A stretch of 41,664 nt of DNA. Source: Actinomycetota bacterium (lineage in GTDB: Bacteria > Actinomycetota > Acidimicrobiia > Acidimicrobiales > WLNW01). A program made the translations under genes and the position numbers. The stretch spans positions 1 to 41,664 of the forward strand of contig JAYUFA010000138.1 in assembly GCA_043738925.1 (NCBI GenBank), in the 5' to 3' direction. Below are positions 1 through 41,664 of this stretch, piece after piece. How positions within the stretch are numbered: position 1 is the first letter of the stretch; each line of letters opens with the position of its first letter. Under the pieces are notes generated by a model, which was given only the letters and a program-made list of their open reading frames with translations, ran no database searches and was not told the origin of the DNA.

Positions 1-119
1 GCGATCTTGGCGCCTGCGGTGGCGAACCCGAGGGCCATTGCTCGTCCGAGACCGCGTGAACTGCCGGTGATGAGCGCAACACGTCCAGAAATGTCGAAGC
101 GGTCCCGGGGATCGTCCAC
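1..119 (-). CDS. short-chain dehydrogenase/reductase (SDR), N-terminal fragment running off the window edge
   Basis: Reverse-strand translation from GTG at 119 reads VDDPRDRFDISGRVALITGSSRGLGRAMALGFATAGAKIA. This contains the classical SDR TGxxxGxG Rossmann motif. The fragment is too short to appear in the ORF track. Confidence 0.6.
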   Translation of the reverse strand, partial: MDDPRDRFDISGRVALITGSSRGLGRAMALGFATAGAKI

Positions 120-149
120 GGCGCATGATGGCACAGGCCGGCCGACTCG

Positions 150-746
150 ATGCTAGAAACGTCGCCGCACGAATCCTTCGGAGCGAACACGCATCCGCAG
201 GGGTTGCTCAACGGAGGTTCGGACGTGGCAGAGAGTGATCAGGCGCGCGATGGCGCTCCGATGGGGCATGGCCAAAAGCAGCGCGATGTCATCCAAATGT
301 CGCCGGCCGAAATCGACGAGTTTCTTGCTGGTCGACGCAGCATGTCGATGGCTACGGTGAACAAGGACGGCTCGATCCACATGATTGCGATGTGGTACGG
401 CTTTCTTGAGGGATGCGTCGCCATTGAGTCGAAGGCGAAGGCCCAGAAGATCCTCAACCTGCGCCGCAACCCGAACATCACGATGATGGTCGAGGACGGC
501 GACTACTACGACGAGCTCCGCGGCGTGATGATCACGGGCACTGCCGAGATCGTCGATGATCCCGACCGCGTATTCGCACTGGGCGTCAGCGTGTTCGAGC
601 GCTACACCATGCCCTACACCGAGGCGATGAAGCCGGCGGTGCTGCAAATGCTCAACAAGCGCGTTGTCGTCAAGGTGACGCCGAAGAAGATCGCATCGTG
701 GGATCACGGCAAGCTCGGCCTACCGTCGATGCGGCCGAAGGCTTGA
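150..746 (+). CDS. PPOX-class (pyridoxamine 5'-phosphate oxidase-like) F420/FMN-binding oxidoreductase
   Basis: The segment MSPAEIDEFLAGRRSMSMATVNKDGSIHMIAMWYGF...RRNPNITMMVEDGDYYDELRGVMITGTAEIVDD is typical of the split-barrel PPOX family. The true start is probably an internal ATG at 261 or 297, because the first 37-49 aa look non-coding. Confidence 0.75.
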   Translation: MLETSPHESFGANTHPQGLLNGGSDVAESDQARDGAPMGHGQKQRDVIQMSPAEIDEFLAGRRSMSMATVNKDGSIHMIAMWYGFLEGCVAIESKAKAQKILNLRRNPNITMMVEDGDYYDELRGVMITGTAEIVDDPDRVFALGVSVFERYTMPYTEAMKPAVLQMLNKRVVVKVTPKKIASWDHGKLGLPSMRPKA

Positions 747-754
747 GCCAACCG

Positions 755-1231
755 TCAGTGTTGTAAGGGCACCCCGATATGGGCGTCGGCGAACTTCGCG
801 ATCGCCTTGGCGTCGATGGCCGAGCACGTGAGCTTGTAGGTCCACGCGGTCACCACCACGCGTGCAGGCAACGTGGGCTGCGGCGCGACCACGACGTGCT
901 CGCGTACCAATGGGTTCGCGACTGCCGCATCAGAAGTATCGCGGTACTGCACGAGCACATCACCACGCTCGAGGATGGCGACCTGGATGGCCGGCAGGAT
1001 CGGAGTGGTCACGACACCGTCAGGCGGCGGGGTACCGAGGTGCGCGCCTGACGTCGGCGGGTCCGTCAGGTAGTGCGCTACCGCAGGATTGGTGACATGC
1101 AGGAGATGGTTCGGGTCGAGCGGCTCGCGTACCGGCACCCCGCACAGGCCGACGCGGGTGCCGCAGCCGGCGACCGTTATGCTCATCAGCCCCGCAGCCA
1201 GACAGCCGCAGATGGTGAGGGGGAGCCGCAT
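755..1231 (-). CDS. DUF3105-like secreted lipoprotein
   Basis: The 226-aa track ORF was trimmed to ATG at 1231. MRLPLTICGCLAAGLMSITVAGC is a lipoprotein signal with a lipobox Cys. YLTDPPTSGAH...ILERGDVLVQY resembles the DUF3105 core. The upstream part of the ORF is Ser/Arg-rich junk and overlaps the + strand gene. Confidence 0.65.
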   Translation of the reverse strand: MRLPLTICGCLAAGLMSITVAGCGTRVGLCGVPVREPLDPNHLLHVTNPAVAHYLTDPPTSGAHLGTPPPDGVVTTPILPAIQVAILERGDVLVQYRDTSDAAVANPLVREHVVVAPQPTLPARVVVTAWTYKLTCSAIDAKAIAKFADAHIGVPLQH

Positions 1232-1250
1232 CGCTTCGTACACTACGGCT

Positions 1251-1541
1251 ATGTCCCGCAAGATGGTCGAGCAGCGACTGATCGATGTGAGCAGTCGTAT
1301 GAAGCGGCTCGCGGACGAGCGGCGCATAGCCGAAGAGCAACTCGCGCACTTCGCCCATGAGGCAGAAGACGCTCGCATTCGCGCATTGGTCGCCGAAACA
1401 CCGGTTGCCGAACGCGAGCACCGCGACGCCAACAAGCACGCGGTGGCGATGCGACGTCACCGCGACGAAGTGGTGGCCGAACTGGTGTTGCTCGAGAACT
1501 TACAGAACGAGTTGCTCGACCGTCTCATGGTCGAGTGGTGA
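1251..1541 (+). CDS. small coiled-coil protein (96 aa), function unknown
   Basis: The track ORF 1089..1541 was trimmed to ATG 1251. MSRKMVEQRLIDVSSRMKRLADERRIAEEQLAHFAHEAEDARIRALV... has a heptad-like charged pattern. Its stop overlaps the start of the ANTAR regulator (GTG 1535/1538 versus TGA 1539-1541). Confidence 0.5.
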   Translation: MSRKMVEQRLIDVSSRMKRLADERRIAEEQLAHFAHEAEDARIRALVAETPVAEREHRDANKHAVAMRRHRDEVVAELVLLENLQNELLDRLMVEW

Positions 1542-2137
1542 GCGAGAACGCAGACGCCCCTAGCCGCGCGGTGCGCGTTGTCATCGCCGAAGACGAAGCG
1601 ATCATCCGCCTCGATCTGCGCGAGACGCTGGAGGCCGAGGGGTATGAGGTGGTGGCGGACTGCGGTCGCGGTGACATCGCGATCGAGCTCGTGCGCGAGC
1701 TGCGCCCTGATGTCGTCATCCTCGACATCAAGATGCCGGGGCTTGATGGCATCGAGACCTGTCGGCGGCTGAGTCGCGAGCGCGACGCCGCGGTGGTGCT
1801 GCTCACGGCGTTCAGCCAGCGCGACCTGATCGAGCAGGCTCGTGATGCTGGTGCACTTGCATACCTGGTAAAGCCGTTCAGTCGTCGCGAGCTGGTGCCC
1901 GCCGTGGAAATAGCCATCGCACGCCACGCCGAGCTGAAGGCGCTTTCCGAGCACGCCGACACGCTCGCCGAGCGACTCGAGACCCGCAAGGTCATCGACC
2001 GCGCCAAGGGCCTGCTCATCGACCGAGACGGCCTGTCGGAGAACGAGGCGTTCGCCTTGATACAACAGCGGGCGATGAGCGCGCGTACCACCATGCGCAA
2101 GGTTGCCGACGACATCTTGGCGGCCGACGCTCCTTGA
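1535..2137 (+). CDS. pdtaR: ANTAR-domain response regulator (PdtaR-like RNA-binding antiterminator)
   Basis: Receiver domain (VVIAEDEAIIR..., DVVILDIKMPGLDG, LLTAF, KPF) followed by an ANTAR helix bundle (RKVIDRAKGLLIDRDGLSENEAFALIQQRAMSARTTMRKVADDI). Its position upstream of polA matches mycobacterial synteny. Confidence 0.9.
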   Translation: MVSENADAPSRAVRVVIAEDEAIIRLDLRETLEAEGYEVVADCGRGDIAIELVRELRPDVVILDIKMPGLDGIETCRRLSRERDAAVVLLTAFSQRDLIEQARDAGALAYLVKPFSRRELVPAVEIAIARHAELKALSEHADTLAERLETRKVIDRAKGLLIDRDGLSENEAFALIQQRAMSARTTMRKVADDILAADAP

Positions 2138-2150
2138 GCACAGAGATAGG

Positions 2151-4850
2151 GTGCACGCCGTGGCCAAGCTGATGCTCATCGACGGCAACTCGCTGACCTA
2201 CCGCGCCTTTTTTGCGCTCCCTACTGACATGGCCACAGCGTCGGGTCAGGTCACCAATGCCGTGTTCGGGTTCACTTCGATGCTCATCAACCTGCTGCGC
2301 GACCATCAGCCCGATCACGTTGCCGTTACGTTTGATCGTCCCGAGCCGACGTTTCGCCACGAAGCGGTGGCTGAATACAAGGCCAATCGAGTTGCCGCCC
2401 CCGACATCCTCCGCCAGCAGATGGGTCTGGTGCGCCAAGTGGTCGAGGCGTTGGCGATCCCCATCGTCGACCTGGCCGGTATCGAGGCCGACGACCTCAT
2501 CGCCACACTCGCAACGCAGGCTCGCGATCAGGGCGTTGAGACGATCATCGTCACCGGCGACCGCGACAGCTATCAGCTGGTCGAGGACCCGTTCATCAAG
2601 GTCCTCTACAACAAGCGCGGCGTGAGCGACTACGCGTTCTACGACGAAGCCGGCATCCGCGAACGCACTGGCGTGACGCCCCGCGACTACGTCGCCTACG
2701 CCGCGTTGCGAGGCGATCCGAGCGACAACCTCGCGGGTGCGAACGGCGTCGGCGAGAAGACGGCGGCCAAGCTGATCAACACCTACGGTGATATCGACGG
2801 CATCTACGAGAACCTCGCGGCCCAGACCCCGAAGCTGCGTGAAAACCTCGTCGAGGCCGAGCAGCGCGTGCGGCGCAACCTGTCGATCATGGAGCTGCTT
2901 CGCGACGTGCCGCTCCCCGTGGCACCCGAAGATCTGCGTATGGGCGAACCCGACATGGTCGAGGTCAAGCGGCTGTTCGATTTCCTCGAGTTCCGTACGT
3001 TGCTCGATCGTCTCCGCGAGGCGCTCGCCACGCTCAGCGGCACCGAGGTTCACGTCGCACCGTCCGCGACCACAGCGGTGCTCGAAGCCGAGGTGCTCCG
3101 CACCGAGACGCCCGCGGAGGCCACGGCCGCGTTGTTGGCGTTGGCTTGTGTCTCGGGCACGCTCGCCATCGGCACCGCTGATGCCGCGGGCACCGACGGG
3201 CTCGCGTTCGTGCGCGACGTTGCTACGGCCGACGTGGTGTTCGTGCCCGTCGAGTACCTCGCCGATCCGGGTACCCATCGCGCTCTTGCCACTCTGTTGG
3301 GTTCGGGCGGTCGTCCGACGGCGTTGCACGACGCCAAGGCGCTGATGGTCTCGTTGCAACGCCGTCATGACATCGACGTCCGCACGCTCGCGCTCGATAC
3401 CGCTATCGCCGCCTACCTGCTCGATCCGGCTGACGCCCGGTACGACCTCGGCGAGCTCGTCGTGCGCTACGTGAACGCCGAGCTTCTCACCGGGACCGGT
3501 GCACCAGCTGGTCAGCTCGACTTCGACAGCGTGTCCGTGCCGTCGTCGCAAGAAGCTGGCCGGCGCGCGTTGGCTGTCGCCAGGCTTATCGACCCGATCG
3601 AAGCAGCGCTCGACGCACAAGACCTGCGCGCGTTGAACAACGACATCGAGGTGCCGTTGGTGCGCGTGCTCGCGAACATGGAGATCGTCGGTGTCGGTGT
3701 CGACGAGGTCGAACTGCGCGCGCTGCGAGACCACCTTGTGCAGGAGTGCGAGCGATTGCGCGCACTCGTCCTCGCGGACGCGGGTGTCGACTTCAACGTG
3801 AACTCCACCAAGCAACTCGGCGAAGTGTTGTTCGAGCGACTTGGTCTCGCGCCGCAAAAGAAGACGAAGACGGGTTACTCGACGGACGCGCAGAACCTCG
3901 AGAAGCTGCGCGGCGACCATCCGATCATCGAACATCTCCTCGACTATCGCGAGGTCGAGAAGCTGCGCTCGACCTACGGCGAAGGTCTCCTCGCCTTTGT
4001 CGGGCCCGATCACCGTATCCACGCCACGTTCAACCAGACCGTTGCCCGCACGGGTCGGCTCTCGAGCGACCAACCGAACCTGCACAACATTCCCGTGCGA
4101 AGTGAGATCGGCCGAACGTTTCGCAAGGCGTTCGTACCCGCAGAGGGCTTTGAGCTGCTCGTCGCCGACTACAACCAGATCGAGCTGCGCTGCATAGCGC
4201 ACCTCGCTGAAGACCCTGGACTCGTCGGCGCGTTCACCGCGGGTGAAGACATCCACAACGCGACCGCATCACGTGTGTTCCACGTTGCGCCGGAAGCGGT
4301 CACGACCGAACAACGCGCCAAGGCCAAGATGGTGAGCTACGGCCTTGCCTATGGCATGGAGGCCTACGGCCTCGGTCAGCGGCTGGGTATCGCGACGAGC
4401 GAAGCCGCGGGGATTCTCGACGCCTACTTCGTCGCGTTCCCGTCGGTGAGGAGCTACATGGAGCGCACCGTGGCCGAAGCGCGTTCGCGTGGCTATACCG
4501 AGACGTTGTTCGGTCGTCGCCGCCAGATCCCCGAGCTGTCGTCAGGCAACTTCCGCATCCGCCAAGCCGGCGAGCGTCAGGCGATGAATGCCGGCATTCA
4601 GGGGCTCGCCGCCGACATCTTCAAGGTGGCACTCGTGCGCCTCGATCGGGCGCTCGAAGCCCGTGGACCGGCCAGTCGTAGCCGCGTCGTGCTGCAGGTG
4701 CACGACGAGATCGTGCTGGAGGTCAGCCCCGACGAGCGTGAGGAGATCGTCGACCTCACGGTGTCGACCATGCGCGGCGCGTACGCCATGCGCGTGCCGC
4801 TCGAGGTCAACGTGTCGATCGGCGCCACTTGGGCCGCGGCAAAGGGCTGA
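2151..4850 (+). CDS. polA: DNA polymerase I
   Basis: 5'-nuclease domain (LIDGNSLTYRAFFAL, GDRDSYQL), a 3'-5' exo-like region and pol motifs (ADYNQIELRCIAHLAEDP, QVHDEIVLE, KMVSYGLAYGM). A GTG start at 2151 is preferred over the track start 2103, which overlaps pdtaR. ATG 2172 is an alternative. Confidence 0.97.
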   Translation: MHAVAKLMLIDGNSLTYRAFFALPTDMATASGQVTNAVFGFTSMLINLLRDHQPDHVAVTFDRPEPTFRHEAVAEYKANRVAAPDILRQQMGLVRQVVEALAIPIVDLAGIEADDLIATLATQARDQGVETIIVTGDRDSYQLVEDPFIKVLYNKRGVSDYAFYDEAGIRERTGVTPRDYVAYAALRGDPSDNLAGANGVGEKTAAKLINTYGDIDGIYENLAAQTPKLRENLVEAEQRVRRNLSIMELLRDVPLPVAPEDLRMGEPDMVEVKRLFDFLEFRTLLDRLREALATLSGTEVHVAPSATTAVLEAEVLRTETPAEATAALLALACVSGTLAIGTADAAGTDGLAFVRDVATADVVFVPVEYLADPGTHRALATLLGSGGRPTALHDAKALMVSLQRRHDIDVRTLALDTAIAAYLLDPADARYDLGELVVRYVNAELLTGTGAPAGQLDFDSVSVPSSQEAGRRALAVARLIDPIEAALDAQDLRALNNDIEVPLVRVLANMEIVGVGVDEVELRALRDHLVQECERLRALVLADAGVDFNVNSTKQLGEVLFERLGLAPQKKTKTGYSTDAQNLEKLRGDHPIIEHLLDYREVEKLRSTYGEGLLAFVGPDHRIHATFNQTVARTGRLSSDQPNLHNIPVRSEIGRTFRKAFVPAEGFELLVADYNQIELRCIAHLAEDPGLVGAFTAGEDIHNATASRVFHVAPEAVTTEQRAKAKMVSYGLAYGMEAYGLGQRLGIATSEAAGILDAYFVAFPSVRSYMERTVAEARSRGYTETLFGRRRQIPELSSGNFRIRQAGERQAMNAGIQGLAADIFKVALVRLDRALEARGPASRSRVVLQVHDEIVLEVSPDEREEIVDLTVSTMRGAYAMRVPLEVNVSIGATWAAAKG

Positions 4851-4956
4851 GCAGAGCGAAGCGCCCGACGAGTCGCTCAACCTGGGCAGCGCAGCTGTCG
4901 ATGCCCTGGGTGAGCAGTCGCACGGTGCGACCGTTGGGCGACCGAATCGAGGTGCG

Positions 4957-5133
4957 ATGGGCGCCAGTTCGTACGAGAAGTCCGGCTTCCGCCTTGGATG
5001 GTTCATCGTCGTCCTCGTGATCATGGCGGCGCTGGCGAGTGGCGCAACCGCGCTCGCTACCTCGGACAAATGCGGTGCGTACAGCTCTGCGAAACACTGG
5101 CAGTATTTCCCTCCCCACTGGGTGTGCGGGTAG
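4957..5133 (+). CDS. possible small single-pass membrane protein (58 aa)
   Basis: This is the 3' part of track ORF 4588..5133, whose 5' part overlaps polA. MGASSYEKSGFRLGWFIVVLVIMAALASGATALA has one hydrophobic helix and is followed by a Cys/Trp-containing tail. No family was recognised. Confidence 0.3.
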   Translation: MGASSYEKSGFRLGWFIVVLVIMAALASGATALATSDKCGAYSSAKHWQYFPPHWVCG

Positions 5134-5212
5134 GAACCTGCACCAACGACCCGTGCCGACAGGCGAGGGCGACCGAGCAGCCCAGCGCTGCCCCTCGGTA
5201 CAGTCGCCAGCC

Positions 5213-5950
5213 ATGGCGGGCTCGCATTGGTTCGAGGAGTTGGCCGACCACATGGGCCCGGCCGACTTGCGGTATTCGTTCACCTACGGCACCGAGCAGG
5301 AGGTCGGGTTCCTGATCGACGCGCTCGGCCTCGAACCTGGTATGCGCGTGCTCGATGTCGGCTGCGGTCCGGGCCGCCACGCATACGCTCTCGCACGGCG
5401 TGGCATCGCGGTGCATGGCGTCGATATCTCACAGCGATTCGTCGACTTGGCCCGCGCGTCGGCGCCTCCTGGCGCCACCTTCGAGCGCGCTGACGCCCGA
5501 ACCCTCGCCTATGACGGCATGTTCGATGCGGTGATCTCGTTGTGCCAGGGTGCCTTCGGTCTGGCTGCGCTTCCCGGTGCCCCATTTGGTGACGATCCCG
5601 ACGGCACGATCCTGCACTGCATCGCCCGCGCGGTTCGGCCGGGCGGTCGCGTGGCAGTCAGTGCCTTCTCGGCATATTTCCAGATCGTCCATGCTCTTGA
5701 GGGAGCGACCTTTGACGCCGATTCAGGCGTGAGCCATGAATGGACCGAGATACGAAACTCGGTGGGCGCCGCGGTCGATATCGAGCTCTGGACGAGCTGC
5801 TTCACCCCGCGTGAGCTGCGGCTGTTGGCTCTTGCCGCTGGGTTGGCCCCCGAAGCGGTGTGGGCGGTGCGCCCCGGCGAATACGCCCGCAACGCGCCTG
5901 ACCTCGAACACGAGGAGTTCCTTCTCGTGGCGCGGCGGCCGTCACGATAG
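5213..5950 (+). CDS. class I SAM-dependent methyltransferase
   Basis: Track ORF trimmed to ATG 5213. Motif I VLDVGCGPGRHAYALARRG, then IAVHGVDIS and FDAVISL. Confidence 0.85.
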   Translation: MAGSHWFEELADHMGPADLRYSFTYGTEQEVGFLIDALGLEPGMRVLDVGCGPGRHAYALARRGIAVHGVDISQRFVDLARASAPPGATFERADARTLAYDGMFDAVISLCQGAFGLAALPGAPFGDDPDGTILHCIARAVRPGGRVAVSAFSAYFQIVHALEGATFDADSGVSHEWTEIRNSVGAAVDIELWTSCFTPRELRLLALAAGLAPEAVWAVRPGEYARNAPDLEHEEFLLVARRPSR

Positions 5951-6071
5951 GCTGAGGCCCAATTGGGCAAAGTGCCCACTCGATGCGTCTCGCCGATCAA
6001 GTGATCAGGGGCCATCCGATCCGAAGCAGTACTGCTCCAAGAAAGCTTTTCCTTTGTCCGAAGCTGCAACT

Positions 6072-7412
6072 ATGACGTCCACCGACCCCATCGCCATGGG
6101 GACATTCGACGACGAAGGGGTATACACGCCCCGAGTCATTGTGGAAAACGATCTCGCTGATGACGCACTTGATGAGGCCTACGCCGCGACCATGGTCATG
6201 GTCGAGGACGGCCAGATCGTCGAAGGCACCGTCGTCAAGGTCGACCAGGACGAAGTCCTGCTCGACATCGGGTACAAGTCCGAAGGCGTCATTCCCGCTC
6301 GCGAGCTGTCGATTCGTAACGATGTCGACCCGCATGAGGTGGTCAGCCTTGGCGAGCGCGTCGAAGCGCTCGTCCTGCAAAAAGAGGACAAAGAGGGTCG
6401 ACTGATCCTGTCGAAGAAGCGGGCCCAATACGAACGGGCCTGGGGCAAGATCGAAGAGATCAAGGCCCGCGATGGTGTGGTTTCCGGTCCGGTCATCGAG
6501 GTTGTCAAGGGCGGCCTCATCGTCGACATCGGCCTGCGCGGCTTCCTGCCGGCGTCGCTGGTCGAGCTGCGTCGCGTGCGCGACCTGCAGCCGTTCGTCG
6601 GCCGTGTGCTCGAGGCGAAGATCATCGAGCTCGACAAGAACCGAAACAATGTCGTGCTGTCGCGTCGTGCGTACCTCGAAGAGACGCAGAAGGACCAGCG
6701 CGAGCAGTTCCTCGACAATCTCAAGCCGGGCGAGGTCCGCAAAGGCGTCGTGTCATCGGTGGTCAACTTTGGTGCGTTCGTCGATCTTGGCGGTATGGAT
6801 GGCCTCATCCACGTGTCCGAGTTGTCGTGGAAGCACGTAGACCACCCCGGCTCGGTCGTGGCGGTTGGCGACGAGGTCACCGTGCAGGTGCTCGAGGTCG
6901 ACCTTGAGCGTGAGCGCATCAGCTTGTCGCTGAAGGCCACCCAGCAAGATCCGTGGCAGGCGTTCGCGTCGAACCATCGCGTGGGAGAACTCGTTTACGG
7001 CCGGGTCACCAAACTGGTGCCGTTCGGTGCGTTTGTCCAGGTCGGCGATGGTATCGAGGGTCTCGTTCACATCTCCGAGATGTCAGCGCATCACGTTGAC
7101 CTCCCCGAGCAAGTGGTCACCCCGGGCGAGGAGCTGTGGGTCAAGATCATCGATCTCGACCTCCAACGCCGCCGCATCAGCTTGTCGATCAAGCAGGCTG
7201 CAGAAGGTGGCATTGTGGCCGCCGAGTACCAGGAGCATTTCGGCGAGCACGCCTACGACGCTGAGGGCAACTACATCGGTACGCCGACCGAAGGCCAGCA
7301 GGCGTGGGAGGAATACTTCGCCGAGTATGGCGACCCCGCGGCCGAGGGCGCACCGGCCGAAGCTCCGGTCGTCGAGGCTGAGGCTGAGGCCGAGGCCGAC
7401 ATCACCGCCTGA
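6072..7412 (+). CDS. rpsA: 30S ribosomal protein S1
   Basis: Track ORF trimmed to ATG 6072. Four S1 OB-fold repeats (GTVVKVDQDEVLLDIGYKSEGVIP, GPVIEVVKGGLIVDIGLRGFLP, GVVSSVVNFGAFVDLGGMDGLIHVSE, GRVTKLVPFGAFVQVGDGIEGLVHISE) and an acidic EAEAEAEA tail. Confidence 0.97.
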   Translation: MTSTDPIAMGTFDDEGVYTPRVIVENDLADDALDEAYAATMVMVEDGQIVEGTVVKVDQDEVLLDIGYKSEGVIPARELSIRNDVDPHEVVSLGERVEALVLQKEDKEGRLILSKKRAQYERAWGKIEEIKARDGVVSGPVIEVVKGGLIVDIGLRGFLPASLVELRRVRDLQPFVGRVLEAKIIELDKNRNNVVLSRRAYLEETQKDQREQFLDNLKPGEVRKGVVSSVVNFGAFVDLGGMDGLIHVSELSWKHVDHPGSVVAVGDEVTVQVLEVDLERERISLSLKATQQDPWQAFASNHRVGELVYGRVTKLVPFGAFVQVGDGIEGLVHISEMSAHHVDLPEQVVTPGEELWVKIIDLDLQRRRISLSIKQAAEGGIVAAEYQEHFGEHAYDAEGNYIGTPTEGQQAWEEYFAEYGDPAAEGAPAEAPVVEAEAEAEADITA

Positions 7413-7466
7413 GAACGAGCGCCGATTGGTGACGCCCCGCCGGGTCGTCCAAGAACATCATTTCGA

Positions 7467-7504
7467 CAATGGGTCGCCTGAGCAGGGCGGCCCATTGCCG
7501 TTTT
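7467..7504 (+). terminator. rho-independent terminator after rpsA
   Basis: 12-bp stem caatgggtcgcc / ggcggcccattg (one G-U pair) with a 7-nt loop, followed by ccgtttt. Confidence 0.6.
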
Positions 7505-7697
7505 CACGCTGTTCGTCCGCGACGTTCAGGCACGCGCGCAGATCGTCACGAGATTTCGCTCAACGCACCGGCATTCGGTGCCGACGTTGATCGAGAGCCC
7601 AGTTGGCGACTGTCGTGAGCCGACGAGAGTCCTCAACTTGGGCGAGACGGGTCCGAAAAGACTTCAGATCCGATGTCTCACGAGGAACGAGGTCGCG

Positions 7698-8618
7698 GTG
7701 AGTTCTCGCAGAACGATGGTGCTGATCGCGGCGATCGCCATGGGCGCGCTTGCCGCATTCGTACTTCGGAACTACATCCATGATCAGGAGCAGAAGGCGA
7801 ACCCGAACCCGGTGGACGTCTGGGTTATCACCGCTGACCTGAAGCGCGGCGAACCGTTCACCTCGGCCAAGGCTGCCATCAAGAAGCAGACGATGCCGGT
7901 CAAGTACCGGCCCTCGACGTTCGTCGAAGACCTCAAGTCCCTCGAAGGCAAGGTCGCGGCGACGAACCTCGCCGCGAACCAGGTTCTGGTCAAGGACATG
8001 TTCGTCGGGTCAGATCTTGCAGCCAGTGGCCTACGGGAGCGCCTTGGTGCGGGCATGGTCGCTATCGCCGTGCCGATCGAAGGCGTACGAGCGGTCGGTG
8101 GTTTGCTGCAACCGGGCGACGAGGTCAACATCATGGTGGCACCGAAGGGGACTGATGCTCCGGCCGCGGCTCCGGCTACACCCGGCACGTCCGGCGGCGT
8201 CGACCCGACCAAGTCGCCCTACCTGACGGCTTCGCGGTACCTCTATCAGCAAGTGCGCATCTTGAGCATCGGCTCGTCGGTGCGTCCGCAACCGGGCGAG
8301 GTTGCTGTGGCGAGCACCGCGGCTGCCTCGTCGACCGTTGCGGTCAGCGGCGGTTCGATCGTGTTCGAGGTGCCGCCCGACGCCGCTCAGATCATCGCAT
8401 CGATCGACCCCAGCACCTTCTATCTGACCCTGATCCCGAAGAGTTGGGCGCTCACCTCGCTGCCGGCGTTCAAGCCCGAGACCGTGAAGAACGGCGCAGT
8501 ACTGCCGGGTGAGGACCCCGCGAGGCTCACCCCCTATGGCCCGAAGGGGTACACGACCGGTGCCGTTGGCACCACCTCGGGTGCGACTGCACCCCCCACA
8601 ACCGCAAAGGCCAACTGA
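7698..8618 (+). CDS. cpaB: Flp pilus assembly protein CpaB/RcpC (SAF-domain)
   Basis: N-terminal TM (MVLIAAIAMGALAAFVL), a SAF-like segment (VDVWVITADLKRGEPFT...VKDMF) and a C-terminal beta domain. First gene of the tad operon. GTG 7698 has a GAGG-rich upstream region. ATG 7716 is an alternative. Confidence 0.8.
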   Translation: MSSRRTMVLIAAIAMGALAAFVLRNYIHDQEQKANPNPVDVWVITADLKRGEPFTSAKAAIKKQTMPVKYRPSTFVEDLKSLEGKVAATNLAANQVLVKDMFVGSDLAASGLRERLGAGMVAIAVPIEGVRAVGGLLQPGDEVNIMVAPKGTDAPAAAPATPGTSGGVDPTKSPYLTASRYLYQQVRILSIGSSVRPQPGEVAVASTAAASSTVAVSGGSIVFEVPPDAAQIIASIDPSTFYLTLIPKSWALTSLPAFKPETVKNGAVLPGEDPARLTPYGPKGYTTGAVGTTSGATAPPTTAKAN

Positions 8619-8619
8619 C

Positions 8620-9900
8620 ATGTCGTCCTCCTTCTTCGCTGACGAGCCGGATTGGTATCGAGCGGAGGCGTACGGGCAGTCCAACACCGCGACCGAACCG
8701 CCGCGCGTCCCGTCGCCGGCGACCGGCCAGGCGTTGCGTATCGCCGTCGCGCTGATTGAGCGCGACCCGTACCTGCGCGACCGCCTCGCCGCGCAGCTCG
8801 GGCAGGGTGTGAGCACCTTCAACTCGATCGATGAGCTCTCTGTGCGCCTCAACGGCACACCAGTTGTGGCCATCCTCGGACCGTCGTGCATTCAAGACGG
8901 CGTGCTGTCAGGCGTCGATCGCCTCATTCAAACCCGCAATGAGGTTGGTGCGATCCTCATTGCTCCGGAGCTGTCGACGGCCCTGTTGCAAACGGCGTTG
9001 CGTGCCGGCGTCAAGGACGTTCTCACGTTGCCGGTGACCGCCGAGCAGATCTTCGAGGCTGTCGAGCGCGTGGCGAACACGTTGAAAGCGACGCCCGTCC
9101 CGCAGTTCGTCGGGCGCCCGAACACGGAGGACTACGACCCCGGTGAGGTCGGTCAGGTCATCACCGTGTTCTCGACAAAGGGCGGTGCCGGCAAGTCGGT
9201 GATCGCCGCCAACCTCGCTGTGCTCCTCGCGCAACGTAGTGACCGGCCGGTGTGCCTCGTTGACGCCGACCTGCAGTTCGGCGATATCGCGGTGATGTTG
9301 AAGCTCGCGCCGCAGCACACGATCGTTGACACGGTTGCGTCGCTCGACCGTCTCGACGTGTCGCTGATGCAAAGCCTGTTGACGTTGCACCCGGCGTCGG
9401 GACTGCTCGTATTGGCCGCACCGCTCGAACCCGCGTTCGCCGACCAAATCGGTGCGGCCGAAATGGTGAAGATCATCGAGATCCTTCGCCGGTTCTGTTC
9501 GCACGTCGTGGTGGACACGCCCGCCTACTTCAACGACGTCGTGCTTGGTCTGATCGAGGTCAGCGACGACGTTCTGCTTGTTGCGGGCATGGACGTTCCC
9601 AACATCAAGAACGTCAAGATCGGCCTACAAACGTTGCGGCTGCTCAACACGCCGAAGGAGAAGCTGCGGCTTGTCCTCAACCGGGCGAACTCGAAGGCGA
9701 AGCTCGATGTGAGCGAAGTCGAGCGCACCTTGCAGGTCAACGCCGACGCGCTCATTCCGAGTGACGTTGTCGTACCGCAAGCCGTCAACAAAGGGGTGCC
9801 GGTCGTGCTGGCTGCGCCACGCTCGTCGGTGACGAAAGCACTCGAAGAACTCGCCGATCTGTTCTTGCCCGTTGGGGCAACCAAGCGTCGCAAGCGCTGA
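8620..9900 (+). CDS. cpaE: CpaE/TadZ-type pilus localisation ATPase (pseudo-receiver + MinD/ParA domain)
   Basis: Track ORF trimmed to ATG 8620, 2 nt after the cpaB stop. Receiver-like N-domain followed by the deviant Walker A ITVFSTKGGAGKSVIAANLA and VDADLQFGD. Confidence 0.85.
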   Translation: MSSSFFADEPDWYRAEAYGQSNTATEPPRVPSPATGQALRIAVALIERDPYLRDRLAAQLGQGVSTFNSIDELSVRLNGTPVVAILGPSCIQDGVLSGVDRLIQTRNEVGAILIAPELSTALLQTALRAGVKDVLTLPVTAEQIFEAVERVANTLKATPVPQFVGRPNTEDYDPGEVGQVITVFSTKGGAGKSVIAANLAVLLAQRSDRPVCLVDADLQFGDIAVMLKLAPQHTIVDTVASLDRLDVSLMQSLLTLHPASGLLVLAAPLEPAFADQIGAAEMVKIIEILRRFCSHVVVDTPAYFNDVVLGLIEVSDDVLLVAGMDVPNIKNVKIGLQTLRLLNTPKEKLRLVLNRANSKAKLDVSEVERTLQVNADALIPSDVVVPQAVNKGVPVVLAAPRSSVTKALEELADLFLPVGATKRRKR

Positions 9901-9983
9901 CCAGCCAAACGTCCCGTGGGTTCGCCAGACCCGCACACACGATGACCTCGGGTTTCGAAGCCTGAGGTTGGGAGCAGAGAGAG

Positions 9984-11354
9984 ATGTCGCTCTACAGACG
10001 ATTGCACGAGGTTCAACAGGCGCCGGCGAGCGGCACCTCCGCGAGCCATCGCGACCCCGTGCTCGCCGAGATGCGGCACAAGATCCATCAGCGGCTCATT
10101 GACGAGCTCGGCCCGATTCTCTACGACAACCGCATGGAAGCCGACGAGCTTCGCAAGCGAGTGCACGAGCAACTGCATGCGGCGCTCGCGCTCGAACGGG
10201 CGCCGCTGTCAGCGGCCGACAAAGCGCAGCTCATTCAGGACGTTTCCGACGACATCTTGGGATACGGCCCAATCGACAAGTTGCTCAAGGATCCCGATAT
10301 CTCGGAAATCATGTGCAACGGGCCTGACAGCGTGTACGTCGAACGCAAGGGCAAGCTCGTCAAGGACGCCACGACGTTCGTCGATGCGCAGCACCTGCGG
10401 CGCATCATCGACAAGATCGTCGGCCAAGTCGGACGTCGCATCGACGAGTCGACGCCGTTGTGCGACGCGCGTCTACCAGACGGCTCCCGCGTGAACGCCG
10501 TCATCTCGCCGCTCGCGATCGGCGGACCGTTTCTCACGATCCGCAAGTTCTCGGCAAACCCCTTGCAGATCGACGATCTCATTCGCTTCGGAACCCTCAA
10601 CGCGCACGCGGCGCGATTCATGCAGGCGTGCATCGTCGGCAAGCTGAACGTGATCGTCTCGGGTGGTACCGGCACCGGCAAGACCACCACGCTCAACGTG
10701 TTGTCGTCGTTCATTCCGAGCGACGAGCGCATCGTGACCGTTGAAGATGCAAAGGAGCTTCAGCTCCATCAGGATCACGTCCTCGCGCTCGAAACGCGGC
10801 CACCGAACATCGAAGGTCGTGGTGAAGTCACCATACGCGACCTCGTGAAGAACTCGCTGCGCATGCGACCCGACCGCATCGTCGTGGGCGAGTGTCGCTC
10901 CGGCGAAGCGCTCGACATGCTCCAGGCGATGAACACCGGCCACGACGGTTCGCTCACGACGATTCACGCGAACACGCCGCGCGACACCCTCGCCCGCCTC
11001 GAGACCCTCGTGCTCATGGCCGGCTTCGACTTGCCGGTACGCGCCATTCGCGAACAGATGTCCTCGGCTATCGACCTCATCGTTCAGGTCTCACGTCTTC
11101 GCGACGGCAGCCGCAAAATCACCCACATCACCGAAGTGCAGGGCATGGAAGGCGAGATCATCACCTTGCAGGACGTGTTCTTGTTCGACTTCAGTTCCGG
11201 TGTCGACGAGAACGGCAAGTATCGCGGCCAGTTGCGTGCGACTGGCGTGCGGCCGAAGTTCGTTGAGAAGCTCGCGGATCAGGGCATCAGGCTCGGTCCA
11301 GAGGTGTTCAACCCCAACCCCGGTGGCGTCGCGACACGCGCGCCGGGGCGGTGA
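9984..11354 (+). CDS. cpaF: CpaF/TadA secretion ATPase (type II/IV secretion NTPase)
   Basis: Walker [15 protein letters not shown], Walker B / Asp box [15 protein letters not shown] and His box [14 protein letters not shown]. Confidence 0.95.
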
Positions 11355-13303
11355 AGCACGTGCAAACCATGTCGGTGCCTGCGCCGGGCCGGGCTCGTCG
11401 TGCTCCCGGGCGTGCGCTTGCCGCATCGCTGCTGGTGGGCGTGACCCTATTCGTCGGTGGCGCTTCGGCATACGCGGACAAGCCAGCGCCGGCGCCGGGC
11501 ACGGTCGTTGCGATCGACATGTCGGGGGTCACACAATCGATCGTGCTTCGCAATCCGACGCCGCCGACGAGTGCCACGGTGATGGTCAATGGCCAGCCGG
11601 CCAAGGTGACCGGTGTGGCGCCGACGAGTGACAGCGCGGCGTCCGAGAGCGTTCTGGTCATCGACACGTCGACGACTGCCGCCACCCGCCTCCCGCGCGT
11701 GCGCGCCGCCGCGCTGCGGTTTGTCGCGGGCATCAAGCCGGGCGAGCGGGTCGCGATCGTCAGCGCCGGCGGGTTGCCGCAACTCGAAGCTGCGCTCACG
11801 AGCGACGTGACCGTGCTGAACACCGCGATCAACAACCTGAAGTCAAACGGTGCCACCGTGTTGTTCGATGGCGTAACGACATCGTCACGTCTGCTTGGGG
11901 ATCAAGCCGGTCCATTGCGGTCGGTGACGGTCCTCGCCGCGAGTGCCGATGCTGGGGCAAAGGCCGCCGGTTCGATCGCACGTGCCGACGCGCTTGACTC
12001 CGATGTCGCGGTGAACGTGATCGCGCTGACCAGCGACGATTTCTCGCCTGTTGCCGCCGGCACGTACCAACAGCTGGCGAACGACACGGCGGGCAGCTTC
12101 GACGCCACGGGCGACCCCGACCAGTTGAGTGCTCTGACGGACAAGGCCACTGCACGTCAGCGGAGCCTCTATACCGTTCGCGTTACGTCGGATCAGGCGA
12201 CTGCGGGTGGCAACATCATCGTCGATCTTGGCCAGGGTCCGATCCAGGCCGGATTTGTACCGGGTGCGCTCACGATCGGCCCGGCACTGAAGAACACCGT
12301 GGCCGCGTCCGACTCCGGCGTGAGCTTCCTGAAAGGCAGTCGCGGGATCGCCATTGCGTTGTTGCTTGGCGCGGGCGCGGCCGCGCTCGGCGCGTTCGCG
12401 CTCGGCAGCCTGCTCATCAAAGACGACAACGGTCTGAAGTCGGTCTTGCGTCCGTACACCGAGCCGGATGCCGACGCGGGCGAAGGGAGCGCGCTCGCGA
12501 AGAACGCCATCTTCCAACGCGCAGTCGAGTTGACGAGCAACCTCGCTGAGCGTCAAGGAGTTCTCGTCAAGGCGGAGAAGGCGCTGGAGCAGGCGAACCT
12601 GCCGTTGCGCGCGGCCGAAGCGTTGACGTTCTATGTCGGCATCGTGCTCGCCTCGGCGGTATTGGGATTCCTGTTTCAACGAACAGTGCTCGCAGCGTTT
12701 GTCCTCGCGGTCATCGGTGCGTTGATTCCGCCCGCAGTGCTGAGCTTCCTCGCGAAGCGGCGCCGCAAGTCGTTCATGCTTGCGCTGCCTGACATGCTCA
12801 CATTGCTCGCGGGCACACTCAAGGCCGGCTATTCGTTCATGCAGGGCGTGGAAGCGGTCTCTCGCGAAGTCGAGGACCCGATGGGTAGCGAGTTGCGGCG
12901 CGTTGTCACCGAGGCACAGCTTGGTCGTCCGCTTGAGGAAGCGCTTGAGGCATCCGCCGAACGAATGGCCAGCCCGGATTTCTCCTGGGCCGTGATGGCC
13001 GTGCGGATCCAGCGCGAGGTCGGCGGCAATCTGGCCGAACTCTTGATGACCGTCGCCGAAACAATGACCGCTCGCCAACGTCTTCGCGGCGAAGTAGCGG
13101 CGCTCACCGCCGAGGGCAAGATCTCGGCGATCGTGCTCGGCATCTTGCCTGTCGGCTTGGGTGCGGTGCTGTTTGTGCTCAACCCCGCGTACATGAACGT
13201 TCTCCTTCACGACACGCTTGGTCGCATCATGCTCGGCGTTGCCTGTGTGTCCGCGCTCGCCGGGTTTGCGTGGATGAAGAAGATCATCAACATCAACATC
13301 TGA
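11351..13303 (+). CDS. tadB: fusion protein: signal/TM + von Willebrand factor A domain + TadB (type II secretion system F) membrane domain
   Basis: The start overlaps the cpaF stop (GTGA). The N-terminus is RARRAPGRALAASLLVGVTLFVGGASAYA. The vWA-like core has a MIDAS-like VLVIDTSTT, then RVAIVSAGG and VLFDG. After a TM near aa 335-355 there is a typical TadB/GspF region (KRRRKSFMLALPDMLTLLAGTLKAGYSFMQGV...LGRPLEEAL...VMAVRIQREVGGNLAELL). Confidence 0.85.
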   Translation: MKHVQTMSVPAPGRARRAPGRALAASLLVGVTLFVGGASAYADKPAPAPGTVVAIDMSGVTQSIVLRNPTPPTSATVMVNGQPAKVTGVAPTSDSAASESVLVIDTSTTAATRLPRVRAAALRFVAGIKPGERVAIVSAGGLPQLEAALTSDVTVLNTAINNLKSNGATVLFDGVTTSSRLLGDQAGPLRSVTVLAASADAGAKAAGSIARADALDSDVAVNVIALTSDDFSPVAAGTYQQLANDTAGSFDATGDPDQLSALTDKATARQRSLYTVRVTSDQATAGGNIIVDLGQGPIQAGFVPGALTIGPALKNTVAASDSGVSFLKGSRGIAIALLLGAGAAALGAFALGSLLIKDDNGLKSVLRPYTEPDADAGEGSALAKNAIFQRAVELTSNLAERQGVLVKAEKALEQANLPLRAAEALTFYVGIVLASAVLGFLFQRTVLAAFVLAVIGALIPPAVLSFLAKRRRKSFMLALPDMLTLLAGTLKAGYSFMQGVEAVSREVEDPMGSELRRVVTEAQLGRPLEEALEASAERMASPDFSWAVMAVRIQREVGGNLAELLMTVAETMTARQRLRGEVAALTAEGKISAIVLGILPVGLGAVLFVLNPAYMNVLLHDTLGRIMLGVACVSALAGFAWMKKIININI

Positions 13304-13313
13304 GGCTGACGGC

Positions 13314-14237
13314 ATGGATCCACAAATCGCCATCATGGGTGCCGGCGCAGGCTTCGGTCTCGCGGCCTACGCCGTGCTCGCGCAGGTCGATGAACGCAAG
13401 TCGATTCGTGACTCGCTGCGCCACCTCGAGGGTTTTGAGACCGTCAACGATACGCGCGACCGGGAGCTGTTGAACCCGTTACGCGACCGCGCGGTTACTC
13501 CGTTGCTCGGCGCGATGACGCGTGTCGGCCGCAAGTACACACCGGTTGGCTACGTCGACAACGTGCGTCGCAAGTTCACGCTTGCCGGAGAGGGCACGCC
13601 CGACGCTGTCGATCGTTTTCTCGCCGTGCGCGTGGGAACGGTCGTCGCGATTCCGGTCATGTTGTGGCTGATGCTCGGACTCAACCCGTTAGGCATGGCA
13701 GGCAAGTCGCAGTGGGCGGTCACCTTGATGCTGTGCTTCGCGCTCGGGGCTGGCCCCGACGCGATGCTCAACCGCAAGGTCCAAGAGCGCCAAGGCCTCA
13801 TACTGCGCCAGCTCCCCGACATTTTGGACCTGCTCACCATCTCGGTTGAGGCGGGTCTCGGGTTCGAGCAGGCACTGGACCGCACGATTCACGCAGTGCC
13901 GGGGCCACTGACCGAGGAGTTCGCTCGCATGCTCGGCGAGACGCGCGCTGGCGCGAGCCGTAGCGAAGCGATGCGCGCGCTCGAGAGCCGCATCGACATC
14001 CCCGAGGTGCGCTCGTTCGTGTTGGCCGTGCTTCAGGCTGACACCTTCGGTATCTCGATCGGTCGTGTCATGCGTTCGCAGGCCGACGAGATGCGCGTGC
14101 GCCGTCGGCAAATGGCGCAGGAAAAGGCGATGAAGGCACCGGTGAAGATGCTCATTCCAATGGTGTTCTGCGTCTTCCCCGCGCTGTTCGTCGTGGTCAT
14201 CGGTCCCGCGATGATCAACATCAAGAACACCTTCTGA
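13314..14237 (+). CDS. tadC: TadC (type II secretion system F family) pilus platform protein
   Basis: QLPDILDLLTISVEAGLGFEQAL...AVLQADTFGISIGRVMRSQADEMRVRRRQMAQEKAMKAPVKMLIPMVFCVFPALFVV is the canonical T2SF/TadC pattern. Confidence 0.85.
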   Translation: MDPQIAIMGAGAGFGLAAYAVLAQVDERKSIRDSLRHLEGFETVNDTRDRELLNPLRDRAVTPLLGAMTRVGRKYTPVGYVDNVRRKFTLAGEGTPDAVDRFLAVRVGTVVAIPVMLWLMLGLNPLGMAGKSQWAVTLMLCFALGAGPDAMLNRKVQERQGLILRQLPDILDLLTISVEAGLGFEQALDRTIHAVPGPLTEEFARMLGETRAGASRSEAMRALESRIDIPEVRSFVLAVLQADTFGISIGRVMRSQADEMRVRRRQMAQEKAMKAPVKMLIPMVFCVFPALFVVVIGPAMINIKNTF

Positions 14238-14256
14238 AGGCCGGAGAGCGGGGCCG

Positions 14257-15816
14257 GTGACACTCACGCGGACGGATCCGACGGCCAGCGTTGTTGCGAG
14301 CCCGACGGTCGAACCGGCGAGTGCGCTGACAAACGATGAACGCACGGGTTCGCGCACGGGCTCGCTCGCAACGGTGTGCGCCGCGGTGCTCGTGCTCGTG
14401 GCGGGAATCATCGGGTCGAAGCAGCTGCACGACAACAGCTTCCTGACCCACCTGGCAACGGGGCGCTGGATCGCACACGGCAACCTTTCGCGACTTTGGA
14501 TGGGCACGAACGATCCGTATCTGTGGACCTCCGGTGGTCGTCGCTGGGTGGTACAGAGCTGGCTGGCGTCGGTCGTCTATGACGGCGCTGAACGCATCGG
14601 CGGCGCCGCGCTGATTCGATTGGTCGTCGCGGCCAGCTGCATGGCCCTTACGGCGATCTTGTGGCAGCTGAGCGTGGTCGGTCGCACGCTTGTGCCCCGA
14701 GTGATCGCGGTCGGCGCCGCTTTGGCGATCGGCGGCACAGCTTGGAGTGAACGGCCATATCTGTTTGGCCTCGTGTTCCTCGGGCTGGCCCTTCTCGCCG
14801 TCGAAGGCCGCTTGCGGCTTGGTTGGTTGGTGCCGATCGGCTGGCTGTGGGTGAACACGCACGGATCGTTCCCGCTCGGACTCGTCGCCGTCGCGACTGT
14901 TGCCGTCGGCGCGCGACTTGACGGTGACAACATCGCGCGCGAGCTGCGCGCGCTGCGCAACTTGACTCTCGGCTGTGTGCTCGGCGGCGTGTTGAGCCCC
15001 GTAGGTCCGGTGCTGTTGGCCTTTCCTCTGACGTTGCTTCGGCGCCAGGACGTGCTGGCCAACGTGCAGGAGTGGAAGTCGACGGATTTCGCGCAGAGCT
15101 GGGCCAAGGTCTTCCTGCTCGTCGTCGCGCTTTGTGTCGTGGGTCTCGTGCGGCGACCGAGCTATCGGAGCGCGATTCCCCTCGCGGTCTTCGCCGTCGC
15201 CGGTACGATGGCGGGCCGAAACGTTGTGGTGGCCTCCGTCGTTCTCGTACCGATCCTGGCGCGGGGTTTGGCCGACGTCGGCTCGCTCCGCGACGTGCGC
15301 ACGGGCGCAACACGGATGGCCACGATCGCGCTCGTCGCATTGACCCCGATTTTCGTTGTATCGAACGCGGCCGTGGGTGATTTCCAACTAGCGGCCTATC
15401 CGGTGTCGACGATGGATTGGCTCGAGGCGCGCGGGTTGCTCGACGGGTCGACCAAGATCGTTGAGCAGGATTTTGTCGGCAACTACATCGAGTGGCGCTA
15501 TGGGCCGACGGTGCCTGCGTTCATCGACGATCGGTACGACTTGCACGACCGTTCGCTTGTCCACGACTACGTCGCGTTGCAGCACGGAACGCGCGGTTGG
15601 CGTGATGTTCTCGATCATCGCAATGTCGATGTGGTTGTATGGAACCACGACGGTGTTCTCGCAGAGTTGCTTTCGCACGCCGATGGCTGGTCACTCGCGT
15701 TCGACTCGTCGATCACCGGTGGTGTCAGCGGCGCGGTGGACGACGCAACGAAGGCGCCGGCAGGCGTGTCCTACGTCGTGTATTGCCGCGTCGGCGTGTC
15801 GCGCTGCTTTGGCTAG
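14257..15816 (+). CDS. large polytopic membrane protein with C-terminal soluble domain, possibly GT-C-like; family not recognised
   Basis: Starts 20 nt after tadC on the same strand. I count about 10-12 hydrophobic segments. The first loop reads HDNSFLTHLATGRWI...NDPYLWTSGGRRWVVQSWL. A roughly 150-aa C-terminal non-membrane domain follows (YPVSTMDWLEARGL...FIDDRYDLHD...VDVVVWNHD). High GC3 supports coding. Confidence 0.6.
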   Translation: MTLTRTDPTASVVASPTVEPASALTNDERTGSRTGSLATVCAAVLVLVAGIIGSKQLHDNSFLTHLATGRWIAHGNLSRLWMGTNDPYLWTSGGRRWVVQSWLASVVYDGAERIGGAALIRLVVAASCMALTAILWQLSVVGRTLVPRVIAVGAALAIGGTAWSERPYLFGLVFLGLALLAVEGRLRLGWLVPIGWLWVNTHGSFPLGLVAVATVAVGARLDGDNIARELRALRNLTLGCVLGGVLSPVGPVLLAFPLTLLRRQDVLANVQEWKSTDFAQSWAKVFLLVVALCVVGLVRRPSYRSAIPLAVFAVAGTMAGRNVVVASVVLVPILARGLADVGSLRDVRTGATRMATIALVALTPIFVVSNAAVGDFQLAAYPVSTMDWLEARGLLDGSTKIVEQDFVGNYIEWRYGPTVPAFIDDRYDLHDRSLVHDYVALQHGTRGWRDVLDHRNVDVVVWNHDGVLAELLSHADGWSLAFDSSITGGVSGAVDDATKAPAGVSYVVYCRVGVSRCFG

Positions 15817-15922
15817 GTCGTCGGAACTCACGCGGTTTCCCTCATGAACCGTCGATATGGGACCGATGGACTAGTGGGCTCGCGGTCGCGGCTTTCGAAT
15901 GTCGAAGTGGCAGAGGTTGATC

Positions 15923-16570
15923 ATGACAATCCGGTTGATGCTCGCTGACGACCATCGCATGTTGCGCGAGGGTCTCGGTCGGTCCATGCGAGAGCAGGGC
16001 TTCGATGTGGTGGGCGAGGCGAGCGACGGCGCCGAAGCAGTGTTGATGGCTCAGCGCCTACGGCCGGATGTGATCCTGATGGACGTCACGATGCCCGAGA
16101 TGGACGGCGTCGAGGCGTGTCGCCAGGTGCGCGCGGACTTGCCGGCCACTCAGGTGGTGATGCTCACGATGCACGCCGATCAAGAAGTGCTCGCCTCGGC
16201 GATTCGCGCGGGCGCGAGCGGCTATCTCGTCAAGGACTGTTCGACCGAGGAGATCGCCTCAGCGGTGCGAATGGCTGCGAGCGGCGAGACGGCCTTGTCG
16301 CCACAGCTCGCGGCGTCGATGCTCAACGAGGTACGGAAGTGGGACAAGGCTGCGGCGGCCGAAGAGGAACGCGTCGTGACCAAGCGTGAAGAAGAAGTGC
16401 TGCAGCTCATCGCCGACGGATGTTCGACGCCCGAGGTTGCCGCGAAGCTCTATATCAGCCAGAAGACGGTCAAGAACCATCTGGCTTCGATCTATCAGAA
16501 GCTCGACGCTCGCGACCGCACGCAAGCCGTGCTGCAAGCAGTTCGCATGGGCATCGTGCACCTCGACTGA
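15923..16570 (+). CDS. NarL/FixJ (LuxR-type HTH) response regulator
   Basis: Track ORF trimmed to ATG 15923, with GAGG 8-11 nt upstream. Receiver motifs (LMLADDHRML, DVILMDVTMPEMDG, MLTMH, YLVKD) and a LuxR HTH (TKREEEVLQLIADGCSTPEVAAKLYISQKTVKNHLASIYQKLD). Confidence 0.9.
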   Translation: MTIRLMLADDHRMLREGLGRSMREQGFDVVGEASDGAEAVLMAQRLRPDVILMDVTMPEMDGVEACRQVRADLPATQVVMLTMHADQEVLASAIRAGASGYLVKDCSTEEIASAVRMAASGETALSPQLAASMLNEVRKWDKAAAAEEERVVTKREEEVLQLIADGCSTPEVAAKLYISQKTVKNHLASIYQKLDARDRTQAVLQAVRMGIVHLD

Positions 16571-16743
16571 TGACCTCGACTGCGCGGTCATATCGCCCGC
16601 GCAGACGACCCGATAGGCGAGGCGACCGGCGGTTCGACGTGAACGATTCGTCCGACCTATTTGGCCGCGCTGCTCGCACGTCGAAAGAACATGTAGTTCG
16701 GTAGCCGCCGTGGCCGCCGGGAACACATGGGAGCCACTCCGTC

Positions 16744-16929
16744 ATGATCACCCCCGTCCGTTTCTTCACCGCCTGGGTCGCCGCACACGTCAAGAGCGAG
16801 CGTGGCGCTTCGCTCGTCGAGTACGCGCTGCTTGTTGCCCTCATCGCTGTGGTGTGCATCGCCGCCGTGACCACGCTCGGCAAGAACGCGTCGAGCAAGT
16901 TCAACTCGGTTGGTTCGTCGATCGCCTGA
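16744..16929 (+). CDS. flp: Flp/Fap family type IVb pilin, copy 1 (61 aa)
   Basis: Leader MITPVRFFTAWVAAHVKSERG, then the Flp processing motif G/ASLVEYALLVALIAVV and a short Ser-rich tail KNASSKFNSVGSSIA. GGGAG lies upstream. Confidence 0.9.
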   Translation: MITPVRFFTAWVAAHVKSERGASLVEYALLVALIAVVCIAAVTTLGKNASSKFNSVGSSIA

Positions 16930-16953
16930 GCGACGCCTCCGATCTTGCGTTCC

Positions 16954-16993
16954 GAGTGGGGCGGGCCTATGGGCTCGCCCCACTCGTCGTTTT
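16954..16993 (+). terminator. rho-independent terminator after flp copy 1
   Basis: Perfect 10-bp stem gagtggggcg / cgccccactc with a 12-nt loop, followed by gtcgtttt. Confidence 0.7.
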
Positions 16994-17127
16994 GGGGCGA
17001 TTCGTGCCCGATCCAAATGATCTGGATTGCCTATCTCCCTCACGGCTTCCGATGTCGATCCCTCTAGCAACAACAACCCGGGGCATCGATGGCGACGCAC
17101 CGGACCAACCGTAGGAGTCCAACTGCC

Positions 17128-17313
17128 ATGATCACCCCGATCCGTTTCTTCACCGCTTGGGTCGCCGCACACGTCAAGAGCGAGCGTGGCGCATCCCTCG
17201 TCGAGTACGCGCTGCTCGTCGCCCTCATCGCTGTGGTGTGCATCGCCGCCGTGACCACGCTCGGCAAGAACGCGTCGAGCAAGTTCAACTCCGTGGGCTC
17301 TTCGCTCGCCTAG
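17128..17313 (+). CDS. flp: Flp/Fap family type IVb pilin, copy 2 (61 aa)
   Basis: Track ORF trimmed to ATG 17128, with AGGAG 9-13 nt upstream. The protein is identical to copy 1 except V5I and I60L. Confidence 0.9.
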   Translation: MITPIRFFTAWVAAHVKSERGASLVEYALLVALIAVVCIAAVTTLGKNASSKFNSVGSSLA

Positions 17314-17323
17314 TCGATTCAGC

Positions 17324-17362
17324 GGTCTCTGCGGCGGGGCGATCACCCACGCCGCAGAGACC
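17324..17362 (+). terminator. strong hairpin after flp copy 2 (terminator-like, no U-tract)
   Basis: Perfect 13-bp stem ggtctctgcggcg / cgccgcagagacc with a 13-nt loop. No T-run follows. Confidence 0.45.
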
Positions 17363-17475
17363 GCACCATCGTCGATAGCTCTCGCCCGCGTGGCTGCCAC
17401 CTATTCGTGCCGGTGCCTCATGGCAATGCCGGCCATCGCACTCGAGCAAAACCATCTCATCCGGGAGTCCACCCG

Positions 17476-17652
17476 ATGCTCGTGCCTTGCTTCTCCTTCT
17501 CTCCGTTCCGTACTCGCTCCGATCGAGGTGCCTCGCTCGTCGAGTACGCCTTGCTCATGGCGCTGATCGCACTGGCCTGTTTCGCGGCTCTGCGCTTCTT
17601 CGGAACCAGCATGAGCAGCCGGTATTCCATCTCCGCCAGCAGTATCGGCTGA
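17476..17652 (+). CDS. flp: divergent Flp family pilin, copy 3 (58 aa)
   Basis: Track ORF trimmed to ATG 17476, with GGGAG upstream. MLVPCFSFSPFRTRSDRG/ASLVEYALLMALIALACFAALRFFGTSMSSRYSISASSIG has the same G/ASLVEY motif but a different leader and tail. Confidence 0.8.
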   Translation: MLVPCFSFSPFRTRSDRGASLVEYALLMALIALACFAALRFFGTSMSSRYSISASSIG

Positions 17653-17684
17653 CGAGCGCGGCGTCAGCCGCGAGACCATTGACA

Positions 17685-17711
17685 CGATCTCGAACCTCTG
17701 ATTCGAGATCG
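17685..17711. terminator. hairpin between convergent flp3 and histidine kinase (possible bidirectional terminator)
   Basis: 10-bp stem cgatctcgaa / ttcgagatcg with a 7-nt loop, in the 64-nt gap between two convergent stop codons. Confidence 0.45.
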
Positions 17712-17716
17712 AAATG

Positions 17717-19561
17717 TCAATCCGTGCGGGCTCGCAGCACACAGCGCACCGAGGTGCCCTTGCCGGTGCCGCTCGTGATGTCAAGCGTGGCGCCGATGCT
17801 CGACGCTCGCTCGCGCATGCCGATCATGCCGTAGGAGTCAAGGCGACCGACTCGACCTTGTGGGAACCCTTCGCCGTCGTCGGCGACCTCGAGCGAGGCG
17901 TTGCGTCCGTCGCACTGCCATCTGATCTCGACGTGACGCGCCTTCGAGTGCCGTTCGACATTGACGAGCGCTTCCTGCGCGATGCGCCACATCTCGCGTT
18001 CTTGCAGGATGGGCAAGCGCGGCCCGGGGTCGGCGAAGAACGAGAAGTGTGTGGTCGTGCGTTCGCGTAGCCGCTGCACGAACGCCTCGATCGTCTTTGC
18101 GATGTCACTGGCCTCAGACACGTCGGTGCGCAGGTCATACAGCGTGTCGCGCACTTCTCCGATGACGCCGCGCACATCATTGCGAAGCTGCATGAGCGCG
18201 GGGCCGACGACATCGCCCTTCGCGTCGCGCGCAACGATGCGGTCAAGTTCGAACGCCAAGTAGGCGAGCGATTGGCCGATGCGGTCGTGCAAGTCGCGGG
18301 CAATGCGTGTGCGTTCTTCGTCGGCGCCAACCGTGCGGAGTCGACTGAACCAGCGAGCGTTGTCGATCGCCAGGGCAACGGGTTCGACGAAGCCGTTCAG
18401 CATTTCGAGGTCGCGGCGAGAGAAGTGGTTGGGAAGTCGGTGCTCGATCGCGAGAAGACCGATGACCGCGCCGCGCGCGGCGAGAACGGTGTAGATGCCG
18501 CACCCCGCGTTCGGCGACAAGCCAGTTGCCCCATCGGTGGTGAGATCAGCTACCTCGACGAGTTGGTTGCGGGCCAGAGCGCGCTTCAACGCTGAAGGCA
18601 ACTCGGTCGGGCCGAGCCGCGAGGGCATGGTCACACCTTCGCGTCGCAACACTTGCCAATGAGCGTCGGTGTCGTCGAACAGCAAGATGGCAACGGTGGT
18701 GAAGTCGACCAGGCCGCGCAGACGCGCGATCGTCGTGTCGAGCACCTCGTTCATGTCGAGCGATGCAGGCAACGACTGCGCGACGCGGTGCAGCGAGAAG
18801 AGCAGCGCGTTGGCATCGGAGAGTCGCGTCAAGCGATCGAGCGCAAGCGAACGTTGACGATCGGCTTCGCCGGAAATGCGGCGGGTGTACCCGGCGATCA
18901 CCGCAACCAGCAGCATGATGACCGTCCATTGGACGGTGACCTTGATCTCGCTTTCGCCGTAGTTCGGCTGCAACGCGAATGGGATGCCGATCGCGAGCGA
19001 CGCAGCAACCCCTACGCGCAGCGCAAACGCATATCCGCGTGCGAATCCCGCGACGATGACCGACGTGGCAAGCGAGAAGACGAAGGGGGAGGCCCAGTAG
19101 CCGGTCGCGGTCACCGCGGCAACGAGGATCGCGACCTCGGCGAGCACTACCGTGAGGCTCTGGATGTTGCCGAGGTAGCGCACCGGGTTGAGCGTGCGGA
19201 ATACGGTGTGCAATACGATGACCATGCACCACCCGACGACCCACCAGTCCGCGGCCGCGAACGCCTGGCCGGCGAGCGCGATCGACACCATGGTCGTTCC
19301 CCACCGGATTGCCAACAGCGCTGGGCCGAACGGGCGCACACGGTCGACCTGATCGAGGATGGCGAGCACGTCATCGCCGTCATAGCCGTCGCTGGCCCGT
19401 CCGATACGCGCAAGCGGTTGCAGCCATGACGAGCGTCGGTGCGCGGGCCCGTACGCTCCAGGCAGCATCGATGTGGCGTCGCGGCGATGCTCGGATGGGG
19501 TCAGCGTGTCGATCGGTCCTGCACCTCGATGGAAACTGCCTGCACGTGCGCGGCACTTCAT
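17717..19561 (-). CDS. membrane-bound GAF-domain sensor histidine kinase (HisKA_3/NarX-type)
   Basis: About 6 N-terminal TM segments, a GAF-like region (LVDFTTVAILLFDD...GLLAIEH), an H-box RIARDLHDRIGQSLAYLAFELD and an HATPase domain (EALVNVERHSKA..., EVADDGEGF, GMIGMRERA...GTSV). The start is uncertain; internal Met and Val codons are possible. Confidence 0.9.
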   Translation of the reverse strand: MKCRARAGSFHRGAGPIDTLTPSEHRRDATSMLPGAYGPAHRRSSWLQPLARIGRASDGYDGDDVLAILDQVDRVRPFGPALLAIRWGTTMVSIALAGQAFAAADWWVVGWCMVIVLHTVFRTLNPVRYLGNIQSLTVVLAEVAILVAAVTATGYWASPFVFSLATSVIVAGFARGYAFALRVGVAASLAIGIPFALQPNYGESEIKVTVQWTVIMLLVAVIAGYTRRISGEADRQRSLALDRLTRLSDANALLFSLHRVAQSLPASLDMNEVLDTTIARLRGLVDFTTVAILLFDDTDAHWQVLRREGVTMPSRLGPTELPSALKRALARNQLVEVADLTTDGATGLSPNAGCGIYTVLAARGAVIGLLAIEHRLPNHFSRRDLEMLNGFVEPVALAIDNARWFSRLRTVGADEERTRIARDLHDRIGQSLAYLAFELDRIVARDAKGDVVGPALMQLRNDVRGVIGEVRDTLYDLRTDVSEASDIAKTIEAFVQRLRERTTTHFSFFADPGPRLPILQEREMWRIAQEALVNVERHSKARHVEIRWQCDGRNASLEVADDGEGFPQGRVGRLDSYGMIGMRERASSIGATLDITSGTGKGTSVRCVLRARTD

Positions 19562-19684
19562 CTATCGGCAGTCCCGGTCCCGATCTGATCGCGACTGATG
19601 CATTTGGCCCGGGTCGATCGGCCTGGTGGGTGCGGATCCGCCACGGCGCCTTGATGCGTCTCATCCGGGCGGAAGACCGATACT

Positions 19685-20368
19685 GTGCGCCAGAACGCCT
19701 ATGAGTACGAACCCTTTCTCCTCGTGATCGAAATTGGGCTCACCGGGGGAATCGGCTCTGGCAAATCGACCGTCGCGCGGGCGCTCGTAGCGCGTGGCGC
19801 CACGCTGATCGACGCTGACGCTGTCGTACGAGATGTGCAGGCGCCGGGATCACCTGTTCTCGTGGACATGGTCGAAGCGTTTGGTGACCACATCCTCCAG
19901 GCAGACGGCAGCCTCGATCGCGCCAAGGTCGCGGGTGTCGTGTTCGGTGACGCAGCGATGCTCGCGCGGTTGAACGACATCGTTCATCCTGCGGTAATCA
20001 ATGAGATGACACGGCGCCGTACGTTGCTGGCAGATTCGGACGCGACTGTATTGCTCGATGTACCGCTGCTCATCGAGACAGGTTTCGAGCATCTCGGCGG
20101 CATCATCGTGGTCGATGTTGACCTTGAGACGGCTGTGGAACGTCTTGTCGAGCAGCGCGGTTTCACGGGTGACGACGCGCGAGCGCGAATCGCCATGCAG
20201 ATGAGTCGCGAGGAGCGCGTCGCCCACGCAGACTTCATCGTCGACAATGGTGGCGATCTCGACGCGCTCGACGCCCAGATCGAGGCCTGCTGGGAATGGA
20301 TCATGTCGTTGCCCCGTCCCAAACCGGGAGGCCCCGTGGTGCCCATTCGTCGTAGAGGAGAGAACTGA
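19685..20368 (+). CDS. coaE: dephospho-CoA kinase
   Basis: P-loop IGLTGGIGSGKSTVA, then IDADAVVRDVQAPGSP and HPAV. The start may be GTG 19724 rather than GTG 19685. Confidence 0.9.
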   Translation: MRQNAYEYEPFLLVIEIGLTGGIGSGKSTVARALVARGATLIDADAVVRDVQAPGSPVLVDMVEAFGDHILQADGSLDRAKVAGVVFGDAAMLARLNDIVHPAVINEMTRRRTLLADSDATVLLDVPLLIETGFEHLGGIIVVDVDLETAVERLVEQRGFTGDDARARIAMQMSREERVAHADFIVDNGGDLDALDAQIEACWEWIMSLPRPKPGGPVVPIRRRGEN

Positions 20369-20370
20369 CA

Positions 20371-21405
20371 ATGGCACGCACGCTCATTGATCGCACCGAT
20401 GTTGCCGGCCTGCTCGACCCACGCGAGGTCGGTGGCCTACTGCGCATGAGCAGCTTTGATTGTGTCGTGCCGCTCACGCCCGATGATCAGCGTGCGGTCG
20501 CGTCGATCACGGCGTCGGCCCTGTCGTCGCTCGGTTTGAATCGGTCCGATCGGGTCGTGGTTGCTGCGAGCAGCGACGCTGCTCCGCTCGCGGAGGCCGC
20601 GTCGCTGGTGTCGTCCGCGGTGGCGCACGTCGAACCGCAGGGGCGTGTCCGGCTGCTGCGCACGATGCATTTGCTCGGTTGCACGGTGCTCGCCATGACC
20701 CCGTGCGGTGCCGAGCACCTCGTCGAGCGTGCGCAGGATCTCGGCTACGCGCTCGATCGCTTCGGTATACGTCTGCTCCTCGCGATCGGCGAGATTCCGA
20801 GCGACGGTGCGCTCGATCGCCTCGCGGCGGCGTTTGGCGCCGATGTCGCCGAGGTGCACATCGATCCAGCCACTGGTGCAGCCGTTGCCTCCACGCCGCG
20901 AGGTGAGTGCACGCAGGTGCATGTCGGCGCGCAGTACTCGCTCGAACCCCTTGGCGATACGGGCTGCTATGAGGTCGTCGTTGCGCCGTCGTGGACATCG
21001 GCGCTCTACGACCAACCGGTGCGCACCGGCATGGTGACCACCTCGCTCGACGGGCCGCCCCGGCACACGATCGGCTCGCACGTGCTCGTACGTGGGCGCT
21101 GGGTCCCAATGCATCTGTTCGACGAGGTTCTGCGAGCGCACCCCGAGGTGATCTCCTGGCGCTTGCGGGTCAGCCGACCGGGCTTGCTCGACCACGCAGT
21201 CGTCGAGATCGTGTGTGACAACGCCGAGCACGCTACCGGCGCCGCGGTGCACGATCGGCTCTCGCGATCCGCTGCGTCGATCACCCCCATAGCCTTCGAC
21301 GTCATCCTGCGCGGGCCGGACAGGGGCGAATTCGCGTCGATGCTCGACGACAATCGAGGGCATCACCTGGGTCTCGACCGAGCTGCCTTCACCGGCCTGC
21401 CCTGA
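20371..21405 (+). CDS. hypothetical protein with phenylacetate-CoA ligase (PaaK)/ANL-like layout but degenerate catalytic motifs
   Basis: Starts 2 nt after the coaE stop and has high GC3. The block order resembles PaaK: RVVVAASSDAAPL sits where SSGTTGKP is expected, then GCTVLAMTPCGAEHLVERAQDLG, IRLLLAIGEIPS, YEVVVAPSW, VRTGM and VLVRGRWVPMHLFDEVLRAHPEV. The opposite-strand 356-aa ORF is Arg-rich and was rejected. The CDS itself is confident; the function is not. Confidence 0.6.
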   Translation: MARTLIDRTDVAGLLDPREVGGLLRMSSFDCVVPLTPDDQRAVASITASALSSLGLNRSDRVVVAASSDAAPLAEAASLVSSAVAHVEPQGRVRLLRTMHLLGCTVLAMTPCGAEHLVERAQDLGYALDRFGIRLLLAIGEIPSDGALDRLAAAFGADVAEVHIDPATGAAVASTPRGECTQVHVGAQYSLEPLGDTGCYEVVVAPSWTSALYDQPVRTGMVTTSLDGPPRHTIGSHVLVRGRWVPMHLFDEVLRAHPEVISWRLRVSRPGLLDHAVVEIVCDNAEHATGAAVHDRLSRSAASITPIAFDVILRGPDRGEFASMLDDNRGHHLGLDRAAFTGLP

Positions 21406-21420
21406 CCACTCGTCCTTCGA

Positions 21421-21442
21421 TGTCACAGGGGGTGGGTAGCAT
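21421..21442 (+). promoter_or_regulatory. RecA-NDp-like (PafBC-type) DNA-damage promoter upstream of uvrB
   Basis: TGTCAcag-N8-TAGCAT matches the spacing of the mycobacterial tTGTCRgtg-N8-TAnnnT motif (recalled from memory). The -10 hexamer ends 6 nt before the uvrB GTG, implying a leaderless mRNA. Confidence 0.4.
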
Positions 21443-21448
21443 CGCGGG

Positions 21449-23527
21449 GTGCCATGGAAGAAGTATTCGCGCCCACCTCTACCGAACGCCGGCGATCGAC
21501 CGTTCAAGGTCGTTTCTGATTTCGCTCCCGCCGGCGATCAGCCCAAGGCCATTGCAGCGCTCGCCGATGGCCTCTGGTGTGGCAATCGATTCCAAACGCT
21601 GTTGGGCATCACCGGATCGGGCAAGAGCGCCACGATCGCGTGGACCATCGAGCAGGTGCAAAAGCCCACGCTGGTGCTCGCACCGAACAAGTCGCTCGCT
21701 GCGCAGCTGGCCAATGAGCTGCGTGAGTTCTTCCCCGAAAATCGCGTCGAGTACTTCGTGTCCTACTACGACTATTACCAACCCGAGGCCTACATGGCCG
21801 CAACCGACACGTACATCGAAAAGGACAGCTCCGTCAACGACGAGATCGACCGCCTTCGCCACGCGGCCACCTCCGCGTTGCTCACGCGGCGCGACACCAT
21901 CATCGTCGCGTCGGTGTCTTGTATCTACGGTCTCGGCTCGCCCATCGAGTACGAGGGTCAGCTGCTGGTGCTGAAGAAGGGCGAGGTGCGCGATCAGCGC
22001 AGCATTCTTCGCCAACTGGTTGACATGCAGTACGAACGCAACGACATGAACCTCGTGCGCGGCAAGTTCCGGGTGCGCGGTGATGTCCTCGAAGTGCATC
22101 CGGCGTACGACCAGCGCGTTGTGCGCATCTCGTTGTTCGGCGACGAGATCGAAGAAATCGTCATGGTTGATCCCCTCACGGGCGAGCGCTTCCAGTCACT
22201 CGATGAGTTGGTCGTGTTCCCGGCCACGCACTACGTGGCGGGGGAGGAGCGCATGCGTTCGGCGATGGTGCGTATCGAGGCCGAGCTGCGCGATCGGCTG
22301 CACCAGTTCGAGTCCGAGGGCAAGCTTCTCGAGGCGCAGCGGTTGCGGATGCGCACGCAATACGACCTGGAGATGATGAGCGAGGTCGGCTTCTGCAACG
22401 GCATCGAGAACTATTCGGCACCCATCGACGGTCGTGAACCCACCGAGCCGCCCTTCACGCTCATCGATTATTTTCCCGACGATTTTCTCGTGGTCCTCGA
22501 TGAATCGCACGTGAGCGTGCCGCAGCTGCACGGCCAATACGAGGGTGATCGCAGCCGCAAGCTCAGCCTCATCGAACACGGCTTTCGACTGCCCTCGGCC
22601 GGCGACAACCGTCCACTGCGGTTCGACGAGTTCATCGATCGCATCAACCAATGCGTGTTCCTCTCGGCCACGCCCGGCCCGTACGAGCTCGAGGTCAGCC
22701 AGCAGATCGTCGAGCAGATCGTTCGGCCCACCGGCCTCATTGATCCCGAGATCGTCGTGCGGCCGACCAAGGGCCAGATCGACGACCTGCTCGAAGAGAT
22801 CACCCAGCGCGTCAGTGCCGAACAGCGGGTGCTCGTCACCACCCTCACGAAGAAAATGGCTGAGGATCTCACCGACTACTTCCTCGAGCTTGGCGTGCGG
22901 GTGCGCTATCTCCACAGCGAGGTCGACACGATCCAGCGCATCGAGATCCTGCGCGACTTGCGCCTCGGCGAGTTCGACGTTCTCGTCGGCATCAACCTTC
23001 TTCGTGAGGGCCTCGATCTGCCCGAGGTGTCACTGGTGGCCATTCTCGATGCCGACAAGGAAGGGTTCCTGCGCAGCCAAACGTCACTGATCCAAACGAT
23101 TGGTCGCGCCGCGCGAAACGTCGATGGCAAGGTCATCATGTACGCGGACAAGGTCACCGACTCCATGCAGCGAGCCATCAACGAGACCATGCGGCGCCGT
23201 GGCGTGCAAGAGGCGTACAACATCGAGCACGGCATCAACCCCCAGACCATTCGCAAGGCGGTAACCGACATTTTGTCGCTGATTCGTCCCAACGAGTCGG
23301 CGCCGATGCCAGGGAAGGATCGTCGTTCGCGCATGCGTGACGATCGGCGCAAGCCCACGGGCACGGTCGCTCTGCACGAATTGCCGAGCGACGAGCTCGA
23401 GCGTCTGATCCGTACGCTTGAGGAGGAAATGCACGAGGCGTCCGCCGACCTTCGGTTCGAATACGCAGCACGTATCCGTGACGAGATCAACGACCTCAAA
23501 CGCGAGCTCAAGGACATCCGCGCCTAA
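21449..23527 (+). CDS. uvrB: excinuclease ABC subunit B
   Basis: [17 protein letters not shown], Walker [17 protein letters not shown] box, helicase motifs and a C-terminal UVR domain ([20 protein letters not shown]). Confidence 0.97.
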
Positions 23528-23577
23528 GCACTCAGCGCGAGTTCTCAAGGACGCTGCCGCAACGCCGATGAGCAAGA

Positions 23578-25389
23578 GTGGCGCTCACCCGAACGCGGAA
23601 CGTTGATCGTGGGACGAGCGCGGTAGCCGAAAAGGCCGTCACCGGCGGTGTTGACGTCAACGCGAATGCGATCGCATCGACTACGGCCGCTGTCGAGGCC
23701 CCTCTCGGCACGCGTCTGAAGCCGATCCCTGCCCTGCTGCTCGTGCTCGCGGTGGTGACGTACCTCGTGTCGGGCCTTTGGCAGGCGGCCCATGACTCGC
23801 CGACGGTCGACGAGGTCATCGACATCAGCTCGGGCACCGCGACGCTCGTGCATCACGACCTCCGGATGAACCCCGAGCACGCGTTCTTGCCGAAGGTTGT
23901 CAGCGCATTTCCTGCGCTGTTGGCTCATCCTGTCGTGCCGCGTGGCGACTCGTGGCGATCGGGTGATTGGTTCGGCTATGCCGACGATTTCGTGCGCGCC
24001 AACCGGGCGGCGGGAACCCTCGACCGCGTCGTATTGTTGGCGCGACTCGCCCCACTGGCGGAGGGCCTCGCTTGCGCGTGGCTGATCCTCCTCTTGGGCC
24101 GACGCATGTACGGCGCGACCGCTGGCGCTGCAGGCGCGGCCATGTGGCTGAGCACACCCGTTGTCGTAGGCCTGTCGCACTTCGCCGGTGTTGACATCGC
24201 GTTCGCACTCGCCACTCTCGTTGTCGCCTACAGATTGCTGATGTTCGTTGACGTTCCCGGTCGCTCGAACGCCGTTGCGCTGGGCGCGTGCTGCGCCGCG
24301 GCGTTGCTCACCCGCCACAGTGCACTCAGCTTGTGGGCCTACGCGACCGTGGCTGTCGTGGCGGTTGTCTGGCGCACCGATCGGCGCGCCGCGTTGCGAT
24401 GTGGCGCAACGGTCGTGCTGGTGGGGTTCGCAGGGGTATGGATCGCGACGCGTGCGATCGCACCCACCGGTCCGAGCCCGGAGTTTGCAGCCCGATCGTC
24501 GGCGCTCGTCGCCGATGCGTCGGCGCGATCGGTGGTCGCGCGAGCATCGCTGGCTGTGCCGTTTCCCACCGAGTATCGCGCCGGTCTTGCCTATCTCGTC
24601 GTGACGTCTGTCGATCGACCGGCGTATCTGTTCGGCCATGCGTGGAACGGCAGTCGCATCTGGTACTTCCCCGGTGTGCTCATGGCGAAGGTGCCGTCTG
24701 GCGTGCTCGCGGCGATGGCACTCACCCCCTTTGGGCTGCTTCGGCTCGGGCGCAGCAAGCGGCGACGCGTCGCCTTCGCTCTGGTCGGTCCGATGTTCGT
24801 GTCGTCGGCCTTTGTCGTTGCGCAGCCGCTGAACCTCGGGGTGCGCTACGTGATGCCGTCATTGGCACTGCTGTTTGTCGGCGTCGGGGCGGTGATCGCC
24901 CGCGCCGTGTCGCGTCCGCAACGAACTTTGGTTGCCGTCGTCGCGTGCGTGCAGGTCGCGGCAATGATCGGCGCGGGCGCGCATGCGTTGGCGTGGACCG
25001 CTCCGCCGTTTCACCCGGCGTACCAGTGGGTGAGTGATTCGAACCTCGACTACGGCCAGGAGAACGGTCGCGTGGAGACCTGGGCACGCCAGCATCCGCA
25101 AGCTTGGGTGACCTTGCTTCGTCCGCGGGGCTACGACATCCCCGCGGGCACTCGTGAGCTGCGTGATGCAGACCCGTCGCAAGTGAGCGGCTGGATAGCG
25201 GTGAGCGCGACCCGCCTGACGGCGCTCGATCGCGGTCAGTTGTCGTGGCTACGTGCCTATTGCCCCGTAGGTGATCTCGGCGGCAGCGTGCTGCTCTACC
25301 GACTGGCGAGCGCTCCCGACACGGCGTCCGGGCCCGCGATGCCAGCCGCGCCTTGCGCGGCGGGGGCCGACTTCTCGACACGCGCCTGA
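23578..25389 (+). CDS. GT-C fold glycosyltransferase, GT39/ArnT/PMT-like (polyprenyl-phosphate-sugar dependent)
   Basis: GTG start 50 nt after uvrB. After TM1 the first loop is HDSPTVDEVIDISSGTATLVHHDLRMNPEHAFLPK. This is the DE...RxNPEHPPLxK signature of ArnT/PMT-like enzymes as I recall it. About 10 further TM segments and a C-terminal soluble domain follow. Confidence 0.8.
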   Translation: MALTRTRNVDRGTSAVAEKAVTGGVDVNANAIASTTAAVEAPLGTRLKPIPALLLVLAVVTYLVSGLWQAAHDSPTVDEVIDISSGTATLVHHDLRMNPEHAFLPKVVSAFPALLAHPVVPRGDSWRSGDWFGYADDFVRANRAAGTLDRVVLLARLAPLAEGLACAWLILLLGRRMYGATAGAAGAAMWLSTPVVVGLSHFAGVDIAFALATLVVAYRLLMFVDVPGRSNAVALGACCAAALLTRHSALSLWAYATVAVVAVVWRTDRRAALRCGATVVLVGFAGVWIATRAIAPTGPSPEFAARSSALVADASARSVVARASLAVPFPTEYRAGLAYLVVTSVDRPAYLFGHAWNGSRIWYFPGVLMAKVPSGVLAAMALTPFGLLRLGRSKRRRVAFALVGPMFVSSAFVVAQPLNLGVRYVMPSLALLFVGVGAVIARAVSRPQRTLVAVVACVQVAAMIGAGAHALAWTAPPFHPAYQWVSDSNLDYGQENGRVETWARQHPQAWVTLLRPRGYDIPAGTRELRDADPSQVSGWIAVSATRLTALDRGQLSWLRAYCPVGDLGGSVLLYRLASAPDTASGPAMPAAPCAAGADFSTRA

Positions 25390-26447
25390 TTTGTTGCGAG
25401 GCACAACACTGCCAGCATCAACAACGGCATCGTCGAGCGGGTCGCGCCGAAGTCGATGCCGACCACGTTGTGATTCATCAACGACACGAACGCGATGCTG
25501 CACACGAGCGCCGGCCAGAGGGGGTGATTTCGGCGCGTGCGCCGCAGCGCAACCGCGGTCACGCCAAGCGCACTGATGGTGGAAAGCATGCCGAGATGAT
25601 TCGTGCCCGCGAGCCAATGGTCGCGAACGGCACCGATCAAGCCGCTGAAGGGTGCGCCGAGCTCGTCGACCTTTTCGTGGGGTGACGCCGGCAGGGTGAT
25701 GCGCAGCCAGAGTGCCCAGCTCCCTGCGGCCGTGATCGGTATTGCGGCGAGCAACGTGTCGGAACGAGTGCGACGCGCGATCGCCCATCCCACGAACACG
25801 ATCACCGCGGTCTCGCGTGTGAGCACGGCGAGACATGCAACCCCGATTGCGAAGCCGGCGCGGCGATGTGCCGCAAGCGCGAGAGCGACAAGCACCAGTG
25901 CCATGGCGAGCGCATCAGAGACGGTCACCCTCAGCGACATGTATGCGCCGGGCAGCAGGGGAAAGACAGCGGCGGGCCATGCGCGGCCACCAAGAGCAGT
26001 GCTCAGCGCACCCGCGCCGATACCACCGAGAAACAGCGCGCCGACACCCACCGCGAAGAAGGCGATGACCAAACTTGCACCGCCACCGCCTTGCGGATGC
26101 ACAACGCGCGCGAGCCACGCGAACAGCGGTCGTTGCCATCGATACGCGGGCCGATCGAGCGACGTTGCGGCCACATCGAGATGCGCCGGGCTCCGCGCCA
26201 TCGCGTAGTACTGCTGACCATCGAGGCCGAGGCCGTGGGGCAATTCGACACCGGGGAAGTCGTGTTGCACCAACGCGGCCGACGGCCCAAGCGCGCCACC
26301 CTGGAGCAAGTTCGCGGGGTGCGCGCCGGTGCGGTTCACATCCCACAGCACGATCACGGCCATCGTGAGCGTGCTCAGCAGCGCAAGGTGCACGATGCGC
26401 CGCCACGGCGTAGCTGCGTGCATTTGGTTGGCACGTTCTCGGGTCAC
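25296..26447 (-). CDS. polytopic membrane protein, probable surface-glycopolymer biogenesis factor (family uncertain)
   Basis: Track ORF trimmed. GTG 26447 overlaps the stop of the upstream Wzy_C gene (GTGA); ATG 26423 is an alternative. About 9-10 TM segments. An extracytoplasmic loop reads GLGLDGQQYYAMARSPAHLD...RPAYRWQRPLF, reminiscent of the DGxxYxxIAxxP motif of glycopolymer-formation membrane proteins (from memory, uncertain). Confidence 0.6.
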   Translation of the reverse strand: MTRERANQMHAATPWRRIVHLALLSTLTMAVIVLWDVNRTGAHPANLLQGGALGPSAALVQHDFPGVELPHGLGLDGQQYYAMARSPAHLDVAATSLDRPAYRWQRPLFAWLARVVHPQGGGGASLVIAFFAVGVGALFLGGIGAGALSTALGGRAWPAAVFPLLPGAYMSLRVTVSDALAMALVLVALALAAHRRAGFAIGVACLAVLTRETAVIVFVGWAIARRTRSDTLLAAIPITAAGSWALWLRITLPASPHEKVDELGAPFSGLIGAVRDHWLAGTNHLGMLSTISALGVTAVALRRTRRNHPLWPALVCSIAFVSLMNHNVVGIDFGATRSTMPLLMLAVLCLATNQARVEKSAPAAQGAAGIAGPDAVSGALASR

Positions 26448-27757
26448 GTGACCGCCCCTATGGTGGTCTTTCGTCCGGAGATCGCGGGAGGGCCGAGCTG
26501 CGGGTGTTCCAGAAGGCCCAACCAGATTGCGCTGAGCGCAATGCCGGTCGGGAAGACATAGGCGTACGAGTCGAGCATCACAAACGGCACGAGCAGCCAC
26601 GCGCCGCCCAACACGAGTACCCCGCGACGCGCAATCCGCTTCGCATACCAGAGACAGGCTGCGGCCACGACACACGCGCCAAATACGCCGAGCTCGGCTG
26701 CGGCTTGCACAAGCAGGTTGTGCGACGGCAGGAGCTCACCGTCGGGTGGCCCCGGCTCGGCAAGAGCGAGCACGTAGCGCGCCGGGCCCACGCCGGTGAG
26801 CGGATGCTCGGTGGCGAGCTCCAGGCCGTGGCGGGCGAGCGTGACACGGCCTCGGTCCGCGCCGCTGCCGGCGCTCTGCTGAGCGCGGGTCGACCATCCG
26901 CTCGAGAACAGGATTGTGGTCGCGGCGAGCCCGAAGAGCAGCGAACCGACGAGTAGTCGCGTGGTGTAATCGGCTTTGTCGCGACGCGAGAAACACCACA
27001 CGACCGCCGCGGGAATCAACGCGAGCAGCATGGCTCGCGAGAACGTGACGGCGAGACCTGCGCCGATCAACGCGAGTGCAGCCATCCACAGCCGCAGGTT
27101 GAACGGTCGATCCGCGCGGCCCGCGACCAGTGCCGCATACGCGGCGAGCAACAGAAATACCGTGAGGTGGTACGGGTGCGACAAGCCTCCACGACCAGCG
27201 TGCGTGGCCCCGAAAGCAAACAGAGGCCCAGCATGATCAATCGGGTAAAGCGAAAACCCATGACCAGCAACGACTTGCGCCATTGCCAGGATCGCCTCGG
27301 CGACCCCGCACACGGTCAGCGCGACGCACATCTTGCGGAGGTTTCGTGTCGACAAGCGGCGAATGACATCGACGAGGGCAACACACGCAAACAGTCGCAC
27401 CGCGTATTCGATGCCACGCCACGACGGGTGCACGGCCAACGAGATCGCAAACACGGCGACGAACGCGCTCGCGATGACGACGCCGGCAGATGCGCGTGGA
27501 CGCGGATCAGCACGTGCCTTCGGTGCGACCTCGCGCAGCCAGACGATGACCAGTGCGCTCAATGCGACATCGAACGGTGAGAGCGTGACACGTCGATTGA
27601 AGTCGTCAGCGGCGCCGGGTGCGAACCACACGACCCAGCCCACGGCCAGCGGGATCATCACGATCGTTGCCACCAACAGCTGCGTGGCGCGGTCGGACGC
27701 GCGCGCCCGCTCGGGCGCAGGCGCGCGATCGTGGGGCGGCGTTTGCGTGGCGGTCAT
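26444..27757 (-). CDS. O-antigen ligase family (Wzy_C domain) membrane protein: ligase, polymerase or O-oligosaccharyltransferase
   Basis: Track ORF trimmed to ATG 27757. Multi-TM protein with a Wzy_C-like core (LWMAALALIGAGLAVTFSRAMLLALIPAAV), a large loop (SGWSTRAQQSAG...HPLTGVGPARY) and HNLLVQAAAELGVFG. Confidence 0.8.
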   Translation of the reverse strand: MTATQTPPHDRAPAPERARASDRATQLLVATIVMIPLAVGWVVWFAPGAADDFNRRVTLSPFDVALSALVIVWLREVAPKARADPRPRASAGVVIASAFVAVFAISLAVHPSWRGIEYAVRLFACVALVDVIRRLSTRNLRKMCVALTVCGVAEAILAMAQVVAGHGFSLYPIDHAGPLFAFGATHAGRGGLSHPYHLTVFLLLAAYAALVAGRADRPFNLRLWMAALALIGAGLAVTFSRAMLLALIPAAVVWCFSRRDKADYTTRLLVGSLLFGLAATTILFSSGWSTRAQQSAGSGADRGRVTLARHGLELATEHPLTGVGPARYVLALAEPGPPDGELLPSHNLLVQAAAELGVFGACVVAAACLWYAKRIARRGVLVLGGAWLLVPFVMLDSYAYVFPTGIALSAIWLGLLEHPQLGPPAISGRKTTIGAVT

Positions 27758-27803
27758 CTCTACAAACCATCGACATCGCGACCGTTGACCTGAGGCGTCT
27801 GAG

Positions 27804-27817
27804 GCGGTCGCGACCGC
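27804..27817. promoter_or_regulatory. perfect 14-bp palindrome in divergent promoter region (candidate operator)
   Basis: GCGGTCGCGACCGC is its own reverse complement. It overlaps a direct repeat of TGAGGCG at 27791-27797 and 27800-27806. It lies in the 104-nt gap between the divergently transcribed Wzy_C and GT-C-like genes. Confidence 0.3.
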
Positions 27818-27861
27818 GGCTCGCCGCTCAACCGCTGCGCGAGCAAGCCGATAGGTCCACG

Positions 27862-29631
27862 ATGAGCACGCAGGTGAGCGAGCGGCCGGTCGTGGGCGAT
27901 GACGGTCCCGAATCACCAGCCCTTCTGGCGTTCTTCAAGCAGTGGTCGTCATTGTGGATACATGTCGGTGCACTGGCTATCGCTCTGTTCTTGGTATTCG
28001 CCGTGGTGCGGCCGGGTCAACCATCGATTTCCGACGAGGGTGCGGCGCTCGCGCAGATCGACGCGCTCAACTCCGGACGCGGATGGCTGATGCCGCATCC
28101 GTTTCCGGCCTTGACCACGGTCGGCGCGGCCTTTCCGATTGACTTGTCGCTACGACGGCCGGGCACTGACGACTACGCGCCACTGGCGAAGCATCCGCTG
28201 TACTCCATGCTGCTGGTGGGCCCGTACCGCGAAGGTGGTGTGCCCGCGACAATCGCGGTCTCGGTGTTTGGCACGCTGGCAGCTGCGCTTGCGGCGGCGT
28301 TGATCGCGCGTCGGATCGATCGTCGCGCGGACCGTGTTGCGTTGTGGCTGACGGGGGCCGCAACGCCGCTGTTCTACGACGGGTATCTCGTGTTAGCGCA
28401 TTCCTTGGCGGCGGCCTTGTTGGGCTTCGCGGTGCTGATGCTCGTCTCGCGACGCCGGCGCGGTCGCAGCATCGCCGTGCTCGGCGGCCTGCTTTGCCTG
28501 CTCGCTGCACAGCTGCTGCGGAACGAGGCCGTGCTGTTCGGCGGCGCGCTTTGCATCGCGTTCGCCTTCGCCGGCCTTCGGCGTGGATCACGACGCGATA
28601 CTTGGATCGGTCTCGCTGTTGCCTGCACAACGGTGTTCGGCTATCGCCTTGACGCGCTTTGGCAGGGCCACACGGTCGGCGGCGCATCGCAAACGTTCTC
28701 GATAGCGCGCCACGGCTCGTTCGTGGTCGAACGATGGCACGGTCTGGTCAACGCGTTTCTTCGCCTCCCAGACATTGCGCCCGCGCCGCGGTTGTTGCTG
28801 ATGGCCACGTTGGCGTCGGCCGCCGCCGCAGCGCGCTGTGCGCGGCGACCCGCCCGGCACGCGTACGTGGGACGGCTCGCCGTCAGCGCGGCCCTGTGCG
28901 CGACGGCGGCGTTCGTGCTCGCACCACACACGCTCGTTCCCGCGATGGTGCTCACGGCACCGGTGATGTTCGCCGGCCTGCTCCTCATCGATCGTTCGTT
29001 CTGGGCCGAACCGGCTGCGGTGGTCGCCGCGGTGACCGCGACACTCTTCGCGATCGCAGTCGCTGCGACCCAGTACGGCGATGCAGGGAGCGCGTGGGGC
29101 GGGCGGTACTTCGCGGTCGGCTTGCCGATGGTGACTCCGCTCGCGGCGGTTGGACTCTCGCGTGCCTACGCGTCGCTCCCCGTTGCAACGCGCCGATCGG
29201 CGCTGGTCGGCACGATCGGTGTGTCTTTCGCGCTGGCGGCGATGGCCTCGTCGTCACTTCTTGCCGACCATCGGTTCGCCGCCGCGACACAGCAAGCTGT
29301 CGCGGTAGCAACGGCAGGTGCCGCGCCAGGCGACGGTGACCCGCGTCCTGTGGTCATTGCCGGAGACCGCGCGTTCGGGCGCCTGTTGTGGCCCCTCGTG
29401 CGTGATCAACGATGGGTGACCGACGAGGGCAATCTCGCACCGGTGGCTTCCGGTATGCGCAACGCCGGCATCCGGATGTTGACGGTGATCACCCCACGGC
29501 CGAAGCAGGCGATCGACCAACTTGCTCCGTGGTACGTAGCCACCAACGGCGTAACCCGCGTGAGTGTCGACGTGCCCTTCGGTCGTCGCGTCACGCTCGA
29601 CGTTGGTGTGGTCACCTTCACAGCGAGATAG
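27862..29631 (+). CDS. large polytopic membrane protein, GT-C-like putative glycosyltransferase
   Basis: Track ORF trimmed to ATG 27862. TM1 is followed by a loop with an acidic pair (PSISDEGAALAQIDALNSGRGWLMPHPFP...LAKHPLYSML). At least 10 TM segments follow, then a C-terminal soluble domain of about 100 aa. It ends 47 nt before uvrA. Confidence 0.6.
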   Translation: MSTQVSERPVVGDDGPESPALLAFFKQWSSLWIHVGALAIALFLVFAVVRPGQPSISDEGAALAQIDALNSGRGWLMPHPFPALTTVGAAFPIDLSLRRPGTDDYAPLAKHPLYSMLLVGPYREGGVPATIAVSVFGTLAAALAAALIARRIDRRADRVALWLTGAATPLFYDGYLVLAHSLAAALLGFAVLMLVSRRRRGRSIAVLGGLLCLLAAQLLRNEAVLFGGALCIAFAFAGLRRGSRRDTWIGLAVACTTVFGYRLDALWQGHTVGGASQTFSIARHGSFVVERWHGLVNAFLRLPDIAPAPRLLLMATLASAAAAARCARRPARHAYVGRLAVSAALCATAAFVLAPHTLVPAMVLTAPVMFAGLLLIDRSFWAEPAAVVAAVTATLFAIAVAATQYGDAGSAWGGRYFAVGLPMVTPLAAVGLSRAYASLPVATRRSALVGTIGVSFALAAMASSSLLADHRFAAATQQAVAVATAGAAPGDGDPRPVVIAGDRAFGRLLWPLVRDQRWVTDEGNLAPVASGMRNAGIRMLTVITPRPKQAIDQLAPWYVATNGVTRVSVDVPFGRRVTLDVGVVTFTAR

Positions 29632-29638
29632 GCGCTAC

Positions 29639-29652
29639 CAAACACGTGTTCG
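29639..29652 (+). promoter_or_regulatory. LexA/Cheo-box-like palindrome upstream of uvrA
   Basis: CAAAC-ACGT-GTTCG has one core mismatch to GAAC-N4-GTTC (consensus CGAAC-N4-GTTCG). It lies 27-40 nt upstream of the uvrA GTG. TAGGCT (29667-29672) ends 6 nt before the start codon. Confidence 0.4.
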
Positions 29653-29678
29653 TGGGCTTCGGGGCCTAGGCTCGCGCC

Positions 29679-32591
29679 GTGGCCGAGCAGCTCATCATCC
29701 GCGGTGCCCGCGAGCACAACCTCCGCAACGTCGATCTGACCCTCCCGCGCGATCGCCTTATCGTGTTCACTGGCTTGTCCGGTTCGGGCAAATCATCGCT
29801 TGCGTTCGACACGATCTATGCGGAAGGCCAACGTCGCTACGTCGAGTCGCTGTCGGCATATGCGCGCCAGTTTCTCGGCCAGATGGACAAGCCCGATGTC
29901 GACTTCATCGAGGGCCTGTCGCCCGCGATCTCGATCGACCAGAAGTCGGCGTCACGGAACCCGCGTTCCACCGTCGGCACCATCACCGAGGTCTACGACT
30001 ACCTGCGGTTGTTGTACGCGCGCATCGGCATCCCGCACGATCCCGACACCGGCGAGGAGCTCATTCGCCAGACACCGCAGCAGATCGTCGATCGCATATT
30101 GACGCTGCCAGAAGGCACGCGGTTCCAAGTGCTTGCACCCGTGGTGCGGGGTCGCAAGGGCACATACGACACGTTGCTGTCCGAACTCGCATCAAAAGGC
30201 TTCGCCCGCGCCATCGTCGACGGCGAACTCATCGAGTTGGGCGCGTCGATGCAGCTCGACCTCGGCCGCTACGACATGCATACCATCACGGTTGTCGTTG
30301 ATCGCCTCGTGCTGCGCGATGGCCTCGAACGCCGCCTCACCGAGTCGATGGAAACCGCACTTGGGCTCGCCGACGGTGTCGCCGAAATCGAGATCCTGCC
30401 GGGCAAGGGTGCCGTCGGCGATGTCGAGCCGCAAACGATTATCTTCTCGCAGCATTTGGCGCGCCCGAGCGACGGGAAGAGTTTCGAGGAGTTGGCTCCA
30501 CGTAACTTCTCGTTCAACTCGCCGTATGGCGCGTGCGAGCACTGCGCGGGTCTCGGCACGGTGTTCGAGGTCGACCCCGAGCTGGTCGTACCCAACCCCG
30601 AGCTATCGATCGCCGAGGGCGCGATCGCTCCCTGGTCAAGTGGCCACAGCCAGTACTTCCATCGACTGCTCGACTCGGTCTGCGAAGAACTCGAGGTGAG
30701 CAACGCCACGGCATGGGATGAGTTGTCGAAGCAGACCCAAAAGGTGTTCCTGTACGGCTTGAAAAAGGATCGCGTCGAGGTCCGCTATCGCAACCGATAC
30801 GGACGCACGCGGTCCTACAACGCCAAATACGAGGGCATCATCCCGTACCTCAAGCGTCGTCACTCCGAAGCCGAGAGCGACTCGATGCGTGAGCAGATCG
30901 AGGGGTACATGCGCGAGGTTGCGTGCCCCGACTGTGGGGGCGCGCGGCTCAAGCCGTTGTCGCTCGCAGTAACGATCGGGCGCTACAACATCTCCGAAGT
31001 GTGCGCGATGCCCATCGGCGAGGCAGCCAAGGTGTTGGCCTCGCTCGTGTTCACCGAGCGCGAGGCCATCATCGCCGAGCAGGTGTTGAAGGAGATCAGC
31101 GCACGGCTCGGCTTCCTGCTCGATGTCGGTCTCGACTACCTCACGTTGTCGCGCAACGCAGGCACGCTTGCGGGCGGCGAGGCGCAACGCATTCGTCTCG
31201 CGTCGCAAATCGGCAGCGGTCTCGTCGGTGTGCTCTACGTGCTCGACGAACCGTCGATCGGTTTGCACCAACGCGACAACGCGCGTCTCATCGAGACACT
31301 GCTTCGGCTTCGCGACCTTGGCAACACCGTGCTCGTCGTCGAGCACGACGAGGAGACCATCAAGGTGGCCGACTACGTCGTCGACATCGGCCCCGGCGCC
31401 GGCGAGCACGGCGGGTACATCGTGCATGCCGGTTCCGTAGCGCAGCTCCTCAAGAACAAGGAGTCGGTGACCGGACAGTACCTGTCGGGCCGCCGCTCGA
31501 TACCCGTGCCCGAGAAGCGCCGCACGCCGGGCGAACAACGCCTCGTTGTGCGCGGTGCGCGCGAGAACAACCTGCGCAACATCGATGTCGAGATTCCGCT
31601 GGGCTGCTTCGTCGCCGTCACCGGCGTATCGGGTTCGGGCAAGAGCACACTCATCAACGAGATCCTTTACCACTCGCTGATGCAGAAGATCTACAGATCG
31701 AAGACGCCTCCCGGGTTACACAAGAGTGTTGAAGGCGTCGACCTGCTCGACAAAGTGATCAACATCGACCAGTCGCCGATCGGTCGTACGCCGCGCAGCA
31801 ACCCCGCCACGTACACCGGTGTATTCGACAACATCCGCAAGCTGTTCGCCGACACCACCGAGGCCAAGGTGCGCGGGTATCTGCCGGGTCGATTCAGCTT
31901 CAACGTCAAGGGTGGCCGCTGCGAGGCGTGTCAGGGCGACGGCACGATCAAGATCGAGATGCACTTCCTGCCCGACGTGTATGTGCCGTGCGAGGTGTGC
32001 AAGGGCAAGCGGTACAACCGCGACACTCTCGACATCTTGTTCAAGGGCAAGAACATCAGCGAGGTACTCGACCTGTCGTGCGAGGAGGCAGCGGAGTTTT
32101 TCCAGAACCAGCCGAACATCGCCCGCCACATGATCACGCTTGTCGACGTCGGCCTCGGTTACGTGCGGCTCGGCCAAAGTGCGCCCACGCTGTCGGGCGG
32201 CGAGGCGCAGCGCGTCAAACTCTCCACCGAGCTGGCCAAGCGGTCGACCGGCCACACCATCTACATCCTCGACGAGCCCACCACCGGGCTGCACTTCGAG
32301 GATGTACGCAAGCTGCTCACCGTGCTGACGCGCTTGGTCGACCAAGGCAATTCGGTGGTTGTGATCGAGCACAATCTCGACGTGATCAAAACTGCGGACT
32401 GGCTCATCGATCTCGGGCCCGAGGGTGGCTCCGGTGGTGGCTTGGTGGTTTGTGAAGGTCCGCCCGAGGTCGTCGCTGCGCACGCGACGAGCCACACCGG
32501 CCGGTTTCTCAAGCCCCTGCTGCCAGCGCTCGCGGCGGCCGCGCAGGTCGTGGAGACGGCACCAGGGAAAGGTCGTAAGAAGCGGGCGTGA
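29679..32591 (+). CDS. uvrA: excinuclease ABC subunit A
   Basis: Two ABC ATPase modules ([44 protein letters not shown] twice), zinc-finger Cys pairs ([18 protein letters not shown]...CEVCKG). 970 aa. Confidence 0.97.
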
Positions 32592-32669
32592 TCTGCCGAT
32601 AGAGACCGCATGATCCTGTATTTCGCGGGGCGACAGGTCGGTCGTTCATTGCGTCCCGGACGCTGATCG

Positions 32670-33860
32670 ATGCGCGTCGCAATCGACGCACGGGTCGAGA
32701 ACGGCCGTGCCGGTGGAGTGCAGCAAGGTCTGATCGCGATAGCGACGGCGTTGTGTGCCGTCGACGCCACGTTGCGGCCAGAGCGAACGTTCGTCACCAT
32801 GACGGGGCTCGACGGCTGGCTGCGAGACGCAGGTGGAAGCGATGCGGCGTTCCTCGACCTGCCAGTTGGCGGTAGCCGGCGTATCGCCCGCCGTTTGCGT
32901 GGCCACCCGGCCGGCCGACGAGCGGTCGCCGCGGCGGTCGATATACGCAATCGACGAGCGCGACCGCGAGCTTCGTCAGGCACGTTCGAGTCGACCGGTG
33001 CGGACGTGGTGCTCTTTGCAACCCAACGGGCCGAGCTGTGCCGAACGCCGTTCGTGTACCTGCCGCACGATCTACAGCATCGTCACCTGCCGGAGTTCTT
33101 TCGACCCGCGGAGCGCCATCGTCGCGAGATCGAGTACCGCGCCTATTGCGAAGCGGCGGCGGTGGTGGTGGTGTTCACCGATTGGGCGGCGCTCGACCTG
33201 GCCGAGGCGTACGCAGTCGACCCGGCTCGTATCGTCGTAATCCCGCCTTGGGCGCCGAGCGTTCGGCCCGAGCCCTCGGCCGAAACGCCACGGTTGACGG
33301 TCCGCCCGTTCGCGCTCTTCCCCGGCCAGGCGTGGCCACACAAGAACCACCGCACGTTGTTCGAGGCGCTCGCGATGCTCCGTTCCGACGGCATCGACAT
33401 TCCGCTCGTGTGTCCCGGCGCGACTGGCGACGCGACACAACGTCTTCGTCGTCATGCGGATGCGCTCGGTGTCGGCGATCTCGTCACGTTTCCGGGCTTC
33501 GTCGACGCGGCCACGATGGACTCGCTCTGGAGCGGCGCACGGTGCCTCGTGTTCCCCTCGTTGTTCGAGGGCTGGGGCTATCCGGTGGTCGAGGCGATGG
33601 ATCGCGATGTTCCCGTCGCGTGCTCGATCGGTGTGATCCTCGACGCCGTATCGGGTGACGCCGCCCTGCGGTTCGCGCCGCGTGATGCCGAATCGATGGC
33701 CGGATCGCTCCGGACCTTGTGGTCCGATGAGATCGTTCGCGACTTGTGTGTTGAACGTGGTCGGGCGCACATCGCGCAGTTCTCCTGGCTGACGATGGGA
33801 GACCGCTACTTGCGAGCGTTCGAGCAGGCAATCGGCGCCGACTCGACGGTATTGCGATGA
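32670..33860 (+). CDS. glycosyltransferase family 4 (GT-B, retaining)
   Basis: C-terminal GT1/GT4 signature FPGFVDAATMDSLWSGARCLVFPSLFEGWGYPVVEAMDRDVPVACS (EX7E-like). Confidence 0.88.
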   Translation: MRVAIDARVENGRAGGVQQGLIAIATALCAVDATLRPERTFVTMTGLDGWLRDAGGSDAAFLDLPVGGSRRIARRLRGHPAGRRAVAAAVDIRNRRARPRASSGTFESTGADVVLFATQRAELCRTPFVYLPHDLQHRHLPEFFRPAERHRREIEYRAYCEAAAVVVVFTDWAALDLAEAYAVDPARIVVIPPWAPSVRPEPSAETPRLTVRPFALFPGQAWPHKNHRTLFEALAMLRSDGIDIPLVCPGATGDATQRLRRHADALGVGDLVTFPGFVDAATMDSLWSGARCLVFPSLFEGWGYPVVEAMDRDVPVACSIGVILDAVSGDAALRFAPRDAESMAGSLRTLWSDEIVRDLCVERGRAHIAQFSWLTMGDRYLRAFEQAIGADSTVLR

Positions 33861-34879
33861 AGCAGCTGGGCGATGGGCAGATGCCGCTTGTGACGGTGGT
33901 GATCCCCGCGCTCGACGAGCAGAAGGATATTGGCGGCTGCCTCGCCGCGATCGCGCAGCAGCATTACGACCTCAGCCAGCTCGAAGTGTTGCTCGTCGAC
34001 GCGGTGTCGACCGACGATACGGTTCCGGAGGCCAAGAGGGCGGCCCACGACCTCGGGCTGACGTTGGTGCTTTGCGAGAACTCGGCGAGACGCACGTCGG
34101 CCGGTTTGAACGTCGGCTTGGCCGCTGCGCGCGGCGATTACGTCGTGCGCGTGGACGCGCGCAGCCGCATTGGTCCCGGCTATGTCGCGGCTTGCGTTGA
34201 CACGCTGCGCAACCGGCCCGAGGTCGGCGTCGTCGGTGGCGCGCAGGTGACCATGCCGCGTAGCGATCAACTGCGCGCCCGCGCGATCGCGCGCGCTTGC
34301 AACAACCGCTGGCTCATGGGCCTCGCCCGCTACCGCCGTGGAGCACGCAGCGGAGCCACCGACACGGTGTGGATGGGCGCGTTTCGCACGGCCGATCTCC
34401 GGGCGATTGGGGGATGGGATGTCACCACGGGCATCAATGAGGACTACGAACTGAACGAGCGGTTTCGACGCGACGCCAGACTCGTGTGGTTCGACGCGTC
34501 CTTGCAATCGGGCTACCTCCCGCGCGCTGACCTGCGACGTGTCGCTCGGCAGTTCGTGGGGTATGGCCGAGGCAAGGCCGATGGGTGGGCCCGGGGGCGC
34601 CGGCCGGCGGTGCGTCACGTGGCTCTTGTCGTAGCGCCGCCAGTGCTCGTCGCAGGCGGCGCCGTGGCTGCGGCAGCATTCGGACCGATACCGGTGGTGG
34701 TCACCGGCCTCATCGCTGTACTGGCAATCGACCTGACCGGCGGCGCCGGCGTCGCCACCCCGACCGAGCGCGTGGCAGCCCTCGCCGTCAACGCGGTTGT
34801 CGGTGCGAGTTGGTGGTGGGGCGTGGTCTCCGGGTGGGCGGTCGGGTTCGCACGTCACCAGCCTCAGCAGTCAGGTTAG
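33857..34879 (+). CDS. glycosyltransferase family 2 (GT-A) with C-terminal membrane segments
   Basis: ATGA overlap with the GT4 gene. VTVVIPALDEQKDIGGCLAAIAQQ...LLVDAVSTDDT...VVRVDARS...GINEDYEL, and hydrophobic C-terminal helices. Confidence 0.88.
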   Translation: MKQLGDGQMPLVTVVIPALDEQKDIGGCLAAIAQQHYDLSQLEVLLVDAVSTDDTVPEAKRAAHDLGLTLVLCENSARRTSAGLNVGLAAARGDYVVRVDARSRIGPGYVAACVDTLRNRPEVGVVGGAQVTMPRSDQLRARAIARACNNRWLMGLARYRRGARSGATDTVWMGAFRTADLRAIGGWDVTTGINEDYELNERFRRDARLVWFDASLQSGYLPRADLRRVARQFVGYGRGKADGWARGRRPAVRHVALVVAPPVLVAGGAVAAAAFGPIPVVVTGLIAVLAIDLTGGAGVATPTERVAALAVNAVVGASWWWGVVSGWAVGFARHQPQQSG

Positions 34880-35799
34880 ACATTCGTGCCGTTGCGCTTG
34901 ACGGTGTCGGCCAGTGCTTGCAGGTGATCGGCGTCGATGCCGAAACGGTGGCGTACACGCATCGTGCGCTCCAGCAGCGGAGCGAGGCGGCTATGCGCTC
35001 GCGACAGCACATACTTCGCGCCGCGCGCCTCCGACATCGCCAGGCTTGCGTCGAGCCGATGCGTCGCGTGGCCGATGTGGCGCATGTGCGCGCGATCACC
35101 CAGCAGACGACGGTTGGTCGCAGCGTCTTCTCCAAACCACACGTCTTGGTGTGAACCGCCGTGCGAATAGTCGTGATGCTGGTGTACAGCCGTGACCGCG
35201 TCGCTTGCGTCGATCACTGGTATGCCGCGCGTCAGTGTGTGCCACACGATCCAATGGTCGTAGCCGGGACGCCCCACGACAAACGGTGGCAGGTCGACGT
35301 ACTGACCCCGTGCAAAGGCGAACCAGTCGACCCAAAGGGGTGAGTTACAGCGACCATCGCGCTTGGCGCGCTGCTGCAGCGCGCGATCCCAGTCTGGCGC
35401 CGACACATCGATGTCCTCGTGAATATCAAGATCCCAGCGCTGACCGATCACGAGATATGGGCCGTCGATCGCGTCGCGAACGGCTTGCAGCGCGGGAACG
35501 AGATCGTGACCGAACATGATGTCGGCGTTGGAGAAGACGCACGTCGGGGCGTCGCCGACGGCTTGGCCGATGGACCACAGGTCGCTCAGCAAAGGCACGT
35601 GCTTCGGGCTTCGCTCAACATTCGGCACGTGGCGAACGCCGAGAGTTCCGCAGGCCTCGCTGGTGCCCTCGTCATCGCCGATCAGTACTACGTCGACGTC
35701 AGATCCGAGTGCAGCCCAGGTACGAATTGCGTTGCGCTGGATACGGTCGAACTGCCCGCGGAACGGCTTCGGCGTGGCGAACAAGGTGAGATCGGACAC
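34876..35799 (-). CDS. uncharacterised glycosyltransferase-like protein (307 aa)
   Basis: Track ORF trimmed to GTG 35799, with GGGAG 5 nt upstream. LFATPKPFRGQFDRIQRNAIRTW...VVLIGDDEG...CVFSNADIMF...RPGYDHWIVW...HQHHDYSHGG looks like a small GT-A-like enzyme common in polysaccharide loci, but I cannot name the family. Its 3' end overlaps the GT2 gene by 4 nt, convergently. Confidence 0.55.
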   Translation of the reverse strand: MSDLTLFATPKPFRGQFDRIQRNAIRTWAALGSDVDVVLIGDDEGTSEACGTLGVRHVPNVERSPKHVPLLSDLWSIGQAVGDAPTCVFSNADIMFGHDLVPALQAVRDAIDGPYLVIGQRWDLDIHEDIDVSAPDWDRALQQRAKRDGRCNSPLWVDWFAFARGQYVDLPPFVVGRPGYDHWIVWHTLTRGIPVIDASDAVTAVHQHHDYSHGGSHQDVWFGEDAATNRRLLGDRAHMRHIGHATHRLDASLAMSEARGAKYVLSRAHSRLAPLLERTMRVRHRFGIDADHLQALADTVKRNGTNV

Positions 35800-35977
35800 G
35801 TGACTCCCAGCTCGGTTGATCCATGAACTATCGGCGGCGAGGGTCGCGAACTGAACCGGACTGTCGAGAACGCTCGTCCTGCGTGTGACTTCGCGTCGTC
35901 GCACCAAACAGATCAGAACCTTGCCCTCGGGGCCGATAGGAGTGCATGGGTTCATCACGCGCGCTTGGCGGCACGCC

Positions 35978-37309
35978 ATGAGCATTCGCATGGTCCGCTC
36001 GCTGCAGGCCGGCGGTACCGTCGCATGGCTGGTGGCCGCCGCGTGGTATCACGCCGCCCAACTCGCCTCGCCGCCGTATGGCGTCGTCAGCACAAGCCGC
36101 TTTGGGTGGACGTGCGCGTTTGGCGCTTCGCTTGTGCTGTCGAGCTATGCACTCGGCCTTCCCGAAGTGCCGCGCACACGCCGCCACGCGGCCTTCGTCG
36201 CAATCGGCTCCTTCGGCGTCAGCCTGGTCGCCATCTCGGTATTGCAACTCATTGTGGGCCAGGCGCTGTTACCCCGCGCAGTGGTCTTGGGCAGTTGCTT
36301 GTTGATGGTGCCGTGGAACGTGTTTTGCAGCGGGCTGTTGATCGATGAGCGGGATCGGTCGCTCGCCCGCGACCGGGTTGTGGTGGTCGGTAGCTGGACC
36401 GATGCCGCCGACTTGTCCGCCGAGCTCGACTCGGGTGCGGAGCGCGCTGCTGTCATTGTCGACGTGCTGACCCCAGTTGAGGCAGTAGGGACGCTCGACG
36501 GCAGATCGCCGCTGCGCGACGCCGTAGTGGCGGGTGACGCCACGGTGATCGTCCTGGATCGTGTCGCGCAGCTCGATCGAAGCGTGGTCGAACAGGCCGC
36601 CTTGTTGCACGCGGGCGGAGTGCGGGTGCGAACGCTCTCGCTGTTTTACGAGGAGTGGCTTGGCAAGTTGCCATTGTCAGAGCTGGAACGTGTGTCGTTG
36701 ATGTTCGACATCGGCGAGGTACACCGCATTCGGTACGTGCGCGTCAAACGGTTTTTCGACGTGGTGGCGGGGCTCGTCGGGTGTGTGCTGCTCGCTCTCC
36801 TCATCCCGTTCGTGGTAATCGGCAACGCGCTCGCGAATCGCGGGCCGCTGTGGTTTCGACAGGTGCGAGTGGGCAAGAACGGTCGACCCATCGTCATGCT
36901 GAAACTGCGCACGATGCGAGCATCCGACGATCAACAGGCCGATTGGACGACTCCGGGTGATCCACGCGTCACCGCGTTCGGCAACGTGCTTCGGCGTTCA
37001 CATCTCGACGAGCTACCACAGATGGTGAACATCTTGCGCGGCGACCTGTCGCTTGTGGGTCCGAGGCCCGAACAACCCCGCTATGTGGACGAGCTCACAG
37101 AAAAGCTGCCGTTCTACCCGTTGCGACACCTTGTACGCCCGGGGCTCACCGGCTGGGCACAGGTCAAGTACGGCTATGCATCGACCGACCAGGACGCGCT
37201 CGAGAAGCTCCAATACGAGTTCTACTATCTGCGACATCAGCGGCTTGCGCTCGATCTGCGGATCGTCGTGCGCACAATCCGCACGGTGATAGGCCGGAGC
37301 GGGCGATGA
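35978..37309 (+). CDS. polyprenyl-phosphate phosphoglycosyl transferase (bacterial sugar transferase, WbaP/EpsB-like initiating enzyme)
   Basis: N-terminal TM bundle, a central linker domain and a C-terminal catalytic domain (RVKRFFDVVAGL..., PLWFRQVRVGKNGRPIVMLKLRTM, DELPQMVNILRGDLSLVGPRP, RPGLTGWAQV). Start is ATG 35978 or 35990. Confidence 0.9.
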   Translation: MSIRMVRSLQAGGTVAWLVAAAWYHAAQLASPPYGVVSTSRFGWTCAFGASLVLSSYALGLPEVPRTRRHAAFVAIGSFGVSLVAISVLQLIVGQALLPRAVVLGSCLLMVPWNVFCSGLLIDERDRSLARDRVVVVGSWTDAADLSAELDSGAERAAVIVDVLTPVEAVGTLDGRSPLRDAVVAGDATVIVLDRVAQLDRSVVEQAALLHAGGVRVRTLSLFYEEWLGKLPLSELERVSLMFDIGEVHRIRYVRVKRFFDVVAGLVGCVLLALLIPFVVIGNALANRGPLWFRQVRVGKNGRPIVMLKLRTMRASDDQQADWTTPGDPRVTAFGNVLRRSHLDELPQMVNILRGDLSLVGPRPEQPRYVDELTEKLPFYPLRHLVRPGLTGWAQVKYGYASTDQDALEKLQYEFYYLRHQRLALDLRIVVRTIRTVIGRSGR

Positions 37310-38661
37310 CCGTTTCAGGCACGCTCGAGCACAACGGGCGACAGCACAGCAGTCCGACGGAGCGTGCTCGTACCCGTCGCGTCTGGGCCAGACGAGCGTC
37401 GCTCGCGATGGCCGTCGGTAGCGCGGCATCGTTCATCGTCGGCATGGCAACGGTACCTCTGACGATTGGCTACCTCGGCACAGCTCGCTTCGGGCTGTTT
37501 GCGACGATGATGGCGGGCGCAGCGTTGCTCGAACCACTCGACTTCGGAGTGGGGAGCGCTCTCGTCACGTTGATCGGCGCGGCGCACGCACACGACGACA
37601 ACGAGCGTACGGCCGGTCTCGCTGCGGCTGCCTTGCGACTCCTCATTGGTGTCGCCGCCGTCATCGCGGTGACGGTCGTCGTGTGCAGGAACCTCGTACC
37701 GTGGGCAGCAATTCTCGATTCGCGATCCTTCGGTGGCTCGGCGGCAGCGTGCGTCGTGGTGCTCGTCGTCGCGACCGCAATCGAGATGCCACTGAGCCTC
37801 GTCGATCGCGTCAACCTCGGCGTACAACGGGGTGATCGTGTCGGTTACGCGACGGCCATCGGTTGGATACTGTCACTCGCTTTCGTCGCGGTGGCCGCTT
37901 TCTATCGGGCCGATGTTGCGATCCTGACCGGCGCGTATCTCGGCGGTCCGTTGTTCGCGCGGCTTGCCTCGTCGACGCTGCTGCTGTGTCGCTGGTGTCC
38001 CGAGATGCGACGGAACCGCCGGTACGACCCCGCGCTTGGCCGGCTCTTGGTGCGAACGGGCTCGCTGTTCTTCGTGCTTCAGCTCGCAGTAGCTGTCGCG
38101 TATACGTCTGATCAGTTCGTGGTGGCCAATGTGATCGGGATCAACGCGGTTCCGCAGTACGCACTCGCCGCGGACATTTTCGCGATCGTGCCGGCCGGCG
38201 CGGCGTTGCTGCTGCGGCCGCTCTGGCCTGCGTATGCGGAAGCCGCGGCAGCGGGCGACATCGAATGGATACGAAGCACGCTCGTGCGTTCCGTGCGATC
38301 GGTGTTCGTCGGTGCGGTCGCGGTGAGCGTCCTGCTGGTTGCCGTCAGCGGTCGCCTCGTGCGACTGCTCTCGCATGACGCGGTGTGCCCGGGATCGGGG
38401 GTACTGCTCGCGTTCGGCGCGTGGAGCGTTGTGCTTGCGACCGGCAACGCGGTCGCGATGGCGCTCAATGGTCTGGCCGTCGTGCGGATGCAAGTGATCG
38501 TTGCGTCAGCGATGGCTCTGTGCAACCTCGCGTTGAGCATCGAATTGGCCCGAACGATGGGCGTGGCAGGCGTCCTGTGGGGGTCCGTGGTCGCGTACAT
38601 CGTCTGTGTCGGCCTGCCCTATGCGCGTTTCGTTCGATCGTTCGAAAGGGTGTCGTCGTGA
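37306..38661 (+). CDS. wzx: Wzx-like oligosaccharide flippase (MOP superfamily)
   Basis: ATGA overlap with the priming transferase gene. About 12 predicted TM helices and a typical N-terminal region (FIVGMATVPLTIGYLGTARFGLF). Confidence 0.72.
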   Translation: MTVSGTLEHNGRQHSSPTERARTRRVWARRASLAMAVGSAASFIVGMATVPLTIGYLGTARFGLFATMMAGAALLEPLDFGVGSALVTLIGAAHAHDDNERTAGLAAAALRLLIGVAAVIAVTVVVCRNLVPWAAILDSRSFGGSAAACVVVLVVATAIEMPLSLVDRVNLGVQRGDRVGYATAIGWILSLAFVAVAAFYRADVAILTGAYLGGPLFARLASSTLLLCRWCPEMRRNRRYDPALGRLLVRTGSLFFVLQLAVAVAYTSDQFVVANVIGINAVPQYALAADIFAIVPAGAALLLRPLWPAYAEAAAAGDIEWIRSTLVRSVRSVFVGAVAVSVLLVAVSGRLVRLLSHDAVCPGSGVLLAFGAWSVVLATGNAVAMALNGLAVVRMQVIVASAMALCNLALSIELARTMGVAGVLWGSVVAYIVCVGLPYARFVRSFERVSS

Positions 38662-39659
38662 TGAGTCCGTCACGTGCTCAGGGTTTGCGGTCGCTGGTCG
38701 GTCAGCGGTTCATCGATAGCGCGCTCGACATCCAACACTCGCGCTCACGACGCCACGTCGGACAGTTCGCGCTCGCAGCGACGCGTCGAGCGCTCCTTGG
38801 CGAGCGTGATCCGGTGATCACACGCCAAGTTGGTGACGTGACGATCGCGATGCCACTGTCGCATCGCTTGCCCGACTATCTGGCGCGCTACCAGAACTAC
38901 GGCGCGAACCTCGTCCGTCTCTCGAAGTTCTTGGCCGAGCGTGAGCCCGATCTCACGATCATCGACGTCGGCGCCAACGTCGGAGACACGGTCGCGCAGC
39001 TCCGTACGGTGACGTCCGCTCCGGTGTTGTGCGTCGAAGCGGACGATCGGTACTTCTCGCTGCTCGAGGTCAATGCGCCGGTTCTCGGCGATGTCGTGTG
39101 CGTACAGACATTCCTGGGGCGATCAGCGTCCGTCATCGCTGGTGCCATCGCGCGTGCCGGAGGCACGGGTCACCTGGTCGCGGGTGACTCGGCCATCGCC
39201 CTGGAGCCGCTCGATGAGGTCGTCGCCCGCACCCCAGGTTTCGAGCGAGCTCGCCTGCTGAAGATCGATGTCGACGGCGTCGACTTCGAAGTGCTCGCCG
39301 GTGCAACGGCGTTGCTCCGCCGCGCGCGGCCAGTGCTGTTTCTGGAATACGACCCGACGCTGGTTGCAGCGCAAGGCTTCGACGCGCGGGCTTCGCTCGA
39401 CTGGCTACGCGACGTTGGCTACGGATCATTCGTCGCCTACGACAACGTCGGTGACATGGCGCTCACCGGCTCGCTCGACGACGCTCGCCTGCTCGACGAC
39501 TTGCATGACTATGTCGCCGCCAAGCGATCGATGATGTTCTGGGATCTCGCCGTGTTTCACCGCAGCGACGAAGCGCTGTTCGTCACGTTCGCGAGCAGCG
39601 AGCGCGCCGTCCGCGAGTCGATGACAACACAGATCGAACGCGGCGACTCCGTTAGGTGA
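38661..39659 (+). CDS. FkbM-family SAM-dependent methyltransferase
   Basis: Track ORF trimmed to ATG 38661, overlapping the wzx stop by 1 nt. TIIDVGANVGDTVAQL...LLKIDVDGVDFEVLAG...PVLFLEY matches the FkbM pattern. Confidence 0.8.
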   Translation: MSPSRAQGLRSLVGQRFIDSALDIQHSRSRRHVGQFALAATRRALLGERDPVITRQVGDVTIAMPLSHRLPDYLARYQNYGANLVRLSKFLAEREPDLTIIDVGANVGDTVAQLRTVTSAPVLCVEADDRYFSLLEVNAPVLGDVVCVQTFLGRSASVIAGAIARAGGTGHLVAGDSAIALEPLDEVVARTPGFERARLLKIDVDGVDFEVLAGATALLRRARPVLFLEYDPTLVAAQGFDARASLDWLRDVGYGSFVAYDNVGDMALTGSLDDARLLDDLHDYVAAKRSMMFWDLAVFHRSDEALFVTFASSERAVRESMTTQIERGDSVR

Positions 39660-40857
39660 TGTCGAGCATGCGTTGCAGCGCCACGCGCGCCCATTCGGCG
39701 GTGTCGGCGTCGACCGAGATCTTGTTGACCACCGTGCCGTCGACCAGCTTGTCCATCACCCAGGCGAGATGCGGCAAGTCGATGCGGAACATGGTCGAAC
39801 ACGGGCAGACGAGTGGGTCGAGTGACACGATCGTCTTGGTCGGGTGCTCGTTCGCCAACCGCTGCACAAGGTGGATCTCGGTACCAATGCCGATGACCGT
39901 GCCCGCCGGTGCCGCTTCGACAGCGTTGATGATGAAATCGGTCGACCCGACCTGATCGGCGAGTTCAACGGTCTCGCGCGCGCATTCGGGATGCACGATC
40001 ACGAGTCCGTGTGGATGTGCGGCGCGGAACTCGCGCACGTGCTCGGGCTGAAAGCGCTGATGTACCGAACAGTGGCCCTTCCACAACAGGAACGTGGATT
40101 CCTTGCAGTCTGCTTCGGTGAGGCCGCCGAGGTCGCGACGCGGATCCCAAACGCGCATGTTCGCTGCGTCATAGCCGAGCGCGTAGCCGGTGTTGCGGCC
40201 GAGGTGCTGATCGGGAAAGAAAAGCAGCTTGTCGCCCCGGCCGCCGGGCGCCTTTTCGTCGCCGAGACCCAAAGCCCATTCGATGACGGCGCGTGCATTG
40301 GTCGAGGTGCACACCGCGCCACCGTTGCGCCCGACGAAGGCCTTCAGCGCAGCCGATGAGTTCATGTACGTGATCGGCACCATGCGTTCGATGTCGACGA
40401 CCCGGCCGAGCTCCTCCCAGGTCAACTCGACCTCATCGATGTCGGCCATGTCGGCCATCGAGCAGCCGGCATTGAGGTCGGGGAGGATGACTTGTTGGTG
40501 TGGTCCGGTGAGCACGTCGGCGGATTCGGCCATGAAGTGCACGCCGCAGAACACGATGTACTCGGCCTCGGGGTGCTGCTGTGCCAGCACGCTGAGCCGA
40601 TAGCTGTCACCGCGCGCGTCGGCGAATCGGATGACCTCGTCACGCTGGTAGTGATGGCCGAGGATGAGCACTCGTGAGCCCAGAGTGGCCTTCGCGGCAG
40701 CGACACGCGCCGCGTTCTCGTCGAGGCTCGCGTCGTTGTAGCGCGCCGGTAGCGGTAGCTGGAGTCGCAGCATGAGTTGGGTGAGCCCCCTTCGGAAAGG
40801 GTCCGCTGATGACCGGTGGGGGCAGCCAGGACGCCACGCCACGGGGTTGTCGGTCAC
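39652..40857 (-). CDS. nadA: quinolinate synthase NadA (long actinobacterial type)
   Basis: LILGHHYQRDEVIRFADARGDS, IVFCGVHFMAESADVL, LNAGCSMADMA, VCTSTNA, VHPEC and LVCPCSTM. An alternative start at ATG 40773 has a GAAGGGGG RBS-like element upstream. Confidence 0.93.
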   Translation of the reverse strand: MTDNPVAWRPGCPHRSSADPFRRGLTQLMLRLQLPLPARYNDASLDENAARVAAAKATLGSRVLILGHHYQRDEVIRFADARGDSYRLSVLAQQHPEAEYIVFCGVHFMAESADVLTGPHQQVILPDLNAGCSMADMADIDEVELTWEELGRVVDIERMVPITYMNSSAALKAFVGRNGGAVCTSTNARAVIEWALGLGDEKAPGGRGDKLLFFPDQHLGRNTGYALGYDAANMRVWDPRRDLGGLTEADCKESTFLLWKGHCSVHQRFQPEHVREFRAAHPHGLVIVHPECARETVELADQVGSTDFIINAVEAAPAGTVIGIGTEIHLVQRLANEHPTKTIVSLDPLVCPCSTMFRIDLPHLAWVMDKLVDGTVVNKISVDADTAEWARVALQRMLDIT

Positions 40858-40972
40858 GGAACCTATGAGGGTGGCCTATTGGTGCACCCTCGATGTCAAC
40901 CGGAATTCCTGGCCGGTTATGCGAGGCACTATAGCGCGCCATGTTCGCCCGTCGCTCGGCGATGATGGGGGA

Positions 40973-41664
40973 GTGCTCGAACGCCCGCCCACCGGAACGA
41001 TCCCTGACGCTCCCGGTTCATACCAGTTCAAGGACCGCGACGGCCGGATACTGTACGTCGGCAAGGCCAAGTCGCTACGCCAGCGACTGTCGAACTACTT
41101 CCAGAACCCGACCTACCTGCCGCCACGCACGGCGCAGATGGTTGCCACCGCCGAGACCGTCGAGTGGATTCAGGTCACGAACGAGCTCGAAGCGCTCATG
41201 CTCGAGTACTCGCTCATCAAGCTGCACCGACCACGTTTCAACATCCGACTGGTTGACGACAAGAGCTATCCGTTCCTCGCGGTGACCATCGGCGATCAAT
41301 GGCCGCGTGCGCTCGTGATGCGCGGCGCGAAGAAGAAGGGCATCCGATATTTCGGCCCGTTCGGTCACGCGTACGCGATCCGCGAGACGCTCGACTTGTT
41401 GCTGCGTACGTTTCCGATTCGCACGTGCAGTGACAACAAGTTTGCTCATCACGAACGTCTCGGTCGACCGTGCTTGTTGTTCCACATCGAAAAGTGCGCG
41501 GGGCCGTGTGTCGGAGAGATCGACAACATCGGCTACGACCGCCTCGTCGATGATTTGCTCGGCTTTCTCGACGGCGACACGGACGCGGTGGTCGAGGCGC
41601 TCGAACAGCGCATGCGCGCCGCGGCTCGCGATCTCGAGTTCGAGCTCGCGGCGCGGCTGCGAGA
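40973..41664 (+). CDS. uvrC: excinuclease ABC subunit C, N-terminal part (runs off window end)
   Basis: Not in the ORF track because there is no stop in the window. My translation is VLERPPTGTIPDAPGSYQFKDRDGRILYVGKAKSLRQRLSNYF...EALMLEYSLIKLHRPRFNIRL...CLLFHIEKCAGPC...LEFELAARLR, giving a GIY-YIG domain plus a UVR domain. The start is GTG 40973 or the in-frame ATG 40919. Confidence 0.93.
   Translation, partial: MLERPPTGTIPDAPGSYQFKDRDGRILYVGKAKSLRQRLSNYFQNPTYLPPRTAQMVATAETVEWIQVTNELEALMLEYSLIKLHRPRFNIRLVDDKSYPFLAVTIGDQWPRALVMRGAKKKGIRYFGPFGHAYAIRETLDLLLRTFPIRTCSDNKFAHHERLGRPCLLFHIEKCAGPCVGEIDNIGYDRLVDDLLGFLDGDTDAVVEALEQRMRAAARDLEFELAARLR

Follow-up and report, generated by a model that had tools for sequence, protein, structure and literature searches.

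Canonical loci for Tad/Flp (type IVc) pili, such as flp-tadV-rcpCAB-tadZABCDEFG of Aggregatibacter actinomycetemcomitans and pilA-cpaA-F of Caulobacter, encode the secretion ATPase TadA/CpaF, the platform proteins TadB and TadC, TadZ/CpaE, CpaB/RcpC and short Flp pilins with a processing site of the form G/xxxxEY (the slash marks cleavage), and all of these features recur in the locus described here. The same tadZ-tadA-tadB-tadC set with a small Flp is found in the single-membrane actinobacteria, as in Rv3654c-Rv3660c of M. tuberculosis, tad2003 of Bifidobacterium breve, Micrococcus luteus and a plasmid locus of Cutibacterium acnes, where the peptidase is often encoded elsewhere and TadE-like pseudopilins (TadE1-4) are encoded downstream of tadC (PMC5696575). 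In P. aeruginosa, the two-component system PprAB is encoded beside the tad locus and controls flp (PMC3510237, PMC6821963). For type IVa pili, TfpW provides a precedent for a pilin glycosyltransferase of the GT-C type (bioRxiv 10.1101/2020.04.19.049825).

The window (the whole 41,664 nt stretch of DNA analyzed) carries, as was originally predicted, a 12-kb block of pilus genes between rpsA and coaE, and the gene order of the flanks is polA-rpsA ... coaE-(344 aa)-uvrB; the corresponding order in M. tuberculosis is that of Rv1629-Rv1633. The block is very probably a real and native gene cluster for an adhesive Tad/Flp pilus, inherited vertically and present order-wide in the Acidimicrobiales with repeated losses. 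Directly 3' of rpsA is an assembly operon of close-packed or overlapping genes (cpaB, tadZ/cpaE, tadA/cpaF, vWA::tadB, tadC and a gene for a GT-C-fold protein), while a second sub-module pairs a GAF-domain histidine kinase with a NarL-type response regulator and adds between two and four genes for Flp pilins (Table 1). Intergenic gaps within the block are all below 290 nt, and no sigma-70-like promoter was found. The Tad assignments of the original prediction hold in HMM searches, and all the components it named are present, with support from Pfam or NCBIfam matches. Its description of the module as non-canonical in composition is also right and can be sharpened: the 'membrane protein' shows a GT-C fold, the fusion of vWA to TadB is conserved, and the window has no gene for a pseudopilin or prepilin peptidase. 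Folding bore out the claim that rpsA has its own terminator (-25.8 kcal/mol, z = -3.83, with 1 of 200 shuffles as good), a hairpin missed by a simple terminator scan because its T run is only 4 bases long.

Table 1. Features of the rpsA-coaE interval and its flanking genes
Feature	Position	Strand	Evidence
rpsA, left flank, ribosomal protein S1	6069..7412	+	Pfam S1 255 bits, four S1 domains; start from translation
Intrinsic-terminator-like hairpin of rpsA	7464..7504 (stem region 7464-7500, then UUUU)	+	
cpaB/rcpC, N-terminal TM anchor with SAF and RcpC domains	7698..8618	+	TIGR03177 99.3 bits (cutoff 71); Pfam RcpC 47.9 bits and SAF
cpaE/tadZ-like ATPase, ParA/MinD family	8620..9900	+	Pfam CbiA 49.6 bits, ParA, AAA_31, all above cutoffs
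cpaF/tadA secretion ATPase	9984..11354	+	Pfam T2SSE 206.7 bits
vWA::tadB fusion, 650 aa	11351..13303	+	Pfam VWA_2 36.9 bits and T2SSF 71.5 bits in a single ORF
tadC platform protein	13314..14237	+	Pfam T2SSF 69.3 bits
Polytopic membrane protein with GT-C glycosyltransferase fold, 519 aa, putative pilin glycosyltransferase	14257..15816	+	AF2 model and Foldseek
Response regulator, NarL/LuxR family	15899..16570	+	Pfam Response_reg 105 bits, GerE 67 bits
flp1 pilin, 61 aa	16744..16929	+	Pfam Flp_Fap 49.7 bits (gathering score 32.2); aligned with Flp ORFs of relatives
Strong terminator-like hairpin 3' of flp1	16953..16986	+	15-bp stem with 12 GC pairs, then T run; -37 kcal/mol, z = -5.5
flp2 pilin, tandem duplicate of flp1	17128..17313	+	Flp_Fap 49.3 bits
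Hairpin 3' of flp2	17322-17364		Fold -44.7 kcal/mol, z = -7
flp3, divergent Flp-like pilin	17476..17652	+	Flp_Fap 24.6 bits, under gathering score 32.2
Sensor histidine kinase, convergent with flp3	17717..19561 (longest ORF)	-	Pfam: multi-TM N-terminus, GAF, HisKA_3, HATPase_c
coaE, right flank	19685..20368	+	Pfam CoaE 184.6 bits

The assembly proteins were compared with those of relatives, two of which show the full rpsA...coaE boundaries: L081, with a GT-C protein 88% identical to that of the window, and L083 (45% identical, on a 3.3-Mb contig). The start of cpaB is most likely the GTG at 7698, not 7578; a homolog lies directly 3' of rpsA in 42/42 Tad-bearing loci, and the N-terminus, VSSRRTLILIAAI, is conserved. 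The start of cpaE was corrected to an ATG one base past the cpaB stop (the L081 counterpart is 426 aa), and its position in the operon is conserved among relatives; its product scores 72.8 bits against CpaE_hom_Actino of NCBIfam, under the cutoff of 154, and its match to TadZ_N is weak. The best NCBIfam match of the cpaF product is the TadA family TIGR03819 (332 bits, slightly under the cutoff of 373), and identities in relatives are 65–92% for cpaF/tadA and 54–68% for tadC. Each of the two platform proteins, vWA::TadB and TadC, has a single T2SSF domain. The GTG start of vWA::tadB overlaps the cpaF stop, and the protein has an N-terminal TM, an extracytoplasmic beta-sandwich with vWA domain, a second TM and a TadB platform domain; in the AF2 model these are TM 20-36, vWA 98-271 (pLDDT about 90), TM 330-355 and TadB 386-645. 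Foldseek matched the vWA domain to vWF-A3 and similar structures (TMt 0.7-0.77), and the architecture is common to more than 100 homologs as well as the gene calls of L081 and L083. The classic MIDAS motif, DxSxS, is not conserved among the homologs, in which D105 alone is nearly invariant. No ORF of the 41.6-kb window, which is the part of the genome that the data cover, matches a prepilin peptidase (TadV/CpaA, Peptidase_A24), and none has the TadE domain of TadE/TadF/TadG pseudopilins.

All three Flp ORFs contain RG/ASLVEY, the starts of flp2 and flp3 having been corrected to those of Table 1. The predicted cleavage of Flp1 at G/ASLVEY leaves a mature pilin of 40 aa whose tail is rich in Ser, and the pilin tails share a conserved Ser-rich motif, ASSKFSxVGSxI. 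The duplication of flp1 and flp2 is visible as a direct repeat of 198 nt (16730-16927 and 17114-17311, 91% identical). Flp3 retains the RG/ASLVEYALL core, has an ortholog in L081 and might be a minor pilin. Orthologs of the response regulator (66–84% identical) adjoin flp in relatives, in most cases on the opposite strand. The histidine kinase is NarX/MctS-like in NCBIfam and also has orthologs in relatives; its true start is probably internal, because the L081 kinase is 524 aa long. The original prediction placed the pilins distally in the operon, which holds only for the present genome and L081; in most relatives flp-flp-RR-HK (RR, response regulator; HK, histidine kinase) forms a unit of its own that converges on the assembly operon. 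The distal, co-directional pilins are the result of a lineage-specific inversion: the flipping of RR-flp1-flp2-flp3 in this genome has brought the pilin genes in behind the assembly genes, with only the kinase still on the opposite strand. Orientation changes of the regulator/pilin sub-module have been repeated, and at least five orientations are found among the loci.

The 519-aa protein encoded downstream of tadC matches no Pfam or NCBIfam family, and every one of its 740 homologs is 'hypothetical' or unnamed. Its AF2 model (pLDDT 89.3, pTM 0.88) was matched by Foldseek to PDB structures of STT3/OST, DPY19, PglB, ALG12 and AftB (E 1e-6 to 1.6e-2, TMq 0.34-0.55), and the best 15 PDB matches are all GT-C enzymes (probability 0.98-1.0). 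D59 and N60, in the first outer loop just past TM1 (37-53), are invariant in 42 homologs. Gene linkage and fold suggest that this enzyme might O-glycosylate the Ser-rich pilin tails, which we put forward as a tentative assignment. There is no support for an N-linked transfer like that of STT3 or PglB, because the N-x-S/T sequon (NAS) of Flp1 and Flp2 is not conserved in relatives. There is also a real possibility that the GT-C protein is unrelated to the pilins and merely co-transcribed with the assembly genes, with a polymer of the cell wall or a different envelope protein as its acceptor, or with a non-enzymatic, structural role in the machine. The block contains no donor-synthesis gene, other envelope-glycan genes (PMT_2-like, Wzy_C, GT1, GT2, Bac_transf) lie in the window, in the uvrB-uvrA interval and beyond, and a YfhO-like GT-C gene is still present at the junction of the pilus-free L049 group. 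Against this, the GT-C gene comes next after tadC in 30/32 informative loci, starting 19 nt downstream of it in the window, the Ser-rich tails are conserved, and TfpW sets a precedent. The gene is absent from the other two loci, L050 and L071. In L071, a 426-aa ORF occupies the matching position, and L050 has swapped in an unrelated gene of another GT-C family, GT87, between the regulator and flp and directly upstream of the latter, which also argues for a link to the pilins. Comparisons of the GT-C protein with the GT87 and YfhO-like proteins from the same junction in relatives gave hhalign probabilities below 1%.

In the mechanism we propose, TadA would power a platform of TadB and TadC that is put in place by TadZ and CpaB, and a prepilin peptidase encoded outside the window would cleave at G/ASLVEY. 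The platform could then polymerize the 40-aa mature Flp1 and Flp2 into an adhesive filament that crosses the single-membrane envelope, for which a secretin is neither present nor expected. On the outer side of the membrane, the GT-C enzyme would draw on a polyprenyl-phosphate-linked sugar and O-glycosylate the Ser/Thr-rich C-terminal end of the pilin. As an outer scaffold or anchor, the extracytoplasmic vWA part of TadB may take the place of the missing accessory proteins of the TadE/F/G type, and the kinase/regulator pair would control flp transcription. These steps are less certain than the order-wide, native Tad/Flp core. A role in DNA uptake (competence) or in secretion, as opposed to adhesion, is unlikely. 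Natural transformation has been connected with Tad systems of actinobacteria, Flp pili reportedly taking part in DNA uptake in Micrococcus luteus (Angelov et al. 2015, cited in PMC5696575), and no part of the locus points to an adhesin, but the window contains neither comEA nor comEC, and surface interaction is the more typical context of a vWA domain and of glycosylation. The question of competence or adhesion concerns the role of one and the same machine, not its identity.

The distribution of the block was examined in 80 species-level rpsA loci of Acidimicrobiales, searched by tblastn with the window proteins, in which rpsA is 79–96% identical to that of the window. Tad genes are present in 41 of these loci, 11 are contiguous, 11 carry an HTH remnant, one a chimeric scar and eight other cargo, and eight are uninformative (contigs end too early); the assembly operon thus directly follows rpsA in 41/72 informative species and is missing in 31. 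Contiguous rpsA-coaE variants, whose absence would have counted against the original prediction, do exist among relatives, with gaps of less than 300 nt in 11 species. The block had been described as inserted at this junction, but no such event took place in this genome or in those closest to it, as the 41 species that carry it at the same junction lie on every deep branch of the rpsA tree, among which the pilus-free clades are nested. Two deletion scars make the readable direction one of loss. In the first, found in a clade of 11 species, an HTH-only ORF of 95-98 aa between rpsA and coaE matches the C-terminal end of the regulator at 82–87% identity (in L038, at 60% along a longer stretch). 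The second, in L016, is a 62-aa ORF in which the CpaB N-terminus is joined in frame to the Flp core, giving a cpaB'-'flp chimera with about 20/22 residues matching CpaB of the sister clade L026/L060. The presence of Tad on all deep branches, together with these scars, indicates that the common ancestor of the sampled group already had the block, which was then lost repeatedly; 'ancestral' rests mainly on the nesting and the two scars, because the rpsA tree is a single-gene, neighbor-joining tree, midpoint-rooted without an outgroup. It is plausible that, relative to other Actinomycetota, the block was once inserted, the sample being one of Acidimicrobiales only.

For TadA, TadC, vWA::TadB and the GT-C protein, distances between pairs of loci are correlated with those of polA or rpsA (Spearman 0.39-0.71), so that the block co-diverges with the backbone, if only moderately. 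Moderate correlations would also be compatible with a junction that is a recombination hotspot, where Tad was gained several times or exchanged via the conserved rpsA and coaE flanks, as would the changing orientation of the regulator/pilin part and the variety of junction contents: regulator and kinase alone (L080), a ParA-like gene with the regulator (L053), or the regulator with a YfhO-like GT-C and a GT2/methyltransferase (L049 group). Such a history is nevertheless decidedly unlikely, since the scars show deletion directly, pilus-bearing species occupy all the deep branches, and the backbone control (rpsA versus polA) is no higher, at 0.59.

Vertical inheritance is also reflected in the composition of the block, for which the original prediction of the same high-GC3 style as the backbone was upheld by GC3 (0.76-0.89 in the block versus 0.70-0.82 in the backbone), codon usage (r = 0.97-0.98 between block and backbone segments, equal to backbone versus backbone) and tetranucleotides (r 0.94-0.98). 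The block is therefore old. Domain, tRNA and boundary-repeat searches agreed with the predicted lack of mobility genes: no ORF of the block has an integrase or transposase domain, the block contains no tRNA or Rfam family, and no direct or inverted repeats of 9 nt or more are shared by its two boundaries. Thus none of the marks of a mobile island (integrase/transposase, tRNA or direct-repeat boundaries, deviant composition, patchiness among close relatives) was found. Tad loci are classically said to be horizontally spread islands (Tomich, Planet and Figurski 2007, cited in PMC5696575), the block interrupts a synteny of other actinobacteria, and rpsA and coaE are close neighbors in the 11 contiguous species, but the arrival of a 'widespread colonization island' in this genome or in its recent ancestry is very improbable, and on any recent time scale effectively refuted, by this native composition and lack of mobility features, the recurrence of the block at this junction in 41 species of such divergent rpsA, its co-divergence with the backbone and the scars in pilus-free lineages.

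The block differs from the canonical loci of Aggregatibacter and Caulobacter in lacking a secretin, TadD and other outer-membrane parts, as expected for a single-membrane cell, and in having no tadV/cpaA peptidase or tadE/F/G in the locus or window; moreover, its operon is not led by pilin genes, TadB bears an extracytoplasmic vWA domain, and the locus incorporates a GT-C gene as well as a two-component system. Compared with the actinobacterial loci, a GT-C gene occupies the position after tadC, and no TadE domain was found. We know of no description of a vWA::TadB fusion or a linked kinase/regulator pair for those loci. As in P. aeruginosa, a two-component system lies beside the tad genes and the pilin unit is separate from the assembly operon, but PprB is another type of response regulator and PprA another kind of kinase, so the likeness is one of analogy, not orthology, and regulation of flp by the pair described here is conjectural. 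The GT-C protein shares with TfpW and STT3/AglB/PglB a polytopic GT-C fold and a gene beside pilin genes, and its invariant acidic residue in the first outer loop is a candidate catalytic residue. It differs from them in matching no Pfam or NCBIfam family and in having a much smaller C-terminal outer domain (about 130 aa), from TfpW in its association with type IVc (Flp) and not type IVa pilins, and from the STT3/AglB/PglB setting in the unconserved sequon of its candidate acceptors. The Acidimicrobiales Tad system may tentatively be viewed as a distinct subtype, in which the vWA domain on TadB replaces the pseudopilins and a dedicated GT-C enzyme, from an uncatalogued family of more than 700 members with none annotated, O-glycosylates the Flp tails; if so, this enzyme would be the first dedicated to pilin glycosylation to be described for type IVc pili. 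The uncommon parts of the block are the uncatalogued membrane GT-C protein and the vWA domain fused to TadB, and the block is a trait of the order Acidimicrobiales as a whole, not peculiar to this genome.

The Tad/Flp block between rpsA and coaE is a native, order-wide locus of the Acidimicrobiales and not an insertion peculiar to this genome. With rpsA as the anchor, loci with 10-kb flanks from 80 species-representative Acidimicrobiales were searched with the window's proteins by tblastn. In 41 species, cpaB-cpaE-cpaF-vWA::tadB-tadC (vWA::tadB being a fused gene) lies directly 3' of rpsA; 11 have an rpsA-coaE gap of less than 300 nt, 11 have only a small helix-turn-helix (HTH) gene between the two, one (L016) has a 765-nt gap, eight carry other cargo, and in eight the contig ends too early to score the junction. 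CpaB is too divergent for tblastn, and was found by phmmer directly 3' of rpsA in 42 of 42 Tad-bearing loci, window counted. The whole block was traced in two relatives. L081 (88% identity in the 519-aa membrane protein encoded 3' of tadC) has exactly the arrangement of the window, through coaE and a 337-aa gene, and L083 (45% identity, 3.3-Mb contig) reads rpsA-RcpC-CbiA-T2SSE-VWA/T2SSF-T2SSF-(467 aa), then Flp x3 (minus)-response regulator (minus) ... coaE ... uvrB. Conservation across the order thus extends to the block and to its boundary on either side. The original prediction of an insertion at rpsA-coaE was therefore correct as to position, and the contiguous junction that it looked to in related genomes does exist in the 11 short-gap species, but the 41 species carrying the block speak against an event particular to this genome. 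A literature search for Tad/Flp loci in Acidimicrobiia returned incidental mentions only.

There is nothing mobile about the block. It contains no tRNA and no ORF with an integrase or transposase domain, and no repeat as long as 9 nt is common to the two boundaries, all as first read from the sequence. The backbone-like composition suggested at that stage was also borne out by GC3 and tetranucleotide profiles: block and flanks agree in codon usage (r = 0.97–0.98) and tetranucleotide usage (r = 0.94–0.98), and for these and GC3 the match is as close as that between the flanks themselves. A non-canonical character, also proposed, lies in gene make-up (the vWA::TadB fusion, the GT-C protein described below, the lack of pseudopilins) and not in base or codon composition, which is native.

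The direction of change was read from an rpsA tree (neighbour-joining, single-gene, midpoint-rooted, sampled Acidimicrobiales only, no outgroup), in which pilus-bearing species occupy all deep branches and those without the pilus fall into six or more nested groups. Direct deletion scars are found in two pilus-free lineages. In an 11-species clade, several contig names of which point to lake metagenomes, an intact ORF of 95–98 aa between rpsA and coaE is the LuxR HTH C-terminus of the response regulator (82–87% identical; in L038, 60% over a longer stretch), and the junction is without receiver domain, kinase, pilins or assembly genes; the HTH-only gene may survive as a regulator in its own right. 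The second scar, in L016, is a chimeric ORF. Its N-terminus, VSSRKTLILIAAIGVGIFAGIA, comprises the CpaB membrane anchor and agrees with the sister clade's CpaB (L026/L060) in about 20 of 22 residues; the ORF then runs on in frame as SLVEYALLL..., the Flp pilin core. This is the product expected from a deletion between the start of cpaB and a co-oriented flp, an in-frame scar left by loss of the whole pilus block. Pairwise Tad protein distances follow the polA and rpsA distances (Spearman 0.39–0.71; backbone control 0.59). Together, the tree nesting, the two scars and the distance tracking show that the block is ancestral to the sampled Acidimicrobiales, mostly vertical and repeatedly lost. Relatives may also have exchanged the block to some extent by way of the conserved flanks. 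What appears as an insertion relative to model actinobacteria is the ancestral state of the local clade, and an even older insertion may have set up the arrangement relative to other actinobacteria. The Acidimicrobiales, actinobacteria abundant in soil, sediment, activated sludge, freshwater and the sea, are poorly cultured; since the locus is conserved at one position and repeatedly deleted, including in the clade with the HTH remnant, it could mark an attached versus free-living lifestyle in the order.

The window (64% GC) is chromosomal DNA of the Acidimicrobiales (class Acidimicrobiia, Actinomycetota), and its best rpsA matches are metagenome-assembled or isolate genomes, all of that order. 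Backbone genes, chosen by GC3-guided ORF selection and Pfam, run from a PNPOx-like gene through an ANTAR response regulator, polA, a SAM methyltransferase and rpsA to the block, and then from coaE through a 344-aa ORF, uvrB, envelope-glycan genes, uvrA and more glycosyltransferases to nadA. The polA-rpsA-coaE-uvrB order first noted from M. tuberculosis (Rv1629-Rv1633 there) is found here; a literature search for the Rv1630/Rv1631 adjacency found nothing. All of the Tad/Flp genes originally named are present, each backed by profile or ORF evidence (see table), with small shifts to several start codons, and rpsA does have its own terminator-like hairpin (7464–7504). A stable hairpin also lies directly 3' of every flp gene. 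The three pilins share the processing motif RG|ASLVEYALL, and flp1 and flp2 are a tandem duplication (91% identical). A scan of the window, ill-suited to actinobacterial promoters, gave no sigma-70 promoter, and the intergenic regions matched no Rfam family (E ≤ 1), which speaks against riboswitches or other known RNAs there.

Coordinates of block genes, deletion scars and other features in the window and in loci of relatives
Feature	Locus	Position	Strand	Profile match or remark
CpaB	window	7698-8618		RcpC + SAF; TIGR03177 above cutoff
TadZ/CpaE-like ParA ATPase	window	8620-9900		CbiA, ParA, AAA_31
TadA/CpaF	window	9984-11354		T2SSE
vWA::TadB, one 650-aa ORF	window	11351-13303		VWA_2 + T2SSF, both domains
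TadC	window	13314-14237		T2SSF
519-aa membrane protein	window	14257-15816		no family match
REC-GerE response regulator	window	15899-16570		Response_reg, GerE
flp1	window	16744-16929		Flp_Fap above gathering score
flp2	window	17128-17313		Flp_Fap above gathering score
flp3	window	17476-17652		Flp_Fap below gathering score
GAF/HisKA_3 histidine kinase	window	17717-19561	minus	GAF, HisKA_3, HATPase_c
HTH-only gene	L015	11390-11677	minus	also in nine further loci
HTH-only gene	L038	11423-11719	minus	
Chimeric ORF, 62 aa	L016	11704-11949	plus	CpaB N-terminus joined to Flp core
GT87-family glycosyltransferase	L050	19028-20284	plus	between response regulator and flp
426-aa ORF	L071	8950-10230	plus	matching position in a Tad locus without the 519-aa GT-C gene
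Longer Flp variant	L063, L070, L075	~19600-19950	plus	Aquihabitans-type loci
Regulator and glycosylation genes	L049	11457-16142		rpsA-coaE junction
Opposite-strand ORF	window	755-1435	minus	DUF3105, E = 1.5e-14
Opposite-strand ORF	window	1089-1541	plus	upstream of ANTAR regulator
SAM-dependent methyltransferase	window	5039-5950	plus	polA-rpsA interval
344-aa ORF	window	20371-21405	plus	between coaE and uvrB
uvrB-uvrA interval	window	23578-29631		envelope-glycan genes

Several loci outside the block are also of note. The SAM-dependent methyltransferase has no tblastn homologue in about 10 sampled species (including L054, L057, L058, L067, L073 and L076), and seems to be a further variable insert in this conserved backbone. 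The 344-aa ORF, which is not part of the pilus block, had been read as PaaK-like; its AMP-binding/ANL similarity is sub-threshold (Pfam E = 0.003; E = 0.23 to 2-hydroxyisobutyryl-CoA synthetase in the PDB). It has no tblastn homologue in the 80 species loci, and L081, a close relative, is alone in having a gene (337 aa) at the corresponding position. The ORF looks like an insert at the coaE-uvrB junction that is specific to this lineage. Near the start of the window (755–1541), two overlapping ORFs on opposite strands are both supported, the plus-strand one being conserved in most relatives (34–59% identity by tblastn); the start site of one or the other is probably mis-set.

The orientation of the pilin and regulator genes varies among lineages. 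The commonest arrangement, GT-C(+), flp(-) flp(-) RR(-) HK(-), where RR and HK are the response regulator and histidine kinase, puts kinase, regulator and pilins in one unit that converges with the assembly operon; others are GT-C(+) HK(+), GT-C(+) flp(+) RR(-) HK(-), and tadC(+) RR(+) ... flp(+) HK(-), and coaE itself is inverted in one lineage. Relative to the common form, the window and L081 show a simple inversion of the RR-flp1-flp2-flp3 piece, which accounts for the seemingly distal pilins and the isolated kinase gene. The distal placement first described thus holds for these two loci and not as a general layout, the pilins being mostly in a separate convergent unit. A phase-variable segment was considered and rejected: no inverted repeats flank 15817–17716, so there is no sign of a programmed switch, and the 88%-identical L081 has the same fixed orientation. 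The change is treated as an evolutionary inversion. Aquihabitans-type loci, of which L075 belongs to Aquihabitans sp. G128 (NZ_CP077604), encode a longer Flp variant whose C-terminal extension contains Cys (...KSKDCISAAY...C.), on the strand of the assembly operon.

The 740 homologues of the 519-aa protein are all unnamed or 'hypothetical', and none has a Pfam domain. An AlphaFold2 model (42 homologues; pLDDT 89.3, pTM 0.88) has as its top 15 structural neighbours in the PDB only GT-C glycosyltransferases, among them STT3/OST, the C-mannosyltransferase DPY19, PglB, ALG12 and AftB (E 1e-6 to 1.6e-2, TMq 0.34–0.55). D59 and N60 are invariant and lie just after the first transmembrane helix, where they may correspond to the region that holds the catalytic acid in GT-C enzymes. 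The gene is 3' of tadC in 30 of 32 loci extending far enough, the exceptions being L050 and L071. In L050 it is missing, and a gene of GT87, another GT-C family, is found between the regulator and flp. A kinship of the 519-aa family with GT87 or with YfhO-like proteins at the junction of relatives was rejected, no sequence relationship being detected, that with the L050 GT87 included. That an enzyme without kinship to the 519-aa protein, but with its fold, has taken its place is an argument for GT-C activity as a part of this pilus system.

As acceptor, the pilin is the obvious candidate. In this clade, mature Flp has 40–44 residues and a conserved Ser/Thr-rich C-terminal motif, ASSKFSxVGSxI. 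N-linked glycosylation, suggested by an N-A-S sequon in Flp1 and Flp2 and the STT3/PglB-like model, was dropped: the sequon is absent from most orthologous pilins, so an STT3-like reaction is unsupported, in favour of a linkage that is O-linked or unknown. Putative O-glycosylation of the pilins by the GT-C enzyme is the preferred hypothesis, for which TfpW, a GT-C pilin glycosyltransferase of P. aeruginosa, is a precedent (bioRxiv 10.1101/2020.04.19.049825). Should the enzyme indeed modify Flp pilins, glycosylation would take in even the smallest of the type IV pilin classes, and a function would follow for a large family of membrane proteins now called 'hypothetical'. Other glycosylation genes occur nearby or at the same junction. 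In a pilus-free clade (L049; similar in L029, L040, L048 and L052), rpsA and coaE are separated by a NarL-type regulator, a 759-aa YfhO-like GT-C membrane protein and a GT2 and methyltransferase fusion, which looks like a two-step lipid-linked glycosylation set. The uvrB-uvrA interval of the window encodes a 603-aa protein with weak PMT_2 (GT-C) similarity, a Wzy_C/O-antigen-ligase-like protein (minus strand) and a 670-aa ORF without family match, and 3' of uvrA are further glycosyltransferases (GT1, GT2, Bac_transf) and an FkbM methyltransferase.

The vWA::TadB fusion is real and conserved: PF13519 and PF00482 occur together in more than 100 homologues, and in both L081 and L083 gene calling gives one gene for it. 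The model shows, from the N-terminus, a membrane anchor, a beta-sandwich plus vWA domain, a second membrane helix and the TadB domain. The vWA domain (pLDDT ~90) is vWF-A3-like (TMt 0.7–0.77), its MIDAS motif is not conserved, and by the positive-inside rule it would face outward. No gene for a TadE/F/G pseudopilin or an A24 prepilin peptidase was found in the block or in the whole 41.6-kb window; the vWA domain may provide an outer scaffold, standing in for TadG-like proteins, and the peptidase would be encoded elsewhere. What is mildly new is the architecture: a TadB platform with a vWA domain, a GT-C enzyme of an uncatalogued family built into the locus, no pseudopilins, and a regulator/pilin sub-module with repeated orientation changes.

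In nearly every arrangement the kinase/regulator pair is linked to flp, and in some species without the pilus (L080) it is still present at the junction. By analogy it probably controls pilin expression, the counterpart for this pair and its flp genes being the PprAB system of P. aeruginosa, which controls flp (PMC3510237, PMC6821963).

Follow-up and report, generated by a model that had tools for sequence, protein, structure and literature searches.

The window, by which we mean the whole stretch of 41,664 nucleotides analyzed, holds between uvrB and uvrA (positions 23578–29631) exactly four long polytopic membrane-protein ORFs, designated P1–P4, with 6–11 hydrophobic segments per protein (Kyte–Doolittle). 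ORF inspection revealed no further credible gene in this interval, in keeping with the sequence-only reading that nothing but multi-transmembrane proteins is encoded there. uvrA forms a divider, with the membrane-enzyme block on one side and a cytoplasmic glycan-assembly block on the other. The features up to and including uvrA are:

21449–23527, plus strand: uvrB, left border of the locus (Pfam UvrB_inter, UvrB, Helicase_C and UVR)
23578–25389, plus strand: P1, 603 aa, PMT_2/ArnT-like GT-C glycosyltransferase; start codon uncertain
25296–26447, minus strand: P2, 383 aa, compact GT-C-superfamily membrane protein, anchor gene of the conserved locus
26444–27757, minus strand: P3, 437 aa, Wzy_C-domain membrane protein; longest ORF extends to 27916
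27859–29631, plus strand: P4, 590 aa, predicted GT-C protein with an ArnT-like fold and a C-terminal alpha/beta domain; longest ORF from 27619
29679–32591, plus strand: uvrA (Pfam UvrA_DNA-bind and UvrA_inter)

The spacings and orientations all read as first described. The GTG of P1 lies 50 nt after the uvrB stop on the same strand, the P4 stop lies 47 nt before the uvrA GTG, and neither spacer contains a terminator-like site. The P2 GTG and the P3 stop share the sequence GTGA (26447–26444, read directly), although this coupling hinges on the true start of P2, because the database gene call P0001 (375 aa) takes an ATG eight codons downstream. P3 and P4 are divergent with ~101 nt between them, while P1 and P2 are convergent and overlap by 94 nt at their 3′ ends. 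With dozens of homologues for each protein at 30–90% identity, and with confident models for P2 and P4, P1–P4 are real genes rather than chance ORFs of high-GC DNA.

P1 matched Pfam PMT_2 with an E value of 1e-4 (23 bits; gathering score of 26.1 not reached), and no significant PF02366 (PMT) match was obtained for the window protein. Among 58 P1 homologues, precomputed annotation places PF13231 on 52 and, in addition, PF02366 on 10; one homologue is labelled ‘glycosyltransferase family 39 protein’ by NCBI. These matches uphold the initial assignment of P1 as an ArnT-like GT-C enzyme. Homologue comparison showed D78, E79, D94, H101, C562 and C593 to be invariant and E100 nearly so; the conserved C-terminal domain is probably extracytoplasmic.

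P2 and P4 are annotated as ‘hypothetical’ in databases, and neither window protein has a Pfam match. The closest NCBIfam relative of P2 is the AZOBR_p60025 family (E 1.7e-29, 102.7 bits; cutoff of 150 not reached), and weak Pfam matches among members of the P2 family include GT87, ALG10, DUF2079 and EpsG, the last comprising proposed polymerase-type proteins, not glycosyltransferases. A search of 1.84 billion representatives returned 3418 relatives of P2 at E ≤ 1e-3 and 214 at E ≤ 1e-30. P4 resembles the NCBIfam LA_3751/LA_3752 putative glycosyltransferases (E 1.9e-10, 40.2 bits; cutoff of 200 not reached). Structure prediction and Foldseek searches, which had been proposed as a check, were run for these two proteins, and long helices predominate in both AlphaFold2 models. 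For P2 (pLDDT 88.7), 17 of the 18 best PDB matches are GT-C enzymes (ALG3, ArnT, STT3, ALG12, PimE, Pmt4 and PglB), all of them weak, with E values of 0.01–1 and TM scores of 0.30–0.46. The P4 model (pLDDT 92.0, pTM 0.91) matched ArnT (5f15) best, with an E value of 1.4e-6 and a TM score of ~0.5, followed by AglB, STT3, AftA, ALG12 and ALG9, with EmbA/B/C also among the matches. The models thus point to a GT-C fold for P2, with weak structural matches, and to a GT-C enzyme with an ArnT-like fold for P4, the latter as anticipated. The sequence-only reading had named no family for two of the four proteins; that statement no longer holds, as both P2 and P4 now have a predicted GT-C fold and weak, sub-cutoff NCBIfam relatives.

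Invariant positions are D76, D98, D178 and E212 in P2, and D59, W76, H112 and W413-G-G-R416 in P4, where E60 is nearly invariant. The loops quoted initially are all present and kept in homologues (D78-E79 and P99-E100-H101 in P1, D76-G77…Y81-A82 in P2, D59-E60 in P4), and P1, P2 and P4 each carry invariant acidic residues immediately after their first transmembrane helix. Alignment of the P1 and P4 families by hhalign (probability 89.5%, E 2e-6) indicates that they are remote homologues. The interval is predicted to encode three GT-C-fold glycosyltransferases from three mutually distant families: PMT_2/ArnT-like (P1), AZOBR_p60025-like (P2) and LA_3751-resembling (P4).

P3 carries the Wzy_C domain claimed for it, with a Pfam E value of 5e-16 and 59.3 bits, exceeding the gathering score of 31.7. 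It contains an H-N-x9-G-x2-G motif, and an alignment of 17 sequences shows no variation at R241, R304, H346 and E355. This His and Arg signature of ligases and polymerases suggests an enzyme that acts as a glycan polymerase, a ligase or an O-oligosaccharyltransferase.

Beyond uvrA lie six further genes:

32670–33860, plus strand: GT4 cytoplasmic glycosyltransferase (Pfam Glycos_transf_1, E 1.4e-20, plus Glyco_transf_4)
33857–34879, plus strand: GT2 glycosyltransferase (Pfam Glycos_transf_2, E 1.9e-15) with 2–3 C-terminal transmembrane helices
34876–35991, minus strand: X3, soluble protein of 371 aa, family not recognised
35885–37309, plus strand: PGT, large polyprenyl-phosphate glycosylphosphotransferase of WbaP/WcaJ type (Pfam Bac_transf, E 1.8e-56)
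37306–38661, plus strand: X5, candidate Wzx-like flippase with 12 hydrophobic segments
38661–39659, plus strand: FkbM-family methyltransferase (Pfam Methyltransf_21, E 3.1e-9; fkbM_fam 54.4 bits, cutoff 37.7)

PGT, which scored 277.7 bits against NCBIfam EPS_sugtrans (cutoff 295.6), is the likely initiating enzyme. The hydrophobic segments of GT2 span residues 255–324, and no specific GtrB or DPMS match was found for it in NCBIfam or the PDB; it would serve either lipid-linked glycan extension or polyprenyl-phosphate-sugar donor synthesis. X3 had no match in Pfam, NCBIfam or the PDB, and its homologues (40–51% identity) adjoin GT4 and GT2 in loci L004, L008 and L010, where homologues of the window GT4 also occur. 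X5 has no Pfam match and reached 26.9 bits (E 2.3e-6) against NCBIfam WZX_like, whose cutoff is 300. The likely FkbM start is the ATG at 38661, in a TGATG overlap with the X5 stop, within a longest ORF from 38385. Among the genes of the window, none was recognised as encoding a polyprenyl-phosphate-sugar synthase, a GtrA-type flippase, a chain-length regulator or an LCP ligase.

The neighbourhood was compared across 35 Acidimicrobiia loci with a full-length P2 homologue. uvrA or uvrB lies within reach in 30 of them, and the remaining five lie on contigs no longer than 5.5 kb; uvrB of related loci is 74–89% identical to that of the window. Informative P2 loci usually hold P1, P3 and/or P4, with PGT and GT2 just beyond uvrA, and P4-anchored contexts, collected independently, also place that gene between uvrB and uvrA. 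Among the 22 ‘complete’ loci spanning both uvrA and uvrB, P2 is present in 18, P1 and P4 in 12 each, P3 in nine, PGT (adjoining uvrA or P2) in 14 and GT2 (adjoining PGT) in ten. Gene combinations vary: P1, P2 and P3 (six loci), P2 and P4 (four), all four (three), P4 only (three) or P2 only (two). P3 is restricted to loci that have P1, and P4 often occupies the place that P3 has elsewhere. Because the loci share ancestry, they are not independent observations.

The four genes do co-occur in other genomes: in the 66%-identical relative GCA_041447055.1 and apparently in L001 in the window order, and in L017 and L019 with P4 beyond uvrA. Envelope-glycan genes are interleaved with a housekeeping backbone, polA-rpsA-coaE-uvrB-uvrA-nadA-uvrC, in a set that is modular rather than fixed and in which P2 is nearly universal. 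The proposed link to the downstream cluster stands for PGT and GT2 and fails for the Wzx-like protein and FkbM: no homologue of either was found in related loci, and these two form the variable part of the cluster.

We estimate a probability of roughly 60% that P1–P4 are of enzyme types which assemble cell-envelope glycans and that they belong to an ancient locus shared across the class Acidimicrobiia. As had been supposed, none of them can be assigned to a characterised pathway. From fold and family, they would act on the outer face of the membrane with lipid-linked donors; we infer their topology, donors and acceptors, and one shared product for all parts. PGT would load a sugar 1-phosphate onto polyprenyl phosphate, and the lipid-linked unit would be lengthened in the cytoplasm by GT4, GT2 and X3, with methylation by FkbM. 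The Wzx-like protein could then move the unit across the membrane, where P3 would polymerise it or transfer it en bloc. P1, P2 and P4 may add more sugars from polyprenyl-monophosphate-sugar donors, using the acidic residues of the first external loop (D78/E79, D76 and D59/E60, respectively).

The earlier suggestion that all parts form one system is supported by conserved synteny but only in part, since P2 is able to stand alone: in L012 and L039 it is the sole gene separating uvrB from uvrA, and PGT is absent within 10 kb. As L009 likewise has P1 and P2 without PGT, the membrane genes need not rely on the downstream cluster. It is therefore conceivable, though clearly less probable, that independent modules merely share an address, the interval being an inherited site at which the conserved backbone tolerates insertions. 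P2, by itself or together with P1, would then glycosylate an acceptor made elsewhere (for instance a protein, lipoglycan or wall polymer), P3 along with PGT, GT2, GT4 and Wzx would form a separate Wzy-type exopolysaccharide pathway, and P4 would represent a third route. The shifting combinations of P1–P4 agree with this, as do X5 and FkbM being confined to the window, unrelated genes in the interval (an ABC transporter and MarR in L037, CorA and a glyoxalase in L038, a hydrolase in GCA_041447055) and gene relics in L039 and L042; genes can stay neighbours on a deeply conserved backbone without being functionally coupled. Against it, P2 still directly adjoins PGT where it has moved past uvrA (L024, L026, L030 and L032), P3 is always accompanied by P1, a P2–P1 fusion protein is known (P0152, 983 aa), and most loci have PGT and GT2 after uvrA, frequently at 3–4-nt junctions.

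A more specific product is suggested by L040 and L041, in which coaE and uvrB are separated by genes for DprE1, DprE2 and a decaprenyl-phosphate phosphoribosyltransferase (301.8 bits in NCBIfam, cutoff 207 exceeded). Two P4 paralogs, uvrA, PGT and GT2 come directly after these donor genes and uvrB. In L041, all genes from uvrB to GT2 are co-directional, with gaps or overlaps of 3–4 nt at the P4–P4, uvrA–PGT and PGT–GT2 junctions. P4-type enzymes could accordingly be pentofuranosyl (arabinofuranosyl-type) transferases using a decaprenyl-phospho-pentofuranose donor, and the locus would make a wall or lipoglycan polymer resembling arabinan, comparable with the arabinogalactan and LAM of mycobacteria or with the products of GT136 three-component systems. 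That GT-C enzymes can add pentofuranose outside the cytoplasm is an established concept (PMC11127046), and AftA and EmbA/B/C are among the structural matches of P4. We consider this unlikely, however, as the donor-pathway genes occur in just two of ~42 loci and are absent from the window (on a contig of ~42.6 kb, part of the genome) and from all P2-anchored loci, and ArnT rather than an arabinosyltransferase tops the P4 matches.

Protein O-glycosylation appears more doubtful still. P3 would here be a PglL/PilO-type O-oligosaccharyltransferase moving a PGT-primed oligosaccharide to surface proteins, and P1 a PMT-like protein glycosyltransferase. The Wzy_C domain is common to WaaL ligases and PglL/PilO O-oligosaccharyltransferases, a monoderm is not known to have a lipid A-core acceptor, and the GT39 name found among P1 homologues is that of the protein O-mannosyltransferase family. 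One candidate acceptor would be the Ser-rich C-termini, such as NASSKFNSVGSSIA, of three Flp pilins encoded ~10 kb upstream (16744–17652), and a Tad/Flp locus with HK and RR genes adjoins coaE-uvrB in several relatives. However, neither a PglL-specific domain nor, for P1, a significant PMT match was detected, present data do not tell a polymerase from an oligosaccharyltransferase, the conserved backbone accounts for the proximity of Tad, and the Flp link is pure speculation.

Coupling to nucleotide excision repair, for example by co-transcription with uvrB/uvrA as a stress-response unit through which UV or desiccation would jointly induce repair and a protective surface glycan, is very improbable despite the short terminator-free spacers, the 3–7-nt junctions between same-strand uvrA and glycan genes in relatives and an interleaving kept across the class, because P2 and P3 lie on the opposite strand, the interval admits unrelated genes, and uvrB and uvrA are also near each other, on a conserved backbone, in other Actinomycetota (Rv1633/Rv1638 in M. 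tuberculosis and Krad_2942/Krad_2940 in Kineococcus; PMC2587704).

Inherited gene order, perhaps together with co-transcription, is the most likely reason for the site around uvrB/uvrA; a role in DNA repair is probably not involved. Read as a class-wide envelope-glycan locus of the Acidimicrobiia, it would be an uncharacterised, conserved instance of an already familiar type of pathway rather than a new kind of system.

The genes between uvrB and uvrA belong to a conserved, probable envelope-glycan locus that includes two unclassified, predicted GT-C families. The locus is not a new type of system; its components are those of a pathway for envelope polysaccharides, and their genomic setting is unusual but apparently inherited. 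The gene map of the window, which has a G+C content of ~65% and whose nearest relatives are all Acidimicrobiia/Acidimicrobiales genomes, was drawn from an ORF listing and from Pfam and NCBIfam scans.

Genes of the window (coordinates, strand, product)
2103-4850, +, polA
5736-7412, +, rpsA
7.6-15.8 kb, +, Tad/Flp pilus cluster
15899-16570, +, response regulator
16744-17652, +, three Flp pilin genes
17717-19561, -, histidine kinase
19685-20368, +, coaE
20371-21405, +, conserved protein of no known family
21449-23527, +, uvrB
23578-25389, +, P1, PMT_2/ArnT-like membrane protein
25296-26447, -, P2, compact 383-aa membrane protein
26444-27757, -, P3, Wzy_C protein
27859-29631, +, P4, 590-aa membrane protein with an ArnT-like fold
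29679-32591, +, uvrA
32670-33860, +, GT4
33857-34879, +, GT2
34876-35991, -, X3, soluble, no known family
35885-37309, +, polyprenyl-phosphate glycosylphosphotransferase (PGT)
37306-38661, +, X5, ~12 transmembrane (TM) segments, weakly Wzx-like
about 38661-39659, +, FkbM methyltransferase
39652-40857, -, nadA
40742 to window end, +, uvrC

The sequence-only reading had described a 6-kb interval of nothing but polytopic proteins, and four such proteins with no further credible gene were found there. The spacers of 50 nt (uvrB-P1) and 47 nt (P4-uvrA) and the divergent arrangement of P3 and P4 were likewise as described. The GTGA overlap of the P3 stop with the P2 start is also present, but the translational coupling read from it depends on the choice of P2 start codon, because the public gene call of the identical P2 protein begins 8 codons further in (375 aa). 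Antisense ORFs, including 23545-24639 (-), were rejected as genes, as the translation is Arg-rich and non-protein-like, while P1-P4 have homologues and confident models. Recent horizontal acquisition of the block was also rejected, given a GC fraction of 0.63-0.68 against 0.61-0.69 window-wide and synteny conserved across the class. A scan of 23300-29900 found no promoter-like sites and six terminator-like sites, all within coding regions and not above shuffled expectation; it was uninformative on operon structure, apart from the uvrB-P1 and P4-uvrA spacers being free of terminator-like sites. P1 (+) and P2 (-) are convergent and their 3' coding ends share 94 nt (25296-25389); overlaps of 49-91 nt occur in relatives (L002, L003, L007, L013, L022, L023 and GCA_041447055.1; L numbers denote related Acidimicrobiia loci). 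C593 and S600 of P1, within the overlap, are invariant, and the P2 tail there (residues 358-383) is modeled at pLDDT <50. The overlap could be an antisense coupling or merely an extended ORF.

P4 gave no Pfam match and reached 40.2 bits, over profile positions 95-222 of 460 only, against NCBIfam NF047440 (LA_3751/LA_3752; cutoff 200). The AlphaFold2 model (pLDDT 92.0, pTM 0.91; 34-sequence alignment) found ArnT (5f15) as its best PDB match in Foldseek (E 1.4e-6, TM 0.48-0.52), with further matches to AglB, STT3, AftA, ALG12 and ALG9; all 21 of the 21 best matches were GT-C enzymes. These matches predict that P4 is a GT-C enzyme, with an alpha/beta domain at its C-terminus. Its earlier description as GT-C-like is thereby borne out at the level of fold; by the NCBIfam cutoff it is not a member of the LA_3751/LA_3752 family. 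D59 is invariant and E60 nearly so among 34 sequences; the pair lies directly after TM1, past model helix 20-50, in a loop that would face outward.

P2 scored 102.7 bits (E 1.7e-29, profile positions 7-216 of 232) against NCBIfam NF046093 (AZOBR_p60025, "cell surface glycopolymer formation"); since the cutoff is 150, it is a relative and not a member of that family by the NCBI criterion. In Foldseek its AlphaFold2 model (pLDDT 88.7) matched GT-C enzymes in 17 of the 18 best cases, including ALG3, ArnT, STT3, ALG12 and PimE, at the weak level of E 0.01-1 and TM 0.30-0.46. Individual family members gave weak matches to GT87, ALG10 and DUF2079, and also to EpsG, the GT87 match being present in only 3 of 29 members (best E 2.2e-6). 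We assign P2 to the GT-C superfamily with moderate confidence, its modeled fold being borderline. All 29 aligned sequences keep both D76, in GLDGQQYY, and D98, which lie between TM1 (15-40) and the next TM helix, in what would be the first external loop. A search of 1.84 billion representatives with the P2 profile returned 3418 relatives at E<=1e-3 and 214 at E<=1e-30, so the family is sizeable, and it is unstudied.

PDB sequence searches returned nothing for the P1 and P2 family profiles or the P3 and P4 single sequences, and only chance-level matches (E 0.12-1) for the P1 single sequence and the P4 family profile, the latter finding no glycosyltransferase; this leaves the AlphaFold2 models as the basis for assigning the folds. 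Comparison with hhalign gave a remote link between the P1 and P4 families (probability 89.5%), a marginal one between P2 and P4 (47%) and, profile to profile, none between P2 and P1 (9%). By these profiles, P1, P2 and P4 are best regarded as three separate families and not recent paralogs. Neither P2 nor P4 has a Pfam family, their homologues are called "hypothetical protein" in public records, and no relevant literature was found on the AZOBR_p60025 and LA_3751 families. To our knowledge, both the P2 and the P4 families are absent from CAZy.

P1 reached 23.0 bits against Pfam PMT_2 (PF13231; gathering score 26.1), a domain precomputed on 52 of 58 P1 homologues (23-82% identity); PF02366 is listed on 10 of the 58, and one homologue is a GT39-family protein by automatic NCBI annotation. 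P1 itself does not fit a strict definition of GT39 protein O-mannosyltransferases, as neither PF02366 nor PMT_4TMC matched it at E<=0.1 in Pfam. Residues D78, E79, D94 and H101 are invariant and E100 nearly so; in the C-terminal domain, invariant C562 and C593 suggest an extracytoplasmic disulfide. The family is not confined to the uvrB-uvrA interval, as a distant homologue (P0166, 34% identity) lies elsewhere, adjoining a DUF2079 protein. P3 is by domain profile a clear Wzy_C protein (PF04932; 59.3 bits, gathering score 31.7, profile positions 1-147 of 149), with R241, R304, H346, E355 and G357 invariant in 17 sequences. Its segment SHNLLVQAAAELGVFG fits the motif H-[NSQ]-x9-G-x2-[GTY] in the form H-N-x9-G-x2-G; this His motif and conserved loop arginines are features of WaaL.

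Downstream of uvrA, the PGT gave matches to Bac_transf (E 1.8e-56) and EPS_sugtrans (277.7 bits), which place a predicted initiating polyprenyl-phosphate glycosylphosphotransferase in the locus. GT2 gave only generic GT2 matches in NCBIfam and the PDB, with no specific GtrB or DPMS match, so that a GtrB-/DPMS-type donor synthase is not supported, though its C-terminal transmembrane helices would fit such an enzyme. X3 (371 aa) has no family in Pfam, NCBIfam or the PDB, and may be an unclassified glycosyltransferase or glycan-modifying enzyme. X3 homologues with 40-51% identity lie beside GT4 and GT2 in L004, L008 and L010. X5 scored 26.9 bits against WZX_like (cutoff 300) and had no Pfam match. 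Its stop overlaps the likely FkbM start as TGATG (38659-38663, within 38640-38680), which suggests translational coupling of two strain-specific genes. Pfam and NCBIfam scans identified no donor synthase, small flippase, chain-length regulator or LCP ligase in the window.

The sequence-only reading had proposed that the four genes, with the downstream cluster, could form one dispersed glycan system, a proposal that failure of the four families to co-occur in other genomes would count against. A profile scan with the P2 alignment found 36 loci, all in Acidimicrobiia and including two cultured Aquihabitans strains, and related loci were annotated by tblastn and iterated HMM searches. One of these, L010 from Aquihabitans daechungensis DSM 27986, has the order uvrB-P1-P2-P3-uvrA-PGT-GT2-GT4-X3. 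The families do co-occur elsewhere: a full-length P2 homologue was present in 35 loci, 30 of which have uvrA or uvrB in the fetched DNA, the remaining five being contigs of <=5.5 kb. P4-anchored contexts, found independently, likewise lie between uvrB and uvrA. Among the 22 loci spanning both uvr genes, P2 was found in 18, P1 in 12, P4 in 12, P3 in 9, the PGT in 14 and GT2 in 10. All four genes occur in the window's order in GCA_041447055.1 and apparently in L001, and the set is also complete in L017 and L019, where P4 has shifted to a place between uvrA and the PGT.

One system is only partly supported, and a fixed set does not hold, since P2 stands alone in L012 and L039, the latter keeping a 128-aa relic of P1. 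The P1-P4 set is modular: P3 occurs in no related locus without P1, P4 often holds the place of P3 between P2 and uvrA (L011, L013, L018 and L021), and in L024, L026, L030 and L032 P2 has moved past uvrA and adjoins the PGT. No related locus yielded a counterpart of the Wzx-like or the FkbM gene of the window, and both belong to the part of the cluster that varies at strain level.

Several loci show further rearrangement. The relic in L039 (11150-11599) matches the P1 C-terminus and lies between P2 and uvrB, short P2-like remnants follow uvrA in L042 (11094-11489), and P1, P2, P4 and uvrA are all fragmented in L035; these point to decaying genes within the interval, the L035 fragments being probably the product of assembly frameshifts. 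GT-C genes also appear to duplicate repeatedly at the locus, with second, divergent P2-like paralogs in L005 (2384-5239), L025 (2384-5428), L008 (12705-14132), L026 (16740-17837) and L037 (11224-12336), and tandem P4 paralogs in L030, L040 and L041. Two database proteins combine P1 and P2: P0152 (983 aa, from a JGI contig of 4016 nt) fuses a P2-like half (29-391) to a P1-like half (430-962), and the shorter P0059 (646 aa) joins parts of both. They may be a Rosetta-stone hint of P1 and P2 acting together, or an artefact of gene calling or frameshift.

The three excision-repair genes uvrB, uvrA and uvrC start within 20 kb of one another on a backbone of polA-rpsA-coaE-uvrB...uvrA...nadA-uvrC (2103-41662), and the order is kept in L009, L012 and L039. 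We take the portion from polA to uvrA to resemble the M. tuberculosis order Rv1629-Rv1638. In that species uvrB is Rv1633 and uvrA is Rv1638, so that Rv1635c lies between them by locus-tag order (PMC2587704). Rv1635c is the GT-C mannosyltransferase responsible for the first mannose in the ManLAM cap (PMC3090144). Kineococcus has uvrA and uvrB at a distance of two locus tags (PMC2587704), and in relatives of the window the interval also holds unrelated genes (an ABC transporter with MarR, CorA and a hydrolase). The placement is most simply read as inherited gene order, the conserved backbone being one that accepts insertions between uvrB and uvrA. Co-transcription is plausible given the tight co-directional packing; nothing in the analysis indicated a DNA-repair role for the glycan genes.

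Upstream of uvrB, the response regulator and histidine kinase genes flank the three Flp/Fap pilin genes (+; 16744-16929, 17128-17313 and 17407-17652), of which the first two are near-identical tandem copies. Their C-termini are Ser-rich (NASSKFNSVGSSIA/LA and TSMSSRYSISASSIG) and could be O-glycosylation sites. The block of Tad, histidine kinase and response regulator genes adjoins coaE-uvrB in several relatives too. The 344-aa protein encoded between coaE and uvrB (20371-21405, +) has no significant Pfam or NCBIfam match and is kept in place, with 83% identity in L003 and as a 340-aa gene in GCA_041447055.1. A 519-aa ORF ending the Tad pilus cluster (14257-15816, +) has no Pfam or NCBIfam match.

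The locus was compared with known systems. Like the mycobacterial and corynebacterial AG, LM and LAM enzymes (EmbA/B/C, AftA-D, MptA-D, PimE and Rv1635c), it places several polytopic GT-Cs in one actinobacterial genome, and those enzymes act outside the membrane with polyprenyl-phosphate-sugar donors, as P1, P2 and P4 would. The structural matches of P4 and P2 include AftA, Emb and PimE among other GT-Cs, Rv1635c shares the position between uvrB and uvrA, a likeness of position, and DprE1, UbiA and DprE2 stand beside uvrB in two relatives. However, P1, P2 and P4 fall below every threshold of GT87, GT53, GT85 and GT89-type models, and arabinogalactan/LAM assembly uses neither the putative WbaP-type PGT initiation nor the Wzy_C protein seen here. 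Those two components recall the Wzx/Wzy pathways of O antigen, capsule and exopolysaccharide, as a WbaP/WcaJ-type PGT, GT2, GT4, a Wzx-like protein and a Wzy_C protein lie within 13 kb. Unlike such pathways, the window has no chain-length regulator (PCP/Wzz), export component or LCP ligase among the genes scanned, carries three extra GT-C enzymes and is split by uvrA; the Wzx match is also very weak, and the Wzx-like and FkbM genes are not kept in relatives.

In three-component GtrA/GtrB/GtrC systems, a GT-C adds sugars from a polyprenyl-monophosphate-sugar to an already exported glycan, as proposed here. GT136 systems are three-component extracytoplasmic glycosylation systems in which a GT-C adds pentofuranoses (Kelly et al. 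2024, PMC11127046). The C-terminal helices of GT2 are a GtrB-like feature, and L040 and L041 share with GT136 systems a UbiA-type polyprenyl-phosphate phosphoribosyltransferase; the window differs in having no identifiable GtrB- or UbiA-type synthase, GtrA or MATE flippase. ArnT (GT83) is the best structural match of P4, and P1 resembles PMT/ArnT in its PMT_2 match and first-loop Asp-Glu pair, but the ArnT substrate is absent because the host is a monoderm without lipid A, and P1 departs from GT39/PMT in lacking a significant PF02366 or any reported PMT_4TMC match. P3 resembles WaaL ligases and PglL/PilO in its Wzy_C score above gathering, its His motif and its invariant Arg, but a monoderm has no lipid A-core acceptor, and PDB sequence search found no solved relative.

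By formal definitions, P3 belongs to Wzy_C, P4 has the GT-C fold and the PGT is a member of its class; PMT_2 for P1 and the GT-C fold for P2 are borderline; and the locus falls outside strict GT39, the two NCBIfam families and a complete Wzy or Gtr system. Overall it would work like a hybrid of a Wzx/Wzy-type half and a multi-GT-C outer-face half of the kind known from Mycobacteriales and Gtr/GT136-type systems.

The components are consistent with a polyprenol-dependent pathway for envelope glycans; the analysis shows the genes, their folds, the conserved residues and the synteny, and we infer topology, donors, acceptors and the unity of the pathway. The PGT would start synthesis on polyprenyl phosphate, and GT4, GT2, X3 and FkbM would elaborate the lipid-linked unit in the cytoplasm. 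The Wzx-like protein would flip the unit across the membrane, where P3 would polymerize it or transfer it en bloc. On the outside, P1, P2 and P4 would add further sugars, presumably taken from polyprenyl-monophosphate-sugar donors.

D-Arabinofuranose-type chemistry from a decaprenyl-phosphate donor is thought typical of Mycobacteriales. In two contigs only, L040 (1774-5168) and L041 (982-4011), the stretch from coaE to uvrB carries genes for DprE1, a UbiA-family decaprenyl-phosphate phosphoribosyltransferase (301.8 bits, NCBIfam cutoff 207) and DprE2. A pair of P4 paralogs comes next, then uvrA, the PGT and GT2, all co-directional, with uvrA-PGT, PGT-GT2 and P4-P4 junctions of 3-4 nt in L041. 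By sequence, the trio resembles a donor pathway of the decaprenyl-phosphoarabinose type, here outside Mycobacteriales. By analogy with mycobacterial arabinan and GT136 systems (PMC11127046), it hints at possible pentofuranose transfer by P4-type enzymes in some lineages. No relevant literature on decaprenyl in Acidimicrobiia was found.

The most far-reaching reading joins several claims: that the locus makes a class-specific, ancestral envelope glycopolymer or lipoglycan of Acidimicrobiia, with its outer-face enzymes inherited together with uvrB and uvrA; that P2 and P4 are the founding members of two new GT-C families; that some lineages use D-arabinofuranose-type sugars from a decaprenyl-phosphate donor; that Rv1635c is a remnant of the same arrangement; and that repair and glycan genes are co-expressed. 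We consider this combination unlikely to hold in full, with a probability of roughly 15%.

Acidimicrobiia are abundant freshwater, marine, soil and wastewater actinobacteria, and we know of hardly any biochemical study of their cell envelope. The locus offers a concrete, conserved candidate set for a class-wide surface glycan, comprising three GT-C families, two of them annotated as hypothetical only, a Wzy_C protein, a PGT and GT2. For annotation, P2- and P4-type "hypothetical proteins" can be labeled as GT-C-fold membrane glycosyltransferase candidates, and Aquihabitans daechungensis DSM 27986 and Aquihabitans sp. G128 are cultured carriers for testing. The P4 paralogs beside a decaprenyl-phosphoarabinose-type pathway in two relatives hint that arabinan-like chemistry may reach beyond Mycobacteriales.
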